From Ignavibacteriales bacterium (GTDB lineage: Bacteria; Bacteroidota; Ignavibacteria; UBA10030): a DNA stretch of 64,000 bases. Below the pieces are notes generated by a model, which was not told the DNA's origin, ran no database searches, and saw only the letters and a program-made list of their open reading frames with translations. The position numbers were made by a program, and so were the translations under genes. The stretch spans positions 5,340-69,339 of the forward strand of contig JAPLFQ010000011.1 of the NCBI GenBank assembly GCA_026390595.1, given 5' to 3'. Numbering within the stretch: the first letter of the stretch is position 1; the number at the start of each line of letters is the position of its first letter. Positions 1 through 64,000 of this stretch are shown here, in pieces.

Positions 1-45
1 GCCGGGAAACGGCAATAAAATCAATAGAAATCAGTGATAATTGTT

Positions 46-62
46 CTGGCACGCTCCTTGAG
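46..62 (+). promoter_or_regulatory. candidate sigma-54 type promoter (-24 CTGGCACG, -12 TTGA); a sigma-70-like TTGTTC-17nt-TATACT (41-69) overlaps it
   Basis: CTGGCACGCTCCTTGAG read directly. The -24 half matches YTGGCACG exactly; the -12 half (TTGCW) matches only 3/5. Lies upstream of the 118 ATG and its GGAG RBS (108-111). Confidence 0.3.
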
Positions 63-117
63 ATATACTGATACAGATATGAAAACAATCACAAAAAATA
101 CTAACTTGGAGTCAACA

Positions 118-618
118 ATGAAGAAGTCAATCGTAGTTATCGCCCTCGTAGTCCTGAGCTTCGCAGTTGCACAAAACGCAATGGCGCAGGCAACGGCCAC
201 ACAGAATGTCAGTCTGGCTGTCAACGCAGTTTACAAGATCGCAACCTCTGGCAACCCCGGTGCAATGACCATCACCACAGGTACTGCCGGAACGAACGCA
301 CTGACCTCAGTCACAGACGCTTCCACCAACTATAGCATCACACAGAATTTTGCCTCCACCGTAAAGATCACAGCAACCCTCGACGCAGCCCTGGCAGCCG
401 GTTACACGCTGCAGATCAACCTGGCGAGCGTCAAGGGAACGAGTGCAGGAAACGTTGATATCTCTGCCACGACCCCAGCCAGTGCGGCGAGTGTTGTGAC
501 TGCGATTGCCCTGGGTGCCGATGCAAGCAAGACGATCACCTACACCTTTGGTGCAAACGCTTCCGCCGGCACGCTTGCCTCGACGGCGAAGGTTGTGACG
601 CTGACACTGACCAACTAA
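118..618 (+). CDS. secreted Ala/Thr/Asn-rich beta-type protein (pilin/adhesin-like), function unknown
   Basis: The ORF 34..618 has an internal ATG at 118 with a GGAG RBS. MKKSIVVIALVVLSFAVAQNAMA is a signal peptide. Followed by a strong terminator. Confidence 0.6.
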   Translation: MKKSIVVIALVVLSFAVAQNAMAQATATQNVSLAVNAVYKIATSGNPGAMTITTGTAGTNALTSVTDASTNYSITQNFASTVKITATLDAALAAGYTLQINLASVKGTSAGNVDISATTPASAASVVTAIALGADASKTITYTFGANASAGTLASTAKVVTLTLTN

Positions 619-650
619 GATCTTCGGGCAATTCAGTTACCTCCATGAAC

Positions 651-690
651 GAGAGGGCGCCACGTTGAGGGTGGCGCCCTCTCTGTTTTT
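651..690 (+). terminator. rho-independent terminator
   Basis: 13-bp perfect GC-rich stem GAGAGGGCGCCAC / GTGGCGCCCTCTC, 7-nt loop, then TGTTTTT. Confidence 0.8.
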
Positions 691-835
691 ATTCCTCCCC
701 ATACGGTTCCGTACCAACGCCCACGCACACACAGAGCTCACCCGACGCTGATTGAGTACCGGCGACGTGTTCGCTGGATTGTGATTATGATGCGGGTTGG
801 TACATCCGGCAATGGGAACGGAAGAGAGGTCGGCT

Positions 836-2008
836 TCAGCCGCTGATCGCCGTGACGATTCTCCTGATCCCCTCCGAAACGATTTGCGACTTCGGCAACA
901 AGCTTACGACAATACACGAAGGTATATCAAATTCGAATAGCTGCCCTGGGTACACAAGGACACCTTGTGAGCGCAGGAGCTCCAATGCCCACTCTTCATC
1001 CGATCGGATTGCAGGCAGGCGAAGAACCGCACTCCATCCCCCCTCGCACGCGAAGAGACTTGCCGGCAATGAAGCCGAGAAGGTTCTTCTCAACTCCTCA
1101 ACGTTGCTCACCAGTCGTTCCTTGATTTTTCCGGTCATTGGAGAGCCATTGCCCATGAGCGATCCCAGCGAGTGCTGCACTGGCGTCCCGACAGAAAGGA
1201 ACGTATCTGCGATAATTTCGAGTCTCCTCAGTGCTTCAGAGCAAAGGTGGTCTGGCCCTGATACGGCGATCCAGGCCAGTTTCAGTTGAGGCAAGCCTCC
1301 GAGTTTCGAAATTCCGTTCAACGTAAACGTGAGCGTCCCGTGCGTACCTGCAAAACTTCCAAACCGCCTTGCGCTCTCTCCTAACGAATACGCCCCGAAC
1401 ACTTCGTCCACAATCAACGGGATGCCAAGCTCCCTTGATACCCTGACGATGCGTTCCGCCTCGTCTGTTGTTATGTAGGAACCTGTTGGGTTGTTCGGAT
1501 GAACGAGAACGAGCGCTTTTGTCCCAGCCGTCAGGACATTCTCAAGCGACGGCCAGTCAACATGCCACTCGCCATCATACGCCAGGCCATAGTGACGGCA
1601 TTCCACATCGTTCAGGCGGGCCAGATAATCGAAGAGAGGGTAGCTCGGTTTGGGTACTGCAATGCTCTCCGCCGAATTGCAGAGCAGCCCCAGAAGGAAG
1701 GAATACGCCTCGCTCGTGCTGGAAGCAAGAACGATGTGAGACGGATCGACGATGGTACCCTGACGGCAGTACCACCGTGCAATCACCTGGCGCGCGTCGA
1801 ACAAACCCTTCGGGTCGGGATCATAGTTGATCGATCGCTGAAGTGCGGACCGGGGTATCAGATCGTCGGGGTCAGAAAGGAAACCGCATTTGGTGGGATT
1901 GGACTCTGTGAGATCGATGATTTCCTTCCCGGCAGCCCTCATTTCCTGCGCCAGCGCAAACAGAGGCGCAGGAACGGAATCCCAGTTTGTCCGAGCGGAA
2001 AACATCAT
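836..2008 (-). CDS. PLP-dependent aminotransferase, class I/II
   Basis: 390 aa. Has HPNNPTG and the SK-containing NGISKLGGLPQLKLAW Lys-PLP region typical of AlaA/AspC-like transaminases. Confidence 0.85.
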   Translation of the reverse strand: MMFSARTNWDSVPAPLFALAQEMRAAGKEIIDLTESNPTKCGFLSDPDDLIPRSALQRSINYDPDPKGLFDARQVIARWYCRQGTIVDPSHIVLASSTSEAYSFLLGLLCNSAESIAVPKPSYPLFDYLARLNDVECRHYGLAYDGEWHVDWPSLENVLTAGTKALVLVHPNNPTGSYITTDEAERIVRVSRELGIPLIVDEVFGAYSLGESARRFGSFAGTHGTLTFTLNGISKLGGLPQLKLAWIAVSGPDHLCSEALRRLEIIADTFLSVGTPVQHSLGSLMGNGSPMTGKIKERLVSNVEELRRTFSASLPASLFACEGGWSAVLRLPAIRSDEEWALELLRSQGVLVYPGQLFEFDIPSCIVVSLLPKSQIVSEGIRRIVTAISG

Positions 2009-2058
2009 GTGGTCAGATCACTGTGGATGAAGTCCTGCCGAGGGCCACGAAATCACCT

Positions 2059-3951
2059 TCAATCCTCAACAATTTCCACCTTTTTCTTGGACATCCGGTT
2101 GCGCTCGTTGTGGTCAAGATAGCGCTTCCGAAGACGGATGGAATGAGGCGTCACTTCCACGTATTCGTCATCGCCGATCCATTCGATCGCCTGTTCGAGC
2201 GTCATGATATGGGGAGTTTCCAGGCGGATAGCTTCGTCAGAACCGGACGCGCGCATGTTCGTCAGGTGCTTCGTCTTGCAAACATTCACCACCATGTCAT
2301 GCTCGCGCGAGTTCTCACCGACAACCATACCGCGATACACTTTCACGCCCGGCTCCATGAAGAATGTGGAGCGTTCCCGAAGCTTCCACATGGCGTACGC
2401 GACGGAGGTGCCATCTTCGAGCGCGATGAGAGAGCCGCGCGTGCGATGGGCGAATTCCCCTTTGTTCGGTTCGTACCCATTGAAATTGTGGTGGAGTATT
2501 CCCGTGCCCCTGGTCTGTGTCATGAATTCGGACCTGAACCCGAGCAGGCCTCGGGCAGGCACAATGAACTCGAGACGCGTATTCCCCTGCACTTGTATCA
2601 TGTTCTTCATGGTTCCCTTGCGCCGGCCCATGTTTTCGATCACCACTCCGCTATGCTCGTCAGGCACATCGATAATGACATGCTCCATTGGCTCGCAGAG
2701 AACATCGTCGATCCACTTGTAGATCACCTCGGGCCTGGACACCTGGAACTCAAATCCCTCTCTCCGCATGGTTTCGATCAGGATCGCGAGATGCAGCTCT
2801 CCGCGTCCGCTGACCTTGAACACGTCCGGAGAATCCGTGAGCTCCACGCGCAGGCTGACATTCGAGCGGATCTCCTTCGCCAATCGTTCACCGAGATGCC
2901 GCGTCGTGACATATTTTCCGTCGAGACCTGCGAAGGGTGAATTGTTGACGACGAAGTTCATTGAAAGTGTTGGCTCTTCGATCGACACGAACGGCAACGG
3001 CGAAGGGTCGGATGCGTCAGCAACCGTTTCACCGATATCGACATCTTCCATTCCGGCAAGCGCGACAATGTCACCAGCGCCGGCTTCTGCAGCTTCGATG
3101 CGCTTCAGCCCTTCGAACACATAGATTTTCGTCACGCGGGCATCATCGACCGAAGCATCCCGATGAATGACTTTCATCGGGGAGCCCAGCTTGATTGTTC
3201 CACGGTTGATGCGACCGATTCCAAGCCTGCCGAGGTAGTCATTGTAGTCGATTGTGGTGACGAGCATTTGAAATGGCAAATCGACATCGCCGGGCGGAGG
3301 GGGCACCTTTTCGATGATTGATTCAAAGAGAGGTTTGAGATTGGTACTGGGATCGTCGAGCTCCCGTTTGGCAACTCCCTGCTTCGCGATGGCATAGATG
3401 ATCGGAAAATCGAGCTGGTGATCGTGTGCCCCGAGAGAAAGAAAAAGTTCAAAGACCTCGTCCAGCACCTCGTGTGCCCGGGCGTCCTTGCGGTCAATCT
3501 TGTTGATGACGACAATCGGCTGGAGGTTCAGCTCCAGGGACTTCTTCAGAACGAATTTCGTTCCTGGGAGGGGCCCTTCTGCGGCGTCGACCAGCAGGAG
3601 GACACCGTCGACCATTTTGAGTGTCCGCTCCACCTCGCCCGCAAAATCAGAGTGTCCCGGTGTATCGACAATGTTGATTTTGTAAGTGGTTCCTTCGGTC
3701 GGCGTATAAAAAACTGCCGTATTTTTGGCCAGAATCGTAATGCCGCGTTCCCGTTCCAGGTCATTTGAATCCATCACCCGCGTAGCGACATCCTGGTTGG
3801 CGCGAAACGTCCCGGTCTGCCGGAACATGTGGTCCACCAGCGTGGTCTTCCCGTGGTCAACGTGGGCGATGATTGCAATATTTCTGATATTTTCTCGAAC
3901 CTTCATATTCTCTCGTACTATTCCCTTCCGCTCATTCTCAATCTTCTGCAT
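2059..3951 (-). CDS. typA: translational GTPase TypA/BipA
   Basis: [27 protein letters not shown] and NKIDR G-motifs over the full ~600-aa TypA architecture. The true start may be the ATG at 3906. Confidence 0.95.
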
Positions 3952-4178
3952 ACCGAGCGCCTGGCCGGCAGAAAAAAAATGCCTCAGGTTTCGTGCATCA
4001 ACCAGAGGCCAATCAATTTTTCACTCTTGCTCTTCGATTTAAATATAACACTTTTTACTGAGAATGAAAAGCGGAGATCCGAGACAGAAGTCGTTGCAGC
4101 AGATGCCATTTAGCTGTATCTTTCACCCATCACCGTGCACCAGTCATTCATCGCCATAATCAAAAGGGAGAACGCACT

Positions 4179-4601
4179 ATGCGCAGGTTCATTCTGGTCA
4201 TCTTGATCGCAATCGTCGCGGTTGGCCTCGTCAACGCTCAAGCGACAAAACCCCAAACCGTGAAGCTTGCTGTCGCAGGTATGACGTGCGAGAGCTGCGT
4301 GACAAAAGTCGACAAGGCGCTCCGTGGAGTCGAAGGCGTGAAAGATGTGAAGGTCGATCTCAAGAAGCAGACAGCAGTGGTCACAATGGCCTCAGCGGCC
4401 GTAAAACCTGAAGCTCTCTTCAAGGCAGTGAAGGACGCCGGTTTCAAAGCGGCCATTGGAAAGCTTCCTGTAGCACCTTCGAAGATGGAAGAGAATTGCG
4501 ACGGGTGCAAGGATATGGACGGCAAGAAAGAAGGCGAAGCCAAGAAAGAGGATTGCTGCAAACCCGAGACAGCCAAAAAGAAGACAGGGTCGAACAGCTG
4601 A
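4179..4601 (+). CDS. secreted heavy-metal-associated (HMA) domain protein with a Cys/Lys-rich tail
   Basis: Signal peptide, GMTCESC metal-binding motif, and a C-terminal CDGC...CC tail. Confidence 0.8.
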   Translation: MRRFILVILIAIVAVGLVNAQATKPQTVKLAVAGMTCESCVTKVDKALRGVEGVKDVKVDLKKQTAVVTMASAAVKPEALFKAVKDAGFKAAIGKLPVAPSKMEENCDGCKDMDGKKEGEAKKEDCCKPETAKKKTGSNS

Positions 4602-4636
4602 CGGTTTAGCGCTCGTTGAGTCAAGAGTTCGTATTC

Positions 4637-4672
4637 AAGCCGTTGCAGGAAATTGATGCAACGGCTTTTTTG
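4637..4672 (+). terminator. rho-independent terminator
   Basis: AAGCCGTTGCA / TGCAACGGCTT stem followed by a T-run. Confidence 0.75.
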
Positions 4673-4730
4673 TTCGTCGTTGAATGATCATGTGGTCGGA
4701 TCAGCGATCCGACCGGACAGAGCGGACGGC

Positions 4731-5387
4731 TCACCTCCACACCACAATCTCATCCACTTCCTTTCGGTGTATGTCAGGCACCGTTGCCCCCTCTTTGGGA
4801 TATCCCACCGGTAGTAACAGAAACGGCTTTTCGTTCTCTGGCCTCCCGAGGATTCTTTGAAGAAAGTCCATCGGGCTTGGCGTATGCGTCAACGACACCA
4901 ATCCGGCGTTGTGAATCGCCGCGATCAAAAATCCTGACGCGATCCCGACAGATTCTTTGACGTAGTAGTTCTTCCGTATCCTGTTTTCTTCCTTCGTGTA
5001 CGAGACAGCGAACACAACAATGAGAGCCGGGGCAACTTCCAGAAATTCCTTGTGCCAGTCGGTGCCGAGTGCGGAAAGGTCATCCAGCCACTCTTGCGGC
5101 ATTCTGCTTTCATAGCTTTGCTTCTCTTCCGCTTCTGCAGCGATCCGTATCTGGCGCTTCAAATCAGGATCGGTGACTACGACAAACCGCCATGGCTGCT
5201 TGTTTGCCCCGGACGGCGCCGTCCCGGCCGTCCTGAGAATGAGTTCCAGGATATCCTTCGAGACAAGCTTGTCTGAAAACTTGCGAACGGTGCGACGGTG
5301 GCTGCATAACTCAAGAAACTTCTCTGCGCGTTGAATTTGCTCCTGCTGAGACAACGCTGTGTAGACGAGCGGGATGAAGCCGGGCAT
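4731..5387 (-). CDS. nitroreductase-family flavoprotein, iodotyrosine-deiodinase-like subfamily
   Basis: RRTVRKF, PWRFVVV, and the lid segment EEKQSYESRMPQEWLDDLSALGTDWHKEFLEVAP, which resembles the IYD substrate lid as I recall it. Confidence 0.8.
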   Translation of the reverse strand: MPGFIPLVYTALSQQEQIQRAEKFLELCSHRRTVRKFSDKLVSKDILELILRTAGTAPSGANKQPWRFVVVTDPDLKRQIRIAAEAEEKQSYESRMPQEWLDDLSALGTDWHKEFLEVAPALIVVFAVSYTKEENRIRKNYYVKESVGIASGFLIAAIHNAGLVSLTHTPSPMDFLQRILGRPENEKPFLLLPVGYPKEGATVPDIHRKEVDEIVVWR

Positions 5388-5609
5388 GATGACTCCGTGA
5401 TGGTTATGAAAAGTGGATAGTACTTTTATTCGCCGGCTAATGCAAGCAGCAGGTTCAATTGCGAGTCCAGCGACTTTTCGCTACATTCGGTCACCCTGAC
5501 TGTCCGGGATACCCGCGATGGCCGGGGTGAGGTGTTTTCTCCCGGTTAGTTCAGGGAATTGTCGATTGCCGATTTGCGATTGTTGACTGGAAAAAATGTC
5601 GGGAAATGA

Positions 5610-8600
5610 TTGAACGTCAGGATGATCGAAGAGATTAGGAAGAAAATAGAGGGCTCTGAGCCGTTCAGGAATCTCCTGCATAGGAGTAAACAGCTGGCCG
5701 CAGGAGAAAACGTCGCGATCCGGGGAATCAATGGTTCGCTCATGGCTTTCGTGGCAGCTTCGCTCTATGATACGAGGCAGACACAGGTAGTTCTGCTGAC
5801 GGCCGACAAGGACCGTGCAGAACAACTGCGTGACGATTGCGCATTACTCCTTGGTGAACACTCGGTGCGATTATATGCCCATGGCCCGAGCCACAAGGCG
5901 GCCGCACTCGACATGACCGCTCCGATCGCACAGGTCGAGGCGCTCAAAGCGCTTGCCGCGAAAGAAACGATCGTCGTTGTCACGAGCGCAGAAGCGATTA
6001 CCGGGCTCGTACCGCCTCCGAACGAATTCAAGCAGAGAAGCTTCGAGATCACGGCGGGAAAAGATCATCCCTTCGAAGATCTTATCAGTCAGCTGATAGC
6101 CCTCGGTTTTGAGCGGAAGGATTTCGTGGAAGAGTACGGGGATTTCTCTGTACGCGGGGGAATTCTCGACGTTTTTCCTTACGTGGGCGACAACCCGATC
6201 CGCATTGAATTCTGGGGGGATTCGATTGAATCGATCAGAGAGTTCGACGCTCTCTCCCAGAGATCGATCAGAGAGCTTCAGTCGGCAAGCATTGTCGCGA
6301 GTCTCTTGCCCGAACAAGACGGCCTGGCTGTACACTCGTCCATGCTCGAGTACCTTGCCAACGATGCGCTATTCATCATCGATGAGCCTGCCGCTGTTCA
6401 GAAAGAAGTTGAAGAGCTGTTCCGCGAGGGAGTGCAGAACATCCTGTCGTGGGAATCGCTCGTGGAGCAGTCGAATCACTTTCCGAAAATCCTCCATTCC
6501 TTCATAAGTGATTCAAAGCACTCCGAACCCATCGAATTCTTCAGTCTTCAGCAGCCGTCTGTGAACGGCAGCATCAAGGTTCTTCTCCATCAAATCAGCG
6601 AACTGGCCCTTGAAGGAAATGAGCTGGTCCTTGTGTGCGATACGCACGAGGAGGCAGACCGTCTCAAAGAGCTGCTGGAAGAGGAATTCACGACAGCGGA
6701 TTCCGATGGCGAAGAATCGAACACTGAAACCGCACCAGCTCAGGCACCGCACCAGCCGTCCTATCAAATGATGACCGAGGCTCTGCACCTCGGCTTCATC
6801 TATCCCCCTTCCCGTCTCGCCCTCTTCACGGAGCATCAGGTATTCGGACGACTCAAACGGCGGGGGACCAGCAAGCGGAAGAGGTTCAAGGGATTCAGCC
6901 AGAAGGAAGCGCAACAGTTACGGCGGAGCGACTATGTAGTGCACATCGACTATGGCATTGGCCGATTCGCGGGATTGCAGAAACTGAAAGTCCGTGGAGT
7001 TGACCAGGAGGTCATGAGGGTTCTGTACGAAGGGAACGACGTTCTCTATGTTAACCTGAACTTCGTCAACCGTGTCCAGAAATACGCGTCACAAGAGGGA
7101 CATCTTCCAAAACTTTCAAAGCTCGGGGCACCGGATTGGGAACGCCTCAAGTCCCGTGCACGAAAACGCATCAAAGACATCGCCCGTGAGCTTATTGCCC
7201 TCTACGCGCGCCGCCGGACCGAGCAGGGATTCGCTTTCGCTCCCGACACGCACTGGCAAAAAGAGCTCGAAGCGTCGTTCATGTTTGAGGACACACCCGA
7301 TCAAGCCAAAGCCACGAGGGATGTGAAACGGGATATGGAACTTCCGTCTCCGATGGACAGGTTGATTTGCGGAGATGTCGGCTTCGGCAAAACGGAGGTC
7401 GCGGTCCGGGCGGCGTTCAAATCCGTTCTGAACGGCAAGCAGGTCGCCATCCTTGTCCCCACAACCATCCTGGCCCAACAGCATCACAACACGTTCACAG
7501 ATCGTGTAGGGAGATACTCGGTACGTGTTGAATCGCTCTCGCGTTTCAAGTCAAAGAAGGAACAGGAAACGACACTCGAAGGATTGAAGGCGGGGACTGT
7601 CGACATCCTGATCGGCACCCACCGGCTGCTCTCCAAAGACGTGCAGTTCAAAGACCTGGGGTTGTTGATCATCGACGAGGAACATCGGTTCGGCGTCACC
7701 GCAAAAGAGAAATTGCGACACCTCCGGGCCACCGTGGATACGATGACACTGACGGCAACGCCGATACCGCGCACGCTGCAGTTTTCGCTCATGGGGGCGA
7801 GGGATCTCTCCCTCATCAACACGCCACCCCGTAACCGGCTTCCCATCCTGACGGAAATCGCTCAATTCGACCCGCAATTGATCCGCGAGGCCATCCTCAA
7901 GGAACTGCACAGGGGCGGACAGGTGTATTTCATCCATGACCGCATCCACGACATCGATGACATCCAGGCGATGCTCCATCGAAAGATACCTGAGGCGAAA
8001 TTTCATGTCGCACACGGGCAGATGAAGGGGCACGAACTCGAGAAGGCCATGATGGAGTTTCTCGAGAAGAAGTATGACGTTTTGATTTGCACGAAGATCA
8101 TCGAGTCGGGCATCGATATTCCCAGCGTCAATACGATCATCATCAATCGCGCAGACAGGTTTGGGCTTGCCGAACTCTATCAACTGCGTGGACGCGTTGG
8201 ACGGTCCAATGAGCAGGCCTACGCGTATCTCCTTACTCCACCAATTTCGAGCCTGCCCCGTATAACACTGCGGCGATTGCAGGCGATACAGGAGTTCACA
8301 GAGCTTGGCTCAGGCTTCAACCTTGCCATGCGGGATCTCGAAATACGCGGGGCTGGCAACCTGCTCGGGGCAGAGCAATCCGGCTTCATTATGGAGATGG
8401 GGATCGAAATGTATCAACGAATCGTGGAAGAAGCGGTCGCCGAGTTGAAGGAGCAGGAATTCGAAAAGTTGTTCCAGGGGGCCAAGGCTGAGGCACGCTG
8501 GAGAAACGGCGAGACCACGATCGACGCCGACGTGGAGGCGTATATTCCAGACGTGTTCATTGAATCCGATTCAGAGAGGCTCGATTTCTACCGGCGGTTG

Positions 8601-9011
8601 TATGGTCTTTCGTCCGATGATGAAATTCAGTCCATGCGGGATGAGCTGCGTGACCGGTTTGGGGAATATCCAGAGGAGGTGGAGAATCTGTTCGGCGTTG
8701 TCGAGCTCAAGACTATCGCCTCGAAGATCGGCTTCACGAAAGTTGAGATCCTCCGGAACCAGTTGTCCCTCTATTTTCCTTCTGCAGACGAAAAGAAGTT
8801 CTACGAAACGGACGACGGAGGTGTTCCCCCATTCCAACAGATCATGTCTCACATATCTACGTTGCGCCAGTATCGTGCCCATCTCAAGCAGGACGGTAAA
8901 CAGTTGAAACTGAATGCAACAATTCCGGGAGGACCCGATGCGCGCGCACTTCTCGCCTCGGTGAAGAGCTTGTTGACGACTTTCTCGACTCTCTCTTCCG
9001 GAACGGCATAG
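5610..9011 (+). CDS. mfd: transcription-repair coupling factor Mfd
   Basis: 1133 aa. Has a UvrB-homology N-terminal region, CarD/RID-like segment, SF2 motifs GDVGFGKTEVA, DEEHRFG and QLRGRVGR, and a TRCF C-terminal domain. Confidence 0.95.
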   Translation: MNVRMIEEIRKKIEGSEPFRNLLHRSKQLAAGENVAIRGINGSLMAFVAASLYDTRQTQVVLLTADKDRAEQLRDDCALLLGEHSVRLYAHGPSHKAAALDMTAPIAQVEALKALAAKETIVVVTSAEAITGLVPPPNEFKQRSFEITAGKDHPFEDLISQLIALGFERKDFVEEYGDFSVRGGILDVFPYVGDNPIRIEFWGDSIESIREFDALSQRSIRELQSASIVASLLPEQDGLAVHSSMLEYLANDALFIIDEPAAVQKEVEELFREGVQNILSWESLVEQSNHFPKILHSFISDSKHSEPIEFFSLQQPSVNGSIKVLLHQISELALEGNELVLVCDTHEEADRLKELLEEEFTTADSDGEESNTETAPAQAPHQPSYQMMTEALHLGFIYPPSRLALFTEHQVFGRLKRRGTSKRKRFKGFSQKEAQQLRRSDYVVHIDYGIGRFAGLQKLKVRGVDQEVMRVLYEGNDVLYVNLNFVNRVQKYASQEGHLPKLSKLGAPDWERLKSRARKRIKDIARELIALYARRRTEQGFAFAPDTHWQKELEASFMFEDTPDQAKATRDVKRDMELPSPMDRLICGDVGFGKTEVAVRAAFKSVLNGKQVAILVPTTILAQQHHNTFTDRVGRYSVRVESLSRFKSKKEQETTLEGLKAGTVDILIGTHRLLSKDVQFKDLGLLIIDEEHRFGVTAKEKLRHLRATVDTMTLTATPIPRTLQFSLMGARDLSLINTPPRNRLPILTEIAQFDPQLIREAILKELHRGGQVYFIHDRIHDIDDIQAMLHRKIPEAKFHVAHGQMKGHELEKAMMEFLEKKYDVLICTKIIESGIDIPSVNTIIINRADRFGLAELYQLRGRVGRSNEQAYAYLLTPPISSLPRITLRRLQAIQEFTELGSGFNLAMRDLEIRGAGNLLGAEQSGFIMEMGIEMYQRIVEEAVAELKEQEFEKLFQGAKAEARWRNGETTIDADVEAYIPDVFIESDSERLDFYRRLYGLSSDDEIQSMRDELRDRFGEYPEEVENLFGVVELKTIASKIGFTKVEILRNQLSLYFPSADEKKFYETDDGGVPPFQQIMSHISTLRQYRAHLKQDGKQLKLNATIPGGPDARALLASVKSLLTTFSTLSSGTA

Positions 9012-9027
9012 CGGCGGGCGACTGCGA

Positions 9028-9897
9028 ATGAAACGTCAATTCACAAAAGAAGCCGTCGCTGCTCTCCCGAACTCGCCCGGAGTGTATTTGTTCTACGGTT
9101 CGCTCAACGAACTCCTCTACGTCGGCAAGAGCAAAACGATCCGGACGAGGGTGCGATCGCATTTCTCATCTCCGGACGAACGATGGCTTTGCCGTAAGGT
9201 AACGCGGGTGGAAGTTCGCGAAACCGCCGGTGAGCTTGGAGCGCTTCTCCTGGAGTCGCAGCTGATCAAGGAGCTGCGGCCAATGTTCAATGTCGCTTCA
9301 CGCGAACGACGACGAATCATCATCGCCCGCCCGGCGACAAACGCTCACGGTTACACCGTTGTGAATCTTGATGCTGTGGATTTTCTGGACGTGAAGAAGG
9401 CAGAGCCGATCCTGGGCGTGTTCAAGCACAAGACGCAGGCAAAGGAGTATCTCGATCTGATCGCCAAGGCTCACCGATTGTGTCCAAAGCTCCTCCGACT
9501 CGAAGTTGCCCGGGGCTGCTGTTTCTCTTATCACCTCGGACAATGTGATGGAGCGTGCGTGGGTGAAGAGGATCCAGCCGCCTACAACGCTCGTGTCGAG
9601 GAAGCATTCGAAGTACGTCGCATCAAGGCGTGGCCCTACGAGGCGGGTGTGGTGGTGGAAGAATGTTCAAAGGACAATTCACGGCGGGAGTTCTTCCTCA
9701 TCGACAACTGGTGCCTTGTGACAAGCTTCAAATCAGTTGGCGATGGTTTTGAAAAAAGCGCCCACGTTCAGCACCGTTTCGACTACGACAGTTACAAGAT
9801 CCTCTTCAGCTATATGATGGACCCCGGGAACCACGAATCGATCAGACCGTACGGCCGGAAGGAATTCGAGAATATCCGCCGCGCCGGAATTCGATAG
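9028..9897 (+). CDS. GIY-YIG nuclease, Cho/UvrC-N-terminal-like
   Basis: GVYLFYG...LYVGKS...R GIY-YIG motif plus a UvrC-type Cys cluster (CFSYHLGQCDGAC). About 290 aa, like Cho. Begins 17 nt after mfd. Confidence 0.75.
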   Translation: MKRQFTKEAVAALPNSPGVYLFYGSLNELLYVGKSKTIRTRVRSHFSSPDERWLCRKVTRVEVRETAGELGALLLESQLIKELRPMFNVASRERRRIIIARPATNAHGYTVVNLDAVDFLDVKKAEPILGVFKHKTQAKEYLDLIAKAHRLCPKLLRLEVARGCCFSYHLGQCDGACVGEEDPAAYNARVEEAFEVRRIKAWPYEAGVVVEECSKDNSRREFFLIDNWCLVTSFKSVGDGFEKSAHVQHRFDYDSYKILFSYMMDPGNHESIRPYGRKEFENIRRAGIR

Positions 9898-10057
9898 AAG
9901 GTCTCCCCGTAGCTTGAGTCCCGCCTTTCTAAGGCTCTTCCTTGCCGATCTCCCTCTCAACTCAGACTGCAAATCCTTTGAATTCGTGATTTTTTGGTCA
10001 ATTTTGGCACTTCTTTGATTTTTTCAGGGAATGTCTCCTTCCGGGAACTTACTTCGA

Positions 10058-10089
10058 GTTTGAATGGTTTAAATTTGAAATACTCAAAC
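10058..10089. promoter_or_regulatory. candidate MarR operator (32-nt imperfect palindrome GTTTGA-N20-TCAAAC)
   Basis: 12 of 16 positions pair. Centred about 55 nt upstream of the MarR start. Confidence 0.3.
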
Positions 10090-10126
10090 ACGTGGGTTTG
10101 TTCCGAGGAGAATCTGGAAGGAAGCG

Positions 10127-10588
10127 ATGATGAGAACGACAGAGCAGTATGGAAAGAAGACAGATCTGGCGCTCAGCATGTGGGTGAAGCTCGCACGTGC
10201 ATCGTCGACGTTCGGCCGCCTCACTGGAAAGGACATAGAACGCTATGGACTGACTCAGCCCCAGTTTGGCGTATTCGAACTCCTGGGTCATCTCGGCCCG
10301 CTGACAATTGGCGAGGTGGGCAGGAAAATGCTCGTCACAGGCGGCTGTGTGACCGTCATTCTCGATAATCTGGAGAAGGAACATTTCGTCGAGAGAACCC
10401 GGAGCGCAGAAGACCGCCGGGTCATCAAAGTGCAGCTGACTGAAAAGGGGCAGCGTCTATTCAAGGAAGTATTTGAACAACACGCGCAACGCGTAACAGA
10501 ACTTGCATCGGTCCTCACTGCAGATGAACAGGTTCAGCTCTCACAACTACTCAGGAAACTGGGACTAGCACTCAAGGAAATGCAATGA
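10127..10588 (+). CDS. MarR-family transcriptional regulator
   Basis: 153 aa with a winged-HTH pattern (LTQPQFGVFELL...GEVGRKMLVTGG...LEKEHFVER...DRR). 4-nt overlap with the next gene. Confidence 0.85.
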   Translation: MMRTTEQYGKKTDLALSMWVKLARASSTFGRLTGKDIERYGLTQPQFGVFELLGHLGPLTIGEVGRKMLVTGGCVTVILDNLEKEHFVERTRSAEDRRVIKVQLTEKGQRLFKEVFEQHAQRVTELASVLTADEQVQLSQLLRKLGLALKEMQ

Positions 10589-11265
10589 CCAATCCATCAG
10601 AATTTGAAACCAACGCCGCGTTCATGCCCGAACGGCTCGACACTCGGGCGAAGCTGCTCGAGCTTCTCGCTCAGCGCCGCAGTCCACGCGCATTTTCCGA
10701 GAGCGCAATCGAGCCATCGAAGCTCGTCAATCTTTTTGAAGCAGCACGATGGTCACCTTCGTCATCGAACGAACAGCCGTGGAGATTCATCGCAGCCACA
10801 AAAGAAGATACAAGGGTCTACGCCATAATAGCCGAATCTCTGATGGAGGCAAATCGCCGCTGGGCGGTTCGTGCGCCCTTGCTCGTTGTTGGCATGGCGC
10901 AAACAACCTATCTGAAATCCGGCAAGCCGTACCTCCATGCTTTGTATGACCTCGGCCAGTCGGTTGCGCACATGACGGTGCAGGCATCAGCGTTGGGTCT
11001 ATCGGTTCACCAAATGGGAGGCTTCGATGCCAACAAGCTCAGGAGCGGATTCTCAATCCCGGAAGGATACGACATTGTGATCGTGCTTGCGATAGGATAT
11101 GCAGAGCATCCGAATACGCTGCCGGATGATCTTCGGAGCCGTGAAGAGGCTCCGCGGAAGCGAAAACCGCTTGAAGCGATTGTTTTCACCGATTCGTGGG
11201 AAAAACCATCATACCTTGTAGAGGCACAAGACGTCTCGCTCAAGATTCAGTCGTCATCGAATTAA
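10585..11265 (+). CDS. nitroreductase-family oxidoreductase
   Basis: RRSPRAF, SSSNEQPWRF and the C-terminal GY...P pattern. Confidence 0.85.
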   Translation: MTNPSEFETNAAFMPERLDTRAKLLELLAQRRSPRAFSESAIEPSKLVNLFEAARWSPSSSNEQPWRFIAATKEDTRVYAIIAESLMEANRRWAVRAPLLVVGMAQTTYLKSGKPYLHALYDLGQSVAHMTVQASALGLSVHQMGGFDANKLRSGFSIPEGYDIVIVLAIGYAEHPNTLPDDLRSREEAPRKRKPLEAIVFTDSWEKPSYLVEAQDVSLKIQSSSN

Positions 11266-11344
11266 ATGGTTTTCGAGACAAATACCATGGCGCAGATTCT
11301 GATGTTGTCTGCGCATGTTCTACAAACCCGCGAAAGGTCGACGA

Positions 11345-11641
11345 ATGGCTCAATTCGTAATTGACATACAGATTCCAATGGACCCGGACGAAGAGTTCTT
11401 CGCGCTTGTTCCGCTCCAACGTGCTCATATCGACAAGCTCCTCGAGCAGGGTATTGTGATGTCGTACAGCCTCTCGCTCGACAGATCTAGGCTTTGGGTG
11501 GTGATGAATGCGCGCACAGAGCGCGACGCCATTGAGATCCTGTCGGCGTTTCCGATGTTCAAGTATTTTGAGCCGACGATCTATCCCCTGATGTTTCACA
11601 ATACGTCCTTGATGTCGCAACTCAAAGTCTCATTGAATTGA
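11345..11641 (+). CDS. muconolactone-isomerase-like (ferredoxin-fold) small protein
   Basis: About 98 aa. The pattern P-MDP...L...E...L...G...FPMFKY..PTIYPL resembles the MIase family. Start chosen at the internal ATG 11345. Confidence 0.45.
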   Translation: MAQFVIDIQIPMDPDEEFFALVPLQRAHIDKLLEQGIVMSYSLSLDRSRLWVVMNARTERDAIEILSAFPMFKYFEPTIYPLMFHNTSLMSQLKVSLN

Positions 11642-11653
11642 CCGGCGAATTTC

Positions 11654-12553
11654 ATGAATTCAGCAATGCATCAATCGACAATAGCACCTTCGGGTTCTGC
11701 CCCGCGGCTGCCAGTGTCTGCCAAGATCCAATACGCACACCTCCGCGTCGTGAACTTAGATCGATCTTTGCGGTTTTATGAGGATTTGGTAGGACTTGTG
11801 GAGACGGGTTCAGACGGAAAGACGCTGACGCTCTCTGCTTTCGGGAGCAGCGACCCGCTTCTCCGGCTTACGGAAGATACCGACGCAAAGCCAAGGCAAA
11901 CCCGTTCACCGGGACTTTTTCACCTTGCGCTTCTCTATCCAAGTCGCGAGCATCTCGCGGCAGCATTCAAGCGGCTCTATGTCAATCGATGGCCCTTCCA
12001 GGGGTTTGCCAACCATGGAGTCAGTGAAGCCCTCTATCTCGCTGATGCAGATGGAAACGGAATCGAGCTGTATAGCGATATTCCCCGGGCGCAGTGGCCT
12101 TACAGAAACGGGACACTACAGATGGTAACTGAACACCTGGACCTCGACAACTTGCTGTCGGAGCTCAACGAAACAGACATCAGTGAGACTCTGACATCAG
12201 AAGGCCTTTCCATCGGCCACATCCATCTTCAGGTTTCGGATCTTCATCGCACTGAGGAGTTTTATCATACGAAGCTGGGTTTCGATGTTGTGCAGCGCGA
12301 TTTTCCCGGCGCTTTGTTCATGTCAGCAGGAGGCTATCATCACCACATCGGTGCAAACGTCTGGAACAGTCCGGGAGTTTCACCAGCACTCAACAATCAC
12401 CTTGGTCTAGTGCAGTTTGGCGTCAGTCTGGGAGACAAAGAGTCACGCGAGCAACTCGCAGCCCGGTTGCGATCAACCTCCCACTGGGTTTCGGATTCCG
12501 ACAACGCGTTTGTCGTACGGGACGCTGATCATCTACGAATTGAGATTTCTTAA
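11654..12553 (+). CDS. two-domain VOC (glyoxalase / extradiol dioxygenase fold) protein
   Basis: Two repeats of the H..L.V.DL..S..FY motif (AHLRVVNLDRSLRFY, HIHLQVSDLHRTEEFY). Confidence 0.8.
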   Translation: MNSAMHQSTIAPSGSAPRLPVSAKIQYAHLRVVNLDRSLRFYEDLVGLVETGSDGKTLTLSAFGSSDPLLRLTEDTDAKPRQTRSPGLFHLALLYPSREHLAAAFKRLYVNRWPFQGFANHGVSEALYLADADGNGIELYSDIPRAQWPYRNGTLQMVTEHLDLDNLLSELNETDISETLTSEGLSIGHIHLQVSDLHRTEEFYHTKLGFDVVQRDFPGALFMSAGGYHHHIGANVWNSPGVSPALNNHLGLVQFGVSLGDKESREQLAARLRSTSHWVSDSDNAFVVRDADHLRIEIS

Positions 12554-12591
12554 CCACCCAATCACATCACATTCATCAAGAAGGAGGTTCT

Positions 12592-13185
12592 ATGAAACGC
12601 TTCAAGTCCCTGTTTTTCATCACACTGTTCGGCATCTCATCTCTGTTCGCCCAAAAGGCGGGATGGACTCTTGACAAGTCCCACTCAAGCGTCGGTTTCT
12701 CGGTCAAGCACATGGTCATTTCGGATGTCTCTGGAAATTTCAAGGACTTCGATATCAGCTTCAAATCAAACAAGAGCGATTTCACAGACGCTTCCGTTGA
12801 TGCAACGATCAAGGTGGCGAGCATCAACACGGATAACGAAAAGCGCGATGGCCACTTGAAGACAGACGACTTCTTCAACGCTGAGAAGTTTCCTGCCATC
12901 ACCTTCAAGAGCACGTCCTTTGAAAAGGTCGGAGAGAACAAGTACAAGATCGCGGGTGACCTGACGATCCGCGATGTCACAAAAAAGGTCACATTCGACG
13001 CCACGTACAATGGCTCGATCAAATCCCCGTGGGGCGCTGAGATCTATGCCTGGAAAGCGACCCTGCCGGTGAATCGGTTTGACTTCGGCTTGAAGTGGAA
13101 CAAGGCGATTGAGGCAGGCGGTTTAATTGTGGGGGAAACGGTAAACATCACCTTGAATCTTGAACTGACCAAGCCGGCAGCCTGA
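12592..13185 (+). CDS. YceI-family periplasmic (polyisoprenoid-binding) protein
   Basis: Signal peptide, DKSHSSVGFSVKHMVISDVSGNF, and SINTDNEKRDGHLKTDDFFNAEKFP. Confidence 0.9.
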   Translation: MKRFKSLFFITLFGISSLFAQKAGWTLDKSHSSVGFSVKHMVISDVSGNFKDFDISFKSNKSDFTDASVDATIKVASINTDNEKRDGHLKTDDFFNAEKFPAITFKSTSFEKVGENKYKIAGDLTIRDVTKKVTFDATYNGSIKSPWGAEIYAWKATLPVNRFDFGLKWNKAIEAGGLIVGETVNITLNLELTKPAA

Positions 13186-13287
13186 ACTCGTAACCGGGTG
13201 CCTGCAGCTCATTGACAGTCCGCCTGCCCCAAAAAGCATGGTTCGGCGGGCAAGTCAACTTTCGGACGACTCCGTTGATTAAGAAAC

Positions 13288-13327
13288 AAAGCCCGCTCAT
13301 TGCAATCAATGGGCGGGCTTTTTTTGT
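13288..13327. terminator. bidirectional rho-independent terminator between convergent genes
   Basis: AAAGCCCGCTCATT / AATGGGCGGGCTTT stem flanked by an A-run and a T-run. Confidence 0.7.
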
Positions 13328-13349
13328 GCATCGGGTAATTGTCCGATGA

Positions 13350-14510
13350 CTACACTTTTATGACGAGGTTGTTCTTGTACATGATATATGCAATCAGGTA
13401 CAGGAAGAGCATGAAGGCGACAGAGTGCAGGAATGAAGCAAACATTGGATCGCCGATTGGCAGGAAGAAAGCCTGATAGTACCATCCCTTGAGCGAGATT
13501 GGAGTCCCGTCTGCACCTGCCCACTTGATAAGTCCCGTCAGCCGTCCGATAAACCCTGCGAGGAAAAACATGGTGATGGCGTTCAACCCGTAAATCTCAA
13601 ATGGCTTCGTCCACCGTTTGTATCCTTTCACGTCGATCAGCCAATAGCAGAATGCGAAGATATTCAGCGCCAGGCCCGCCATGAAAACCGAATAGGTGCT
13701 TGTCCAGAGATTCTTGTTGATCGGCAGCCAGTTGTCCATGAGCAAGCCCATGAATATCAATGTATTCCCCGCAATAAACATCCAGGCCGCCTTCTCCTCT
13801 TGCGTCCGCTTTGAACGGATGAAATGACCGGTGAGGACGCCGAAGAGTGTTGTCGCAATTGCCGGGAGTGTGCTGAACAGCCCTTCAGGATCGAATCCGG
13901 GAGCCGGGGCGCCCGCCCAGGTGTGTCCGCTCAGAACCGTTGAGTCGATGTACCACACCAGACTGCCTTTGGGTTCAAGGATGCCTGCGCCAAACTCCGG
14001 TACGGGCACTGTTTTTATCAGGACCCAGTACACGATAAGGAACAACACCGTCCACCGTATCTGCCAGAGCGTGCTCGCATACAGAATGATAACCGAAGCG
14101 ATGAAATAACAGATGGCAATTCTTTGCAGGACCCCCGGAAGCCTCCATGCTGCGAAGCTGAAGTGGTGTCCGAATATCAAGCCGAATGGAAAACCATTGA
14201 GGAAAAGACCGATCACCAGGATTGTGACGGCGCGCTGAAAGGCATGGAGCATCAGTTTGTTGCGATCAGCCCCCTGCTCGACGCGTTTCGACATTGAGTA
14301 CGTCATCGCGACGCCGACAATCCAGAGGAAGAAGGGGAAAATAAGGTCGGTAAATGTCCATCCGTTCCACGCTGCGTGTTTGAAGGGAGGATAGATTTCC
14401 GACCAGCTGCCGGGGTTGTTCACCATCATCATACCGGCAACGGTGGCGCCCCGAAACACATCCAGCGAAAGCAAGCGGCCGCTGGTTTTGGCAGGAATTG
14501 GTTGTGCCAT
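13350..14510 (-). CDS. membrane acyltransferase, heparan-alpha-glucosaminide N-acetyltransferase-like (DUF1624/DUF5009)
   Basis: RLLSLDVFRGATVAGMMMVNNPGSW N-terminus and a polytopic membrane profile. Confidence 0.8.
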   Translation of the reverse strand: MAQPIPAKTSGRLLSLDVFRGATVAGMMMVNNPGSWSEIYPPFKHAAWNGWTFTDLIFPFFLWIVGVAMTYSMSKRVEQGADRNKLMLHAFQRAVTILVIGLFLNGFPFGLIFGHHFSFAAWRLPGVLQRIAICYFIASVIILYASTLWQIRWTVLFLIVYWVLIKTVPVPEFGAGILEPKGSLVWYIDSTVLSGHTWAGAPAPGFDPEGLFSTLPAIATTLFGVLTGHFIRSKRTQEEKAAWMFIAGNTLIFMGLLMDNWLPINKNLWTSTYSVFMAGLALNIFAFCYWLIDVKGYKRWTKPFEIYGLNAITMFFLAGFIGRLTGLIKWAGADGTPISLKGWYYQAFFLPIGDPMFASFLHSVAFMLFLYLIAYIMYKNNLVIKV

Positions 14511-14573
14511 TGAATGCTCCTTGTGATAGTCGCGATCTTCAGGGAAGAATCGGGACCGGTGAAGGGAGCGCTT

Positions 14574-14672
14574 CTAGCCCCACGAAGTGCCGGAACGGAG
14601 AAAGACAACGACAATCCAACCCACGAGAAGCGCGAGAACGATAAGTATGCGAAGTTTCTTGTCAGAGGACAT
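14574..14672 (-). CDS. possible 32-aa single-TM peptide (below the ORF-track cutoff)
   Basis: Hand translation gives MSSDKKLRILIVLALLVGWIVVVFLRSGTSWG. Lies just upstream of the acyltransferase on the same strand. No other support. Confidence 0.2.
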   Translation of the reverse strand: MSSDKKLRILIVLALLVGWIVVVFLRSGTSWG

Positions 14673-14763
14673 GTATCTCAATCGATGATTTCTGTGAAGA
14701 AAAGATAGGGAGATTTGCCGGGACAAGCAAAAGTGACTGGCAGAATACCGGGACTGAGCGACA

Positions 14764-15573
14764 TCACTGGGTCTGTTTCAACGCGAGCTCCATCAATTTG
14801 GAGGCGAGGAGCGAGCGGTTGTATTGCATCTGGAAATTCATGAAGAATCGTCCCACTGCTTTGCCGGTGTTCTCGAGTACGATAACCTCCCTCATTCCCG
14901 TTTTCGGAGACGCCCCAACCTGTTGAAGGAGCTTCCCCTCTCCTATGTTACCCCTCACGAGAAGCGTAGGAACGAAGTGCTTGTCTATGGCGCGTGCGAC
15001 TTCTTCATCTTCGATGATCGCAGTAGCAGCCTCGATGTCATCTCCCGACTGCAGGATGAGTACCATGATCCGCCGCTTCTGTGCCTGAGCCACAATTGTT
15101 GCCTTCTGCAGATCCGGCCACAGGAGAATTTGTACACCGACAGAGTCGTTCAACCATTTGATGAGGTCTGTCTTCGGGAAGAAACCAACGTGGCGTTTCC
15201 GCTCTTTCCCGGCGGGACTCAGCACGATGTACGTGGGGTATGCGCGGATTCCAAATTGTTTCTTGAGCGTGTCGCCTGATACCGGATCATCACCGTCAAT
15301 CTTCGCGGGAATATACCGAGAAGTCAGAATGTTCTTTACAGAGTCATTCGGAAAGACGTCCTTGTCCATCGCTTTGCATGGTCCGCACCAATCCGCATAT
15401 ACATCGACAAAGATCGGCTTGTTCTGGGTTGCCGCCGCACCCCTCGCCTCTTCAAAACGGAGCCATTTGATTGAATCCGATGCCGGCCAGTACTCGAGCA
15501 CCGCTCCGAGGACAAGGAACGCCGCAGCAGCCAGCCCAACCCATTTCGCGTATGTCGTGTCCCGCTGATTCAT
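14764..15573 (-). CDS. membrane-anchored thioredoxin-fold protein
   Basis: WCGPCK active site and an N-terminal TM segment. Start taken at ATG 15573, 4 nt after the upstream permease stop. Confidence 0.75.
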   Translation of the reverse strand: MNQRDTTYAKWVGLAAAAFLVLGAVLEYWPASDSIKWLRFEEARGAAATQNKPIFVDVYADWCGPCKAMDKDVFPNDSVKNILTSRYIPAKIDGDDPVSGDTLKKQFGIRAYPTYIVLSPAGKERKRHVGFFPKTDLIKWLNDSVGVQILLWPDLQKATIVAQAQKRRIMVLILQSGDDIEAATAIIEDEEVARAIDKHFVPTLLVRGNIGEGKLLQQVGASPKTGMREVIVLENTGKAVGRFFMNFQMQYNRSLLASKLMELALKQTQ

Positions 15574-15577
15574 GATG

Positions 15578-16342
15578 TTACTCCGACCCTTTGTCGACCT
15601 GGATCTTCGCAATACTCCAGAATGTCAGGGCAAGGACGATACCCAATGCCCCGAATCCCCACGCGAGTTCTGCGGTCGGAATGCCCATGCCCCCGTTGAT
15701 CGCGTCAAGCGTTTTCGAAAACCCGTCAGGGTAGAGAAAATCTTTGAGGATCGTGAGCCATTTGTCCGTCGCATGGAACGCCTGCAGGTATCCGGAGATC
15801 CCTGACGCACAGATCGACCAGAACGCGATCAGCACAACGTTGAAGACACCCGGGAGCCAGCACGAGAAAAGAGCCAGGATCGAAACGGTGAGCAGTGCTT
15901 GAAGCAGAAAGACACCATGCACTGCAAGGACCCGGCCAAGGTCGAACACCACTTCTCCTTTGGCAAAGAAACTCGAGACGATGATATTTGGAAGGATGCC
16001 GGCAACCACAATCGTGAAAACGACCGATGTGTAGACTGCGGCAATTTTGATGAGCAGATAGCTTTGCCGCGAGACGGGCCGGATGAGGAGTGTCCTCAGC
16101 CACCCGTCTTTGACGTCGGCGGCAACCATCGCCACGCCAAACAGCGCTGCGGCGAGCGGCACCACGAGGGAGCTATTCACGCTCACCGCGAACCGTGCAA
16201 CATCGTACACTTTTGAGAACCTGGCCGAGGTAAATAGCATGAGAGCGGACAACAACATCAGTCCCAACGGAATGAATACCGCGGTGACGGTCCAGAGCCG
16301 TCTGAGCTCGATCAGGTACAATCTCGCCAGGGCCCTCTTCAC
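15578..16342 (-). CDS. ABC-2 type transporter permease
   Basis: Six-TM hydrophobic profile. The GTG start at 16342 overlaps the ATPase TGA stop (GTGA). Confidence 0.7.
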   Translation of the reverse strand: MKRALARLYLIELRRLWTVTAVFIPLGLMLLSALMLFTSARFSKVYDVARFAVSVNSSLVVPLAAALFGVAMVAADVKDGWLRTLLIRPVSRQSYLLIKIAAVYTSVVFTIVVAGILPNIIVSSFFAKGEVVFDLGRVLAVHGVFLLQALLTVSILALFSCWLPGVFNVVLIAFWSICASGISGYLQAFHATDKWLTILKDFLYPDGFSKTLDAINGGMGIPTAELAWGFGALGIVLALTFWSIAKIQVDKGSE

Positions 16343-17079
16343 GTTCCCTTCCTTTCGACCAGATGTTTTCTGAATGATTCTTCCAAGAATCCCGGCGGAG
16401 TGCCTGCGAGCGAGTGTTCGGCAACCAGGTTTCCGTCCAGAATGAAGAGAACGCGATCGCACACGTTTTCGACTTCAGTGAGGTTGTGGGAACTGAAAAA
16501 GACTGTCGTTCCCTTTGCTTTCTGCTGCGTCAGGTATTCCCTCAGTTCAAAGACCGATGGAGGATCAAGCGAAGCGGTTGGCTCATCGAGGAACACGACC
16601 TTTGGTGAACCGACGAACGCGACTGCCAGTTCGATCTTCTGGCGCATGCCTTTCGAGAGCGCTGAGAGTTTTCGTACGGCCGCATTGGTAAGGTTGAAGT
16701 GGCTCAGGATTCCGTCGACTTCTTCCCTCGGTGCGGGATTCCCGGCCAGGAGCGCGTGCAACTCCAGAAACGTTCGTGTGGAAAGAGTGTTGGAGCGAAA
16801 ATGCGAGTCGGCCTGGTAGCCTGTGTGCTTGCGTGTGGCCAGCGATTCCGGATGGTCGCCGAGTATAGAGATGCTGCCGCCGTCATCGGCATTCAGGAAC
16901 CCGAGAAGAATCCTGAGAAGTGTCGATTTGCCGGCACCGTTAGGCCCGATGAGGCCGACGATCTCGCCTTGCTCGACCCTGAAGCCGACGCCTTTGAGTG
17001 CGAAAACGGCGTTTTTCGACCTTGGGCTATAAGTCTTGCTGATGTTCTCGGCCTGAACTGCTGCGGGACGTGCTTCCAT
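16339..17079 (-). CDS. ABC transporter ATP-binding protein
   Basis: Walker A GPNGAGKST, signature LSKGMRQK, Walker B VVFLDEP. Start taken at ATG 17079. Confidence 0.9.
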   Translation of the reverse strand: MEARPAAVQAENISKTYSPRSKNAVFALKGVGFRVEQGEIVGLIGPNGAGKSTLLRILLGFLNADDGGSISILGDHPESLATRKHTGYQADSHFRSNTLSTRTFLELHALLAGNPAPREEVDGILSHFNLTNAAVRKLSALSKGMRQKIELAVAFVGSPKVVFLDEPTASLDPPSVFELREYLTQQKAKGTTVFFSSHNLTEVENVCDRVLFILDGNLVAEHSLAGTPPGFLEESFRKHLVERKGT

Positions 17080-17217
17080 GCCGTATGAGAAGTGAGAATA
17101 AGAGGATTGGGTATGAAAATACACAGGAACGGAGCGAGTGTCAACAGAAATCGATGTGTACCTGGAGATGACCGGCACTCGTCAGAGTCTCGGCGGGACG
17201 ACGGTCATCCTTGCCGC

Positions 17218-18597
17218 CTACACGGGTTCAGCGTGGATCGTGAAGCGCCTCACCTGCGGGAAGTTCTGATAGAGATGCGACTCAACCTGCGAAATGATCT
17301 GGTGCACTTCGGCCAGCGTCTTCGAGCTGTCGAGCCTGCAAGTCAGTGTGACGTGAAGATGCGGTGCGTGCTTCAACACCGTGATATCGGTGCATTCGCG
17401 AATCCGCCCATCGCCGAGAACAAGGGTCTCAATCGCCAGGCAAAGATCCTTCTCCTCCTCGGTCGCATGCGTGAGCTCCCCTTCGTCAGGAAGAAACTCC
17501 TCGAGGTGAATCGTCACTTTTTGAACCGAGGGAATTTCCCGCCGAATCTGCTCTTCAATTTCTTCTGCCAATGCGTGGGCCTCGACGAATGTTTTTTCTT
17601 TGCTGTACTCGACGTCGAAGTCTATGAAGTACTTTCCATCCGATTGATGCACTTCGAGGTTGTGGGGCGCCCCGACCCCCTTCTCGATGACAATCATCCT
17701 CACCTTGTCGATCATCGATTCGTCCCGTCCATGCATCGGCTCTGCGTGAACGGTCACATCGGCTTCCGGATGCACCGCGTGGATTGCTTTCTCGATGTCA
17801 TCCATGATTCGATGAGCTCTGTCGAACGGCATTGTTCGTCGGATGCCTACTATGGCGTCAACAAAGAGACGCGATCCGGAGCCCCGCACGCGCATGGAAC
17901 GGAGTTCCTCGACACCCTCGGCGGTCTTAATCGATTCCCCCACCTTCTGTGCCAATCCCTCGGGAACCCTGTCCATCAGCGCGTCGATCGTGCGCCTTCC
18001 AAGCCGATAGCTGACGAAGAGGACAAGAATAGCGACAGCCAAAGCCGCAACCGAATCGATTCTCGAATATCCAAGTGAAACGCAGACGAGGCCGGCGAGC
18101 ACCGCCAACGATGACCAGATATCGCTGGAAAAGTGGAGTGCATCAGCTTCCAGAGCCTGGCTGTGATGCTTCTTTGCAACCTGGCTCAGGGCTCTCGATC
18201 TGCTGAAATCGATAACAATAGAGACAACAATGACTCCAAAACTCCAAATGTTCGCTTCAACATGCACAGTGTTCGATGTAAGCCGCTCAACCGCTTCCCA
18301 GATTATCCAACCACACGTTACGAGGAGAAGGATCGTCTCGAAGAATGCCGATACGTTTTCCATCTTGCCGTGACCGTACTGATGGTCCTCATCGGGAGGT
18401 TTGTCGGACACGCTCACTGCAACGTACGTGATGATCGCGGCAAGAAGGTCCAGCCCGGAGTGGGCGGCCTCGGAAAGTATGCCAAGGCTGTTTGTCATGA
18501 GGCCCACAGCGAGCTTCATCCCGGTCAACACCACGGCAGCGAAGACAGACGTGAGGGCTATGTTCTTCTTCTCGCGAACCGCCAGTGTGTCAATCAT
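17218..18597 (-). CDS. cation diffusion facilitator (CDF) transporter with three tandem cytoplasmic C-terminal domains
   Basis: TM2 HSGLD and TM5 HFSSD metal sites. Three ferredoxin-fold repeats each end in V(T)(V/I)H(A/L)EP-like strands. The ATG at 18597 overlaps the upstream stop (ATGA). Confidence 0.85.
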   Translation of the reverse strand: MIDTLAVREKKNIALTSVFAAVVLTGMKLAVGLMTNSLGILSEAAHSGLDLLAAIITYVAVSVSDKPPDEDHQYGHGKMENVSAFFETILLLVTCGWIIWEAVERLTSNTVHVEANIWSFGVIVVSIVIDFSRSRALSQVAKKHHSQALEADALHFSSDIWSSLAVLAGLVCVSLGYSRIDSVAALAVAILVLFVSYRLGRRTIDALMDRVPEGLAQKVGESIKTAEGVEELRSMRVRGSGSRLFVDAIVGIRRTMPFDRAHRIMDDIEKAIHAVHPEADVTVHAEPMHGRDESMIDKVRMIVIEKGVGAPHNLEVHQSDGKYFIDFDVEYSKEKTFVEAHALAEEIEEQIRREIPSVQKVTIHLEEFLPDEGELTHATEEEKDLCLAIETLVLGDGRIRECTDITVLKHAPHLHVTLTCRLDSSKTLAEVHQIISQVESHLYQNFPQVRRFTIHAEPV

Positions 18598-19682
18598 TGG
18601 ATCTCCTCGAATGTGAGGGTCCCGATCGGATAACTCCGCCAATCTCCGAAATCAAAGTGCCACCATTCCACTTCGAATACCTTGAACCCTTCCGCCTCCA
18701 TCGCCGTTCTGAGCAGTTGTCGATGCCATCGCTGCAGCGTCGTTCCCCCAGGGTAGCCCGGGTAAGCCCGGCGTGAGAACTCATCATACCCGCAGACCAT
18801 TTCGACCACCTTGCCGGTTTTGAGATCATACAGTGACAGATCCACTGCACAGCCGCGGTTATGGCGGGAGCCCTTCGCCGGATCTGCAACAAAATCCTTC
18901 TGTTCTGTTGGCGTAGCATCCCAGAACATCTTCGTCACGTACCAAGGGCGATACGCGTCGTGGATGAGCAGGCCATACCCCATGCCCCGGAGCGACCGAT
19001 GTGCCCGGATGAGCGCCTCAGCCCCCGGCCGCTGCAAGAACGCTCTCGCCTGCGAATAGAATTTCTCTCCCATGAAATTATCTGTTGTTGCATACCTGAT
19101 GTCAAGATGGATCGTAGAATCAAGAAGTGTCAGTTCAACAAGCTCGGATTTCCTGAAGGTTCCGTTTTCCCGCGGCGGCGGAGCGAGCAGAGCTTCTCTC
19201 CGCAACACATCTGCAGGTTTGAGTGGCTTGATGCGAAACGAAGTTCCGGTTTCCCCGCCATAGAAAACGCGCTGGAACACCGACGGATGCACTTCCAGCG
19301 AGACGGCAAATCCTGCTGCGTTGCGCCGAACGACGCAGGCTCTGTTCCCGTTTGTCTCCGCAGGAAGAACCTCGAAGCGGTCTGTTCCATCCGGCCGCAA
19401 CCGGCACGGACTGCCGGTATCTTTCAAGAGATACAACACCCCGTCTTTTTCGAAGACAGACATCGTTTCATTGTTACGCGTGTACTCTCCGATGAGTCCC
19501 TTCCATTGCACAGGGACGTCTGATGGCTTGCGCTCCGGAGAAAAGCTGACGGACGCTTGGAAGGCCGCCGCCTGGTTCTGGACGGGACACACCCATTGCA
19601 TCCAGATCAAGAGGAGGAGAGCGAGGCGAGCAGACGCGCGATTATGGACGCTGCGGTGTCTCATCGGTTGGTACTTGAACAT
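18594..19682 (-). CDS. secreted D-alanyl-D-alanine dipeptidase (VanX/DdpX, peptidase M15D) with an N-terminal extra domain
   Basis: DIRYATTDNFMG, LLIHDAYRPW, SRHNRGCAVDL and EWWHFD motifs, plus a signal peptide. Confidence 0.85.
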   Translation of the reverse strand: MFKYQPMRHRSVHNRASARLALLLLIWMQWVCPVQNQAAAFQASVSFSPERKPSDVPVQWKGLIGEYTRNNETMSVFEKDGVLYLLKDTGSPCRLRPDGTDRFEVLPAETNGNRACVVRRNAAGFAVSLEVHPSVFQRVFYGGETGTSFRIKPLKPADVLRREALLAPPPRENGTFRKSELVELTLLDSTIHLDIRYATTDNFMGEKFYSQARAFLQRPGAEALIRAHRSLRGMGYGLLIHDAYRPWYVTKMFWDATPTEQKDFVADPAKGSRHNRGCAVDLSLYDLKTGKVVEMVCGYDEFSRRAYPGYPGGTTLQRWHRQLLRTAMEAEGFKVFEVEWWHFDFGDWRSYPIGTLTFEEIQ

Positions 19683-19800
19683 CTCCCTCTATGACATTTG
19701 TGAAATCAAACCAGAAGACTCCAGGAAGTTCGCCCGGCGAGGAGGATATGCCTTATCCTTCCTTTCGTGTCCCTGCGCTCCATCGCATTGTTCAGGTCTA

Positions 19801-20658
19801 TCAGAATTTCAAGATTTCACGCATTCGGAGCAAGAGCGGCTGGATTTCTTTGTCCCAGAACTGCCAGTTGTGCCCCCCCTGCGTTTCATGGTATTCGTAA
19901 GCTGCTCCATATGTCCGGAGCAGATCTGTAAACGCTCGGTGTGCGGGAAGGAACGTTCTGTATCCGTCCTGTATCCCAATGGATGTGTAAATGTACGGCA
20001 AAGAATCTTTCGATGTCTGCCGGTAGAGGAGAAAGACATCATGCGCGTTCCGGAAACCGCTCGTCTTTTCCCCGAACGCCCGCTTCAGGCTCGGCAACAG
20101 TGCGCGCTCCGGCGCCCGGGTCGTGTCATTCATCCCTCTGGGAAAAGCGATGGCTCCGGAGAGAGAGCCCACAAAACCGTATCGGGATGGATGTCTGAGG
20201 CTTACCATGAGTGCGCCGTATCCTCCCATCGAGAGCCCTGCAATTCCCTGACGCGTCGAATCAATCGAATACATCGTTTGCACGTAGTGAGGAAGGTCCT
20301 TCACCACATAGCTTTCAAACTGGTCGTTCGGTTCGGTGAATGAGTTGACATACCATGAATTCTCCCCGTCCGGCATCACGACAATCATGGGAATGTCTTT
20401 GATGTACTCACGGAGCTTCGTCTTCTTCCACCAGTCTTCGTGCCCACCGGTGTAGCCGTGCAACAAATATAGAACGGGATACCGTTTTATGGGGTCATAG
20501 GCTGCGGGGAGTAACACCGAGATCTTCTTCGTTCTTCCAAGACTTGGCATGAAGAAACTATCGACCCGGACAATCGGTTGTGCCAAGGCACCCGATGTGA
20601 AGAAGATCGTGAAGACGATCAGCGCTGAAGAAAATACGGCAGAGAAGTTTTTTTTCAT
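19801..20658 (-). CDS. secreted esterase (alpha/beta hydrolase, esterase D / CE1-like)
   Basis: Signal peptide, YLLHG, and the GLSMGGYGA nucleophile elbow. Confidence 0.8.
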   Translation of the reverse strand: MKKNFSAVFSSALIVFTIFFTSGALAQPIVRVDSFFMPSLGRTKKISVLLPAAYDPIKRYPVLYLLHGYTGGHEDWWKKTKLREYIKDIPMIVVMPDGENSWYVNSFTEPNDQFESYVVKDLPHYVQTMYSIDSTRQGIAGLSMGGYGALMVSLRHPSRYGFVGSLSGAIAFPRGMNDTTRAPERALLPSLKRAFGEKTSGFRNAHDVFLLYRQTSKDSLPYIYTSIGIQDGYRTFLPAHRAFTDLLRTYGAAYEYHETQGGHNWQFWDKEIQPLLLRMREILKF

Positions 20659-20682
20659 TTGGGTGAGAGTACTCCTGAAAGA

Positions 20683-22839
20683 TTAGAGCATTCCGTGTTT
20701 TTTTCGCAAGAACCATTCCACAGCGAACAGCGCCACCACCGCACCGAGCATCCAGGTTCTGTTCCAGAGTTCAAATTGGCGGGCGGCAGTCACATCTTTT
20801 GGGCGGAAATTCCGCAGGGAGGTCAAATCCTCTGCGAGCTGACCCAAATCGCCGCTCTCAAAGTAGCGCCCCCCCGTCCGTGCAGAGATTTGCTGCAAGA
20901 GAAGCTTGTTCGCTCTCGTCTCCTGGAACTCCACGTTCAATCCACCGACCGAAAAGGAGCCGCGTTCTTCGCCAAGCTGCCGGCCTCCCTCCGTTGCCCG
21001 GGCTGTATACGTGTAGTCCCCTTCCGGAAGAGGGTCGAACGCCCCCTCGAACCGACCGTTTCCCAGCGACGAGAGCGTCAGCTGACTCGCCTGCCCCTTC
21101 TGCGAGACTGAGAGAGAGACTTCCGCATCACCGAGGGGACGGTAGGTTTCGTCATACACCTGAGCTGTGAATTCCACCGGTTCTGATCCCGCGAACATTT
21201 CTTTTGACGGACGAATCTGTACCGGCTTCTCGTCATCGCGAGTTACAAGCCAGCGGACACTGTTGCTGAAAAGGTTCTCCAGTATTCGCTCCGCTCCCGG
21301 GATACCGTCGGAATAACTTTTCCACCGCCACAATCCGTAGCAGAGGATCGCAAGAGATTTCGACCGGTTCACATTCCGGCTGATCATGAGCGGCTCAGTC
21401 CCCGGGGACGACTGGACCCGGACCGTAGCGAGAACAACACCCTCGGGCTTCGAACGGAACGGCTCATCCATTGTGAACGAGGGGGGAAGCTTGCCCCACA
21501 CATCCAACGACGAAGAGACACGGAGAATCGGATTGTTGCGTTGGTTTTCCGCTGCGGCGAGAAAGGTCTGTGTTTCCTCTCCGGGTCGGGCGGGAATGTT
21601 GAAGGGAAGAACACTCTGGAGCATCTGCAGTTTCCGAAGATCTGTCGTTCGGCTGAGGACAAACAGCATTCCTTTTCCGCTGCCAGCCGCTGTAGCCACC
21701 GTCTGGATCGCCGACACCGAACTTTGTGGACCCGGGTACCCCACGAGCACAACGCATTCGGCCGGACGCACATCCTGGTCAGACAGCACCCCTTCATAGA
21801 ACTGTCCATTGCCGCGTTCGATGAACGTTTTGACTTCTATATTAGGATCATCCTGAAGCGCGCGCCGGATAGCTGCCACATCCGCGCTGGGCGCGCCGGC
21901 GATGAGAACAACCCGCATCTTGCTCTTCAGGACTTTCATGTAGAACGAAGATCTGTTGTTCTGAGCGCTGACTTCGCCCGGCAGCTGCGAAACCTCGACA
22001 GTAATTTTCTTCGTTCCGTCCAGGTCAGGAACAAATGAGAGGGGTACATCGTACTCGCGTGTGCCGGGTTCCAGTTGTATTGTCTTGCGGTCAAGGGTCT
22101 TCCCCCCCTCGAGCAGAGTCACTTCAACGCGCTCATTGTTCATACCCGAGCTTTTCAACGTCGCGTTCACCGGCACCTTGTTTCCCACGTACGTGATGTT
22201 GTTCGCGAGGGCCTTTTGTACCATCACATCATGCGGCTCACTGGTGTCGCCGATGCCGACCGTGAAGACCGGCAACCCTGACTCTTCGGCCTCGAACAGC
22301 GGACTGGACCCGCCGGTCGAATTGCCGTCGCTGATGATGAGCACTCCCTGAATATTTCTCTCCGACGTTTGTTCCCTCAACTGCTTCAGGGCGCCGCCGA
22401 TATCGGTCCCTTCTCCTGTGAATGAAACGGAATCTTTGGCGAAGGACTGTAGGAGATGCAGTTTCGTGTCGAACACTCCATACAGAAGTTCACTGTTTCC
22501 ATCGACCTTCCTGAGATCGGGCGATGTAAGAGTAGTGAGGAGAGTCTCTTTTCTGTCCCCGCTCTTATCCCGGATCGTCATGCTTCGGGATTGATCGATC
22601 AGGACTGCCAACACGGGTCTTTCAGTACGGTGCGAGACGAGAGAAAGGAGCGGCTCGCCAATGAGGAGGAAAAGCAGGAACAGTCCGAGTCCACGCACCC
22701 CCATGAGGGTGCCTCGCACACCGCGGGAAACCGGAGGCACGGTGAATCGGTACACGAAGACCGCCAGCAAGCCAGCCGCCACCGCCGCGAGCAGGAGAAG
22801 GACAACGTGGTAGGATGTCGTAAGATCAAGATCTGGCAT
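20683..22839 (-). CDS. VWA-domain membrane protein (BatA/aerotolerance-like)
   Basis: N-terminal double TM, MIDAS DQSRS, and a C-terminal TM anchor. Confidence 0.6.
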   Translation of the reverse strand: MPDLDLTTSYHVVLLLLAAVAAGLLAVFVYRFTVPPVSRGVRGTLMGVRGLGLFLLFLLIGEPLLSLVSHRTERPVLAVLIDQSRSMTIRDKSGDRKETLLTTLTSPDLRKVDGNSELLYGVFDTKLHLLQSFAKDSVSFTGEGTDIGGALKQLREQTSERNIQGVLIISDGNSTGGSSPLFEAEESGLPVFTVGIGDTSEPHDVMVQKALANNITYVGNKVPVNATLKSSGMNNERVEVTLLEGGKTLDRKTIQLEPGTREYDVPLSFVPDLDGTKKITVEVSQLPGEVSAQNNRSSFYMKVLKSKMRVVLIAGAPSADVAAIRRALQDDPNIEVKTFIERGNGQFYEGVLSDQDVRPAECVVLVGYPGPQSSVSAIQTVATAAGSGKGMLFVLSRTTDLRKLQMLQSVLPFNIPARPGEETQTFLAAAENQRNNPILRVSSSLDVWGKLPPSFTMDEPFRSKPEGVVLATVRVQSSPGTEPLMISRNVNRSKSLAILCYGLWRWKSYSDGIPGAERILENLFSNSVRWLVTRDDEKPVQIRPSKEMFAGSEPVEFTAQVYDETYRPLGDAEVSLSVSQKGQASQLTLSSLGNGRFEGAFDPLPEGDYTYTARATEGGRQLGEERGSFSVGGLNVEFQETRANKLLLQQISARTGGRYFESGDLGQLAEDLTSLRNFRPKDVTAARQFELWNRTWMLGAVVALFAVEWFLRKKHGML

Positions 22840-22871
22840 CTCGGCGACCTGTCAGGAAACGGTGAACAAAC

Positions 22872-24689
22872 CTATTTGATGTACAGGATCTTTCGAGAGC
22901 CCGTGAATCCGTAGGTAGCGAGGCGGCAGATGTAGACGCCGCTGGACACACGCGTGCCGCTGTCGTTCAGACCATCGTTCCATTCGAAGAAATTCGTCCC
23001 CGTGCGGGATTTTCCTTTGTAAAGAGTCCGCACGCGCCGGCCGAGAAGATCATAGACTGCCACGTCGATCACCTGCTCGCCCGGGGCGTCGACGATGATC
23101 GTCGTCGAGCCGTTGAAGGGATTCGGATAGTTGTTTCGGAGAACGAATTCTGCGGGAACGCTCCCGCCCCCCGAGCCTCCTACAGCCTTTGACGCATCAA
23201 GAAGACCCCAGCCGTAGTAGTTGTTCGGATACGATTGGGTTTTCGCGCTTCCGTCAGCGTATTTCTGGGTTGTGCTGAGCAGACGGGCCCGGACCTGCAT
23301 AGGCGTGAGGTCAAGGTTTGCAGAGAGCACCAGCGCTGCGACGCCGGCCGCCAGAGGTGTCGCCGCTGACGTGCCGGTGAAATACGGCGTGTAGTCTGAG
23401 TCTCCGCTTACCGCAAAATCGTTTATTCCCGGAGCCACGACTTCCGGCTTGGTCCGCCCGTCATATGTGGGACCCGTAAGACTAAACGATGCCAGCGGGC
23501 CATCTGCAAACGTCGCTCCGACCGCGAGGATGCTGTCGGCATCGGCGGGGGCATCCAGGGCAAGTTGCCCATCTGTCCTCCGGATCGTTGCGCCGCCGCT
23601 GTTTCCCATGGCCGTCACAACAAGCACACCTTTCCTTGCTGCGATGCTCGCTGCTCTCGATGTCGTTGCCGTTTTCCCATTCATATCCGACCACTTGTAC
23701 CAATCGGAGTAGCCCAGAGAGCTGGAGGTTATATCCACGCCGCGACGCTCCATCCATTCAAGGGCTTCGACGTAGAGATCCTCCTCCAACTGGATTTCGA
23801 CGCTGTCGATTTCTGTTTTCGCGAGCATGAACGATGCTCCGTAGGCAACACCGACGAGGCGGCCGTTGAAGAATCCTCCGATCTCAGAAAGCGTCGAGGC
23901 ACCATGGTTCCCTTGTGTGGAATACTCCCCGGGTGAACGCGAAGTATTCGAATCGCGCTGCACAAAGTCGTACTCAGCAATGATCTTGAGATTCTTCAGC
24001 GCAGGGTGCGTTCGGTGAGCGTTGAAACCGTCATCCAGAACCCCGATGATCACCCCCGTTCCCGTGAAACCGCGAGAGTGCACATCCGGCACTTTGAGCG
24101 CGTTCAACTGGGCAAACGATTCTCCGTAGTCGATGCCGGCGATCGATTCCTTCTTCAACATAGGACCCTGAAGGAGAGGCACTGATTCCTGCTGCTGTTT
24201 GAAAAAGACAGGGACGGGTGACACGGAGGCTACGAACGGGAGTGTGGCAACCGAGGAGCGCTGGGCATCTGTGAGCTCGGCTGAAACCGCATTGAGCCAT
24301 CGCGAGGCAGATCTGACCACGACGCCACGTGAACGCAATTGTTCGAGGTACGACTGCTCGGGAGGAAGATCGAGCTCATCGATGAGACGATCCGCTGGAA
24401 GCACCTTGCTCCGTCTCCAAAGAGCCCGTTCGGTGATCCCCAGCGAAGCGGGATTTGCTTTCGTGAGGGTGACCGAAGGCCCGCGATCGCGCAATGTTAT
24501 CCAACATCGCTGCGGTTGCGCGGCGGTCGTGAAGTTGAGACAGAATGAGAGAACAACAACAGGAAGGAATACCGTGACGCCGCGAACGTTCCAGGTCGGA
24601 GTTTGCCTCTGCCAGCTGAACAGTATCAACCGACTTGCCGCTCTTCTCATCGATTCTCCGGCCGCGGCCTGTTCACGATCCAGACTCAC
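22872..24689 (-). CDS. S8 subtilisin-like serine peptidase with a T9SS C-terminal sorting domain
   Basis: Catalytic D (VLDDGF), H (GNHGAST) and S (GTSAATP). The C-terminal ~80 aa (NYPNPFNGSTTI...GVYICRL) is a typical T9SS CTD. Confidence 0.9.
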   Translation of the reverse strand: MSLDREQAAAGESMRRAASRLILFSWQRQTPTWNVRGVTVFLPVVVLSFCLNFTTAAQPQRCWITLRDRGPSVTLTKANPASLGITERALWRRSKVLPADRLIDELDLPPEQSYLEQLRSRGVVVRSASRWLNAVSAELTDAQRSSVATLPFVASVSPVPVFFKQQQESVPLLQGPMLKKESIAGIDYGESFAQLNALKVPDVHSRGFTGTGVIIGVLDDGFNAHRTHPALKNLKIIAEYDFVQRDSNTSRSPGEYSTQGNHGASTLSEIGGFFNGRLVGVAYGASFMLAKTEIDSVEIQLEEDLYVEALEWMERRGVDITSSSLGYSDWYKWSDMNGKTATTSRAASIAARKGVLVVTAMGNSGGATIRRTDGQLALDAPADADSILAVGATFADGPLASFSLTGPTYDGRTKPEVVAPGINDFAVSGDSDYTPYFTGTSAATPLAAGVAALVLSANLDLTPMQVRARLLSTTQKYADGSAKTQSYPNNYYGWGLLDASKAVGGSGGGSVPAEFVLRNNYPNPFNGSTTIIVDAPGEQVIDVAVYDLLGRRVRTLYKGKSRTGTNFFEWNDGLNDSGTRVSSGVYICRLATYGFTGSRKILYIK

Positions 24690-25656
24690 TCACGAGTCTT
24701 TCGATAATTTGAATTGCAGACACACCCTCCGCCTCGGCGTTGAAGCTTGTCACAATCCGGTGTCGGAGCACCGGAGCAGCCAGAACTTTGACATCGTTGA
24801 TATCGGGTGTATGCCGGCCCGAGAGAATCGCACGGGTCTTTGCCCCGAGGATGAGATACTGTGAAGCCCGTGGTCCGGCTCCCCATCTAATCCAATTCTT
24901 GATGAAGGACGGAGCCGAGGCTACCGTGGGGCGCGTCCGATCTACGAGCGTGACAGCGTATTCGATGACATTGTCTGCCACCGGAACGCGGCGAACAAGA
25001 TCCTGAAATTCGATTATTTCCTTGGCACTAAGTATGCGTTTCAAATCGGGCTTGTAGGGGCTCGTCGTTGACTTCACGATGGCGACCTCCTCATTGAAGG
25101 AGGGATAGTCAAGCCAGAGGTTGAACATGAAACGGTCGAGCTGTGCCTCGGGCAGGGGATAGGTTCCCTCCTGCTCGATCGGGTTTTGTGTCGCCAGGAC
25201 GAAGAACGGTTCCTGGAGCGCGTACGTCTGCCCGGCGGCGGTTACGTGGTGCTCCTGCATCGACTCCAGGAGTGCGGCCTGGGTCTTCGGAGGCGTGCGG
25301 TTGATTTCATCTGCGAGAATGATGTTCGCGAAGACGGGACCCTGAACGAATTTGAACGCCTTCTGTCCAGTCCCCACATTCTCCTCAATGATCTCGGTGC
25401 CGGTAATATCGCTCGGCATCAGATCCGGCGTGAACTGGATGCGGCTGAACCTGAGGTCCAATGCTTCCGAGAGCGTTTTGATCAGGAGGGTTTTGGCGAG
25501 GCCTGGTACCCCAATCAGCAGGCAGTGACCCCGCGAAAGGAGCGCGATCAGGAGATGTTCGATCACCCTGTCCTGTCCGACAATGACCTTGGCGATCTCA
25601 GACCGGATATCGGAATAGGCTTTGGAGAGTTCGGAAACAACTTTGACGTCGTTCAT
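24673..25656 (-). CDS. MoxR-family AAA+ ATPase
   Basis: GVPGLAKT Walker A, ILADEINR Walker B, and MoxR length and architecture. Confidence 0.95.
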   Translation of the reverse strand: MNDVKVVSELSKAYSDIRSEIAKVIVGQDRVIEHLLIALLSRGHCLLIGVPGLAKTLLIKTLSEALDLRFSRIQFTPDLMPSDITGTEIIEENVGTGQKAFKFVQGPVFANIILADEINRTPPKTQAALLESMQEHHVTAAGQTYALQEPFFVLATQNPIEQEGTYPLPEAQLDRFMFNLWLDYPSFNEEVAIVKSTTSPYKPDLKRILSAKEIIEFQDLVRRVPVADNVIEYAVTLVDRTRPTVASAPSFIKNWIRWGAGPRASQYLILGAKTRAILSGRHTPDINDVKVLAAPVLRHRIVTSFNAEAEGVSAIQIIERLVSESGS

Positions 25657-25721
25657 GCCATTCGGTGTCCCTGCAATTGACGGTGTACTCCCTGCGATCC
25701 GGTGTTCTTGGAGGGCCAGGC

Positions 25722-27017
25722 TTAGAGGCGCGGCTCCCAGTAGATACTCTTTTTAAGCTCCTCGATCCACTCGCTGTTCAGCCGATTGCGTTTCATGTAC
25801 AGCGCCATCTGTTCAACGCGCTTATAGTCATCGGTGAGATTGACGGCATGCGGCTGCGTACGTTTCTTGAGCAGGACAATTTGGTATCCGTACGAAGCTT
25901 TGAGCGACACTCGATGGGGCTGACTGATCTCTCCCGCGTTGAGACCTTTGACGACAGGCGCGAACTCGGCCTCGAGTTGATCGACAGCGACAGTTCCGAG
26001 GTCGCCGCCAAGAGCTTTTGTATCATCATCTTCAGAGTACTTACGGGCAAGCTCGGCAAACGCTTCTCCCTTCAGAGCACGATCCCGTATCTCGCGCAGT
26101 CTGACGACTGCGGCCGTGTCGCTGATCGGTCCTTTTTCTGTACGCAACAGGATATGCCTGGCATGAACGGATTCACCTCTGCGCTCGAGCAATTGAATCA
26201 GGTGATACCCGAACTCCGTCTTGACCACAGGGGAAACTTCTTTCTCTTTGAGGGCGAACACAGCTTGTTCAAACTCGGGGACAAATACCACGCCGCGCTT
26301 TGCCCAACCGAGGTCGCCGCCGCCCGTCGCGCTTCCATCCTGTGAATACCGGCGTGCAAAGTCGGCGAAGTCTCCGCCGGCGACGATGCTGTCACGAAAC
26401 GCATTGAGCTTCTGACGCGTTTGCACTTCCAGCGAAGAATCCGGTTTCGGCACAATGAAGATGTGACTCAGGTCGAGCTCCTCGGGTACTTTCGGCAGAC
26501 TATCTCTATAGGACGCGTAGAATTCCTCCGCTTCCCGCCTCGCGATCTGAATATTCGCCTCACGCTGCTGGCGCACGCGTTGAATGAGCAGCTGCTTGCG
26601 CATCTCCGGTTTGTATTCGCGCTTCATCCTTGCAACCGGCTTTCCGTAGATCTGTTCGAGTTGCTTCTCGGATCCCGCCTGCCGGACAAAATTCTGGAAC
26701 TGCTGATCGAGCATCCTCATGACCTCTTCGTCCGTGACGTTGATGCTGTCGATAATTGCCTGGGCCAGCACGAGCTTATCCGCGATCAACCCGTCGAGGA
26801 TTTGCTTTCGTAAGCCGGGAGTTTTCGGATCCACTCGATTTTGTAGAGCGATGTACGAAATCCGCTCCTGGAGGTCCGACTCTGTGATGATCTCCTTGTC
26901 GACGACCGCCACAATACGATCGACGGCTGTCTGCGCGGCAAGGCTGCTCGTCATCGAAAGCACTACAACGATGGCCCAAACAACGTGCGGCAAAACTGAT
27001 GGTTGTCGTCCCTTCAT
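25722..27017 (-). CDS. SurA-like periplasmic chaperone / parvulin PPIase (two parvulin domains)
   Basis: Signal peptide, SurA-N-like region, and two FGYH/YGYQ parvulin cores. Confidence 0.85.
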   Translation of the reverse strand: MKGRQPSVLPHVVWAIVVVLSMTSSLAAQTAVDRIVAVVDKEIITESDLQERISYIALQNRVDPKTPGLRKQILDGLIADKLVLAQAIIDSINVTDEEVMRMLDQQFQNFVRQAGSEKQLEQIYGKPVARMKREYKPEMRKQLLIQRVRQQREANIQIARREAEEFYASYRDSLPKVPEELDLSHIFIVPKPDSSLEVQTRQKLNAFRDSIVAGGDFADFARRYSQDGSATGGGDLGWAKRGVVFVPEFEQAVFALKEKEVSPVVKTEFGYHLIQLLERRGESVHARHILLRTEKGPISDTAAVVRLREIRDRALKGEAFAELARKYSEDDDTKALGGDLGTVAVDQLEAEFAPVVKGLNAGEISQPHRVSLKASYGYQIVLLKKRTQPHAVNLTDDYKRVEQMALYMKRNRLNSEWIEELKKSIYWEPRL

Positions 27018-27028
27018 TGGTGTTTCTC

Positions 27029-27892
27029 CTATCTCGCAAAATTGGTTGAACTGGTATCCACCTGATCACTGACCATCAGCTCAACAGCATGTGTTGATCG
27101 CAGCCGCTCGAGCAAACCGGCGAGCGCCTGACGCCGACGATCGATCGTCAGCCGGCTCCGGATCTCACGCTCTACATACGCCCGATCGGCAATCTGCCCC
27201 TGGCGGCCGAGTTTCCAGACAACCAGAATGAACGAACCTTCGTCGGTATGAACCGGGAATGACGGTTCCGGCTTCGTCGATGCAGACGCGACACGCCAGA
27301 GTTCAGCCGGAAGGAGTGTGGTTTGCGAATAATATACAGAGTCCATCTTCGCAAGGACCATCGACGATTGTTTCGCATCGGCCATCACCTCGCGCACTGC
27401 CTGCGACCACGGTGTTCCCTTCAGCACGACCGTGCGAAACGCGTTGGCTGCATCGCGATCGGTAAACTGGAGGAAACTGACCAAAGCGACGTCTGTCGGG
27501 AGCGTGAATTCCCTGGTATGGGCTGTATAGTACTGCGCGATCTCCTCCGGAGTGTTTTCGACGGAGCTTTGAGTATAGACCTCAGCCTGTAAGAGGGCGT
27601 TGATCGCGAACTGGCGCTTCGCTTCCTCGATCTGCGTCCGCACAGGCTCTTTGTTGTCCAACCCTCTTCGGACGGCTTCGCGGTACAGAATCTCGTCGTT
27701 GATCCATCGCCGCGCGAACTCCCCGACTTGAGCAGAGGTTACCCCGCGCGTCGAATCCAATCGCGCTCGCACCTCTTCCAGCGTCAAGGTCCGGTCGTCA
27801 ATCCGGGCGACGGGTCGCTGGCCGGAGTCCCTGGAACCACAGCCCGCGACAAACGCGAGACAGAGTGCGAAAACAAGTCTACTGCGCGGCAA
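27029..27892 (-). CDS. lipoprotein with a SurA-N-like region and a degenerate parvulin domain
   Basis: Lipobox FVAGC; degenerate PVHTDEGSFILVVWK parvulin strand. Confidence 0.6.
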   Translation of the reverse strand: MPRSRLVFALCLAFVAGCGSRDSGQRPVARIDDRTLTLEEVRARLDSTRGVTSAQVGEFARRWINDEILYREAVRRGLDNKEPVRTQIEEAKRQFAINALLQAEVYTQSSVENTPEEIAQYYTAHTREFTLPTDVALVSFLQFTDRDAANAFRTVVLKGTPWSQAVREVMADAKQSSMVLAKMDSVYYSQTTLLPAELWRVASASTKPEPSFPVHTDEGSFILVVWKLGRQGQIADRAYVEREIRSRLTIDRRRQALAGLLERLRSTHAVELMVSDQVDTSSTNFAR

Positions 27893-29879
27893 CGGGTTTC
27901 CTCTTGAAGGCTTCCAGCAGAAGCGGTTTGTTGAAGGTAACGGGGTACCGTGATTTCAGATCAGCGACCCATTCCTCCTGCCGGAGTTTCGAAGCATACT
28001 CCTGGTAGGCGCTCATCACCTCCGGCATCGCCTCCTCAAAGGTCTTGATGCGTGCGGGTTCCTTTGCAGTTACTTTGATGATCGACCAGCCGTCCGGATG
28101 ATCGAACGGGCGAGAAATGCTGTCCACAGGCAGCAACGCGGCATAGCGCGAGAAAATATTCACCGAGTCCGGCGTCAATCCCCAGACTCCCTTCTTTTCC
28201 TTGTACCCCGAGCGCATGGTATACTTTTCGGCAACTTCACTGAAGTCTTTCCCCATCTTGATTTCATTGTACGCCGCCTTCACCAGACTGTCCGTTGTGG
28301 TGAAGATCTCCGCAAAATTCACCCTGTTCGGCCACAGGTATTTTTCCTTGTGCTGGTCGTAGTAGACTCGGAGGAGCGAATCGTTCACGACAACTTTCTT
28401 CCAGACCTCATCTTGCTCGATGCGATAAAGAAGAATGCCGTCCTGGTATTCTTTGAGGAGCTTCGAAAATGCCGGATAGCGTTGCGGCACTTGCCGGGCA
28501 TGTTCTTCCATCATCTTGACTTCAGAAAGACGCTCCATCATGTGCTGCACGTTCTTCGGCGTCAGAAGCATCGACTTGAACTCCGCCGAGTTGTTGAGAT
28601 GCTCCACGAAATCCCCGACCGTGGCAGGCCGGCCTTCACAGGTCAGCAGAACTTTCTTCCGCATTGCAGGCGTGAGCGTGTCGCTCCAGGTCCACGACGC
28701 CGGCGTTTGCGTCGAGTCGAACGCGCTCATCAGCTGAACGATAGCCAGAGTGTCAAACGTCAGCTTGTACTGCCGCGCGAGACCCCGGACGAATCTCTGA
28801 TAGTCCGTCTGATAGCGCATCTGGTTGTACTGGTCGCGCAGTTCCTTCTCCATTTCTGCGAAGGGCGGGATGCTTTTGAAACCCGTAATTTTGAAAATGT
28901 GATAGCCGTACGGCATCTGGTACGGCGGGATGACAGAATCGACCGGCGTATTGAAAAAGAGGTTTTCAATGGCCGGTGGTATCCGGCCGCGATCGTAGTA
29001 TCCGATGTCTCCGCTGTTCACCTGGGAACCCGCATCCTCCGTGTAGCGTCTGGCGGCCTCAGCAAAATCCAATCCTCCTTTGACAAGCGTATAAATCGCC
29101 TTCACGGAATCCTTCACGACCGTGCTGTCTTCTGGAGTGTCTTTGAACCGCCGCAGAATGTGGCTCACCCGCACGGCGCCTTTGTTAGCCTGGCGGCCCG
29201 TCAACTTGATGATGTGATAGCCAAACTGAGTCCTCACGGGGGAAGTCGTGTATTCACCTACCTTCAATCCGAAGCAGGCATCTTCAAAGTCGGGCACCAT
29301 CTTGCCGGAGGTAAAGTAGCCGAGGTCCCCGTGATTAAGGGCCGCGCTCTGATCATCCGAGTACGTCGTGGCGAGTGAGTCAAAGACCGAGGTAGGGATC
29401 AATCCGATGACCATGGTCGCCTTGTTGTACGCAGCGAGCGTGTCCGCTGGCGGAGCATCCGGATTCAGCCTGATCAGGATATGGCTTGCCCTGAGTTCCT
29501 CTTTTTTCCGGTCGTACAGTTGCCGGGTCTTTGGTGCAACGATTTCTTTTTCCAGCATGAAGGACGTTGCGACGGTGACCTCATATCCTTCAAGCTCGGC
29601 CTTGATCGTCGAATCGGTCATCAGTCCGCGGTCGTTCGCCTGCTGAACCTTGAGCCTGAATTTGACCAGCAAATCCAGGAATTTTTCCCGGTCCTCATAA
29701 CTGGAGGTGGTCGCTTTCTCCCACCCGCCATTGTTTTTCGCATAGCTGTCTTCGAATTCTTCAAGCGTGAGGGGGGTGTTTCCAATCCTGGCAACCGCTG
29801 CCGGGCCGGATCCAGCGCACCCCGCCAGAAACAGGGCTGAACAAACAGCCAAAGGCACGAAACGGATATATCTTTGCAT
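27879..29879 (-). CDS. PpiD/SurA-like lipoprotein PPIase with two parvulin domains
   Basis: Start taken at ATG 29879 (MQRYIRFVPLAVCSALFLAGC lipobox). FGYHIIKL and YGYHIFKI cores. Confidence 0.8.
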   Translation of the reverse strand: MQRYIRFVPLAVCSALFLAGCAGSGPAAVARIGNTPLTLEEFEDSYAKNNGGWEKATTSSYEDREKFLDLLVKFRLKVQQANDRGLMTDSTIKAELEGYEVTVATSFMLEKEIVAPKTRQLYDRKKEELRASHILIRLNPDAPPADTLAAYNKATMVIGLIPTSVFDSLATTYSDDQSAALNHGDLGYFTSGKMVPDFEDACFGLKVGEYTTSPVRTQFGYHIIKLTGRQANKGAVRVSHILRRFKDTPEDSTVVKDSVKAIYTLVKGGLDFAEAARRYTEDAGSQVNSGDIGYYDRGRIPPAIENLFFNTPVDSVIPPYQMPYGYHIFKITGFKSIPPFAEMEKELRDQYNQMRYQTDYQRFVRGLARQYKLTFDTLAIVQLMSAFDSTQTPASWTWSDTLTPAMRKKVLLTCEGRPATVGDFVEHLNNSAEFKSMLLTPKNVQHMMERLSEVKMMEEHARQVPQRYPAFSKLLKEYQDGILLYRIEQDEVWKKVVVNDSLLRVYYDQHKEKYLWPNRVNFAEIFTTTDSLVKAAYNEIKMGKDFSEVAEKYTMRSGYKEKKGVWGLTPDSVNIFSRYAALLPVDSISRPFDHPDGWSIIKVTAKEPARIKTFEEAMPEVMSAYQEYASKLRQEEWVADLKSRYPVTFNKPLLLEAFKRKPVAAQ

Positions 29880-30032
29880 GGAATTAATGACGAACCTCCA
29901 ATTGGAATTGTAATGTATTGAAAAAGCCTTCCTATACCCCAAAGCGTTGAAAATTAACCAAATTTGAAGCACCAAGCAAGGGATTAATCCCCCAATCGGG
30001 AGATGAGAAGAGGCGAACACTCTTGTTTTGTT

Positions 30033-30929
30033 CTACTTGGGAGACTTCAGGATGTCTTTCTTTCGCATCAGGATCTGGTTTGCATGCCAATTCTGCATCT
30101 CGAACCACTGCGGCGATGCGGAAGATCTGACGAAATACTTCTCATTCCCTTTGACGTAGAAGAAGGTGAGTTGTGTTCCCGCGAACGAGATTTGAGCGGT
30201 TGGTTTGGTGGGGTGTGTAGTGAGCGAATCGACGAAATCGTCGGCCTGGATGTTTGAAAGAGACGAGAGAAGACTGCTTACGACTCCTTCCTGTGTCGAA
30301 TCCCTCCCGATGGTCCAAGCGCCGTCCCTGAAGGCAAGCACAAAGGTCGTGTCACCGTACTGGTAGCGAACCTCTTTGATGGTTTCTTTCGGCACCGACA
30401 GAATTGTGCGATCGCGCCATTCTTTGACCGGCCGATTGAACACAAAGGACGACGCGCCGCTCACGAGCGCAACTTCATTCGATGCGGCACGCCGGGCGTA
30501 CATGTCAGAGTAACTGCTCCCGGCCTTTCCCAGAATGAACGCCCCTTTTTCGGCGCCCCCTTGCATCAATCTGACCAGCGTTCCCGTCGCCGTATCCACT
30601 TGGAACACGGCGTGCTTGTCGGGCTTGTTCGAAACGATATTGTCAATTCGAAGAGTTCTGGCGCTATGGATCAATGTCGCTACGTTCGATTGATCTGCTT
30701 TGTACGAGACCGGAGACTCGACGAACCATTCGACTCCCTTCTTCTCAAGAACGACGCTTGCGGTCGGTGATTTGATTTCAATCCTGTCAAGGGCGATTGA
30801 ATCGACGGAAGCCAGCATTTCGCTGTTCTCGCCCGTCGAGCTTCGCTCACCCGGCTTTTGCATCACGAAATATGCGATGATGATCAGAACCGCAAGCAAG
30901 CCAAGCAAGACGTAGGTATTGCGTGTCAT
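30033..30929 (-). CDS. DUF4340-like protein (accessory to the GldG-type ABC module)
   Basis: N-terminal TM, position directly after the GldG-like gene with a 4-nt overlap, and typical size. Confidence 0.65.
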   Translation of the reverse strand: MTRNTYVLLGLLAVLIIIAYFVMQKPGERSSTGENSEMLASVDSIALDRIEIKSPTASVVLEKKGVEWFVESPVSYKADQSNVATLIHSARTLRIDNIVSNKPDKHAVFQVDTATGTLVRLMQGGAEKGAFILGKAGSSYSDMYARRAASNEVALVSGASSFVFNRPVKEWRDRTILSVPKETIKEVRYQYGDTTFVLAFRDGAWTIGRDSTQEGVVSSLLSSLSNIQADDFVDSLTTHPTKPTAQISFAGTQLTFFYVKGNEKYFVRSSASPQWFEMQNWHANQILMRKKDILKSPK

Positions 30930-32479
30930 AAAGACTGAGCCTCCATTGCTTTCTTGAATGCGACGCGTTTTCGCCAGCGAAACAGGCCATACATGACGAT
31001 AAGCACCGGCGGACCGATGAGGTTGGCATATTTCAGGGCCCGCTTGGTCCCGTCCGCGATCTGATCGAGTGGCGGAGTCGCGACGTTCTTCGAGCGAATT
31101 GTGATCAACCCGGCATCGTCTGCAAGATAGTCGATGATATTGGCAAAGAACGTCAGGTTCCCCTTGTTGCCAAGCATTTCATCTTTCATGAAGTCGCCAT
31201 CACCAGCGACAAGGATGCGCGTCTCCGGGCTTGAGGCGACCGCCGCGGCCGGCTGCTTGCCGACAAAGAAACTCTTGAACGAACCCTCGATGATCGCTGC
31301 GAGCGGAATGCCATTCTCACCCAGATCGGCAGCTGTGTAGCGCTGGAATGGGTCAATCATGAACATCCCGGTCTGGCGACCGCTATGCTTCGAAGATCGG
31401 ACGAGCACCTCGGATTTCAATCCCTTCGATGCCGCTCCACTGGTGTCGACCGAGCTGACAAAATGCAGGATTACTCCCTGCAGATCTTTCACGATCGGAT
31501 TACCGCCATTGAAGTTCGAGGCGACCGGAATGTACGGGAAGGGAACCTGGCTCTGGAAGGTGTAGTCTCCCTGTTGCTGCATCACCGAGATGTTGGCGCA
31601 CTGAGCATCGCGGACGAGATCTGGGTTCACGCCTACGCCGTATTGCTGCAGCATCCCATCCAACCCGATATCCAGAGGCTGGCCCATGCGCATCTGGAGG
31701 TTCGCGTTCACCCGGTTCAGAAGAAACGCGACCTTTCCGCCCCTCATGAGGTACTGATCGATCTGGTACTGCGCGCTGTCCTGCAGCCGACGCTGCGGCG
31801 CGATGACAAGCAGCGCTGCAATGTCCGAAGGGACCGCCTCTCCCTTGCTGAGATCGACCGGGATGAGATCGTACTGCTGCGTTTCGGCCTGGTAGGCCTG
31901 ACGCATGGCGCTCACCTCCGTCTCACCATGCCCGGTGGTGTAACCGACTTTCTTTTTCGCCTTCGATGTGAGGCGCTTCAGTGCGCTGCTGATGTCGTAC
32001 TCCAGCGTACTGAGATTTTGCACCACAGGGAGGACTTCCTTCCTGTCCTCATACAGAAGCAACAGTCCCAGGTAGCCGCGTTTCACCTCAAGCTTGTCCT
32101 CGTTCACCACCTGCACCTGTACCGGCGAGATCCCCTGCTGCTGGGCATCCTGCTCTCCCTTTTCCCCCTGGGGGCTGATGAATTCGAACTGCAGGTTTCC
32201 CCTGGAATATGCCTTGTAATCGTTCAAAATATCGAGGACGGACCGCCGATTGTTGTTGTACGGGGCAGGAAGGTCCTCAGTAAAGAACGCCTTGACCGTG
32301 ACGCGGTCGTCCAGGGATCCGACAATCTTCTTGCTTGCATCAGAGAGTGTGTAGACACCTTGCGACGTCAGGTCCAGTCTTCCGAAAAGCCGGATCGAGA
32401 TGAAATTGAGGACTACCAAGATCCCGAGCACCAAAAGTACGCGGACAAGCAGTTGAGACTTCTTGTTTTTCATAATCAA
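30926..32479 (-). CDS. GldG-like ABC-transport auxiliary protein
   Basis: N- and C-terminal TM anchors and the large periplasmic GldG-type domain pattern. Confidence 0.8.
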   Translation of the reverse strand: MIMKNKKSQLLVRVLLVLGILVVLNFISIRLFGRLDLTSQGVYTLSDASKKIVGSLDDRVTVKAFFTEDLPAPYNNNRRSVLDILNDYKAYSRGNLQFEFISPQGEKGEQDAQQQGISPVQVQVVNEDKLEVKRGYLGLLLLYEDRKEVLPVVQNLSTLEYDISSALKRLTSKAKKKVGYTTGHGETEVSAMRQAYQAETQQYDLIPVDLSKGEAVPSDIAALLVIAPQRRLQDSAQYQIDQYLMRGGKVAFLLNRVNANLQMRMGQPLDIGLDGMLQQYGVGVNPDLVRDAQCANISVMQQQGDYTFQSQVPFPYIPVASNFNGGNPIVKDLQGVILHFVSSVDTSGAASKGLKSEVLVRSSKHSGRQTGMFMIDPFQRYTAADLGENGIPLAAIIEGSFKSFFVGKQPAAAVASSPETRILVAGDGDFMKDEMLGNKGNLTFFANIIDYLADDAGLITIRSKNVATPPLDQIADGTKRALKYANLIGPPVLIVMYGLFRWRKRVAFKKAMEAQSL

Positions 32480-32531
32480 TCAGTTGAGATAATTTCTGTT
32501 TGCCAGTCTCCAGAAGACGATGGATATCGGT

Positions 32532-33278
32532 TTACCACCGCCGCCGGCCGAGCGAGAGAACCGTCAGATACAGCATGAACCCGAGCAGCGATATGAAATA
32601 GATGAGATCCCTCGAATCGATCACACCACGGGCCATATTCGAAAAATGATAATCGATACCCAGAAACTCGATGCTGCCGGCAAGTGACGCTGGAACATAG
32701 ATGAGAATCTTGTCAAGCATGAAGAGAGCGAACACAAACACGAAGCCGATAATAAATGCAATCACCTGATTCTCCGTGAGGCTCGATGCAAACAGGCCAA
32801 TCGCGACATAGACTCCGGCCGTCAGCAGAAGTCCGAAGTACCCACCGATCACGGGTCCGTTGTCGATGTTGCCGATCGACGTTATGGTCAGGTAGTAGAC
32901 GAGTGTCAGGAGAAGCGCCACGCCGATAAGGGCCCACGCGGCAAGAAACTTTCCGAGGACTATCTCCGAATCATGCAGCGGCTTGGTGGTCAGCAGCTCA
33001 ATCGTCCCGCTCTTCTTCTCTTCTGAGATCAATTTCATCGTGATTGCAGGTACGACGAACAGAAATATCAGGGGCACAAGCTCAAACATCAGTCGGAGCG
33101 TGGCGACGTTGGCCAGAAAGAGATTGCTTGTGTGAAACCAGCCGATGATTGCAAGAAACACAACAAGAACCACGTACGCGATCGCTGAATTAAAGTATGA
33201 CTGCAGCTCGCGTCGAAAAATCGTTCGCGTGTTGCGCCACGAAGTCTGGAGTTCGGTTTTGGTCATTGCGGTTACCAA
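32532..33278 (-). CDS. ABC-2 permease, GldF-like
   Basis: Six-TM ABC-2 profile within the ATPase-permease-GldG gene order. Confidence 0.8.
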   Translation of the reverse strand: MVTAMTKTELQTSWRNTRTIFRRELQSYFNSAIAYVVLVVFLAIIGWFHTSNLFLANVATLRLMFELVPLIFLFVVPAITMKLISEEKKSGTIELLTTKPLHDSEIVLGKFLAAWALIGVALLLTLVYYLTITSIGNIDNGPVIGGYFGLLLTAGVYVAIGLFASSLTENQVIAFIIGFVFVFALFMLDKILIYVPASLAGSIEFLGIDYHFSNMARGVIDSRDLIYFISLLGFMLYLTVLSLGRRRW

Positions 33279-33296
33279 GGTAGCACTTACGGTTTT

Positions 33297-33425
33297 GAGT
33301 TTGGAGTTTGGAGCTTCAGTTTCCAGGTTTCAAGTCCATGGTTGCAGGTTTTTTTCGATTCACTACTCACGGTTCACGAATCACGGCTCACTTTTCCCGT
33401 CTCACGTCTCCCGCCTTACGTCTTC
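33297..33425. repeat. heptamer-phased word array (GAGTTTG... then TCACGGT TCACGAA TCACGGC TCACTTT TCCCGTC TCACGTC TCCCGCC TTACGTC)
   Basis: Eight consecutive in-phase 7-mers at 33367-33422. The last 24 nt encode the C-terminus of the ABC ATPase. Confidence 0.7.
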
Positions 33426-34367
33426 TGTTTGTGTCAGCTTATGGAACACTTCTTCCAGGCTCGTCCCTTTTCGCGACATCTCCAGCAACACCCACTGCTG
33501 GGCGACCGCCTGTCTGAACAACTCTTCGCGCACGTCGTTCCCCTTGGCGACCCCAACGGAGAACCGATGCAGGTTGTCTGCGCCACCGCTGTATTCAACA
33601 GACTCTACACCTTCGATCGATTTCAGTTTCGGAAGCAACTCAGCCATCGGATCGGCCACCGCCGCCTTGATTTCGATCATCACGGATTCGGAACCGTGGA
33701 ATTTTTCCCTAAGCTCCGACGGCGTCCCGTCCGCGACGATCGACCCCTCATTCACGATGATGACACGATCGCACGTTGCCTGCACCTCAGAGAGAATATG
33801 TGTCGAGAGAATGACTGTCTTTGCCCGCCCCAGTTGCTTGATGAGATTACGGATCTCGACGATCTGGTTGGGATCGAGTCCGCTGGTCGGTTCATCCAGA
33901 ATTAACACCTCCGGTTCATGGATCATCGCCTGTGCAAGACCCACACGCTGCCGGTATCCTTTCGAGAGTTCACCGATGTCTTTGTGACGGACGTCTTTCA
34001 ATCCGCACACCTCGACCATATGTGCGAGCTGCTGCCGCGTCCTTCCCTTGTCAAGACCGTGCAGTTGCGCAGCATACTCGAGATACGCCACCACGTTCAT
34101 GTCCAGGTACAACGGGTTCAATTCAGGCAGATAGCCGATCTTCCGCCTCACCTCGAGCGAATGGTCCGCTATCGAATAGCCATCGACGTCCACCGTGCCG
34201 GACGTTGGCGGCATGTAGCAGGTGATGATCTTCATCGTCGTCGTTTTCCCCGCCCCGTTCGGACCGAGGAATCCGAGGATTTCGCCTGTCTTCACATCGA
34301 ACGAGATATCGTCGATGGCCGGCTCTTGACCATAGTACTTCGTAAGATTGCGAACTGTAATTGCCAT
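33402..34367 (-). CDS. ABC transporter ATP-binding protein, GldA-like
   Basis: GPNGAGKTT, LSKGYRQR and LILDEPTSGLD. Confidence 0.9.
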   Translation of the reverse strand: MAITVRNLTKYYGQEPAIDDISFDVKTGEILGFLGPNGAGKTTTMKIITCYMPPTSGTVDVDGYSIADHSLEVRRKIGYLPELNPLYLDMNVVAYLEYAAQLHGLDKGRTRQQLAHMVEVCGLKDVRHKDIGELSKGYRQRVGLAQAMIHEPEVLILDEPTSGLDPNQIVEIRNLIKQLGRAKTVILSTHILSEVQATCDRVIIVNEGSIVADGTPSELREKFHGSESVMIEIKAAVADPMAELLPKLKSIEGVESVEYSGGADNLHRFSVGVAKGNDVREELFRQAVAQQWVLLEMSRKGTSLEEVFHKLTQTEDVRRET

Positions 34368-34525
34368 GGGCGTTGTGCGTGTGTGTAGTGAAACGGATTA
34401 AAGAAGACTGCAGACCTCACAATGTGCTGTTCCGTAACAGCGGCGATGCAAGTGTATCAAGAAAGAGGAAAGAAATCAAGGACTGCAGGAACCGGCAGCA
34501 TTAAAAATTCTCCATCATCCCGGAC

Positions 34526-36841
34526 CTATTTCGCCGAAGGTGCGCTGGGTCTTGCCGCCTCCGCGGCTATCGTCAGCATCAGTTGTGTAGCGTTGCGCAC
34601 GAGATTTGCGTCGAGTTTGTCGGAGGTATCCGAGGACTTATGATAGAACGGATCAAAACCTCCCCAAATTTCCATCGCGGTCCCTTCTGATAGGTCGATA
34701 GCCGAATACCCCTGGCGTATGAACGACTCGTGATCACTTCCGCCCATAGCTGCCGTATGTGCATCGAGGATGAATCCGAGAGCGTAGCGACCATTGAAGA
34801 GAAGTGTCGAATCCATCAGGGGTGTCCATTCTTTCCCCGTGCTCACCGCAATTCGGTTTGGATCACCCAGGACCGGGTAACCAATCATGTCGGCGTTGAC
34901 AACAGTCACGATATTGCGTCCATTCCTTCTTGCATCCTGCGCATAGATGCCGCTTCCTACCAGTCCCCTCTCCTCGGCAGCCGCAGCAAGAAACCGAATC
35001 GTACGTTCGAACTTGTATCGGCTGCAAATTCGCGCAACTTCCAGCACTGCCGCCGTCCCACTCGCATTGTCATTCGCACCCGGGACATCACTGTGTGCCG
35101 AGTCATAGTGCCCTACGAGAATCACCTCACCCGCATACGGATTTGATCCCTTGAGTGTCGCGCAGAGATTCCGGGAACGAAGCGGAGCAAAAGTACTTAG
35201 CTTTGACGAAAGTGATTTCCAAGTGTTCCCCCGATCGTGACTGATGAGCAACTCTCCATTCACACCGGAACCGAGGGCTACATTTCCGTTCCCGCTGCTG
35301 AGTTTCCGTATCGGCTGGAGCTCTTTTCGTGCTTCCGCCCAGTGTCGGCCACCGTCGCTGGTCTCAATAGGATGGCTGGAAATGCCTGCATCGGTAATCC
35401 ACCCTTTTTGCGCGGTCGCGAAGAGCATGCCCGAAGGACGCAATTCATTCCTTTCAATCCGAGACCATTTCCATGTTCTCCCGCCATCATTCGTCCTGAG
35501 CAAGATTGCATTGTCACTGAGAAGCATTCCTCGTTCTCGGTCGAGGAACTGAATGTGAAACAGATTGCACGAGATACCCAAAAGAACTTGCGACCACGTT
35601 TTCCCCCCATCTGATGAGTGCAGCAACACTCCGCCTGAGCCGATAACCCACAAGTTCTTGGAGTTCAACGCTTCAATACCATGCAGATTTGCTACGCTTG
35701 GAGTACGAACACGTTGCCACCGGTTTCCGCCGTTCTCCGTCCTCAGAATGATCCCATTGTTTCCAACCACGATTGCTTCCTGAGGAGAGAGGCACCGAAT
35801 ATCGGAAAACCACGTGACAGTGTCTGGCCGTTGGACGATCCACGATTGGCCTCCATCGGTCGTACGAAGGATCCGATTCATCGCGCTGATCGCGAAGCCG
35901 ATGCGGTCATCGAAGAATGCAAGGCGTAGGAACGGTTCCCTGCCAGTATAGCGACACTTCCATGATCCTCCTCCATCGGTCGAGCTGAACAGCTCACCCT
36001 GGTAGTCGGAGCAGAACAACGTGCGGTCGTTCACTACTTGCACATGCCAAAATGTTCGCGAGACTTCGCCGAACCTGAGCGACTCGACGTCAAGACCATA
36101 CCCTTTGAATTTCCTGATGATCAATTCTGCAGCAGAGTCCTCCTGCGGCGAATATTCTACTCTCGTACCAAATTTCTCGAGTTGGCGGATGTTGCCGAGG
36201 AGAGAGTCCGATGAGACAGAACGTATCATGTTCTTTATCATGATGTTTGGCTGACCCGCCGGGGTCGAAGTGATTCGCTCTACTCGCCTTCGTTGCGCCG
36301 CATCCTGAATGGGTTGCAGCCTGAACCTTTTGCGCATAAGTTGTCGGGCATCCCGCTGTGAAACCTCGACGCGATACGTATTCTGAGTGTGCTGAAGAAC
36401 TTTCAGCTTCGGGGCGATTTTGTGGACATCCTCAATCGTCCGCCCCTGGAAGAGCCCGAGCGTCGCAAGAGTGATCTCATCTTCTCCGCGGAAGTTTTCA
36501 TAGGTGGGGTACAAGGCATATGCCGCCGCGAGAAATCCGAACACGTACCTGAGTGCCTTCGTCCACGAAATCCCCGGAATCCTCGGGTAGAGGCTTTTTG
36601 CGAAACCCCAACCGATGAGGGAAAGACCGACGCCGATTGCAACGAGAACAAACCGTGGCGATTCCATTCCGATCTTAGCCCGAGAGATGATTCTGAACAC
36701 AAAGACCCATACGACAATCACTTCAGCGAGAATCGCCACAGCGAAGATCTTCTTCACGAGATCCATTGAAATTGATTTCGTCTCTGGCTCAGGAAGGGAC
36801 CCTGTATTCGGGCGTTCGGAATTGTCGGTCGGCATACTCAT
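34526..36841 (-). CDS. membrane-anchored BNR/Ycf48-like beta-propeller fused to an M28 aminopeptidase
   Basis: N-terminal TMs; at least 5 BNR motifs (TDGGQSW, SDGGKTW, NDGGRTW, SDGGRHW, HDRGNTW); M28 motifs HYDS...GANDNASG and AAEERGLVGS. Confidence 0.8.
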   Translation of the reverse strand: MSMPTDNSERPNTGSLPEPETKSISMDLVKKIFAVAILAEVIVVWVFVFRIISRAKIGMESPRFVLVAIGVGLSLIGWGFAKSLYPRIPGISWTKALRYVFGFLAAAYALYPTYENFRGEDEITLATLGLFQGRTIEDVHKIAPKLKVLQHTQNTYRVEVSQRDARQLMRKRFRLQPIQDAAQRRRVERITSTPAGQPNIMIKNMIRSVSSDSLLGNIRQLEKFGTRVEYSPQEDSAAELIIRKFKGYGLDVESLRFGEVSRTFWHVQVVNDRTLFCSDYQGELFSSTDGGGSWKCRYTGREPFLRLAFFDDRIGFAISAMNRILRTTDGGQSWIVQRPDTVTWFSDIRCLSPQEAIVVGNNGIILRTENGGNRWQRVRTPSVANLHGIEALNSKNLWVIGSGGVLLHSSDGGKTWSQVLLGISCNLFHIQFLDRERGMLLSDNAILLRTNDGGRTWKWSRIERNELRPSGMLFATAQKGWITDAGISSHPIETSDGGRHWAEARKELQPIRKLSSGNGNVALGSGVNGELLISHDRGNTWKSLSSKLSTFAPLRSRNLCATLKGSNPYAGEVILVGHYDSAHSDVPGANDNASGTAAVLEVARICSRYKFERTIRFLAAAAEERGLVGSGIYAQDARRNGRNIVTVVNADMIGYPVLGDPNRIAVSTGKEWTPLMDSTLLFNGRYALGFILDAHTAAMGGSDHESFIRQGYSAIDLSEGTAMEIWGGFDPFYHKSSDTSDKLDANLVRNATQLMLTIAAEAARPSAPSAK

Positions 36842-37008
36842 GCTCCGGAGAGAATTCGAGATGAACCATCACGGTGTGATATCTTCAGACCGGTGGAAGA
36901 GAACCGGCTGAGACATCAGGTTGAGTTGAGGGGGATTGAACAGAAGCTACTGCATTGTAGCTGCAATATCAACGCTAACAGGAGAGTGGGAATCAGGCGA
37001 TGGTGTAG

Positions 37009-38109
37009 CTAGAAGATTTCCATCTGTGCATCGGCAGGTGAACGAAACTGGTCTGTCGAAAGTGACGCCTTCGCGTCGTTCAGGTGCAGCCGCTTGCAGA
37101 CTGTGTGGAACAGCTGCCCAATGGCCTCGGCAATTTGTCCCTCGCCCCTGAGCCGTTCGCCGAAGTCGGAGCATGAGAGGTTTCCGTTGCGGATGTCGCG
37201 TATGCGGTTAACAATTGCCGGAGCACGCTCGGGCATTTCCCGCTGCAGCCAATCGATGAACAGGTCCTTCACGGCATTGGGAAGCCGTACCATGGTAGAG
37301 CTGGCATACCTCGCCCCGCGGCGTGCGGCTTCCTGCACGATTGATGGAATCTCAGTGTCGTTCAAACCAGGGATGATCGGACACACGTTTACTCCGACAG
37401 GGATACCTGCCGTGGCAAGCATCTCGACCGTTTCAAGCCTCTTCGCCGGCGTGGATGTCCGCGGTTCCATCCGCCGGATGAGATCATGGTTGAGAGACGT
37501 GATACTGAGTGTGACAAGGACGAGATTGAGCGACGCGAGTTGTTTCAGGATATCGATATCACGCTGGACGAGCGCGTTCTTCGTGACGATCGAGACCGGA
37601 TTGCGGTATTGAAGAAAGACTTCAAGACATTTTCGCGTGAGTCCGAGTTTTCGCTCAATGGGCTGGTAACAATCGGTATCCCCGGACATCATGACGATTT
37701 GCGGCTTCCAGTTCCGGTTTCGGAATTGCTTTTCCAGGAGCACATGCGCATCGTGCTTGACCATGATCTTGGTCTCGAAGTCCAATCCTGAAGAGAAACC
37801 GAGATATTCGTGCGTCGGGCGCGCGTAACAATAGATACAACCACGCTCGCACCCGCGGTATGGATTCAGGCTGTACGTGAACGGGATATCGGGACTATCG
37901 TTTTTCGCGAGGATGGACTTTGTGTGATCGCTGTAGAATTTGGTGAGGACGTCTCGATCGGGCTCGGGATCTATGAAATACTGAGCCAGATCTTCCCCTA
38001 CTTTATCAACGGTGACGGATTCAAACCGGTTCGGAGGATTAAAACCCGCACCGCGTCCCTTTTTCATTTCTTCCCGTCTCACAATGCCTTCCTCTCGGGT
38101 TTGTTTCAC
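37009..38109 (-). CDS. radical SAM enzyme, PA0069 family (COG1533 SplB / DNA-repair-photolyase-like)
   Basis: KGRGAGFNPPNRFE N-terminus and a CERGCIYCY (CxxxCxxC) cluster. The start may be ATG 38067. Confidence 0.85.
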   Translation of the reverse strand: MKQTREEGIVRREEMKKGRGAGFNPPNRFESVTVDKVGEDLAQYFIDPEPDRDVLTKFYSDHTKSILAKNDSPDIPFTYSLNPYRGCERGCIYCYARPTHEYLGFSSGLDFETKIMVKHDAHVLLEKQFRNRNWKPQIVMMSGDTDCYQPIERKLGLTRKCLEVFLQYRNPVSIVTKNALVQRDIDILKQLASLNLVLVTLSITSLNHDLIRRMEPRTSTPAKRLETVEMLATAGIPVGVNVCPIIPGLNDTEIPSIVQEAARRGARYASSTMVRLPNAVKDLFIDWLQREMPERAPAIVNRIRDIRNGNLSCSDFGERLRGEGQIAEAIGQLFHTVCKRLHLNDAKASLSTDQFRSPADAQMEIF

Positions 38110-38110
38110 T

Positions 38111-38211
38111 CATGAATGGCACACTGATGACGCAGAAAATACACAAGATTGTCACTGATTGATGATCAGTGATCATCCTGTATCATCAGTGTCATCTGTG
38201 TGCTATTCATG
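38111..38211. repeat. ~100-nt imperfect palindrome (CATGAATGGCACAC...GTGTGCTATTCATG)
   Basis: The outer 14 nt pair with 1 mismatch and the inner arms pair imperfectly. Fills the rSAM-PolB spacer. Confidence 0.7.
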
Positions 38212-38276
38212 AAAATGACCACTCTCGGTTGATAAACTCCAAATTCTGAAAGTCTTGTCCGACCTATGGCACCTTC

Positions 38277-40607
38277 CTAGTTTCCCACCCGCATGTGCAA
38301 CAGCGGAATCTGTTTGGCCAAGGCCTCCGCACGCGCATGCAGCAGACGGCCACGCTTCGATGTTATCTTCTGTACCGGAGGCGTAAGGCCGAGTTCGTCC
38401 TTGAGCGTCTGCACATCGTACCCGAACGGAAAGAGCAGTGTCTCCGCCGCCTTCAACGCAAACTCCGTGTACTGTTCGATGTCGTACCCATCCTCGAACG
38501 CATACAGCGCGAGCGGCTTTGCTTTCTCCGGCTTCTTTTTCCCCGATTGATCGAGGATAATAAACTCGATCGATTCGCCGGCCGCGAGCGATACCCCCAT
38601 TCCCTGCACCAGCTTCGCGACAACGGCACTGAGGCTGTTGTTCGTGTACTCATCCGCCTCCTTGGTGATGTGACGGCGGAGAACCAACTCCATCGGGTTC
38701 GCCTTCCCGCTGCGTAGCACAGCAACGGCATTCCGTACAATCTCCACGAGATCGGGAACAAGCCCCCGTAGATCTTCAACGTTGTGCGCGCCAGACATCC
38801 GGTTCAGCATTGCCGTTTGCATGGTTTTGATAAACTTCGGTGTGTCGCGGCGTCGGGCTTCGATGCCACGGATCTTGATCTCGTCGTGGTGATACCACCC
38901 GACGTACCGGTTCGCCGTGGTGATCTCGGGATCGATTTTCGATGCGGGAAAGAGAATCCAGTTGTACATCCCCTCTAATGAAATATCGATACCCACTCTG
39001 CGGGAAATCGTACGGGCAAGCTCTTCGCACTCCTGTTCGGTCGCCCCCTCTTTCTTGATCCAGACACAATCGATGATGGCGTGAAGGAGATGAAACCCAT
39101 GCTCCTCGGCAATTTCTTTTGCCATCAGGATTGCGTCGCGGGAAAACGCGTTGACCGACTCGTGCGCCTCGATCTTCCCGAACCGTGCGTTCTTGTAGCC
39201 AAGATAGCCAAAGCAGCTGACGAGCATCCACTTCAGGGCGTTCTGGCGGCGGTCGTACTTCCGGAACAACACATCGTCCTTCCCCTTGTATTTCTTTTTC
39301 ATCGCCTTGTAGTACGCACGTTTCTCTACAACCGCCTTGAGCGTTGCAGGCACTATGCCTACGCGTTTTTCGCAAATCGAGTAGCCAAGCTCCGGCACCT
39401 TTTCGTTCTTGCAGCACCGGCAGTTCACCGTCTCCGGTGAAACGTTGTGTGTCACCATGATCGTCGGATACATCGATACAAAATCGAGTTCCGCCACCTC
39501 TTCATGATAGCCGAGCGGCGGGTTGAAGATGAGTCCACCCCGATCGGCCAGCAGGAGCGTTGCAGCCGATTTGAAATCTTCCGGCTCACGTTTTTTCGAC
39601 GGAATCAGGATATTGTGCTGGTACGCCCACGATAGCTGGAGTGACGACATCGACGTACCGATGCTTGCCCGCCCCTGCCGCTGGCCGCACATTTGCGTCA
39701 GGCGCGCCATCTCGAACAGGCCGTCCAGGTCCGCTTCGGCAACCGTCATCGAGTTGGTGGCATCCACATGCCATCGCCCGGCAAGCTCAAATGCACCATC
39801 TTTGTGGACAACCTTGCCGTACTGAAAGAAGCTCGATTCCTTCGTCGTTACATATCCCGCATCCTGATCGCGATTCAGCAGCAGCGGTACCTTGTGCTGT
39901 TGTGCCAGCGCTGTCAATTGCGGCATCAGGACTGCATCGCCGTAATCGGTCAGAATAATATCCGGATCGTACCGGTGCAGATGCCAGTTCAGCGATTCCA
40001 GAACCTCCTCTCCTGTTTCCTGTTCGAGCACATACGTGCGGTCCTCGTACGTCACCTCGAGCTGGAGACGCTTCTGGTACTTCGGCGGAACAAAATCGTT
40101 TCCGTTCCGGAGCAGCAGGATGGAAAACGGCGGGAGTGCATACTCCGTTGCTTCGCGTGAATCGCGCAGCCTCCACTCGATGAGTTCCTCCTGCTCATCG
40201 ATCTCATACTCGCCGAAGCCGAGCGGAAAGAGCGTCGTCGCGTATAAAAAAAGCTGCGGGACAAGGATATCGGAATTGAAGAACGCGAAGTGCGGAAAGA
40301 AGCGCTCGTAGTACCACACAACCTCGCGGAAACGCGTCGTGTCGTGTACGTGAATTTCGAGCACGTCGAGCAGCTCGCCGGAATAGATTTCTGTCTTCGT
40401 CGTGCGTGTGACCGTGACGGGAACCGGACAGCGCTCGGCAAGTACCTCGGCACGCCGGGCATCGGATGTGTTCAGGTGAAGAAAAAAGGAGGGCGTGAAC
40501 CTTCGAAAACAGCGGTGCTTCCCGCCGTTCTCATCGATGAACCAGAGCGTGATGCCCCGGGACGAAGGATAACAATCGAATAACCAACCGGTGAGTGTGT
40601 GGGGCAT
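38277..40607 (-). CDS. family-B DNA polymerase, exonuclease-inactivated, non-canonical motif C
   Basis: Motif A DFVSMYPT; motif B KWMLVSCFGYLGY; motif C HAIIDCVW in place of Y-x-DTD-G/S; RRRDTP and KxY-type regions present. Exo I (LLLRN for FDIE) and Exo II (YGDAVL for NGDNFD) lack the acidic residues. Confidence 0.9.
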   Translation of the reverse strand: MPHTLTGWLFDCYPSSRGITLWFIDENGGKHRCFRRFTPSFFLHLNTSDARRAEVLAERCPVPVTVTRTTKTEIYSGELLDVLEIHVHDTTRFREVVWYYERFFPHFAFFNSDILVPQLFLYATTLFPLGFGEYEIDEQEELIEWRLRDSREATEYALPPFSILLLRNGNDFVPPKYQKRLQLEVTYEDRTYVLEQETGEEVLESLNWHLHRYDPDIILTDYGDAVLMPQLTALAQQHKVPLLLNRDQDAGYVTTKESSFFQYGKVVHKDGAFELAGRWHVDATNSMTVAEADLDGLFEMARLTQMCGQRQGRASIGTSMSSLQLSWAYQHNILIPSKKREPEDFKSAATLLLADRGGLIFNPPLGYHEEVAELDFVSMYPTIMVTHNVSPETVNCRCCKNEKVPELGYSICEKRVGIVPATLKAVVEKRAYYKAMKKKYKGKDDVLFRKYDRRQNALKWMLVSCFGYLGYKNARFGKIEAHESVNAFSRDAILMAKEIAEEHGFHLLHAIIDCVWIKKEGATEQECEELARTISRRVGIDISLEGMYNWILFPASKIDPEITTANRYVGWYHHDEIKIRGIEARRRDTPKFIKTMQTAMLNRMSGAHNVEDLRGLVPDLVEIVRNAVAVLRSGKANPMELVLRRHITKEADEYTNNSLSAVVAKLVQGMGVSLAAGESIEFIILDQSGKKKPEKAKPLALYAFEDGYDIEQYTEFALKAAETLLFPFGYDVQTLKDELGLTPPVQKITSKRGRLLHARAEALAKQIPLLHMRVGN

Positions 40608-40632
40608 AAATTCAGCGGGATGATGAAAAATA

Positions 40633-40728
40633 AACCGCCAAGCACGCCAAGAACCGCAAAGAATAGATAGGGGTATTTCTGCAGGTCAACACTCCAACTA
40701 CCTAGCGTTCTTGGCGGACTTTGCGGTT
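40633..40728. repeat. word-type inverted repeat (AACCGCCAAG/GCCAAGAACCGCAAAG vs CGTTCTTGGCGGACTTTGCGGTT)
   Basis: Read directly in the spacer between PolB and the 91-aa gene. Confidence 0.55.
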
Positions 40729-40749
40729 CATCTTTGTTAACAAACAAAA

Positions 40750-41025
40750 TCACGGTTTCTCATCGGCGAGACGGCCTTCGAGCCGGACAATCCGATCCTG
40801 CAACTGGTTGATCAACTTTCGCTGCTCGACTGCAATGGAAACGACGATGCTCTCAAAGGGAATTGTCCGCATCGCATAAAAATTTTCCGCGAGGTGAAGT
40901 TTCGCCGCACGGAAGACATCGTCAAAGACGTTCTGGTCTTCTTTGCGAAGTCCCCGGCGGTATTTCGACCAGCTCGCAATTTCGCTGTCAATGATATTGG
41001 TAAACGTCGGGACAGTCCGCCCCAT
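40750..41025 (-). CDS. 91-aa protein of unknown function with a C-terminal coiled-coil-like helix
   Basis: Clean ORF immediately upstream of PolB on the same strand; no motif recognised. Confidence 0.55.
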   Translation of the reverse strand: MGRTVPTFTNIIDSEIASWSKYRRGLRKEDQNVFDDVFRAAKLHLAENFYAMRTIPFESIVVSIAVEQRKLINQLQDRIVRLEGRLADEKP

Positions 41026-41059
41026 ACCGATCGCTCCTTTCGTCTCCCATACTCATATT

Positions 41060-41150
41060 GTTTAACCACGGATCACACAGAAACCACACGGATTGCCACA
41101 GATTGTTTTGTCCGCGTAAATCCGTCACATCCGTGTCATCCGTGGTTATT
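41060..41150. repeat. CCACGGAT-family palindromic element, copy 1
   Basis: Terminal 10-bp perfect inverted repeat AACCACGGAT (41064-41073) / ATCCGTGGTT (41138-41147). Confidence 0.75.
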
Positions 41151-41167
41151 CTTTCCTGCGTTCATTC

Positions 41168-41542
41168 CTATTCGTCTTCGGCAAACGTCAGGATATATCC
41201 GTTGACGTCCTTGATGGAAAACTCCGTGGCTCCGTAAAACGTTTTTTCCAGTCCCTTGAGAACCGTGACTTTGTCTTTCACGCTTGTAAAAAAAACTCGG
41301 ATGTTCTTCAGCTTGATGTACAGCAGCAGCGAACCCCCATCGCGGCGGCTGACATCCGGCAACGCGTCACCCAGGCTGGTGAACGTCTGGAACATGAGAG
41401 AAACACTGCCGCAGGTCATCATCGCCCATACATAATCCCCCTGTTCGGGGACAGTCATGGCCAGCTCAAAGCCGAGGATTTTGTAAAACGCTATCGTTGC
41501 ATTCATGTCTTTTACAAAAATGTTTGGGGAGAGACTTTCCAT
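41168..41542 (-). CDS. VOC/glyoxalase-fold protein (bleomycin-resistance-like size)
   Basis: 124 aa with IFVKDMNATIAFYKILGFE and FSIKDVNGYILTF beta-alpha-beta-beta-beta modules. Confidence 0.8.
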   Translation of the reverse strand: MESLSPNIFVKDMNATIAFYKILGFELAMTVPEQGDYVWAMMTCGSVSLMFQTFTSLGDALPDVSRRDGGSLLLYIKLKNIRVFFTSVKDKVTVLKGLEKTFYGATEFSIKDVNGYILTFAEDE

Positions 41543-41590
41543 GGCTGCACCTTTTGTGTTGAGTGGGTGATGTTATGAACCAGGATTCGC

Positions 41591-41714
41591 TTTATCCATG
41601 TCAATCCGTAACAATCTGTGTTATCCGTGGTTGCTTTGTGTTTAACCACGGATTACACGGAAACAGCACGGATGATCACAGATTTGTTTAATCCGTGTCT
41701 TCTGTGGTTAATTT
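41591..41714. repeat. CCACGGAT-family palindromic element, copy 2
   Basis: Shares 43 + 14 identical nt with copy 3. Overlaps the last codons of the GxxExxY ORF. Confidence 0.75.
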
Positions 41715-42098
41715 CGATGCCTTTCGGTCATTCGTGAGGATTCGCCTGACGATCTGAGGTTTAGGCCCAAAGTTTAGCAACAACCCTACTTCAATCTCAG
41801 TGCTTTTTAAGTAGTTGATCAGCTGAGCTTCATGTTCGGGAGCAAGAACTTCTGCTGCTTTCAATTCCAGGACAACACAATCATTCACTACAAGATCTGC
41901 ATAGTAATCACCTACTCGTTGCGCGTCATAGAAAACTTCTACTCGTTTCTGTTGCTCACTGATCAATCCTTTCTTCCGCAGCTCGATCGCCAGGGCATTT
42001 TCATACACCTTCTCAAGAAAACCATAACCTAAACCATTGTAGACGGTATAGAAAGCGCTGATGATCTTTCCTGTGAGTGCTTCGTGTATCATAGACAT
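41688..42098 (-). CDS. GxxExxY protein (PD-(D/E)xK nuclease-like family)
   Basis: GYGFLEKVYENAL (G-x-x-E-x-x-Y), D..V....VLELK core, and NYL..T....GLLLNFG. Confidence 0.9.
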   Translation of the reverse strand: MSMIHEALTGKIISAFYTVYNGLGYGFLEKVYENALAIELRKKGLISEQQKRVEVFYDAQRVGDYYADLVVNDCVVLELKAAEVLAPEHEAQLINYLKSTEIEVGLLLNFGPKPQIVRRILTNDRKASKLTTEDTD

Positions 42099-42106
42099 GC
42101 TCCCTC

Positions 42107-42285
42107 ATCCATATCAATCTGTGTCATCCATGGTTGCTTTGTGTTTAACCACGGATTACACGGAAACAGCACGCCTGCCTGCCGAAGTGCCTTCGGCACG
42201 CAGGCAGGGATGATCACAGATTCATTTTCATCCGTGTAAATCTGTAACGATCCGCGTCATCCGTGGTTGCTTTGTCTTTATCCGC
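42107..42285. repeat. CCACGGAT-family palindromic element, copy 3, carrying a nested 35-nt hairpin insertion (42174-42208)
   Basis: 42131-42173 is identical to 41628-41670. 42209-42222 is identical to 41671-41684. Confidence 0.75.
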
Positions 42286-42937
42286 GCAGCGAGCGCTGGC
42301 CGGTCATCGTTCCTTTCTCCAGCAATACCACCGGTCGATTGGTGCCATCGTCTGTGAGCCGGTAGATCGTATCCATCCCGGTCTTGAGCGTCGTGAACAA
42401 CTGGTTGCGCTCCTTCGGCAGGACGTTCCACTCCGTGCATGCCAGCAGCACGGAAACGCCGTTTCCTTTGATATCCTGCAATGTCCCGAGCAGCCGCCGC
42501 AGAATTTGCTGCACTTCCCGGAACGACGCCTGTTCGTCATAGAATGTGTCGAGCAAGCCGAAGATCATCGCGATGTTTGAGCCAATGGACTCGAGAAACA
42601 GCGGCAACCGCGCACTGACCGCCTGCTCCATCTGGTAACAGGTAAAACCGCGGGAAATGAAAATGCGGCGCAGGAATTCATCCGGGTCGATGCGCCGCTC
42701 ACGCGCAAAGCGGGAGAGCAGATGCACATTGAACCGGTTACACCCATCCACCACCGCAACGGAACTCCCCTGTGTCATCGCATGGGCCGCCATCCTGAGT
42801 GAGAGATTGAAGATGAACTTGTCGCCGTACAATAGACAGACCTTGCCCGGGGGCGCAACAAATGATTGGACCAGCGCCTGGGAAGCGATGGGGCCTGGAA
42901 GATGTCCGGCATCCGAAGAGAACATCATAGCTGTCAC
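42278..42937 (-). CDS. RecA/RadB-fold protein with a degenerate Walker A (ImuA-like candidate)
   Basis: LLYGDKFIFNLSL occupies the place of G-x-x-G-x-GK-T/S. VVDGCNRFN, RIFISRGFTCYQ and VLLAC strands follow the RecA/Rad51-paralog pattern. Confidence 0.55.
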   Translation of the reverse strand: MTAMMFSSDAGHLPGPIASQALVQSFVAPPGKVCLLYGDKFIFNLSLRMAAHAMTQGSSVAVVDGCNRFNVHLLSRFARERRIDPDEFLRRIFISRGFTCYQMEQAVSARLPLFLESIGSNIAMIFGLLDTFYDEQASFREVQQILRRLLGTLQDIKGNGVSVLLACTEWNVLPKERNQLFTTLKTGMDTIYRLTDDGTNRPVVLLEKGTMTGQRSLRG

Positions 42938-42956
42938 TTCCTAGGTCAGCGTAGTA

Positions 42957-42985
42957 TTGACATAAGGGAAAGAATTATATATACT
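42957..42985 (+). promoter_or_regulatory. sigma-70-like promoter TTGACA-17nt-TATACT for the RHH-MazF-SRAP genes
   Basis: Read directly. An ATACT-N6-AGTAT palindrome (about 42981-42996) lies over and after the -10. Confidence 0.4.
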
Positions 42986-43020
42986 ATTGTCAGTATAATT
43001 ATCTATCTGAAGGTGGTTCT

Positions 43021-43263
43021 ATGCAAAAGGTCATGCTCACCCTGCCGGACGATCTCCTTGAGGAAATTGCCCGCGCCATGCAGCACAGCCAACAGAATCG
43101 GAGCGCGTTCGTCCGTCAAGCCGTGCGCGAGCACGTCGACCGTCTGAAGAAGAAAGAACGAGAGCAATTGATGGCCGAAGGATATTGCGAACAAGCTAAA
43201 GAAAACAAGCGCGACGCCAAAGCATACCTGAGAACAACTCGCGATCTCGGAGAAGACAAATAA
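43021..43263 (+). CDS. ribbon-helix-helix (CopG/MazE-type) antitoxin
   Basis: MQKVMLTLPDDLLEEI...RSAFVRQAV RHH motif. Its TAA overlaps the toxin ATG (TAATG). Confidence 0.75.
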   Translation: MQKVMLTLPDDLLEEIARAMQHSQQNRSAFVRQAVREHVDRLKKKEREQLMAEGYCEQAKENKRDAKAYLRTTRDLGEDK

Positions 43264-43616
43264 TGCCGTTCAAACGGGGTGATATTGTCTTGCTGCCATT
43301 CCCGTACGTTCAGAACTACAAAAAGGGGAAAACCCGCCCAGCACTCGTCGTCCAGAATAACATTGCAAACGAGTTTAGCCCCAATGTGATCGTGGCTTTG
43401 ATCTCTTTGGCCCTTCCGTCAAAAGCGTACCCAATGCATTTCTTGATTGACCTTGACGCCGAACCTCGCTGCGGACTAACCAAGAATTCAATTGTTAAAT
43501 CAGAGGTTGTCATCACGATTCCCAAAGAGGCCGTGGTACGAAAGTTGGGATCTCTGTCCAGCATGGCAATGAAAAGCGTCGACGAGTGTCTTCGAATAAG
43601 CCTGGCACTCGATTAA
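43263..43616 (+). CDS. MazF/PemK-family endoribonuclease toxin
   Basis: RGDIVLLPFP...GKTRPALVVQ signature; 117 aa. Confidence 0.85.
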   Translation: MPFKRGDIVLLPFPYVQNYKKGKTRPALVVQNNIANEFSPNVIVALISLALPSKAYPMHFLIDLDAEPRCGLTKNSIVKSEVVITIPKEAVVRKLGSLSSMAMKSVDECLRISLALD

Positions 43617-43639
43617 CTCTCTCACCCCCTTCACACCTT

Positions 43640-44359
43640 ATGTGCGGCCGCTACGCCATTATCGATGGAAAAAAAGTGCTTGTCGCCTACACGGCACTCA
43701 ACAAAGCGAAGATTACAGACACAGTGTTTCAAGAACTTCCGCTCTACAACGCTGCTCCCATGCAGCGCCTCCCCGTGTTTGCCGTCCGGCACGACGAGCT
43801 CGTTGCAGAACCGATGCAATGGTGGCTGATTCCTCACTGGTCAAAAGACGGAAAACCGGCGTTCTCCTCTTTCAACGCCAAAGCCGAAACGCTGGACCAG
43901 AGCAAGCTGTTCGCCACCTATTTCAAAGGAAGCCGCTGTCTCATTCCCGCCGATGCGTTCTACGAATGGCAGCGTGTGACAACAACGCAAGAGGTCCGCG
44001 GCAAGTCAAAGAAGGTTGAAGAAAAACATCCCATGTGCATCCGCATGAAGGACGAGGCCCCCATGCTGCTTGCCGGATTGTTTTCCATCTGGAAGGATGC
44101 AACGGGAAACGAGCGCCCCACGTTCACGATCATCACCACCGAACCGAACGAGTTGATGGCCCCGATTCATAACCGTATGCCCGTCATCCTGCCGGAACAG
44201 CACATCGAACAGTGGCTCGACCGGTCGTATAAGGACACCGCGAACCTTAAACAACTCCTCGCCCCCTACCCGGCAAAAAAGATGAAAGCCCACCGCGTTT
44301 CATCATTCGTCAGCAATCCGCGCAATGAGTCGGCGGAGTGTATGAAAGAGGTGGAATAG
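43640..44359 (+). CDS. SOS-response-associated peptidase (SRAP / YedK-HMCES family)
   Basis: The start MCGRY gives the catalytic Cys2. Also AAPMQ, WWLIPHW, FNAKAET, CLIPADAFYEW and MAPIHNRMPVIL. Confidence 0.9.
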   Translation: MCGRYAIIDGKKVLVAYTALNKAKITDTVFQELPLYNAAPMQRLPVFAVRHDELVAEPMQWWLIPHWSKDGKPAFSSFNAKAETLDQSKLFATYFKGSRCLIPADAFYEWQRVTTTQEVRGKSKKVEEKHPMCIRMKDEAPMLLAGLFSIWKDATGNERPTFTIITTEPNELMAPIHNRMPVILPEQHIEQWLDRSYKDTANLKQLLAPYPAKKMKAHRVSSFVSNPRNESAECMKEVE

Positions 44360-44406
44360 AAATCAGCGGCCTGCCCTGAGCGAGCTTCTTTTGCGAGTCG
44401 AAGGGT

Positions 44407-44455
44407 CAGCAATTAGCTTGTAGCCAACAGCTAATAGCTATCAGCTAAAAGCCGC
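44407..44455. repeat. heptamer array CAGCAAT TAGCTTG TAGCCAA CAGCTAA TAGCTAT CAGCTAA AAGCCGC
   Basis: Seven in-phase [CT]AGCNNN units read directly. Confidence 0.7.
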
Positions 44456-44468
44456 ATGTTTATACCTG

Positions 44469-45398
44469 TTACGCCACCTCCGCAAACAACGGATGCTGCA
44501 CGTTGACCGGCGCGCTGATCTGTTTCAGCGCGGGAAACGCTGCGACAAGATTCTGCGGCACGAGAACGCGGTGCTTATGGCGCACCAGATGCCGCAGCTG
44601 AAATCCGTTCACCAGTGAATTCGCCTCCGGGTCGTTGTGAAAAACGACAAAGGTCGTGCTGCCGCGCTGCCGCATCTGTTCAATCAGCGCGAGCAAATCT
44701 CCGAGTTCGCGGTCGTTGTACAGATAACGGTACCGGTCGCTGACAAGGTAGTTTCCGCTCTGGTGCTTCGTGAACGGACGATCCCACGTCATCACGTTTC
44801 TCCCCATCATCCGGAAGTATGCTGCACCGTTCCACGACTGACTCGTGAACGGCATATGCTGCTTGATGCCCGGCAGATCGACATTCACCATGTGGAGTTT
44901 GTTTTCCTGGAAGAAGTTGTACATCAACGGGCTGTTCCAGGAATTGTGCCGGACTTCCACAAACAGCCGATGTGGCTGGAACGCTTTTGCAAGCTGCATC
45001 AGGTACGTGCGGCGTTCACCGATGTTGGTAAAGGAATACGGGAACTGGATGAGGAGCCCTCCCAGTTTCCCGGCCGCAGCGAGGGGCTCCAGCATGCGGT
45101 GCACGGCCCGTACATCGCCGTAATCGGCTGTGTAGGTATGCGTAAATCCGTTGAAAAGCTTTACGGTAAAAATAAAATCCTTGTTCCCCGATACATCCGT
45201 CAGCCACCGCCGCGCATGGGCGGGCGACAGCGACGTGTTATAGAAGGTGGCGTTGATCTCGACGCTGTCGAAAAACTGGCTGTAGTACTCCAGCTTCCGA
45301 AAATCCTTTCTGGGACGCGGCGGATAAAAGACCTTGCTGAACGGCTCCAGATCCCATCCCCCCATCCCGACGAAGATTTTTTCCCGATCAAGATTCAT
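44469..45398 (-). CDS. DUF72 (YecE/UPF0759) family protein
   Basis: GMGGWDLEPF...FYPP, LEYYSQFFDSVEINATFY and FIFTVK. Confidence 0.9.
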   Translation of the reverse strand: MNLDREKIFVGMGGWDLEPFSKVFYPPRPRKDFRKLEYYSQFFDSVEINATFYNTSLSPAHARRWLTDVSGNKDFIFTVKLFNGFTHTYTADYGDVRAVHRMLEPLAAAGKLGGLLIQFPYSFTNIGERRTYLMQLAKAFQPHRLFVEVRHNSWNSPLMYNFFQENKLHMVNVDLPGIKQHMPFTSQSWNGAAYFRMMGRNVMTWDRPFTKHQSGNYLVSDRYRYLYNDRELGDLLALIEQMRQRGSTTFVVFHNDPEANSLVNGFQLRHLVRHKHRVLVPQNLVAAFPALKQISAPVNVQHPLFAEVA

Positions 45399-45514
45399 AG
45401 CGCCTCTCCTTCTCTGATCTGTGGTTTCCGAAAAGCGTTAAAATTATTACGCAAAGACGCGAAGAAAGATTTTAGAGTGAATCCCGACTTTGCGTGAGAT
45501 GCTTTTAAAAATAC

Positions 45515-45619
45515 TTGACAGCAACCGGAAATTTGCCTATCTTTGCCTGACCAATCATACGACATTTTTGTCGTCTTGTCAAGAAGAAAGTTGACAAAAT
45601 TGTCATTTGGGAATATTAC
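45515..45619. promoter_or_regulatory. divergent promoter region with two NGACA-N4-TGTCN palindromes (45560-45573, 45592-45605) and TTGACA-17-TATTAC (45591-45619)
   Basis: CGACATTTTTGTCG and TGACAAAATTGTCA read directly. The second overlaps the -35/spacer of a good sigma-70-like promoter facing the S24 repressor gene. Confidence 0.45.
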
Positions 45620-45721
45620 ACTACCAAGACACAAAGAACAGCGTCTATCGACTAACCGCCAATTAACCAATCACCATTTAACCAAAGGTTCTTCTCGCTC
45701 TTCCACGCGAAGGATTTTCTC

Positions 45722-46372
45722 ATGAAGCATACCATTGCACAACGGATCCGTCAGGCACGCACAGAGAAAGAAATGGACCAGGCAAAACTCGCTGCGAAGC
45801 TCGATGTAGCGGTGCGCACTGTGCAGCGATGGGAAAAAGGGGAGCAGGTGCCCGATAGCAATTACCTCATGCGTATCGCGAAGGTCACGGGCGTGGCGCC
45901 GCATTGGCTCCTCGCGGGCGCCGGCGAGATGTACGCCACGTCGCAGGGGGAATCGAAAATCATTCCATTGCCGACCAGCCGCTACAAGCGCGTGGAGCTC
46001 GTCTCGCTCCCGCTCCTCTCCTCCGTCCCAGGCGGCGCGCCGAGCTTGATGTTCCATCCCGACTACGTGGAGAAGTACATCACGGTCGACGACATCAAGG
46101 ATTCAAACGCGTTCGCGTTGGAGGTAAAAGGAAACAGCATGGCGCCGCGCATCGAAGACGGCGACATCATTGTCGTCAGTCCGAAGCTCGAGTCGCGCAC
46201 CGGGGACATCTGCGTGGTGCGCATAAACGAAGAGGATACAGTGAAGCGGGTTAAAATTGAAGATCAGTTCATCCATCTCATACCGCTGAATCAGGAATAT
46301 GAACCGATGGCGGTACGAAAGAAGGATGTGTCGTTTATGTGGAGAGTGGTGAAGGTGATCAAAAGCGTCTAG
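45722..46372 (+). CDS. XRE-HTH + S24 peptidase repressor (LexA/CI-like, self-cleaving type)
   Basis: The N-terminal HTH (IRQARTEKEMDQAKLAAKLDVAVRTVQRWEKG), an AG candidate cleavage site (LLAGAGE), the Ser in GNSMAP and the Lys in VKRV. Confidence 0.85.
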   Translation: MKHTIAQRIRQARTEKEMDQAKLAAKLDVAVRTVQRWEKGEQVPDSNYLMRIAKVTGVAPHWLLAGAGEMYATSQGESKIIPLPTSRYKRVELVSLPLLSSVPGGAPSLMFHPDYVEKYITVDDIKDSNAFALEVKGNSMAPRIEDGDIIVVSPKLESRTGDICVVRINEEDTVKRVKIEDQFIHLIPLNQEYEPMAVRKKDVSFMWRVVKVIKSV

Positions 46373-46386
46373 GGTGGTTCTGGATA

Positions 46387-46491
46387 GTGAACAGTAAATA
46401 GTGAACAGTTGCAACGGTGTACTGTTTTCTGTTCACGATGATGAATTTCTTTCACCCCCACGTCTCCCGTCTTACGTCTCACGTCTTCTTT
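46387..46491. repeat. 15-unit heptamer-phased array (GTGAACA GTAAATA GTGAACA ... CTCCCGT CTTACGT CTCACGT CTTCTTT)
   Basis: Phase 7 is held across 105 nt. The left words are the reverse complement of the middle words (GTGAACA / CTGTTCA). The 3' words recur at 33402-33425. Confidence 0.7.
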
Positions 46492-46493
46492 AT

Positions 46494-48278
46494 TTACTTC
46501 ATTCTTACAAGCACGATCCCCGATTTCCCATTTAACTCACAACGCAGGTCTGCCTTCCCTTCAATCACTCTTCCCGTCAATTCGTTGCGGTATTTCCATA
46601 CACCGTTGACTTTCAGGTTGGCGGTTTGCGCAGCGCCGCCATTGTTGATCACAACAATCACATCATTGTCGCCTGAGGATCTCCTAAATGCATAGATGTT
46701 CTTCGCATCATCCACTAGGAGCGGCGTGAAATCACCGCGTCGCAACGCCGCATTTTCATTGCGAATCCGAACAAGCGCTTTGTAGTACTTGAACAGATCG
46801 CCGTCAAACTTCATGGCATCATTCGTTCGGGTCCTGCCCGGAATCGGGTGTGATCGCTCGTTTTCGTACGCTAGGTCAGCCCACAGCATCGGCTTCCTGT
46901 CGTCTGGATCGTCAGCTCCCCACATTCCCGACTCATCGCCGTAGTAGATCATGGGGGCGCCAACATAGCTCATCTGGAAAAGAAGCATCAGTTTCTGTAT
47001 CTGCCTTGCCTCCCCGGTTGGTTTGCCCACATTGTAGTCCGGATTGTTTCGCAGCCCGTTCTGATCATCGTACTTGCGATTGGGATTCATGATCATAGAC
47101 CCCAGCCTGTCCGTGTCGTGACTGTCGATCAGGTTTTGCAGCACGTAGCTGATTTCGCCCGGATAATCTTGGCGAATGGCCGCCAACTCACGGTCGAACT
47201 CTGACGGTTTCAGATGCCGCCTGTCTGTGTCTATAAAGAACCGCACCACCGCACGCGCAAAAGGATAGTTCATCACCGCGTCGAACTCGTCCCCGCCGAG
47301 CCACTTCGACGCATCATCCCAAATCTCGCCGACGATGTACGCGTCCGGGTTGATCGCCTTCACCTGATTCCTCCACCCCTTCCAGAACAGATGTGAGACT
47401 TCGTTCCCAACATCCAGTCTCCATCCGTCAATGCCATCGGAAGGATCACCATCCCCGTTCGGGTCCATCCATCGCTTCGTGATATTGAAAAAGTAATTCC
47501 ACACCGGCTTCACGAAACCGCTGTCCCCTTCCCAGAACTCCGGAAGCTCCCTGACGTCCCACCATCCCTTGTATGTGAACTCATTCTGCGGCGTCGCTGG
47601 ATCGTCCCATGTCCGCACGTCGTACCACGATGCGTAGCGCGAACGTTGCTGGTTCTTCATGATATCCTGGAATGCGAAAAACCGTGTCCCGCTATGATTG
47701 AAGACACCATCGATGATCACCCTGATTCCTCTTCGGTGCGCTTCCTTGATCAGCGTGAGGAAGAGTGAATCGGCCGACGTCCATTTCCATGTCGCGGGAT
47801 CATCGGTCTCTGCTGTGATCGATTGTTGATCGCCGCGTGGATTCGGACCGAACGTGTGGTCAATGTGGTGGTAGGTCGACGCATCGTACTTGTGAAGGGA
47901 GATCGCATCGAATACCGGATTGAAATAGATCGCCGTGATTCCCAGGTCGCGAAGATAGTCGAGCTTGTCGACCACCCCCTGGATGTCACCTCCGTAGCGG
48001 CGCTCAAATACGTTTCCATAGAAACCGCCGTTGAATTTTTCTTCCCACGGCTGAAGTTTGTACCAATCACTCGTCCATGGCGATACCGCCCATCCCCGCT
48101 CCGCGGCCATTTCAAGCTCCGCTCTTGTCGGATCGTTGGCCGGGTCCCCGTTGCGGAATCTCTCAGGGAACATCTGATACCAGATCGCGTCCTTCGCCCA
48201 CTGGGGAACAATCACCTGCGCGAGGGAGGACGATGAAAGTGCGGCGATGGCTATGAGGAGACGAAAGAAATGGCGCAT
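46494..48278 (-). CDS. secreted GH13 alpha-amylase-family glycosidase (neopullulanase/cyclomaltodextrinase-like)
   Basis: GH13 regions DGVFNHSG, GWRLDVGNE, VGEIWD and LIDSHDTDR, plus a signal peptide. Confidence 0.9.
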   Translation of the reverse strand: MRHFFRLLIAIAALSSSSLAQVIVPQWAKDAIWYQMFPERFRNGDPANDPTRAELEMAAERGWAVSPWTSDWYKLQPWEEKFNGGFYGNVFERRYGGDIQGVVDKLDYLRDLGITAIYFNPVFDAISLHKYDASTYHHIDHTFGPNPRGDQQSITAETDDPATWKWTSADSLFLTLIKEAHRRGIRVIIDGVFNHSGTRFFAFQDIMKNQQRSRYASWYDVRTWDDPATPQNEFTYKGWWDVRELPEFWEGDSGFVKPVWNYFFNITKRWMDPNGDGDPSDGIDGWRLDVGNEVSHLFWKGWRNQVKAINPDAYIVGEIWDDASKWLGGDEFDAVMNYPFARAVVRFFIDTDRRHLKPSEFDRELAAIRQDYPGEISYVLQNLIDSHDTDRLGSMIMNPNRKYDDQNGLRNNPDYNVGKPTGEARQIQKLMLLFQMSYVGAPMIYYGDESGMWGADDPDDRKPMLWADLAYENERSHPIPGRTRTNDAMKFDGDLFKYYKALVRIRNENAALRRGDFTPLLVDDAKNIYAFRRSSGDNDVIVVINNGGAAQTANLKVNGVWKYRNELTGRVIEGKADLRCELNGKSGIVLVRMK

Positions 48279-48351
48279 AAGAAAATTGGAGTGATGGAGT
48301 AATGAAGTATTGGAGTATTGAGTAGTGGAGTGCAGGGAGCCAGGAGGCCAC

Positions 48352-49668
48352 CTACGAGTTTTCGGTTTCCTCTTCTGGAGGAGGCGGAAGCTTCTTCACC
48401 CGGATTCGGTCGATGACGCGGTCGGTGATCTGCTCGACGGTGAATTCGACCCCGTTGACGCGCACGCTCTCGCCGTTGACGGGAATGTGTCCGAGCTGCT
48501 CCAGCAGAAAGGCGCCGATGGAGAGAATGTCTTTCGGCGACAATTCGACGTTGATGAGCTGCTCGACCTCGTTGGTCGTCACACTCGCTTCCACCACGTA
48601 CTCTCCCTCGTTGAGCTTTATCACTTCGGGAGCTTCGCGGTCAAATTCGTCCTGGATCGGGCCGACGAGTTCTTCGAGCACATTTTCGAGCGTAATGAGT
48701 CCCGCCGTTCCGCCGTATTCATCGGCAAGAATGACCATGTGCGTTTTGCGCTGGAGCATCGTCTCGAGAGCTTTTTCGATACTCACTGTCTCGGGCAGGA
48801 ACGTTGCATCTCGCAAGACCGATTCGAGAGAAAAATCAGGATTGTGATCGCGGTCCTGTTTGAAGATGTCTTTAGTATAGACGATGGCCACAACGTTGTC
48901 GAGGGAGTCCTTGTATACCGGATACCGGGAATACTTGTGGGTGCGCATAACCTTCAGGTTTTCCTGCACAGGTGCGGCGAGCGAGAGCATCACCATTTCC
49001 GTCCTGGGTATCATCGAATGCCGTGCCTGCTTCCGGCGGAAATCCATCGCATTCAACACGATGTTCTTACTTGCAGCCGATCCCTGCTGCTCGCGTGCGA
49101 GGATGAGTCTCAGTTCTTCCTCCGAGTGCGCCAGTTCGGCGCTTCCGGAAACCTTCAGCCCTATCAGGCGAAGAATGCCGTTGGCGGAGATGTTCAGGAG
49201 CCAGATCACTGGCTTGAGCACTGCAGAGAAGACGTACAGAGGATAAGCAACCCAAAGCGTGGTGGCGGATGGTTTCTGAATTGCCAGCCACTTTGGGGCC
49301 TGCTCCCCAAGAATGATGTGAAGAGCCGTAATAATCGAAAACGCAACGGCAAACGAAATGCCGTGGATCAGGTTTGAATTCTCGATCCCAAGGCTCTGAA
49401 AGAGAGGAAGGAGCTTGCCCGCAACAAGCGGCTCGCCGACCCAGCCCAGCGCAAGGCTCGTCATTGTAATGCCGACCTGCGTTGCGGAGAGATAGAGATC
49501 GAGATGTTTGATGATTTCCCGCGCCACTTTTGCGCGCCGGTTCCCTTTCGCAGCGAGCGGCTCGATCTGCGTGAGCCGTACCTTAACGAGGGCAAATTCA
49601 GCCGCAACGAAATAACCGTTGAGGAAAACGATGAAAAGAACCAGGAGAGTGTCGAGGAAGTATTCCAC
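48352..49668 (-). CDS. CNNM/HlyC-CorC family membrane protein (DUF21-CBS pair-CorC_HlyC)
   Basis: N-terminal DUF21 TMs, a CBS pair and the C-terminal transporter-associated domain. Confidence 0.9.
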   Translation of the reverse strand: MEYFLDTLLVLFIVFLNGYFVAAEFALVKVRLTQIEPLAAKGNRRAKVAREIIKHLDLYLSATQVGITMTSLALGWVGEPLVAGKLLPLFQSLGIENSNLIHGISFAVAFSIITALHIILGEQAPKWLAIQKPSATTLWVAYPLYVFSAVLKPVIWLLNISANGILRLIGLKVSGSAELAHSEEELRLILAREQQGSAASKNIVLNAMDFRRKQARHSMIPRTEMVMLSLAAPVQENLKVMRTHKYSRYPVYKDSLDNVVAIVYTKDIFKQDRDHNPDFSLESVLRDATFLPETVSIEKALETMLQRKTHMVILADEYGGTAGLITLENVLEELVGPIQDEFDREAPEVIKLNEGEYVVEASVTTNEVEQLINVELSPKDILSIGAFLLEQLGHIPVNGESVRVNGVEFTVEQITDRVIDRIRVKKLPPPPEEETENS

Positions 49669-49709
49669 AGTGCCCAGGTGTAGTGAAGAGATGGGGAAGC
49701 AAGAAATTG

Positions 49710-49821
49710 GAATTCAGGAATCAGGAGACAGAATTCAGAAGGTGGGGGCCGGCAGACTCTAATCCCGCTTTTTCCCTCCGGATGCTGATTTCTCTATTCT
49801 AAATTCTGACTTCTCGATTTT
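49710..49821. repeat. heptamer-word palindrome: GAATTCA GGAATCA GGAGACA GAATTCA ... CTGATTT CTCTATT CTAAATT CTGACTT CTCGATT
   Basis: A purine-rich left arm and a complementary-type pyrimidine-rich right arm, each in strict 7-nt phase. Confidence 0.7.
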
Positions 49822-49954
49822 CCCGACACAATATACTTCGAATTTGAGCGGCGTTCAAGACGGGCAATACCGGGTGAAGGATGAGGAGAATAGAATCAAT
49901 TCAGGCGTGTGCTGAATCGTCCGGCCTAGGAGATTGCAGAAAAACGGATTTCTT

Positions 49955-50063
49955 TCACCACGAAGGCACAAAGACCAGAAAGATCTGGACTAAGAAACTC
50001 GATTTTGAGAGGATACGGACATTTCAAAAAGAATGATTTCGCGACTTGGTGTCTTTGTGGTGA
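49955..50063. repeat. long-range inverted repeat TCACCACGAAGGCACAAAGACCAG / CTTGGTGTCTTTGTGGTGA, T-runs on both sides
   Basis: Arms at 49955-49978 and 50045-50063. Lies just downstream of the 960-aa gene stop and may act as its terminator. Confidence 0.55.
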
Positions 50064-50088
50064 TCTTTTTTCGAATTTCAGCATCCTC

Positions 50089-52971
50089 CTAGTGGCGCAA
50101 TTGCTCCGAAATCCACGCGAGGTACGCTTCCATCTTGCCGAGGAAGTTCAAGTACGCGGTCGACCATTCGATCGGATTGGCAGGCTGGTTCTTGCCGAGA
50201 CACTCCTGGAACACCTTCGACACCGAGGTCGCGATACGATGCTTGCTCTCCTCGACGACTGCTTCCATTGCCGACGAGTAGTACGCGCGCAGATTGTTGA
50301 TGTCCCAACGCACGCGTGCTTCCGGCGTCTGCTTCGCGAAGAACGAAAGGTCGGTTTTTCCTGCGCCGGACATTTCGTAGACGAGCAGGTTCCATCGCTC
50401 CATCGTCTTCCGGAATTCGTCCTCGTTGCGGCAGCCGTCCAGGGGCAGGCGCGCGGCGGCAAGTTCAGTTCCGATCGAGTAACGGAAGAGGAGATCGCCG
50501 CCAAGGTACTGTGACAGGAGGTTTGCGTCTTTTCTCAATCCCAGCACACGATGTGCGGCAAGGTAGATTTCCTGGTCAAAATCCCTGCCGGTGAAAACTT
50601 GCTGTGGTTGAAGCTTGGCCATCATCTTCATCCGTACGTCCAACTCTACATCCTGTGCGCTCGCCGGCGAATCCGCCTGCTTCTTCTCAGCGGCTGCCCC
50701 CGGTCCTCCGGCAGCAGGGCTCAGGAGTTTTTCCCGGACATCCCAGCTCATGTCGTCAAACGTTTTTGCACTGGCGCTGAGCGGAGGCGCAGCGCTCGAT
50801 TGTGCCTGCAGCAGCATGAGAAACTTCGTGATCAGCCGGTCCCGATACACGGTTTTGAAATGACCCATATCGGCGACAACGTAGAGATCTTCTTCGACGC
50901 ACGAGAGGACTGAATTAAGGAAGCGCGCAAGACGGTGTTCCCCGATCTTCCGGTCGTCAAGATAGCGCATGGTGTAGTCAACGCCGGCCATGGAGAGATC
51001 GAAGATAATTACTTTCTTTCGCCGGCCGAAGTACGTCGCAGGCGTGCCCACCTCGACATTCCGGATGCCCTGAAGCCGCAGCTGGAGCTTTGTATAGAGC
51101 GTCGTCCCAGGGAAGGGTACGATAATCCCTACGTCGCTTGCGCGGCGCTGACCCCGCGCGAGCGCGTGTTTGACAACATCCATGGTCCGTTTCGTCTGCA
51201 CATCGTTGAACGGAATGAGGCTCTTCTTTCCAAGGTATTGCCGGCAGGTCGATTTTGCGTCGCTCGTGTCGAGAACCACGATCGCCCCCCCCGTCCCGGG
51301 ACGCTCCTGCACCTGAAGCTTGTTGTCGAAGAAGAATGCGGATACGAACCGAGAGAGCTTCAAGGCTGTGGCAACGTGCGCCATCAGCTGAAAGCACCAT
51401 GTCGGGTTCTTCTGGGTCCATTCGTGCAGCTGGTTCAACTGCTCTGTCTGCGCAATCTTGAGGAATATATCCTGCTGAATCCACTCTTCCGCCAGGTCAC
51501 TCTTGGAGAACGATTCCGGTCCAGGCTGAAACGGGTCCCCTGCAATCACCATCGCGGCGGTTGCCTTCGCTGACAGCGCAGCGAGGTATGCAGGTGCGAC
51601 GCGTTCTGCGTCGTCAACAAGGATCAGGTCAAAATTACGATCGCGGACGCGCTGGTCGGAGAAAAACCATGTCAGGCTCGCAGCGACACACCGCTTCGTC
51701 GAGACGAGCGCAGTCTCATCCACGGCGCTCAGGTTGTCAACTTCATCGGTTACGTTCTTGATCCCCCCCAATTCACCGAGGCGTCTGACTGCCACCTGGT
51801 ATTCCTTCAGCTCTCCCGATTCAATTGGTGCCTGGGACTCCACCCGCATCAGCTCCGTCGTAAGAGCCTGCTGGACAGGCTGGAGTTTCTTCATCAGCAT
51901 CAGTTTCTCAGTGAGCTGCTTTTGTGCCGCAGCTGCTTCTTCCTTGCTGAAACCCTTCTTGAATTTTTCCATCATCGACGCGTTTTGTGCGCGCGTGATT
52001 ATCTCTTTGAGGGCGGCGGTTTCATCCCGGAGTTTCTCGAGCTGTTTCCGCGATTCATTCGTTCGCTCGCGAAGTTCAGTGAGCCGCGTGTAATAATCAT
52101 CGTGGAGATACTGATGAATTTTCGTCTTCCAGTACGACCTCAGCAGCGCAACCCGTTCTTCCAGCTGCTTCTTCTTGTCGGTCCGCTTCGTCTCGACCTC
52201 GTTCTCGAATGAGACTGGAGCCAGGACAGCTGCCGAGGGATAGGCAGGGAGACCGACCCGGCTTGTCAACCCATTGAGGTCGATGCCTGCATCCCTGGCA
52301 AGTGCAAGCGTTTTCAGAAGAAGCTGATCCGTCTGCAGTGTGGTAGTTGCCGTGAGGAGCACGCTTTTTCCAGCTTTGAGATAACTCAGGGCGATCAGTG
52401 CCAGCGTACTGGTTTTGCCGGATCGAACCGGTCCCCAAAGATAGGAGACGCGGTTCTGCAGGATTTTTTTGGCAACCTCAGTTACTTCCGCAGGGACGTT
52501 GGGGACCTGAACAGGCTCGGGGGAAGCTGTGTGCGTGTTGCCGGAACCCTCGGGATGCAAAAGCACCGAAGAAACCGGATGTTCTGCGCGCACTGCGGCA
52601 AGCATATCAGCCACGAACGGGAGGTGATCGTCGTAGCTCCACTTACATTTGATCTCCGGAAGAAGGGGGCCAAAATCCATGGGGAGAGCGATGACGATGT
52701 ACTGGTTTTCAAAGCCGACAATCCTGCCGTCCATCGTCACGGGCTGCAACTGGTTGAAACTGCACGACACGCGATCGACAGGGCGGAGAGCAAGGTCTTC
52801 GGGCAGCTCAAACCGGTAGTAGAAGAATCCGGCCATCGAACCGACCTGTTCGCCGCCGAAGAGAATGATCTCGGTGCGTGCACTCTGCAGTTTTGCGCGT
52901 TCCTCCCGCAGCGCTTGAGCCGGCTGAGCGAAGAGGAAAGATTCTGTTGATCCGGTAGCTGGAGAACTCAT
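50089..52971 (-). CDS. Upf1/DNA2-like SF1 P-loop protein with a coiled-coil insert, degenerate RecA2 motifs and an unknown C-terminal domain
   Basis: GPVRSGKTS Walker A, LILVDDAE Walker B and IAGDPFQ motif III. Motifs IV-VI are eroded (LMAHV, GTPATYFGRRKK; no TRA-type Arg finger). Confidence 0.75.
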   Translation of the reverse strand: MSSPATGSTESFLFAQPAQALREERAKLQSARTEIILFGGEQVGSMAGFFYYRFELPEDLALRPVDRVSCSFNQLQPVTMDGRIVGFENQYIVIALPMDFGPLLPEIKCKWSYDDHLPFVADMLAAVRAEHPVSSVLLHPEGSGNTHTASPEPVQVPNVPAEVTEVAKKILQNRVSYLWGPVRSGKTSTLALIALSYLKAGKSVLLTATTTLQTDQLLLKTLALARDAGIDLNGLTSRVGLPAYPSAAVLAPVSFENEVETKRTDKKKQLEERVALLRSYWKTKIHQYLHDDYYTRLTELRERTNESRKQLEKLRDETAALKEIITRAQNASMMEKFKKGFSKEEAAAAQKQLTEKLMLMKKLQPVQQALTTELMRVESQAPIESGELKEYQVAVRRLGELGGIKNVTDEVDNLSAVDETALVSTKRCVAASLTWFFSDQRVRDRNFDLILVDDAERVAPAYLAALSAKATAAMVIAGDPFQPGPESFSKSDLAEEWIQQDIFLKIAQTEQLNQLHEWTQKNPTWCFQLMAHVATALKLSRFVSAFFFDNKLQVQERPGTGGAIVVLDTSDAKSTCRQYLGKKSLIPFNDVQTKRTMDVVKHALARGQRRASDVGIIVPFPGTTLYTKLQLRLQGIRNVEVGTPATYFGRRKKVIIFDLSMAGVDYTMRYLDDRKIGEHRLARFLNSVLSCVEEDLYVVADMGHFKTVYRDRLITKFLMLLQAQSSAAPPLSASAKTFDDMSWDVREKLLSPAAGGPGAAAEKKQADSPASAQDVELDVRMKMMAKLQPQQVFTGRDFDQEIYLAAHRVLGLRKDANLLSQYLGGDLLFRYSIGTELAAARLPLDGCRNEDEFRKTMERWNLLVYEMSGAGKTDLSFFAKQTPEARVRWDINNLRAYYSSAMEAVVEESKHRIATSVSKVFQECLGKNQPANPIEWSTAYLNFLGKMEAYLAWISEQLRH

Positions 52972-53225
52972 AACGTGAATGGTAGTTTTCTTCTCGTCAA
53001 GGAAGTCTGTGAACGGGGGCCTTAAGAACCCCGTCGCAATCTAGCACAGCCTGGATATTCTGTGTGTGGTGGAAAGCACATGGAAAGACGGCACACAGAG
53101 ACGGGCGCGCATGCAACCTCATCGCGCCCCGGTGGTTGTTGTACGAAGGAGGTGCGTCACGAGCTGGTGAGAAGAAGATGATTACGATGGTAGACTCTGT
53201 ACCGTCAGCACCATGGTTGTGACCA

Positions 53226-53402
53226 GCTCTACGGCTTGTCTGGCGGTTCCTCGAAAGCATCACCGAACAATTCATCGGCCACCGTCGATGAATCAAAGAA
53301 ACCATAAAACTCTGTTCCGGCGAGTTTCTTTCTTCTGAAGTACACTGCCAAGACAGAAATCGTCACCCCTGCGATCAATCCAAACACCACGTACTTTTTC
53401 AT
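53226..53402 (-). CDS. possible 58-aa single-TM protein (below the ORF-track cutoff)
   Basis: Hand translation gives MKKYVVFGLIAGVTISVLAVYFRRKKLAGTEFYGFFDSSTVADELFGDAFEEPPDKP, with a G-rich RBS-like stretch upstream. Confidence 0.3.
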
Positions 53403-53557
53403 GTTCCCCCAAATCCTTCATGTATTCTCATACCGACGACGGTTCTGACGCCGATAGGTAAGCATAATATAGTAGAAACTATCCTCTTTTTCCATTCCCG
53501 CTGTCCCGCGCACTCTGCGGAAGAAATCGAAGTGAATCCCGACGAAATTCATATCCT

Positions 53558-56107
53558 CTACCGTTCGATCCAGGACAGCCTCCCGGTGTCGAAATCCGGT
53601 CCGATGACCTGAAACGGATACGGCTTTGGCAAAGCGTTCAGCCAACTGTGGTCATCAAATCCGGCAAGCCGCCACCCCTCCGCCGGCTCTTGCGAGACCT
53701 TCCAACCGGAATCGCTCATGATTTTGGTTGCTGCGGAGCCGCTCCTCAACTCCCCATAGACGTTGACCCCGGCCGAGCCAAATGCATTGTAGTTGGCAAC
53801 CTCGACGGCAATGACATTGTCTCCCGGCTTCAGCAGCGAGGTAACATCCCACATTTTAATCCTTTGGTGTTCTACGATCAGCGAAAGCGATCGTCGCGCG
53901 AAGACCTCGCCCACTTCGACGCCGTTCACCCAGAGCCGCGCATGGGTATCACCGATCAGCTGAACCTTCGCATTGCTCACCGGCTGGTTGAGAGCGAAAA
54001 CTTTTCTGAACAGTGCCCGCGGGATCTGGGAAAGCGTCGAGTCGCGTCTGCCCGGATTTGCCTGCGGATGATAGATCCACTGACTTGCGATGAGCGGATC
54101 GGTCGTGACGCCCGATTGTTCCAGAGCGCGCATGGTTTCTCCCCAGTACTGCAACTGGCGATCGTACCGCTGCATCAGGAAATTCAGATTCGCGCTCCGG
54201 TTGGTCCGGAGCCAGAGCGACTTGAACTCTTCTTTCAACTCGCCCAGTTCCCGCACCACGCCCCCCGCGTTTGCCAACGCGGACTTCAGGACCGTTTGCC
54301 GCGGAACGCCGATTGCAGTATCCGCCGCCGCGCGTTGTAATTGTTCCGCCGCATCGAGTTTGTGCGCGTACCATTGTGCCAGCCGCGAGACAAACAAGAG
54401 AAGACGCACGTGCTCGGGATTGTTCCTGGCACTTCCCTTCAGTTCAGTCAGCATTCCCTGCACGAGGGGCATGGTCGTCAACAGACTTTGTTCACGCCAC
54501 ATCATCGGAATGCTTGTTTGGCGCAACGGCAGCATCGGATGCCGCCACAGCTCCTGCCAGTTGATCTGATTCAAGGCATTGGAGAGCCACGCGTACACCG
54601 ATTGCCCGAGAAGTGCCGAACGATCATCACCGAAACATTCTCTGAAAAACGTGGAATCGAACTTCGCCGCGTTCGCCTCCAGCGGGCGCCATGCACACTC
54701 GGCCGTCCATGCATATCCATAATAGTTAAGCTCACGCAGGGCTTCTCCGCCGTAGTCGTTCCAGTTCGATGTCAACAAACCGAGCGAGCCATTTCTGAAT
54801 CCGTCCCGGTTCAGGTTCTGAATGTTGATCATCGTGTTGATGTAGTTTGGAAACGGACCGGTGAAATTCCAAACGGCAGGGGAAACAACGAAGGGGAAGC
54901 CGGCGTTCTTGAAGACCACCGGACTCGGATACTCCTCCAATGCTCCGTAGTGCCAATCGACGATGACCACGTCCTTGGGGATCTTGTCGAGGATCGTCGG
55001 GTTGTTCAGGATGATGTCCCCGTACATCATCGGTTTCTTTTTGTGCTTGCGGATGATTTCGAACAATCTCTTGTAGTGCTCCGCGTGGACGGTGGCGAGG
55101 TCGCTTGCTGCAACTCTGGCCTTGTTCGCGCCGAGTCCGACATCCCACGATTCATCAGCGGCCATGTTGAAATACGGCGAACTGAAGGCTGCGCTTAACT
55201 CGCCAATCATTTCGTCCAGTATCGTGTAGACCGCCTCGTCGGAAACGTTCACGGTGTGCGCTCCGGGGAACTCCGCGTATTTTCTGTACTCGGGAAGAGC
55301 CAGGATGTTCTCCCAGTGTCCCAGCGTCTCGAAGATCGGTATCAGTTCAACGTGGTACTGTTTCGCATAGGCATCGAGTTCCTTGACCTCCGCTGCCGTC
55401 AACTCCCCCCGCCCTTTGCCAATCGCAGGGTGGTTCTTGAAAACAAAAATGTCCTCGATGTACGGCGAGTACACGTTCAGTTTGTGGCGCGCCAGAAAGC
55501 GGATGATGGTCTTGAAGTTTTCCATCGTGGAGATTTGGCCGCGGCTCAGATCGTCGGTGATGCCGCGTATCTTCTGCCGGGGCCAGTCGCGAATCGCAAC
55601 GCCCGGCGCCACGATACTCTTCTTCTGCTGTTCAAGAAGCTGGAGGAGTGTCATCATTCCGTAGAACCTGCCGCGGGGCGATTCCGCAACGATGACGATC
55701 TCCTGCCCGTTCGACTCGAGCACATATCCTTCATCCCTGAGTTCTGCACCGAGAGTCAGCGCCCTGGCCTTGAGCCACTGTTTCGCGTACGAAGCTTTCG
55801 GCGATCCGATGTAGATGATGTTCTTTGAGAGCTTCCGTACCGCTTCTTCGTCGGCGATGCGCAATGGAGTCCTTCGCTGCTCCCCGAGCCAGAGATTGAG
55901 CTGCTGCGCTGTGAAACGGTCTTCCGCGGTCGACCGTTCACCGAGAATGACGCGCGTCTGCGATGTGAATTTGAACGGTTCCCCCCTCGTTACACATTGC
56001 TGCGGAGAGGGAATAATTCGCGGCGCGCGATCCTGCGAAGAAACAGGCTGGCCTGCCGCCGAGAGCAATGCGGATGTCATGAGAAGAACAAGAAGTAGCT
56101 TTTTCAT
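53558..56107 (-). CDS. secreted GH20 beta-N-acetylhexosaminidase with a large C-terminal accessory region
   Basis: Start taken at ATG 56107 (MKKLLLVLLMTSALLSA). GH20b N-domain, the TIM barrel with ETLGHWE and the NMAADES acid pair. Confidence 0.85.
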   Translation of the reverse strand: MKKLLLVLLMTSALLSAAGQPVSSQDRAPRIIPSPQQCVTRGEPFKFTSQTRVILGERSTAEDRFTAQQLNLWLGEQRRTPLRIADEEAVRKLSKNIIYIGSPKASYAKQWLKARALTLGAELRDEGYVLESNGQEIVIVAESPRGRFYGMMTLLQLLEQQKKSIVAPGVAIRDWPRQKIRGITDDLSRGQISTMENFKTIIRFLARHKLNVYSPYIEDIFVFKNHPAIGKGRGELTAAEVKELDAYAKQYHVELIPIFETLGHWENILALPEYRKYAEFPGAHTVNVSDEAVYTILDEMIGELSAAFSSPYFNMAADESWDVGLGANKARVAASDLATVHAEHYKRLFEIIRKHKKKPMMYGDIILNNPTILDKIPKDVVIVDWHYGALEEYPSPVVFKNAGFPFVVSPAVWNFTGPFPNYINTMINIQNLNRDGFRNGSLGLLTSNWNDYGGEALRELNYYGYAWTAECAWRPLEANAAKFDSTFFRECFGDDRSALLGQSVYAWLSNALNQINWQELWRHPMLPLRQTSIPMMWREQSLLTTMPLVQGMLTELKGSARNNPEHVRLLLFVSRLAQWYAHKLDAAEQLQRAAADTAIGVPRQTVLKSALANAGGVVRELGELKEEFKSLWLRTNRSANLNFLMQRYDRQLQYWGETMRALEQSGVTTDPLIASQWIYHPQANPGRRDSTLSQIPRALFRKVFALNQPVSNAKVQLIGDTHARLWVNGVEVGEVFARRSLSLIVEHQRIKMWDVTSLLKPGDNVIAVEVANYNAFGSAGVNVYGELRSGSAATKIMSDSGWKVSQEPAEGWRLAGFDDHSWLNALPKPYPFQVIGPDFDTGRLSWIER

Positions 56108-56301
56108 ATGGTCACAGTGCAAGTATGAAGAGAGGTGTTCACCACAAGGACTTCGCGAATGCAACTACATCGGGCAAGGACCAAAGTCTGACATCGAGGT
56201 CGTGTGCGGATGCGACGGAAGGCGAGAATGGGATGCCGGGCGGAGTTCTTTCCCCTCGCCCGGCCTGTACGACATTCCAAACTACGATGCAGCCAGGATC
56301 A

Positions 56302-56508
56302 TCAGGACTGGGGATTATCCCCTTCTCCTCCGACCATTTTCTGTTTGACTTCCTGTACTTCGTTCCGGACTTCCTGAGCTTTTCGTTTCAAGGATGCCAT
56401 GTGTTTCCGCACACGTGTGCCGGCCGATTTGTTTCCCTTCACATAGAATTTCTCAAAGTCCTTTTGAAACGTTTGGATCAGATCAAGAAGTTCTTGATAA
56501 CGGTTCAT
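56302..56508 (-). CDS. histone H1-like (Hc1-type) nucleoid protein
   Basis: 68 aa, Lys/Arg-rich, with FYVKGNKSAGTRVRKHM...LKRKAQEVR typical of FCB-group H1-like proteins. Confidence 0.75.
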   Translation of the reverse strand: MNRYQELLDLIQTFQKDFEKFYVKGNKSAGTRVRKHMASLKRKAQEVRNEVQEVKQKMVGGEGDNPQS

Positions 56509-56719
56509 GGAGGGTTCCTTTCTTCTTATCGTGATGAGCTATGATTGATACCTTCATTTCGATTTGAAACTGCGTGATCAAGCACTGCAGGTGTTCCAGC
56601 AAATTTGTAGTCTGATGCCGCAGCTATTTCAGGATTCGGTCTTACTTCTTGAATCTGGGAGTAGTGCGGGAAAGGACGAAAGAAATATAGCGTTTTTCGT
56701 CCAAAAAACAAAGATCTCG

Positions 56720-57490
56720 TCAACCGAAGAGTACGCTTCCACCATTGACGTTGAGAACTGCCCCAACGACATGGTTTGCGAGATCCGAAGCGAGGAATAG
56801 AACGGGACCGGCGATTTCATCCGGAGTCGCCACCCGGCCTCTCGGGATGAGTTTGTTGATCGACCCGATTTTTTTCCGATCGCCCAGGACGTTTGACGTC
56901 ATGTCGGTGTAGACCCATCCAGGCGACACACAGTTCGCGTTGATACCCGACGGCGCAAGTTCCGCTGCAATGGCTTTGGTGAACGCGATCATACCCCCCT
57001 TGGATGCAGCGTAGTGGGAATAGTACGGTTCCCCTCTCTGTCCGGCGGTGCTCGCAATGTTGATGATCTTGCCGGATTTCTGCTTCTTCATGAAGGGAAC
57101 AACGGCGTTGCAGAAGAGAAACGTCCCCTTGAGATTGACGTCGAGCGTTTCATCCCATTGCTCCTCGGTCATTGCACCGATGGTTCCACGCTTCCAGATC
57201 CCGGCGTTGTTTACCAGGATGTCAATTTTCCCGAAGTGATCAATGGTGGTGCTGACTGCGTGGCAAACTTCTGATTGGCTCGCAGCGTTCGCATGAATAA
57301 TGAGACACTCACTGCCAAGACGGGCTACGCGATGAGCTGTGCGCTCTGCATCCTGTTTTCTCTTGCCGTAGGTTAGCGCAACCATCGCGCCGGCCTTCGC
57401 CATCGTCACGCCAACGGCGGCGCCGATACCGCGCGATCCTCCGGTGATGAGGGCCACTTTTCCGAGCAGGCTTATCATATTGTCGTTCAA
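56720..57490 (-). CDS. SDR-family oxidoreductase (FabG-like)
   Basis: TGGSRGIG, NNAG, S...YAASK catalytic motif. Confidence 0.9.
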   Translation of the reverse strand: MNDNMISLLGKVALITGGSRGIGAAVGVTMAKAGAMVALTYGKRKQDAERTAHRVARLGSECLIIHANAASQSEVCHAVSTTIDHFGKIDILVNNAGIWKRGTIGAMTEEQWDETLDVNLKGTFLFCNAVVPFMKKQKSGKIINIASTAGQRGEPYYSHYAASKGGMIAFTKAIAAELAPSGINANCVSPGWVYTDMTSNVLGDRKKIGSINKLIPRGRVATPDEIAGPVLFLASDLANHVVGAVLNVNGGSVLFG

Positions 57491-57642
57491 GCTGATGAAG
57501 TTGATTTGAGGAGCTGAAATATGCTAGCAATCTACAGGCCAGCAGATTTCAAGTGACGAAACTCGCCAAAAAATATAGGAATTATTGTTAAGTTTGTGCT
57601 TTTTTCTTATATTTCCAATTCAGATCTTGACAAACGGGCTTA

Positions 57643-57663
57643 ATAGGACTATTTTAGTCCTAT
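57643..57663. promoter_or_regulatory. perfect 9-3-9 palindrome ATAGGACTA-TTT-TAGTCCTAT; candidate metalloregulator operator of feoAB
   Basis: Overlaps the -10 region of a TTGACA-17-TATTTT promoter (57627-57655). A third TAGTCC half-site lies at 57701-57706. Confidence 0.45.
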
Positions 57664-57711
57664 ATAAGAATTGACGATTTTTGGTTCAATTTCAAGAAAA
57701 TAGTCCCAAAT

Positions 57712-57966
57712 ATGAAAACTCCTTCGATGCCCCTTCACCAGGTTCCCAAGGGGAGTCGTCTTATCATTATTGAGATTCCTGAAGGCCGGGCCAAATCACA
57801 GCTTATACGACTTGGCGTGGTCAAAGGGGAATTCATACGGTGTCTCGAGCGGCTACCGGGCGGCACCGTGGTAATCCAGAAACACAGGCAGGAAATTGCA
57901 ATCGGCGTTGCGCTCGCGCGGTCTATCTTCGTTGCCTACGCCGCCGCAGAGCTTCCGAAGCCATAG
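57712..57966 (+). CDS. feoA: FeoA-family protein
   Basis: 84-aa SH3-like FeoA pattern directly upstream of feoB. Confidence 0.85.
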   Translation: MKTPSMPLHQVPKGSRLIIIEIPEGRAKSQLIRLGVVKGEFIRCLERLPGGTVVIQKHRQEIAIGVALARSIFVAYAAAELPKP

Positions 57967-57975
57967 GTCTCGCGT

Positions 57976-59877
57976 ATGCCCAATCATTCCACATCTGGCG
58001 CATCTCATCCGGCGCCTCCTGATCACATCGAGAAACATCGTCACGCCGGTTTCGATGTCGCAGACATCGATGCGCCGGGCATGACTGTTGCGCTCGTGGG
58101 GAATCCAAACGTCGGAAAGTCTCTCGTCTTCAACTATATGTCGGGGATGTACGTCGACGTTTCAAATTACCCCGGCACAACGGTCGAGCTGACGAAGGGG
58201 CGTTACAAGTCATACGACGTCTACGACACTCCAGGCGTCTACGGCATTTCTTCGTTCACAGCGGAAGAAGCGGTGACGCGCGATCTCGTTCTCCGCTCAG
58301 ATATTGTCCTCAACGTTGTCGATGCCGCTCACCTCGAGCGCGACCTTTTTCTCACGCAGCAGCTCGTTGACATGGGAAAGAAGGTCGCTGTCCTACTCAA
58401 CTTCATGGACGAGGTGAAGAAGCTCGGCCTCACGATCGACACCCGGCTTCTTTCAGATTCTCTCGGCGTTCCGGTCTTCCAGACAACAGCAACCACCCGT
58501 TCGGGCTTCGATCAAATTGATGCTGCCCTCGCGCAAGCCCGCAGGGGCGAACAGGATCCATCCCTCCATCACAAGCTTCACACAATGTTGAGCGTCACGG
58601 GATCTGAAGCCGAGGCACTCCTCATACTCGAAGGCGATGAAGCGACAGCACAACGCCATGGCGTTGCGACAGGGCACGACCGCGAACCGCTCTACATAGA
58701 GCGCCGCAACAGGGTCAACCTTATCATCAATGCTGTCCTTTCCGAGGGCGACACGCGGACACGTATCGCAACGCTCTTTGGACGCTGGGCCGTGAACGTG
58801 TGGACGGGGATCCCGCTCCTCCTCGGTGCGCTGTATCTCGTCTACCTGTTCGTCGGAAAGCTGGTCGCGCAGGACCTCGTGAACTTCACAGAGAAGACGC
58901 TCGGCAAAGGTCTCTGGGAACCATGGATCAGCGGCATCGTCACGAAATTCGTTTCGCCCGATTCCTGGTTTGGCACCATTCTCGTCGGTGAGTTCGGTGT
59001 CGTCACGATGACTATCACCTACCTCATCTTTCTTCTGCTCCCATTGGTGATCGCATTCTATCTCGCCCTTGCCATGCTGGAGGATAGCGGGTATCTTCCG
59101 CGCCTCGCGACGCTGGTTGACAGAAGCCTCAATGCTCTTGGGCTCAACGGCGCCGCGGTCATTCCCTTGATTCTCGGATTCGGCTGCGTCACGATGGCAA
59201 CGATCACGACACGTCTCCTCGGAAGTGAACGCGAGAAGACTATTGCCGCCGCGATTCTACAGTTCGCCATTCCGTGTTCAGCTCAGCTTGCTGTGGTGGC
59301 CGCGCTTCTGGCTGGAGCAGGTTTCGGCGCTATGCTGATTTACACGGTGACGATTCTTGTCGTCTTCGTTGCCGTGGGGACGATTCTCGACCGTATCCTT
59401 CCCGGAGCCGCAACGCCGCTCCTGATCGATTTGCCTCCCATGCGGTTTCCCCGGTTGGATAACGTTGCGCGAAAGACTGCATACCGATCGTACTTCTTCA
59501 TGAAAGAAGCGACCCCCTGGTTCTTTCTGGGCGCGCTGGGTGTCGGCATTATGCAAGTAACGGGACTTCTTACCGTCTGGCAGAATATTCTCGCTCCCCT
59601 GACAACGGGCTGGCTGCAATTGCCTCGTGAAGCGGCAACCGCATTTGTCATGGGAATGGTCCGAAGGGACTTCGGGGCCGCCGGGCTTTATGTTCTCGCA
59701 TTGAAACCTCATCAGATCGTCGTTGCGCTCGTGACGATTACTCTGTTTACCCCCTGCATCGCGTCACTGATGGTGATGCTGAAGGAACGGGGATGGAAGG
59801 AAGCGATGCTGGTCTGGACCGGAACGTGGGTCGTGGCATTCTTCGTGGGGGGCGTGTTGTCACAGATACTCATATGA
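57976..59877 (+). CDS. feoB: ferrous iron transporter FeoB
   Basis: GNPNVGKS, DTPG, the NFMD G-domain and a polytopic gate-motif membrane domain. The start may be ATG 58081. Confidence 0.95.
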   Translation: MPNHSTSGASHPAPPDHIEKHRHAGFDVADIDAPGMTVALVGNPNVGKSLVFNYMSGMYVDVSNYPGTTVELTKGRYKSYDVYDTPGVYGISSFTAEEAVTRDLVLRSDIVLNVVDAAHLERDLFLTQQLVDMGKKVAVLLNFMDEVKKLGLTIDTRLLSDSLGVPVFQTTATTRSGFDQIDAALAQARRGEQDPSLHHKLHTMLSVTGSEAEALLILEGDEATAQRHGVATGHDREPLYIERRNRVNLIINAVLSEGDTRTRIATLFGRWAVNVWTGIPLLLGALYLVYLFVGKLVAQDLVNFTEKTLGKGLWEPWISGIVTKFVSPDSWFGTILVGEFGVVTMTITYLIFLLLPLVIAFYLALAMLEDSGYLPRLATLVDRSLNALGLNGAAVIPLILGFGCVTMATITTRLLGSEREKTIAAAILQFAIPCSAQLAVVAALLAGAGFGAMLIYTVTILVVFVAVGTILDRILPGAATPLLIDLPPMRFPRLDNVARKTAYRSYFFMKEATPWFFLGALGVGIMQVTGLLTVWQNILAPLTTGWLQLPREAATAFVMGMVRRDFGAAGLYVLALKPHQIVVALVTITLFTPCIASLMVMLKERGWKEAMLVWTGTWVVAFFVGGVLSQILI

Positions 59878-60074
59878 TGACCCTTCAAGAACGGCTCCGC
59901 AGCGAAGCGCGAATGTGTCCGAAATGTCAGTACATTGTCGACAATCCATTCCTTGAACGATGCCCCCGATGCTTGAGCGAAGTACCTGTTGTCGACGTCG
60001 GTTGCCGCGCCTGTATGCACAACGCGGGATGTCCGGCATCGAATCTCCGCAAGTCCGAATCGAAATCAGCCTGA
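59874..60074 (+). CDS. 66-aa Cys-rich (zinc-ribbon-like) protein translationally coupled to feoB
   Basis: The ATG overlaps the feoB TGA (ATGA). CPKC-x12-CPRC-x11-CRAC-x5-C. Confidence 0.55.
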   Translation: MMTLQERLRSEARMCPKCQYIVDNPFLERCPRCLSEVPVVDVGCRACMHNAGCPASNLRKSESKSA

Positions 60075-60088
60075 ACACAGGAAGTCCA

Positions 60089-60994
60089 ATGTCCGCTCGA
60101 AATATGTCGCGAGGAACAACCGAAAGTTCATCATCAAGCGCAACACACAAGCAGAGGGGAATGATCCGTGCGTGCGTTCTGATATTCTGCCTCGTAGGCA
60201 CAGAAGCCGCTGTCATCGCGCAGGAGTCACGACCTCCAAAAGAACAATTCCCTGAGGCCATCGAAGATAATTCCTTCTTCATCGAGGAAGCCTACAATCA
60301 GGAACGAGGTGTAGTGCAACACATCTCTAATCTGCAGTACTCCTTCACACATCAGACGGACCTTTTCTATACATTCACACAAGAGTGGCCTCTCGGTGGC
60401 AGGGCGCACCAGTTGAGTTATACAGTTCCAATTAACCTGCACAGTTCGTCTCATCCGGGTGGATTCGGGGACGTCCTGATCAATTATCGGTATCAACTGA
60501 TTGACGACGACGGATGGGCTGCCGTTGCCCCCCGGATCTCGGTACTTCTCCCCACGGGAAGCACGACGTCGGGACTCGGCTTCGGGGCGGCCGGAGTTCA
60601 GGTCAACATTCCCGCAAGCAGACGGTTTTCGGAGTTTTTCGCTGCCCACGCGAACGCGGGGCTTACCTACGTGCCCCGCATGAAAGACGAGAGCGGAAAT
60701 TCAGGCGCGATCAGGCATACACTGACATCCTATAATGTCGGCGCAAGCGTCATCTGGCTGACATCCGAGACATTCAACGTGATGCTCGAGTACACGACCA
60801 GTTTCTCATCGGATGCATTTGAGGATGGAACCAGCGATCGGAGGACGGATACAATTATCAGTCCCGGATTACGCTGGGCGATTAATCTGAACACGCTGCA
60901 GATTGTGCCGGGCATCGCGTTCCCCATCTCGCTGGGGAGCGGCCAGGCAAAGGCGGGAGTGTTTTTCTATCTCTCCTTCGAGCATCCCTTCTAG
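60089..60994 (+). CDS. outer-membrane beta-barrel protein (MetA-pathway/transporter-like family)
   Basis: Signal peptide, FFIEEAYNQERGVVQH near the N-terminus, alternating beta-strand pattern, and a C-terminal aromatic residue (EHPF). Confidence 0.55.
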   Translation: MSARNMSRGTTESSSSSATHKQRGMIRACVLIFCLVGTEAAVIAQESRPPKEQFPEAIEDNSFFIEEAYNQERGVVQHISNLQYSFTHQTDLFYTFTQEWPLGGRAHQLSYTVPINLHSSSHPGGFGDVLINYRYQLIDDDGWAAVAPRISVLLPTGSTTSGLGFGAAGVQVNIPASRRFSEFFAAHANAGLTYVPRMKDESGNSGAIRHTLTSYNVGASVIWLTSETFNVMLEYTTSFSSDAFEDGTSDRRTDTIISPGLRWAINLNTLQIVPGIAFPISLGSGQAKAGVFFYLSFEHPF

Positions 60995-61164
60995 AGGGCG
61001 TCTCAGATACACTCTGAGAAGAAGAGAATCTCACACAATGGCGCACGAGAAGGCCGTGCTTAGCATTCGCTTTCTCAGCGACTTCGTGTGGTTCTTTTTC
61101 TGAGGACGGTTCGAGAGGTCGCGAATCCAGACACATGTTCATTCTATCATTCAGGATCAAAGCA

Positions 61165-61488
61165 ATGGACGAAGAACAAACAAGCGGCATCACAAAAGAA
61201 GCAGTGTACGAAGCTCTCCGGGATTGCTACGATCCCGAGATTCCGGTTGACGTGGTGAGTCTGGGTCTGATCTACGGCGTTACAATCGTCGATGACTGGG
61301 TTGGCGTGAAAATGACTCTTACAACTCCGGGCTGTCCGGCAAGCAACATGATTTCGGAAGACGTGAAGCAGCGGGTCAAGAAAATCCCCGGGGTCGGGGA
61401 TGCCGACGTGCGCATTGTCTGGCAGCCCGAGTGGAAACCGGCGATGATGAGCGAAGAAGCGAGAAGAAAGCTCGCGTCGAACAAGTAA
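61165..61488 (+). CDS. DUF59 / MIP18-family Fe-S cluster assembly protein (SufT/PaaD-like)
   Basis: DPEIPVDVVSLGLIY...LTTPGCP motif. Confidence 0.85.
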   Translation: MDEEQTSGITKEAVYEALRDCYDPEIPVDVVSLGLIYGVTIVDDWVGVKMTLTTPGCPASNMISEDVKQRVKKIPGVGDADVRIVWQPEWKPAMMSEEARRKLASNK

Positions 61489-61652
61489 GGCGAAAAGCAA
61501 GACGTTAGACGCGAGATGAGGAGAGTAGCTATCAGCGGTTGGCCACTCGTTAGCGGTCATTGTAACGGACGACACTCACCGACTGAGGAAAATTGAAACA
61601 AGTTTTAAATTTGACATCATAAAATAATAACAATAATAGAAATAGAAATATA

Positions 61653-62090
61653 ATGGCACAAATCAATCCTCACATTAACTTCAACGGAAATGCCGAAGAA
61701 GCATTTACATTTTACAGATCAGTTTTCGGCGGAGAGTTCGCAAAAATTATGCGTTTCAAAGACATATCAAGTCCTGAATTTCCGGTAACAGAAAATGATG
61801 CAAATAAAATAATGCACATTGCTTTACCTATTGGAAAAAATATTTTAATGGCAAATGACGTTCCAGAAAGTATGGGACAGACAAATGAAAACGAACATAG
61901 AAGTAAAATTTCAATAAGTGCAGAAAGCAAAGAAGAAGCAGACAAATTATTTTATGGACTTTCGGTAGGCGGACAAATTGAAGTGCCAATTGGAGACAGC
62001 CCTTGGGGTTCTTATTTTGGTATGTTTAGAGACAAATACGGTATTGAATGGATGGTAGATTTTGACCCAAACTATAACGGGCACATTTAA
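61653..62090 (+). CDS. VOC-family protein, PhnB/YjdN-like
   Basis: MAQINPHINFNGNAEEAFTFY...MHIALPIG. The gene is AT-rich relative to its surroundings. Confidence 0.8.
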   Translation: MAQINPHINFNGNAEEAFTFYRSVFGGEFAKIMRFKDISSPEFPVTENDANKIMHIALPIGKNILMANDVPESMGQTNENEHRSKISISAESKEEADKLFYGLSVGGQIEVPIGDSPWGSYFGMFRDKYGIEWMVDFDPNYNGHI

Positions 62091-62099
62091 CTGAAGAAA

Positions 62100-62117
62100 A
62101 ACAACGAACCGCTAACA
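62100..62117 (+). repeat. 18-nt direct repeat AACAACGAACCGCTAACA, copy 1
   Basis: Identical to 62743-62760. The partial inverse GTTAGCGGT lies at 61549-61557. Confidence 0.85.
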
Positions 62118-62171
62118 TCGGTCATTAGAAAGCAGTAACAAACCATAGGCAACAATAAAAAATAGAGCCAT

Positions 62172-62744
62172 ATGAGAAGAATAATTTCATTTATGCACAT
62201 ATCGCTTGACGGTTTTGTAGCAGGACCGAACGGAGAAATGGACTGGATTAAAGCTAATGAAGAGATTTTTGATTATGTCGGTAAGCGGATAAGCGAAGGC
62301 GACACTGCATTATATGGACGAGTGACTTATCAGATGATGGAAAATTACTGGCCTGCCGCAGGAGACAAGCCGACAGCAACCAAGCACGACATTGAACATT
62401 CTCAGTGGTATAACAAAGTTCACAAAATTGTTTTATCGAAAACAATGAAAGACGCGGGTTTGACTAACACAAAAATTATTAACGACAACCTTTCGGACAG
62501 AATAAATGAAATAAAACAACAGGCAGGTAAAGACGTCTTGCTTTTTGGTAGCCCGACAGCAACACATTCACTCGTTCAACTGAACTTAATTGACGGCTAC
62601 TGGCTATTTGTTAATCCAATTATTCTTGGACGAGGAATTCCATTGTTTGTAGACATCAAAAACAAAATAAAACTAAACCTATTGAGTACTCGACAATTTA
62701 CTTGCGGGGTAACTGAACTGAATTACACTGTGGACAGACAATAA
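62172..62744 (+). CDS. dihydrofolate-reductase-like (RibD C-terminal domain) family protein
   Basis: MRRIISFMHISLDGFVAGPNGEMDWI and LLFGSPT. Confidence 0.85.
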   Translation: MRRIISFMHISLDGFVAGPNGEMDWIKANEEIFDYVGKRISEGDTALYGRVTYQMMENYWPAAGDKPTATKHDIEHSQWYNKVHKIVLSKTMKDAGLTNTKIINDNLSDRINEIKQQAGKDVLLFGSPTATHSLVQLNLIDGYWLFVNPIILGRGIPLFVDIKNKIKLNLLSTRQFTCGVTELNYTVDRQ

Positions 62745-62760
62745 CAACGAACCGCTAACA
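62743..62760 (+). repeat. 18-nt direct repeat AACAACGAACCGCTAACA, copy 2
   Basis: Starts inside the stop codon of the preceding gene. Confidence 0.85.
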
Positions 62761-62894
62761 CGGGCCAGGCGCAAGCAAAGATTCGTCTTGATAGAGCGGT
62801 TTGCAGCACTTCTGATCGAACGAGTCTGCAGGCTGCTCAGCCTTGTTCTTGAATCAGCCCATGTTGCAGTTCGATTTGGAAACCATGCACAATA

Positions 62895-63374
62895 TTGTGT
62901 GCACCCAAGGAGAATCAGGCGAAATCTCGCAATCTTGTTTACAGCAATCATTCTCGCAGCCTGCAGCACGACTCCAGTCACGCGCAGTCATCGCAGGCCG
63001 TGAGTCCCACTCAGGTACTTGCTCCTGAACTGCAGAACACGTCAATAGATTCGGTCGTGCAATTTTTGCTCACGGCAGCCGCTACCGATTTCCATACCCA
63101 CCGCCCGCCTGATCCTGTCCGCTTTCGTGATGTGCGCATTGGTCACGTGATGACTCCCAGTGGAAAAGAGCTTTACATGTTGTGCGGCCAGTTTCTACCG
63201 GCGCAGGAGGGAGACAAGGCTGAGTGGACGCCTTTTGCGACGATCAAGACATCGAGGTACGAACAATGGATTGGGGCGCAAGCCCTGACGTTTAGCCAAG
63301 GGCCATCGGTCATATGGGACACGGTGGGCGATCTGTCGTCCTTGTTGCAGAGCCGACTCGATTCTCTGCGATAA
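62895..63374 (+). CDS. hypothetical protein (possibly a frameshifted lipoprotein)
   Basis: ORF with plausible globular composition. A lipobox-bearing signal peptide (NLAILFTAIILAAC) lies in the adjacent frame just upstream. Confidence 0.4.
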   Translation: MCAPKENQAKSRNLVYSNHSRSLQHDSSHAQSSQAVSPTQVLAPELQNTSIDSVVQFLLTAAATDFHTHRPPDPVRFRDVRIGHVMTPSGKELYMLCGQFLPAQEGDKAEWTPFATIKTSRYEQWIGAQALTFSQGPSVIWDTVGDLSSLLQSRLDSLR

Positions 63375-63598
63375 GGTCACAGGGAGCGAATTCATGGGCG
63401 TCGGTAATGAAGGATCAGTTTGATGTCGGCGGCTCGCAACGGCGTGTTGCCTAAACATTATGCGTCACTGCGTTGCTGCGTCCTACGAATCAATAAGCAA
63501 ATTGCTGAGGTGGCAGGCCGGCCCGATTCGCTAGCACGGTTTTACAACCTTTCAATCTCTTGGGCAGTCAAAGGAGGGAGAAACTATAGGAGGATCAT

Positions 63599-64000
63599 TT
63601 GCACTTCCTAGCAATAATTGCGTTGGCCGCCTTAATATCGTTATTGGCGTCTAATGCTACCTCTCAGTCGCTTGCCCATCTCGATACCGCGGAGGTGCGT
63701 CGCTGGCGTGAGGACCTGGCCGTTCTTCGCGAAGAAATGCCAAAGCAACATGTCAATCTTTTTCACGGAATGACGCACACACAGTTCGACAGCGCATTGG
63801 GAAGCATCGATCAGCATTTACCCTTTCTCGCGCGACACGAGGTGATTGTAGCACTTCAACGATTGTGCGCCCTAGTTGGCGATGGACATTCAAACGTGGG
63901 GCCTTGGCGTGACACAGCTGTAGCGTTTCACGAACTTCCGATCTCCTTGTACTGGTTCGAGGATGGCGTGTTTGTACGCGCGGCAAGAGAGGAGCACCCG
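63599..64000 (+). CDS. partial (5' end) secreted S41-type peptidase-like protein, running off the window
   Basis: Hand translation from TTG 63599 (AGGAGG RBS 6 nt upstream) is open to the window end. It shows a signal peptide and the W..DL..L..E....H.N.F ... GDGHS pattern seen in N-terminal domains of S41/tricorn-core peptidases. Not in the ORF track because it lacks an ATG and a stop. Confidence 0.55.
   Translation, partial: MHFLAIIALAALISLLASNATSQSLAHLDTAEVRRWREDLAVLREEMPKQHVNLFHGMTHTQFDSALGSIDQHLPFLARHEVIVALQRLCALVGDGHSNVGPWRDTAVAFHELPISLYWFEDGVFVRAAREEHP

Follow-up and report, generated by a model that had tools for sequence, protein, structure and literature searches.

A string of minus-strand genes in the 64,000-nucleotide stretch of DNA analyzed here (the window) is very probably a bacterial copy, from the Ignavibacteriota within the FCB group, of an operon already known, the PolB2 mutasome genes iRadA-PPB2-PolB2, which bacteria acquired from archaea. 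Here we establish the identities of the genes, their synteny, the folds of iRadA and PPB2, and the association of a conserved operator with particular genes of the locus. The trio is not a new system: the prokaryotic PolB2 operon was first described in 2014 (Makarova 2014, PMC4104785), a PolB2:iRadA:PPB2x3 mutasome, with a PolB2 beta-alpha loop that imitates RadA oligomerization and a D(K/R) contact, was modeled in 2025 (Timinskas 2025, PMC11791011), and genetic and biochemical data exist for the archaeal PolB2, Dpo2 (PMC7390963, PMC8764526). The bacterial trio plus lexA is also in print already, iRadA-PPB2-PolB2 is the sole gene order published for bacteria, interspersed genes have likewise been published, SRAP, DUF72, and LexA have been reported as enriched around such operons, and Ignavibacteriales operons with the HAIIDCVWL motif are present in the published table, so that the lineage is already catalogued. 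What the window adds is a radical SAM gene and several small inserted genes. The initial annotation did not know the module to be characterized, though it has been; its description of a damage-tolerance or mutagenic module with a proofreading-dead family-B polymerase coincides with what the literature proposes for the trio (PMC4104785; PMC11791011), into whose family the window genes fall. Every open reading frame that it listed was found where it had placed it, and its domain calls were upheld by Pfam and NCBIfam.

The first gene of the trio encodes iRadA (42278-42928, minus strand; 216 aa, called earlier as a 219-aa open reading frame at 42278-42937), a RadA/Rad51-fold core devoid of both the N-terminal domain and Walker A. 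No Pfam or NCBIfam family matched the longer frame, and a profile search of the PDB returned RadA, Rad51, and DMC1 exclusively (best E-value 1.5e-8). The AF2 model (pLDDT 84) superposes on RadA, DMC1, and Rad51 cores with TM-scores of 0.67-0.75, and the P-loop position reads GDKFIFNLS in place of GxxGxGKT, with no GKT. The fold and the destroyed P-loop proposed initially for this protein therefore stand, but its type is that of archaeal RadA/Rad51 rather than bacterial RecA or ImuA. The second gene (40750-41025, minus strand) encodes the 91-aa PPB2 of the arCOG07300 family, whose MGRTVPTF N-terminal arm is followed by three helices. In the structural model residues 1-7 form a free arm and the helices span residues 8-24, 28-50, and 57-88, in agreement with the published description, and M1, G2, R3, T4, P6, T7, and F8 are invariant among homologues (MGRT-PTFT). 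The Pfam and NCBIfam copies searched, which were without PF26485, gave no family for PPB2; PF26485 is present as a precomputed Pfam annotation on all PPB2 homologues.

The third gene encodes PolB2 (38277-40607, minus strand), a family-B polymerase for which DNA_pol_B was the only Pfam family matched. Its nearest kin are archaeal PolBs (1e-45), with E. coli Pol II (3K57) a distant relative (4e-5), and Pol II models score at most 69 bits against cut-offs of at least 570, which together with the IID in motif C and the lost Exo II sets the protein apart from an ordinary Pol II. That annotation had also described the polymerase as lacking the exonuclease acidic residues. When aligned with KOD, using a reference sequence confirmed to be identical to PDB 1WNS, the Exo II Asp (KOD D215) is replaced by Leu, the exonuclease model PF03104 stays under its cut-off (12.8 bits, E 0.076), and the exonuclease domain is shortened by a deletion of ~45 residues; exonuclease loss rests on these three observations, the MAFFT placement of Exo I and Exo III against KOD being unreliable. 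No viral relatives of the polymerase were found in IMG/VR and no defense-system match in PADLOC, where the polymerase was hit only spuriously, by a model containing an intein.

The state of the polymerase site bears on whether PolB2 polymerizes at all. Against KOD, motif C has changed from DTD to IID, where PolB2-type enzymes have IID or IVD, and the KxY Lys is substituted, and with the exonuclease site gone as well the protein could be read as a catalytically dead pseudo-polymerase in a trio with structural or regulatory functions, for example at stalled forks or in replication control, as in the original 2014 proposal of inactivation (PMC4104785). We regard this as improbable. The window protein retains the Asp of motif A and the Lys of motif B, and relatives show strict conservation of both and of the second Asp of motif C, which argues for retained catalysis; moreover, Sulfolobus islandicus Dpo2 shares the IID and yet works as an extender polymerase, is needed for targeted mutagenesis, and is induced by DNA damage. 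By analogy with archaeal Dpo2, the trio would serve as a damage-inducible translesion extender. The C-terminus of PolB2 reads QIPLLH in the window versus QIPLF or QELPLF in relatives, such that the clamp-binding-type motif is degenerate here, and no clamp-type motif was seen in the iRadA tail; in PolB2 mutasome operons such a motif is expected in one or the other of these two proteins.

The arrangement of the trio is far beyond chance: 43 of the 46 related loci with sufficient upstream DNA keep the order iRadA-PPB2-PolB2, one archaeal locus among them. In this Bathyarchaeia locus all three genes are present (33, 26, and 35% identity, respectively), and the PPB2 arm reads GRTIPSF. The initial annotation had likened the locus to ImuABC, and a hitherto unknown system of this kind, with a PolB in place of DnaE2 and a RecA-like protein homologous to ImuA, would account for an error-prone polymerase that is linked to SRAP and S24 genes and accompanied by a RecA-fold protein lacking ATPase motifs. 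We nevertheless give it next to no credence: RadA/Rad51, not RecA or ImuA, is what the RecA-fold protein matches, the same three genes occur in an archaeon, the trio is a published family with this lineage in its catalogue, and no IMS/Y-family or Pol III alpha domain is found at the locus by Pfam or NCBIfam, in line with the earlier observation that ImuB and DnaE2 are missing. Of the analogy, the RecA-fold protein without an ATPase motif survives and the kinship with ImuA/RecA does not; the analogy drawn in the literature is with Pol V.

In the window the string is interrupted. Two genes, a GxxExxY/PDDEXK_3 gene (41688-42098) and a glyoxalase/bleomycin-resistance-like gene (41168-41542), both on the minus strand and matched by Pfam/NCBIfam, lie in an insertion zone between iRadA and PPB2 (41064-42268, minus strand), where palindromic element arms (AACCACGGATGACACGGA and TCCGTGTAATCCGTGGTTAAAC) bound each gene. 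Further imperfect hairpins occupy the PPB2-PolB2 spacer (40626-40735, minus strand, ~110 nt) and the PolB2-rSAM spacer (38110-38212, minus strand, 103 nt), so that altogether five hairpins of ~100 nt and two foreign genes break up the string, whose spacers measure 142-179 nt. Given these foreign genes, hairpins, and long spacers, co-transcription is not certain, though the hairpins carry no terminator T-tract. No known RNA families were found in the window. Upstream of iRadA, an RHH antitoxin gene (43021-43263, plus strand) and a PemK/MazF toxin gene (43263-43616, plus strand), both assigned by Pfam, are inserted between iRadA and the SRAP gene; among 79 genome loci this pair occurs just in L004, a lone RHH gene is found in L052, and at loci of relatives Fic and PIN toxin genes have been inserted.

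Such features could also mean that the genes are accidental neighbors in a mobile or cassette region, be it an integron-like array, a toxin-antitoxin or defense island, or a self-replicating element with its own PolB. The long hairpins lie in every spacer and are concentrated at the locus, the glyoxalase, GxxExxY, and RHH-MazF genes are typical cassette-type genes, toxin genes are inserted in relatives too, and the right hairpin arm ends in GTTAAAC, like the attC R' core (GTTRRRY). The hairpins are imperfect, with single bulged bases; the left arm AAGCAAC mismatches the attC R'' core RYYYAAC, there is a surplus, orphan left arm behind the first two of three right arms, and we have set attC identity aside as unproven. 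The core order, meanwhile, stays constant at PolB2 identities of 59-94% and the insertions do not, the pattern expected for a conserved operon that tolerates insertions; the genes flanking the locus are housekeeping genes, and no integrase, Cas1, or terminal-protein gene was seen nearby among the annotated open reading frames. Together with the absence of IMG/VR relatives and PADLOC matches noted above, these observations make a cassette origin of the neighborhood very unlikely, and we retain the interpretation of a conserved PolB2 operon.

Adjacent genes further resemble the published surroundings of PolB2 operons, and the RHH-MazF, SRAP, DUF72, and HTH/S24 assignments made initially all have Pfam or NCBIfam matches. 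The SRAP/YedK-type abasic-site peptidase (43640-44359, plus strand) holds up in its identity and its Cys2, the latter after correction of the start: the open reading frame begins at 43586, and the likely start is ATG 43640 (MCGRY...). The DUF72 TIM-barrel gene (44469-45398, minus strand), whose family has been published as UV-damage-endonuclease-related, is divergent from a repressor gene with which it has its operators in common. This repressor (45722-46372, plus strand) is of the "non-canonical LexA" type and combines an XRE-type HTH (HTH_3, 1e-12; Phage_CI_repr, 1e-7) with a Peptidase_S24 domain (9e-26) in Pfam searches. The catalytic dyad is present and conserved, with Ser in GNSM and Lys in TVKR, and the cleavage site reads VPGGAPS (Gly-Gly) in the window and its nearest relatives versus VPAGALS (Ala-Gly), as in LexA, in sister clades.

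The palindromic operators noted initially beside the repressor gene are real. The stronger one, ATACGACATTTTTGTCGTCT (ACGACA-N4-TGTCGT, with a perfect ACGACATTTTTGTCGT core; 45557-45576), scores 30.5 bits with a weight matrix and is the only strong site in the 64 kb; a second, weaker one, AGTTGACAAAATTGTCATTT (45589-45608), lies 32 bp from the first, and the same two-box layout recurs in relatives. The stronger operator overlaps both divergent promoters: it is located between the -35 and -10 elements of the σ70-like promoter that points toward DUF72, and it closely follows the promoter that points toward the repressor gene. Across 1.28 Mb of related loci all sites of at least 18 bits precede S24, iRadA, DUF72, or PolB2; 21 of 25 loci have an operator ahead of the S24 gene, and about 27 of 57 have one ahead of iRadA. 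In sister lineages operators stand directly ahead of iRadA or PolB2, and boxes before iRadA at loci that have no nearby repressor gene suggest, from sequence, that the repressor may act in trans. In the window and its closest relatives, neither a regular expression nor the weight matrix detected an operator ahead of iRadA, PPB2, PolB2, rSAM, or SRAP; the site being absent upstream of iRadA here, direct SOS control of the window's polymerase genes is a possibility extrapolated from the sister lineages.

The last gene of the string (37009-38109, minus strand) encodes a radical SAM enzyme (rSAM) of the PA0069 family in the COG1533/SplB group, as the initial annotation had proposed: NF033668 matches over profile positions 1-348 with 468 bits (cut-off 360), and the CxxxCxxC motif is present (GCERGCIYC). 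Its start may be GTG 38109 or a Met 14 codons downstream. Ten copies of 61% identity or more have 2.5 kb or more of DNA upstream, and in every one of them the gene sits behind PolB2; three further copies on short contigs start just past a partial PolB2, and the PolB2-rSAM gap is 9-27 nt in several relatives. Among more distant copies (below 61%) adjacency to PolB2 was never seen, in scans that yielded mostly one lineage. The rSAM gene is hence a lineage-specific add-on in one Ignavibacteriota subclade, so that of the synteny anticipated initially the order of the trio is borne out and the rSAM as a universal component is not. PA0069 is one of 15 P. aeruginosa SOS genes, splB/COG1533 and SRAP belong to the SOS regulon under XRE-S24 repressors in Bacteroidetes (PMC8565304), and Table S1 of the published PolB2-operon survey lists "Radical_SAM, 65/1823 neighbourhoods", with no discussion there. 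We did not find either the PolB2-rSAM coupling or the pairing of this repressor type with ACGACA-N4-TGTCGT described in the literature. It is possible, though we put it forward tentatively, that the rSAM is a fixed fourth gene of the operon in this subclade and that the XRE-HTH/S24 repressor with its ACGACA-N4-TGTCGT operator represents a third non-canonical LexA class beyond the Bacteroidetes classes of 2021, one dedicated to or centered on the PolB2/DUF72 genes. If so, the rSAM could cooperate with the mutasome rather than merely share its regulon; it might, for instance, use radical chemistry to reverse or process a lesion before the extender polymerase moves past it. The tight, lineage-specific coupling of the rSAM to a translesion polymerase provides a lead to the function of PA0069, which has stayed uncharacterized ever since its discovery as an SOS gene of P. 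aeruginosa.

In light of these results, and by analogy with Sulfolobus Dpo2 and the complexes modeled for archaea and bacteria, we propose that PolB2 would be catalytically active despite the IID motif C, would lack proofreading, and would bind one iRadA and a PPB2 trimer, with the PPB2 MGRT arm inserting beside the polymerase active site and a C-terminal QxxLF-type tail recruiting the assembly to the beta clamp. Such a mutasome could extend mismatched or lesion-opposed primer ends and thereby confer error-prone damage tolerance. Binding of the self-cleaving XRE-HTH/S24 repressor to ACGACA-N4-TGTCGT would impose damage-inducible control, with the repressor gene and DUF72 as the predicted targets in the window, and SRAP, DUF72, and, behind PolB2, the PA0069-type rSAM would belong to one type of regulon, act in damage processing, and have been gathered beside the operon.

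What is known of the PolB2 mutasome in bacteria comes solely from comparing genomes and predicting structures, and we found no experimental work on any bacterial PolB2 in the literature searched. The locus adds little conceptually; it offers experimental handles, namely a defined repressor-operator pair for probing damage induction, natural variation between lineages with and without an operator ahead of iRadA, and the natural Ala-Gly versus Gly-Gly difference at the repressor cleavage site.

With published PolB2 operons the locus shares the IID motif C, the dead exonuclease, the RadA core without Walker A, the MGRT arm with three helices, the gene order, and the SRAP, DUF72, and LexA-type neighbors, and its PolB2 tail resembles, in degenerate form, their clamp-type motif; it differs in that the repressor has an XRE/CI-type HTH and not the LexA winged helix, in the rSAM after PolB2, in the two hairpin-flanked genes between iRadA and PPB2, and in the toxin-antitoxin pair between SRAP and iRadA. 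E. coli Pol V (UmuD'2C-RecA) resembles the predicted mutasome in that an error-prone polymerase is joined by a member of the RecA family and by a small subunit with an N-terminal arm at the active site, under S24/LexA-type control and with use of the clamp, but its polymerase is of the Y family, its RecA is active, UmuD' is a dimer, and there is no sequence kinship to PolB2 or PPB2. ImuA-ImuB-DnaE2 likewise couples an error-prone, SOS-linked polymerase to a RecA-fold protein that is without the normal motifs for ATPase activity, and often has SRAP/LexA neighbors, whereas its Y-family ImuB and C-family DnaE2 are both absent here and the window iRadA is of the RadA/Rad51 type. E. coli Pol II is also an SOS-inducible family-B polymerase with extender behavior and a C-terminal beta-clamp motif, yet it consists of one subunit and keeps both DTD and an intact exonuclease, and it is the Pol II (PRK05762) models that PolB2 matches so poorly. 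The non-canonical LexA proteins, reported as exclusive to Bacteroidetes (Sanchez-Osuna et al. 2021, PMC8565304), have the same XRE-HTH plus S24 architecture and Ser/Lys dyad, are autoregulated via paired palindromic boxes, and control regulons that include splB (COG1533) and SRAP (COG2135); their operators are GGA-N5-TCC or CTAA-N5-TTAG, in contrast to ACGACA-N4-TGTCGT here, and their self-cleavage site is Ala-Gly (or Cys-Gly) and that of the window repressor Gly-Gly. Finally, members of the PA0069/Rv2578c family (COG1533, "SplB" group) are normally stand-alone, while in the window and one subclade the rSAM gene lies directly behind PolB2.

The core of the locus lies on the minus strand, where an inactivated RadA (iRadA, 42278-42937), the 91-aa PPB2 (40750-41025), the family-B polymerase PolB2 (38277-40607) and a PA0069-family radical SAM protein (rSAM, 37009-38109) are encoded in succession, with a GxxExxY/PDDEXK_3 gene (41688-42098) and a glyoxalase/bleomycin-resistance-like gene (41168-41542) on the same strand between the first two. 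iRadA finds no family match in profile searches and PPB2 none in the profile libraries searched; PolB2 matches the family-B polymerase domain only, with the exonuclease model PF03104 at 12.8 bits, and rSAM carries CxxxCxxC and scores 468 bits against NF033668 (cut-off 360). The same searches identify, on the plus strand, an RHH and PemK/MazF pair (43021-43263 and 43263-43616) positioned between iRadA and SRAP, the SRAP gene itself (43640-44359, with Cys2 once its start is corrected) and a repressor with HTH_3/CI-type and S24 domains (45722-46372), as well as a minus-strand DUF72 gene (44469-45398). All ORFs lie where the initial annotation had placed them, and its domain calls hold in the profile searches it had proposed. 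A mobile-element reading is not supported, the flanks being ordinary chromosomal genes (M28 peptidase, amylase, CNNM transporter, GH20 and FeoB), and neither is a defence-system reading; the closest relatives are MAGs of Ignavibacteriota/Bacteroidota. Further along the window, at 60000-63500, G+C falls to 0.43-0.49 from about 0.54 elsewhere, and this stretch may be a foreign segment; its ORFs at 59960-60994 and 62895-63374 match no Pfam family, and that at 62172-62744 is RibD_C.

The combination of iRadA, PPB2 and PolB2 has been described as the prokaryotic PolB2 mutasome (Timinskas, Timinskas and Venclovas 2025, PMC11791011), in which PolB2, a polymerase of family B, lacks a proofreading site and is usually substituted at the first Asp of motif C (for example IID in S. 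islandicus Dpo2), and PPB2, formerly arCOG07300, is a small three-helix protein with a conserved N-terminal MGRT arm (PMC11791011). The trio together with lexA had already been reported in bacteria by Makarova et al. 2014 (PMC4104785). We aligned the window PolB2 and nine relatives with KOD polymerase (identical to PDB 1WNS) and an archaeal homologue: motif A retains its Asp and motif B its Lys, motif C reads IID or IVD across all ten complete bacterial sequences, the Exo II Asp is replaced by Leu or another hydrophobic residue, and the exonuclease domain is shortened by about 45 residues, the alignment being unreliable around Exo I and Exo III. Bacterial PolB2 might be viewed as an inactive polymerase, but the conservation of its catalytic residues speaks against this. 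In similarity the protein stands far nearer the archaeal PolBs (1e-45), with E. coli Pol II only a distant match (4e-5). The proofreading-dead PolB of the initial annotation is borne out by the Exo II replacement, the sub-threshold PF03104 match and the shortened exonuclease domain.

The RecA-fold protein with a destroyed P-loop proposed in the same annotation proves to have a RadA/Rad51-type core with GDKFIFNLS at the Walker A position. An iRadA profile built from 16 sequences matches only RadA/Rad51/DMC1 in the PDB (best 1.5e-8), and the AF2 model (pLDDT 83.7, pTM 0.82) superimposes on RadA/DMC1/Rad51 ATPase cores with TM values of 0.67-0.75, bacterial RecA being absent among its top 50 structural matches. 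One iRadA homologue of 359 aa (P0271) is annotated as fused to a glyoxalase domain. PPB2 in turn begins with MGRTVPTF, residues that are invariant across 25 homologues, and is predicted to form three helices and a free arm; since Pfam PF26485 is precomputed on every one of the 120 homologues listed (P0121-P0240, of 717 found), a curated family for the protein apparently exists already.

Gene order agrees with these assignments. The sole order reported for bacterial operons is iRadA-PPB2-PolB2, sometimes with other genes in between, and lexA, SRAP and DUF72 are enriched around them (PMC11791011). Among our 79 genome loci, 46 extend 4 kb or more upstream, and 43 of these 46 show iRadA-PPB2-PolB2, bearing out for these three genes the synteny that the initial annotation had named as a check; a Bathyarchaeia locus (L072) carries all three genes at 33, 26 and 35% identity, its PPB2 reading GRTIPSF. 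The published supplement includes Ignavibacteriales and Bacteroidota operons in which DUF72 is a neighbour and the motif C segment is near-identical (HAIIDCVWL) (PMC11791011). Together, the PolB2, iRadA, PPB2 and synteny tests and this supplement place the core of the locus in the described PolB2 family, in a lineage already catalogued.

In many related loci (L010, L014, L024, L028, L040, L041, L049 and L065) the iRadA frame overruns the PPB2 start codon in a different frame, its tail ...YGTNRTxLYQ being what the MGRTVPTFT codons at the PPB2 start encode in the +2 frame, which suggests from the reading frames that the two genes are overlapping and translationally coupled there. This overlap is lost in the window because of insertions. 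In the iRadA-PPB2 spacer (41064-42268), the GxxExxY and glyoxalase genes are delimited by a palindrome arm (AACCACGGATGACACGGA and its complement) that is present there in eight copies and has no copy elsewhere in the 64 kb; the final codons of the GxxExxY gene are formed by this arm, and two 67-nt junction copies, 94% identical, lie on either side of the gene (41604-41670 and 42107-42173). In close relatives the hairpin stands without a gene, with glyoxalase only, or with both; L001, L002 and L003 have fewer inserted genes than the window, or none.

Each of the gene string's five spacers forms a hairpin of about 100 nt (fold z -4.2 to -6.5); they are the window's longest, and none of the five has a terminator T-tract. 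Those of the PolB2-rSAM spacer (38110-38212, 34-nt arms, fold z -5.9) and of the PPB2-PolB2 spacer (40626-40735, 29-nt arms, fold z -4.2) are imperfect and differ in sequence, and might serve RNA stability, processing or as a recombination site. The right palindrome arm ends in GTTAAAC, which is attC R'-like, and the left arm does not match R''; on comparison of the spacer hairpins with attC, identity could not be demonstrated. Relatives carry Fic, PIN-toxin, GxxExxY and further genes at varied operon positions (L003:1167-2327, L009:1709-2872, L015:9113-9747, L052:8153-8830, L068:9070-9498 and L008:11536-12534): between PPB2 and PolB2, a Fic-motif protein (HPFGDGNGRTAR) on the opposite strand, or a small ORF preceding a 133-aa ORF that reads as a putative PIN/VapC-like toxin; between iRadA and PPB2, GxxExxY; and between PolB2 and rSAM, a 332-aa ORF. 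In this lineage the operon appears to attract selfish genes time and again, and has the look of a conserved operon tolerating repeated insertion of small selfish genes.

The window repressor shares the architecture of Bacteroidetes 'non-canonical LexA' proteins (PMC8565304), with Ser and Lys conserved; its cleavage site, Gly-Gly in the window's own clade, reads Ala-Gly in the sister clades. The Gly-Gly (VPGGAPS, residues about 102-108) stands where LexA has its Ala-Gly cleavage bond and recurs in L001, L007, L008, L015, L022, L023, L026, L027, L029, L033, L034, L042 and L052, the remaining related loci reading VPAGALS; most Gly-Gly loci checked have no operator within 200 nt 5' of iRadA, and L015, L022, L033 and L034 have both. 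Palindrome enumeration across upstream regions yields the operator ACGACA-N4-TGTCGT, which precedes the repressor gene, usually twice, in 21 of 25 loci; about 27 of 57 loci have it before iRadA. A weight-matrix scan of related loci totalling 1.28 Mb places all sites of at least 18 bits before the repressor gene, iRadA, DUF72 or PolB2. The palindromic operators that the initial annotation had seen beside the S24 repressor are indeed present, as one strong site (45557-45576, 30.5 bits, the sole strong site in the window) and one weaker (45589-45608), both between the divergent repressor and DUF72 genes, where they cover sigma70-like promoters facing each way; no operator lies 5' of iRadA, PPB2, PolB2, rSAM or SRAP in the window or its closest relatives. 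Given the operators before iRadA in relatives and their absence before the trio in the window, damage control of iRadA-PPB2-PolB2 is well supported across the family, and for the window genome we infer it.

In three loci strong operator boxes stand immediately 5' of PolB2 (L012:9328-9378, L013:833-852, L076:9928-9947) with iRadA/PPB2 not found upstream of it, and about 6 kb downstream in L076; they have the appearance of operons that were rearranged or reduced with the operator kept. A classical LexA-box-type palindrome (GAACAAATGTTC) precedes iRadA in a Latescibacterota locus (L040, ~8990-9010) whose PolB2 is 67% identical to that of the window, and the operon therefore appears, judging by this box, to be tied to a different repressor-operator pair in that phylum. 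Within the window repressor coding region, the operator-like GCGACATCATTGTCGT (46161-46176, one mismatch, 13.5 bits, codons for GDIIVVS) is probably due to chance, and a loop-less palindrome with 28-nt arms (ATAGTGAACAGTAAATAGTGAACAGTTG / CAACGGTGTACTGTTTTCTGTTCACGAT; 46384-46439), its left arm including ATAGTGAACAG twice as a direct repeat, lies immediately 3' of the repressor gene, between it and the convergent amylase gene. The 83-bp region common to RHH-MazF and the divergent iRadA contains TGACA-N25-TGTCA (42957-42992), overlapping the pair's near-consensus sigma70-like promoter TTGACA-17-TATACT; expression of iRadA may thus have come under the influence of the toxin-antitoxin promoter and of its likely autoregulation.

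PA0069 belongs to the SOS set of P. aeruginosa, which numbers 15 genes, and splB/COG1533 is a recurrent SOS-regulon member, Bacteroidetes included. Radical_SAM is given for 65 of 1823 PolB2 neighbourhoods, without comment (PMC11791011). In our set 15 of 69 genome loci have rSAM behind PolB2 in the same orientation, and two more have it within 5 kb. A reverse scan from the rSAM gene over 80 metagenome loci finds copies at least 61% identical directly behind PolB2 in 10/10 loci that reach 2.5 kb or more upstream, with three partial cases in addition, but 0/37 of the more distant copies with upstream DNA in that position. The gene is no universal component of the operon: one lineage has recruited an SOS gene that otherwise stands alone. 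Its linkage argues well for a shared regulon or pathway with the PolB2 operon, and hints faintly at a physical role in the mutasome.

The initial annotation had read the locus as a damage-tolerance or mutagenic-repair module analogous to ImuABC, and had suggested that it might be new. Its functional inference stands but the novelty does not, the trio having been published (PMC4104785, PMC11791011) and the lineage catalogued. The PolB2 C-terminal QIPLF-type tail, QIPLLH in the window, would be the likely clamp contact, and by analogy with Sulfolobus Dpo2 and the published models iRadA-PPB2-PolB2 would act as a damage-tolerance extender polymerase complex.

Follow-up and report, generated by a model that had tools for sequence, protein, structure and literature searches.

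A PolB2-family DNA polymerase with its conserved partner genes and damage-response neighbours in an Ignavibacteriales genome

The window analyzed here, which is the whole stretch of 64,000 nucleotides taken from contig JAPLFQ010000011.1 of an Ignavibacteriales bacterium, carries an intact gene for a family-B DNA polymerase (polB2), genes for its two obligate partner proteins, which accompany this polymerase in other bacteria (PPB2 and iRadA), and a set of neighbours related to the DNA-damage response (Table 1). The interval from PPB2 to polB2 contains a strong hairpin with a U-run after it (40608-40749), and the Rfam and tRNA scans of the window returned no matches.

Table 1. Features of the polB2 locus, with positions numbered along the window.
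Feature	Position	Strand	Basis
PA0069-family radical SAM gene (related to spore-photoproduct lyase)	37009..38109	-	NF033668, 468 bits against a cut-off of 360
polB2, PolB2 (bacterial G2) family-B DNA polymerase, 776 aa	38277..40607	-	ATG start, intact ORF
Q766-I-P-L-L770, candidate beta-clamp-binding peptide	38298..38312	-	Conservation in clade and disordered tail
Motif C, H509-A-I-I-D513 (HxxxD for YxDTD)	39069..39083	-	HMMER alignment
Motif A, DFVSMYPT	aa 375; D375 codon 39483..39485	-	Metal-ligand Asp
Motif B, KWMLVSCFGYLGY	aa 459	-	Sequence; lysine K459
RRRDTP segment	aa 585	-	Sequence
PPB2, small helical PolB2 partner, 91 aa, N-terminus MGRTVPTF	40750..41025	-	ORF translation, synteny
Insertion within operon: two cargo genes and repeats	41040..42301	-	Pfam
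Glyoxalase/bleomycin-resistance-fold gene	41168-41542	-	Pfam
PD-(D/E)XK_3 gene	41688-42098	-	Pfam
iRadA, RadA/Rad51-like core without P-loop, 219 aa	42278..42937	-	PDB matches, synteny
mazE-like (RHH) and mazF/pemK toxin-antitoxin pair	43021..43616	+	Pfam RHH_1 8e-07, PemK_toxin 4e-23
SRAP (YedK/HMCES-like abasic-site protein)	43640..44359	+	Pfam SRAP, E 3e-62
DUF72 (TIM-barrel, related to UV-damage endonuclease)	44469..45398	-	Pfam DUF72, E 2.6e-46
Promoter-like TTGACA-17-TATGAT with twin palindromes GACA-N4-TGTC	45554..45604	-	Sequence pattern
LexA-like repressor: HTH_3 (XRE) N-domain and S24 autopeptidase C-domain	45722..46372	+	Pfam, NCBIfam

Identification of the partner genes was performed by phmmer searches against the PDB, the MGRT motif and conserved synteny, and no Pfam family matched iRadA or PPB2, even at an E-value of 10. 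Of 64 loci, 61 have an ORF homologous to PPB2 immediately preceding polB2, and in 57 of these 61 it carries the MGRT peptide, which has been defined as the N-terminal arm of PPB2 (PMC11791011). The iRadA product showed weak matches to RadA in the PDB (E 0.0015), and the region corresponding to its Walker A motif reads LLYGDKFIF, with no GxxGxGK(T/S) and with G38 as the only residue conserved among homologues. In a set of 64 bacterial loci that spans at least seven phyla, 60 have such a homologue ahead of PPB2 and PolB2, in the order iRadA-PPB2-PolB2. The window keeps this bacterial order with two genes interspersed, an arrangement already described as a variant (PMC11791011).

The interspersed genes belong to an insertion marked by the repeat AACCACGGATnACACnGA, of which the whole window holds eight copies, all between 41064 and 42268, where 0.01 would be expected by chance. 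In the closest relative (L001) the cargo genes are absent and the corresponding spacer of 262 bp carries a single copy of the repeat. The repeat-flanked cargo genes within the polB2 operon are recorded here as an observation in their own right. L001 also lacks the mazEF-type pair that sits between SRAP and iRadA. Considering that family-B polymerases of bacteria are frequently found on mobile elements, the cargo genes and the toxin-antitoxin pair could suggest that polB2 serves a casposon, pipolin, phage or plasmid embedded in the chromosome as its replicative or self-replicating polymerase. We regard this as extremely unlikely, since synteny with a related MAG extends over ordinary genes of the chromosome (ABC transporter, amylase, CNNM), and the toxin-antitoxin pair and the cargo are insertions that this MAG lacks. 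Moreover, no integrase, Cas1, terminal protein or terminal inverted repeats were seen among the ORFs examined, the operon with its fixed partners occurs in at least 590 genome stretches, and a replicase would be expected to retain proofreading.

Assignment of the polB2 product to family B, proposed in the first-pass annotation from motifs A and B and the RRRDTP segment, was confirmed by the match to Pfam DNA_pol_B (PF00136; E 2.4e-34) and by the location of all of these motifs. The similarity to canonical enzymes is unevenly distributed along the protein: single-sequence searches matched structures of Thermococcales PolB at 1e-45 in the polymerase half only (1e-102 with a family profile), while the N-terminal and exonuclease half had almost no canonical PolB match, the exonuclease region of Pyrococcus abyssi reaching 6.3 bits in a single-sequence search and the exonuclease-domain Pfam model only E 0.076. 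This same half matched a Bathyarchaeota PolB2 with 33% identity (E 4e-63), and the N-terminal 392 residues are 68% identical to MBI3110573.1, a catalogued Ignavibacteriales PolB2 in which the motif HAIIDCVW(L/I) is identical. Structures of E. coli Pol II matched at E 4e-5 only, which places the protein nearer to the catalogued PolB2 sequences than to Pol II. Among the curated NCBIfam models, the closest-scoring was NF004416 (type B DNA polymerase equivalog), with 391 bits over residues 8-691 and below its cut-off of 516, and NF004421 (Pol II) gave 69 bits against a cut-off of 570. The AF2 model (pLDDT 90.5) has a full-length TM score of 0.72 to the archaeal PolB of KOD and 9N. Proteins 94% identical to the polB2 product are present in public databases, and the dN/dS of polB2 against L001 is 0.055, showing that the gene is kept by strong purifying selection. 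Judged by its sequence, the polB2 product belongs firmly to PolB2, or bacterial G2.

The polymerase active site keeps both metal-binding aspartates and the motif B lysine. It has been established that PolB2 enzymes have an HxxxD motif C, in which DxD has lost its first Asp to substitution and retains the second (PMC8764526, PMC11791011), and that members of PolB2/G2 combine this single motif C Asp with absence of the exonuclease active site (PMC7544198, PMC11791011). HMMER pairs LHAIIDCVW of the polB2 product with LYIDTDGLY of P. abyssi, so that DTD aligns with IID and the retained Asp is the second one only, D513, as had been read in the first-pass annotation. This residue is found in all 120 family representatives and H509 in 112 of them, while position 511 is occupied by I, L, V, Y, N or M in 120/120 and by Asp in none. 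The motif-A residue D375 is likewise invariant (120/120), and D375, D513, K459 and Y380 are all invariant or almost so among the representatives. Besides, the ADRGG segment before motif A contains D355-R356, with D355 invariant, which we matched by position to the D(K/R) motif, conserved in PolB2 in the loop preceding motif A (PMC11791011). The KxY-type region that had also been proposed was not recovered, the motif reading N566-R567-Y568 (NRY) in the HMMER alignment.

Loss of the first DxD Asp, replacement of the YxDTD Tyr by His and the change from KxY to NRY would all agree with a catalytically dead pseudo-polymerase having a structural or regulatory role, which is how the PolB2 family was originally annotated in earlier literature (cited in PMC8764526 and PMC7544198). 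This explanation seems very unlikely to us, as the metal ligands D375 and D513 and the lysine K459 are invariant in the 120 representatives, the Sulfolobus Dpo2, which shares the IID motif, equals the replicase Dpo1 in activity (PMC8764526), and primer-independent PolBs, which also lack the first Asp, are active enzymes (PMC7544198). The retention of D375, D513 and the motif B lysine K459 in the palm leads us to predict normal two-metal DNA polymerization; the first Asp of motif C, which in other enzymes of family B faces away from the metals, would be dispensable in the PolB2 family.

In the exonuclease domain, the Exo II segment DYGDAVL aligns by HMMER with YNGDNF(D/A), and the position of the catalytic Asp is L227, in agreement with the earlier reading of YGDAVL as a site without this residue; position 227 is L, I or V in 98 of 120 representatives, and Asp is not among its common residues. 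For Exo I, the family profile places the strand FLAVDIETL on residues 142-150 (LIEWRLRDS), with D replaced by R146 and E by R148. The first-pass annotation had located this strand at LLLRN (residues 164-168), a register that would give L165/R167. We rejected it in favour of residues 142-150 on the profile alignment, which matches LLLRN to the following strand IIMISY, and on the strand order in the model. LLLRN is probably distinct from the Exo I strand. Nevertheless, neither register offers an Asp/Glu pair, so the conclusion of a dead exonuclease holds. The Exo III region is mostly deleted, as only 15 residues, counted on the sequence, separate GRWHVD from the helix aligned to QLSRL, which agrees with the Exo III loss reported in group G2 (PMC7544198). 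This group is recognized by an unconserved Exo I, a replaced Exo II Asp and a missing Exo III (PMC7544198), and the same state was found at the sequence level in the polB2 product (L227; R146/R148 or L165/R167; Exo III gap). With the Exo I and Exo II carboxylates replaced and Exo III deleted, we infer that the enzyme does not proofread, and the 3'-5' exonuclease domain would persist as a leftover scaffold.

These observations also bear on another reading, in which the gene would be orthologous to polB of E. coli (Pol II) and its exonuclease, though diverged, would still function. Database sources name its relatives 'DNA polymerase II' or 'DNA polymerase-2', and D149, a conserved acidic residue, adjoins the former Exo I strand. 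However, the match to Pol II is far weaker than that to archaeal PolB, the catalytic position of Exo II is hydrophobic across the family, Exo III is deleted, and the iRadA and PPB2 partners are a signature of PolB2. Neither the intact DEDD site nor the close similarity expected of a Pol II orthologue was found in the polB2 product, and we consider this identity extremely unlikely.

The C-terminus was the feature that the earlier reading had called weak, namely a loose resemblance of KQIPLLHM (beginning at residue 765) to a clamp-binding peptide, and it turned out to be better supported than thought. Close relatives carry QIPLF or ELPLF aligned to QIPLL, in tails that are divergent elsewhere, and the strict clamp pattern occurs in 49 of 119 close-relative tails, where 0.6 would be expected on shuffling. 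Residues 759-776 have pLDDT below 50 in the AF2 model. The alignment of QIPLL with QIPLF/ELPLF and the predicted disorder of the tail make a beta-clamp motif plausible, with the candidate peptide ending in L where those of the relatives end in F. Some bacterial PolB2s carry published clamp motifs (PMC11791011). Among distant bacterial PolB2 tails the clamp regex was found in 2 of 118 representatives and the strict pattern in 4 of 73 loci, and this rarity indicates a trait of the clade and not of the family.

The neighbourhood of the operon contains genes related to DNA damage. The occurrence of SRAP and DUF72 near polB2 has been reported as an enrichment, and LexA-like genes have also been published as polB2 neighbours (PMC11791011). 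For SRAP, a start giving MCGRY with Cys2 is likely from the sequence. Alignment of the C-domain of the LexA-like repressor to LexA of E. coli (E 2e-12) pairs GNSM with GMSM and VKRVK with VKRLK, and a homologue of this repressor was found in 28 of 58 loci. The twin GACA-N4-TGTC palindromes (45561-45572 and 45593-45604) constitute a candidate operator for this repressor, and the twin-site architecture recurs in eight further loci (L001, L003, L006, L007, L008, L012, L015, and L019), where it is often placed immediately before iRadA. No GACA-N4-TGTC was found directly upstream of iRadA in the window or in L001; the LexA-like gene and the twin operator of the window lie 2.6 kb upstream, facing DUF72. 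This lack weakens the case for co-expression and for LexA control of polB2 in the window, and the inserted cargo genes and the hairpin before polB2 are further points against. Another palindrome, TATACTGACAATAGTATA, located upstream of iRadA, was considered as an operator and set aside because it fits the mazE promoter better.

Directly downstream of polB2, on the same strand, lies the PA0069-family radical SAM gene. A radical SAM gene at this position was found only in L001, L003, L008 and L012 (4 of 65 loci), so that this neighbour is lineage-specific, and our literature search on the PA0069 radical SAM family found no papers. For this Ignavibacteriota sub-lineage, it may be tentatively proposed, as a possibility that we rate as rather unlikely, that the PolB2 operon, the downstream radical SAM gene, the upstream SRAP and DUF72 genes, and an HTH-S24 repressor acting on a twin operator that overlaps a sigma-70-like promoter form one module. 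If this were true and the radical SAM enzyme acted on lesions that PolB2 extends past, it would represent a new coupling of repair and bypass, and the twin GACA-N4-TGTC operator would be an undescribed SOS-type box for the phylum.

Altogether, the product of the gene is very probably the catalytic subunit of a PolB2 (G2) polymerase of bacteria, a lineage that bacteria acquired from archaea along with the genes of both partners. The biochemically characterized PolB2s that we found in the literature on the family are archaeal only, and the Sulfolobus enzymes, on which our extrapolation of activity is based, are about 30-35% identical to the polB2 product. It has been demonstrated that the Sulfolobus Dpo2, which has the same IID motif, is a robust polymerase with activity comparable to that of Dpo1, with undetectable 3'-5' exonuclease activity and with efficient extension of mismatches and past lesions (PMC8764526). 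By analogy, the PolB2 described here may act as a translesion extender of mismatched or lesion-opposed primer ends. The working complex would probably consist of PolB2, iRadA and a PPB2 trimer, the disordered QIPLL peptide would probably tether the polymerase to the beta clamp, and the putative LexA-like repressor nearby would probably couple expression to DNA damage. The earlier proposal of a non-proofreading, specialized enzyme distinct from a replicase is thus well in line with the literature on PolB2, the partner genes and the damage-response neighbours, while the wording 'low-fidelity' is apt only in part, given that archaeal Dpo2 inserts accurately on undamaged DNA and errs through the extension of mismatches.

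The feature is real and already described, and it is not new: the PolB2 signature, comprising the dead exonuclease, the HxxxD/IID motif, archaeal ancestry, partners, neighbours and, in some members, a clamp motif, appeared in publications from 2008 to 2026. It can be recognized by a reader from raw sequence. What the locus adds is small and does not amount to a discovery: a radical SAM gene linked to polB2, a candidate operator, and cargo genes flanked by repeats. A locus with all partners and a clear C-terminal clamp-type peptide is a reasonable candidate for the biochemistry of bacterial PolB2.

When compared to known systems, the locus is most similar to bacterial PolB2 (G2, Kazlauskas et al., 2020; PolB2 mutasome, Timinskas et al., 2025), with which it shares the dead exonuclease site, the D(K/R) motif, the iRadA-PPB2-PolB2 order, the MGRT arm of PPB2, and the LexA, SRAP and DUF72 neighbours. 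It differs in the operon being broken by two cargo genes with short repeats, in the mazEF pair upstream, and in the PA0069-family radical SAM gene after polB2, which is confined to the sub-lineage of the window. The window protein has a C-terminal clamp-like motif, whereas the 2025 PolB2 catalogue lists none for its Ignavibacteriales entry MBI3110573.1. Dpo2 of Sulfolobus islandicus and S. solfataricus, according to its published description, has the same IID, HxxxD and lost Exo motifs, the iRadA and PPB2 partners and a damage-response context, but it is far shorter, its exonuclease domain is more decayed, it uses PCNA instead of the beta clamp, and the neighbouring regulator is orc1/cdc6 and not LexA. 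The archaeal B3-type replicative enzymes of Thermococcales (KOD, 9N, Tgo, Pfu) share the fold, motifs A and B and the RRD segment, while their active DEDD exonuclease, YxDTD and KKxY have no counterpart in the window protein. At the functional level, the mutasome of E. coli Pol V (UmuD'2C-RecA) is an analogue, being a damage-induced, non-proofreading translesion enzyme with a recombinase-like partner, although, as a family Y polymerase, it has no sequence relationship to PolB2. Finally, eukaryotic Pol zeta is likewise an extender of family B whose exonuclease domain is dead, differing in its eukaryotic origin and in its other accessory subunits.

The family-B polymerase flagged in the first-pass annotation is real, as a single intact ORF was found at the flagged coordinates and all the quoted motifs are present in its product. 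The family-B polymerase domain was assigned by Pfam to aa 322-699 (E 2.4e-34), and the exonuclease-domain model gave an E-value of 0.076 only. The best curated NCBIfam models were NF004416 and NF004418 (type B DNA-directed DNA polymerase), with scores of ~390 bits each that lie under the cut-offs of both models, and the E. coli Pol II models scored far below them. In a search of solved structures, the polymerase half matched Thermococcales PolB (~1e-45), and E. coli Pol II matched at 4e-5 only. The protein is 68% identical to MBI3110573.1, an Ignavibacteriales PolB2 (bacterial group G2 family-B polymerase) listed in a supplementary table with the motif HAIIDCVWL (PMC11791011), over the 392 N-terminal residues given there, and 33% identical to a Bathyarchaeota PolB2 across the same N-terminal half (E 4e-63). 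Proteins with 90-96% identity come from Bacteroidota and Ignavibacteria MAGs, and the gene surroundings are bacterial (SurA/PpiC, ABC-2 transporter, M28 peptidase, amylase, and CNNM).

The active-site residues were evaluated in a family alignment of 120 sequences, made up of the query plus 119 cluster representatives (clustering at 50% identity; 32-72% identity to the query). HMMER aligned LHAIIDCVW with LYIDTDGLY of P. abyssi, and thus DTD corresponds to IID and D513 is the sole surviving Asp of motif C, as the first-pass annotation had proposed. Both D513 and D375 (motif A) are invariant, K459 is kept in 119/120 and H509 in 112/120 sequences, and position 511, the first Asp of DxD, is I, L, V, Y, N or M in all 120 and never Asp. 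Most PolB2 enzymes are known to substitute this residue, and the S. islandicus PolB2 reads 401-IID-403 (PMC11791011). The KxY-type region had been reported as clearly present, which requires correction: the position is occupied by N566-R567-Y568, and N-R-Y is found there family-wide.

Four cysteines (C396, C398, C399, and C412; CxCC...C, ~39372-39422 on the minus strand) are each kept in at least 106 of the 120 sequences. C399 and C412 align with the cysteine pair of NCKE...FCKD in P. abyssi, which presumably forms a disulfide in Thermococcales PolB, and the remaining two suggest a possible metal site. Besides, in several PolB2 homologues of ~1200-1300 aa (P0132, P0161, P0162, P0164, P0174, P0178, P0186, P0211, and P0269), the match is broken near query residue 466, within motif B, a split consistent with intein insertions.

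In a single-sequence search, hardly any similarity to canonical PolB structures was seen for the N-terminal and exonuclease half (6.3 bits for the P. abyssi exonuclease region), and the PolB2 family profile aligns this half with P. abyssi PolB at E 1e-21. For Exo II, the counterpart of YNGDNF(D) is DYGDAVL, placing L227 at the catalytic Asp position in agreement with the earlier reading, and this position is L, I or V in 98/120 sequences. For Exo I, the loss of the acidic pair stands in either register, and the placement at LLLRN probably does not: the profile puts the strand FLAVDIETL on aa 142-150, where R146 replaces the Asp and R148 the Glu, and assigns LLLRN to the next strand (IIMISY), with which the strand order of the structural model agrees. 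The Exo III region is reduced to 15 residues where a segment of ~85 would be, in line with the published absence of Exo III from B2/G2 enzymes (PMC7544198), and the PolB2 exonuclease domain has been described as lacking its active site (PMC11791011). Flanking the former Exo I strand, D149 is D or E in 103/120 sequences; its conservation, like that of N-R-Y, might have to do with the binding of partners or with tolerating mismatched primer ends.

Compared with the L001 locus, the closest of the related loci, polB2 showed 94% amino-acid and 88% nucleotide identity, with a dN/dS of 0.055. The confident AlphaFold2 model (pLDDT 90.5, pTM 0.85) matched archaeal PolB structures over the full length, with a TM of 0.72 to KOD/9N binary complexes. 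The final 18 residues are disordered in this model, and the resemblance of the C-terminus to a clamp-binding peptide, at first considered weak, gains ground as a candidate motif. Close relatives carry QIPLF, QELPLF, QIPLL, AELPLF, QLSLV or QLDLL at the same spot in otherwise divergent tails, and Q[LIVMF]x[LM][FL] occurs in 49 of 119 tails (0.6 expected after shuffling, 0 in internal control windows). The peptide in the window, a predicted binder, ends in L, not F. The motif is mostly absent from distant bacterial PolB2s, and in Chloroflexota loci it is found on the partner protein iRadA instead (QLRLF, QLNMF, and QPRLF), fitting the published either/or pattern.

The whole PolB2 operon is reported to have reached bacteria from archaea, with the invariable gene order iRadA-PPB2-PolB2 and, in some cases, other genes in between; the partner PPB2 bears an N-terminal MGRT arm, and lexA, SRAP, and DUF72 are enriched nearby (PMC11791011). 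A scan of species-representative genomes returned at least 590 related stretches, and the 80 loci examined, all bacterial, span Ignavibacteriota/Bacteroidota, Nitrospirota, Chloroflexota, Acidobacteriota, Thermodesulfobacteriota, Armatimonadota, Elusimicrobiota, and others. Same-strand upstream homologues of both partners were found in 60 of the 64 loci with enough upstream sequence, MGRT in 57 of 61 PPB2 homologues, and a LexA-like gene in 28/58 loci. The iRadA of the window lacks a P-loop: its sequence at that place is LLYGDKFIF, where homologues share a single conserved Gly. In two loci (L002 and L020), neither iRadA nor PPB2 could be recognised upstream of polB2.

Features of the polB2 region and twin sites in related loci
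Feature	Position	Strand	Remarks
BNR/Sortilin-repeat + M28 peptidase gene	34526-36841	-	between radical SAM and ABC transporter genes; absent from L001 at that position
PA0069-family radical SAM	37009-38109	-	directly downstream of polB2, same strand; NF033668, 468 bits
polB2	38277-40607	-	776 codons, ATG start
PPB2-polB2 spacer hairpin	40608-40749	-	29-nt arms; -50.3 kcal/mol, z -4.9
PPB2	40750-41025	-	91-aa ORF; N-terminus MGRTVPTF
Repeat AACCACGGATnACACnGA	within 41040-42301		8 copies flanking cargo genes; nowhere else in window; 0.01 expected by chance
iRadA	42278-42937	-	219-aa ORF; weak but consistent RadA ATPase core matches, E 0.0015
mazEF-like pair (RHH MazE/CopG-like antitoxin, PemK/MazF toxin)	43021-43616	+	between SRAP and iRadA
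SRAP	43640-44359	+	near polB2
DUF72	44469-45398	-	near polB2
Twin palindromes GACA-N4-TGTC	45561 and 45593, within 45554-45604		32 bp apart
LexA-like repressor (HTH_3 + S24)	45722-46372	+	near polB2
Superfamily-1 helicase-like protein (AAA_11/AAA_12)	50089-52971	-	960 aa; few kb from damage-response cluster
Twin site, L001	4768-4811
Twin site, L003	5717-5760
Twin site, L006	891-934
Twin site, L008	6769-6811
Twin site, L012	6887-6929
Twin operator, L002	7915-7957		immediately precedes polB2

Two cargo genes (PD-(D/E)XK_3 and glyoxalase-fold) are inserted in the iRadA-PPB2 spacer, which has the appearance of an insertion hot spot associated with repeats; the same spacer in L001 has one AACCACGGATnACACnGA copy and no cargo genes. 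The mazEF-like pair is also an insertion relative to L001, displacing the original divergent promoter region. The hairpin of the PPB2-polB2 spacer, absent from L001, is followed by the U-run UUUAUUUUU ~25 nt upstream of the polB2 start, and could be a terminator- or attenuator-like structure that attenuates read-through, or a small inserted element. The radical SAM protein has distant similarity to spore photoproduct lyase, and beyond the window its linkage to polB2 was observed in only 4 of 65 loci, the four closest ones (L001, L003, L008, and L012). Our literature search on PA0069-family radical SAM proteins found no papers; Radical_SAM is listed in the neighbourhood table of PMC11791011, and the main text does not take it up.

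A sigma-70-like promoter (TTGACA-17-TATGAT) directed at DUF72 has one of the twin palindromes between its hexamers. The arrangement, with palindromes 31-32 bp apart, is kept in Ignavibacteriota relatives. Because the same twin-site promoter recurs in eight related loci, and in four of them (L003, L006, L008, and L012) stands immediately 5' of iRadA, the site is a good candidate for, and probably is, the operator of the LexA-like repressor. In the window, polB2 may be under damage control, and a twin site in front of iRadA was found neither there nor in L001.

Altogether, motif C, the dead exonuclease site, the MGRT arm, the operon order, and the neighbours are published PolB2 hallmarks, and the polymerase is a textbook and already known PolB2 member in the described genomic context of the family. 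The residual value is small: it comes from the lineage-specific radical SAM linkage, from the candidate operator, and from the limitation of the biochemistry in the cited papers to archaeal PolB2. The interpretation as a non-proofreading, specialised enzyme was essentially right and fits the published description of PolB2. Sulfolobus Dpo2 and SsoDpo2, which share the same motif C, incorporate nucleotides robustly with undetectable exonuclease activity, insert accurately on undamaged DNA and poorly opposite lesions, and efficiently extend mismatched and lesion-paired termini, a mode of action that the same authors proposed for the bacterial G2 enzymes (PMC8764526). A 2026 survey of bacterial polymerases (PMC12926913) classes G2/PolB2 as a TLS polymerase that is exonuclease-dead and was acquired horizontally.
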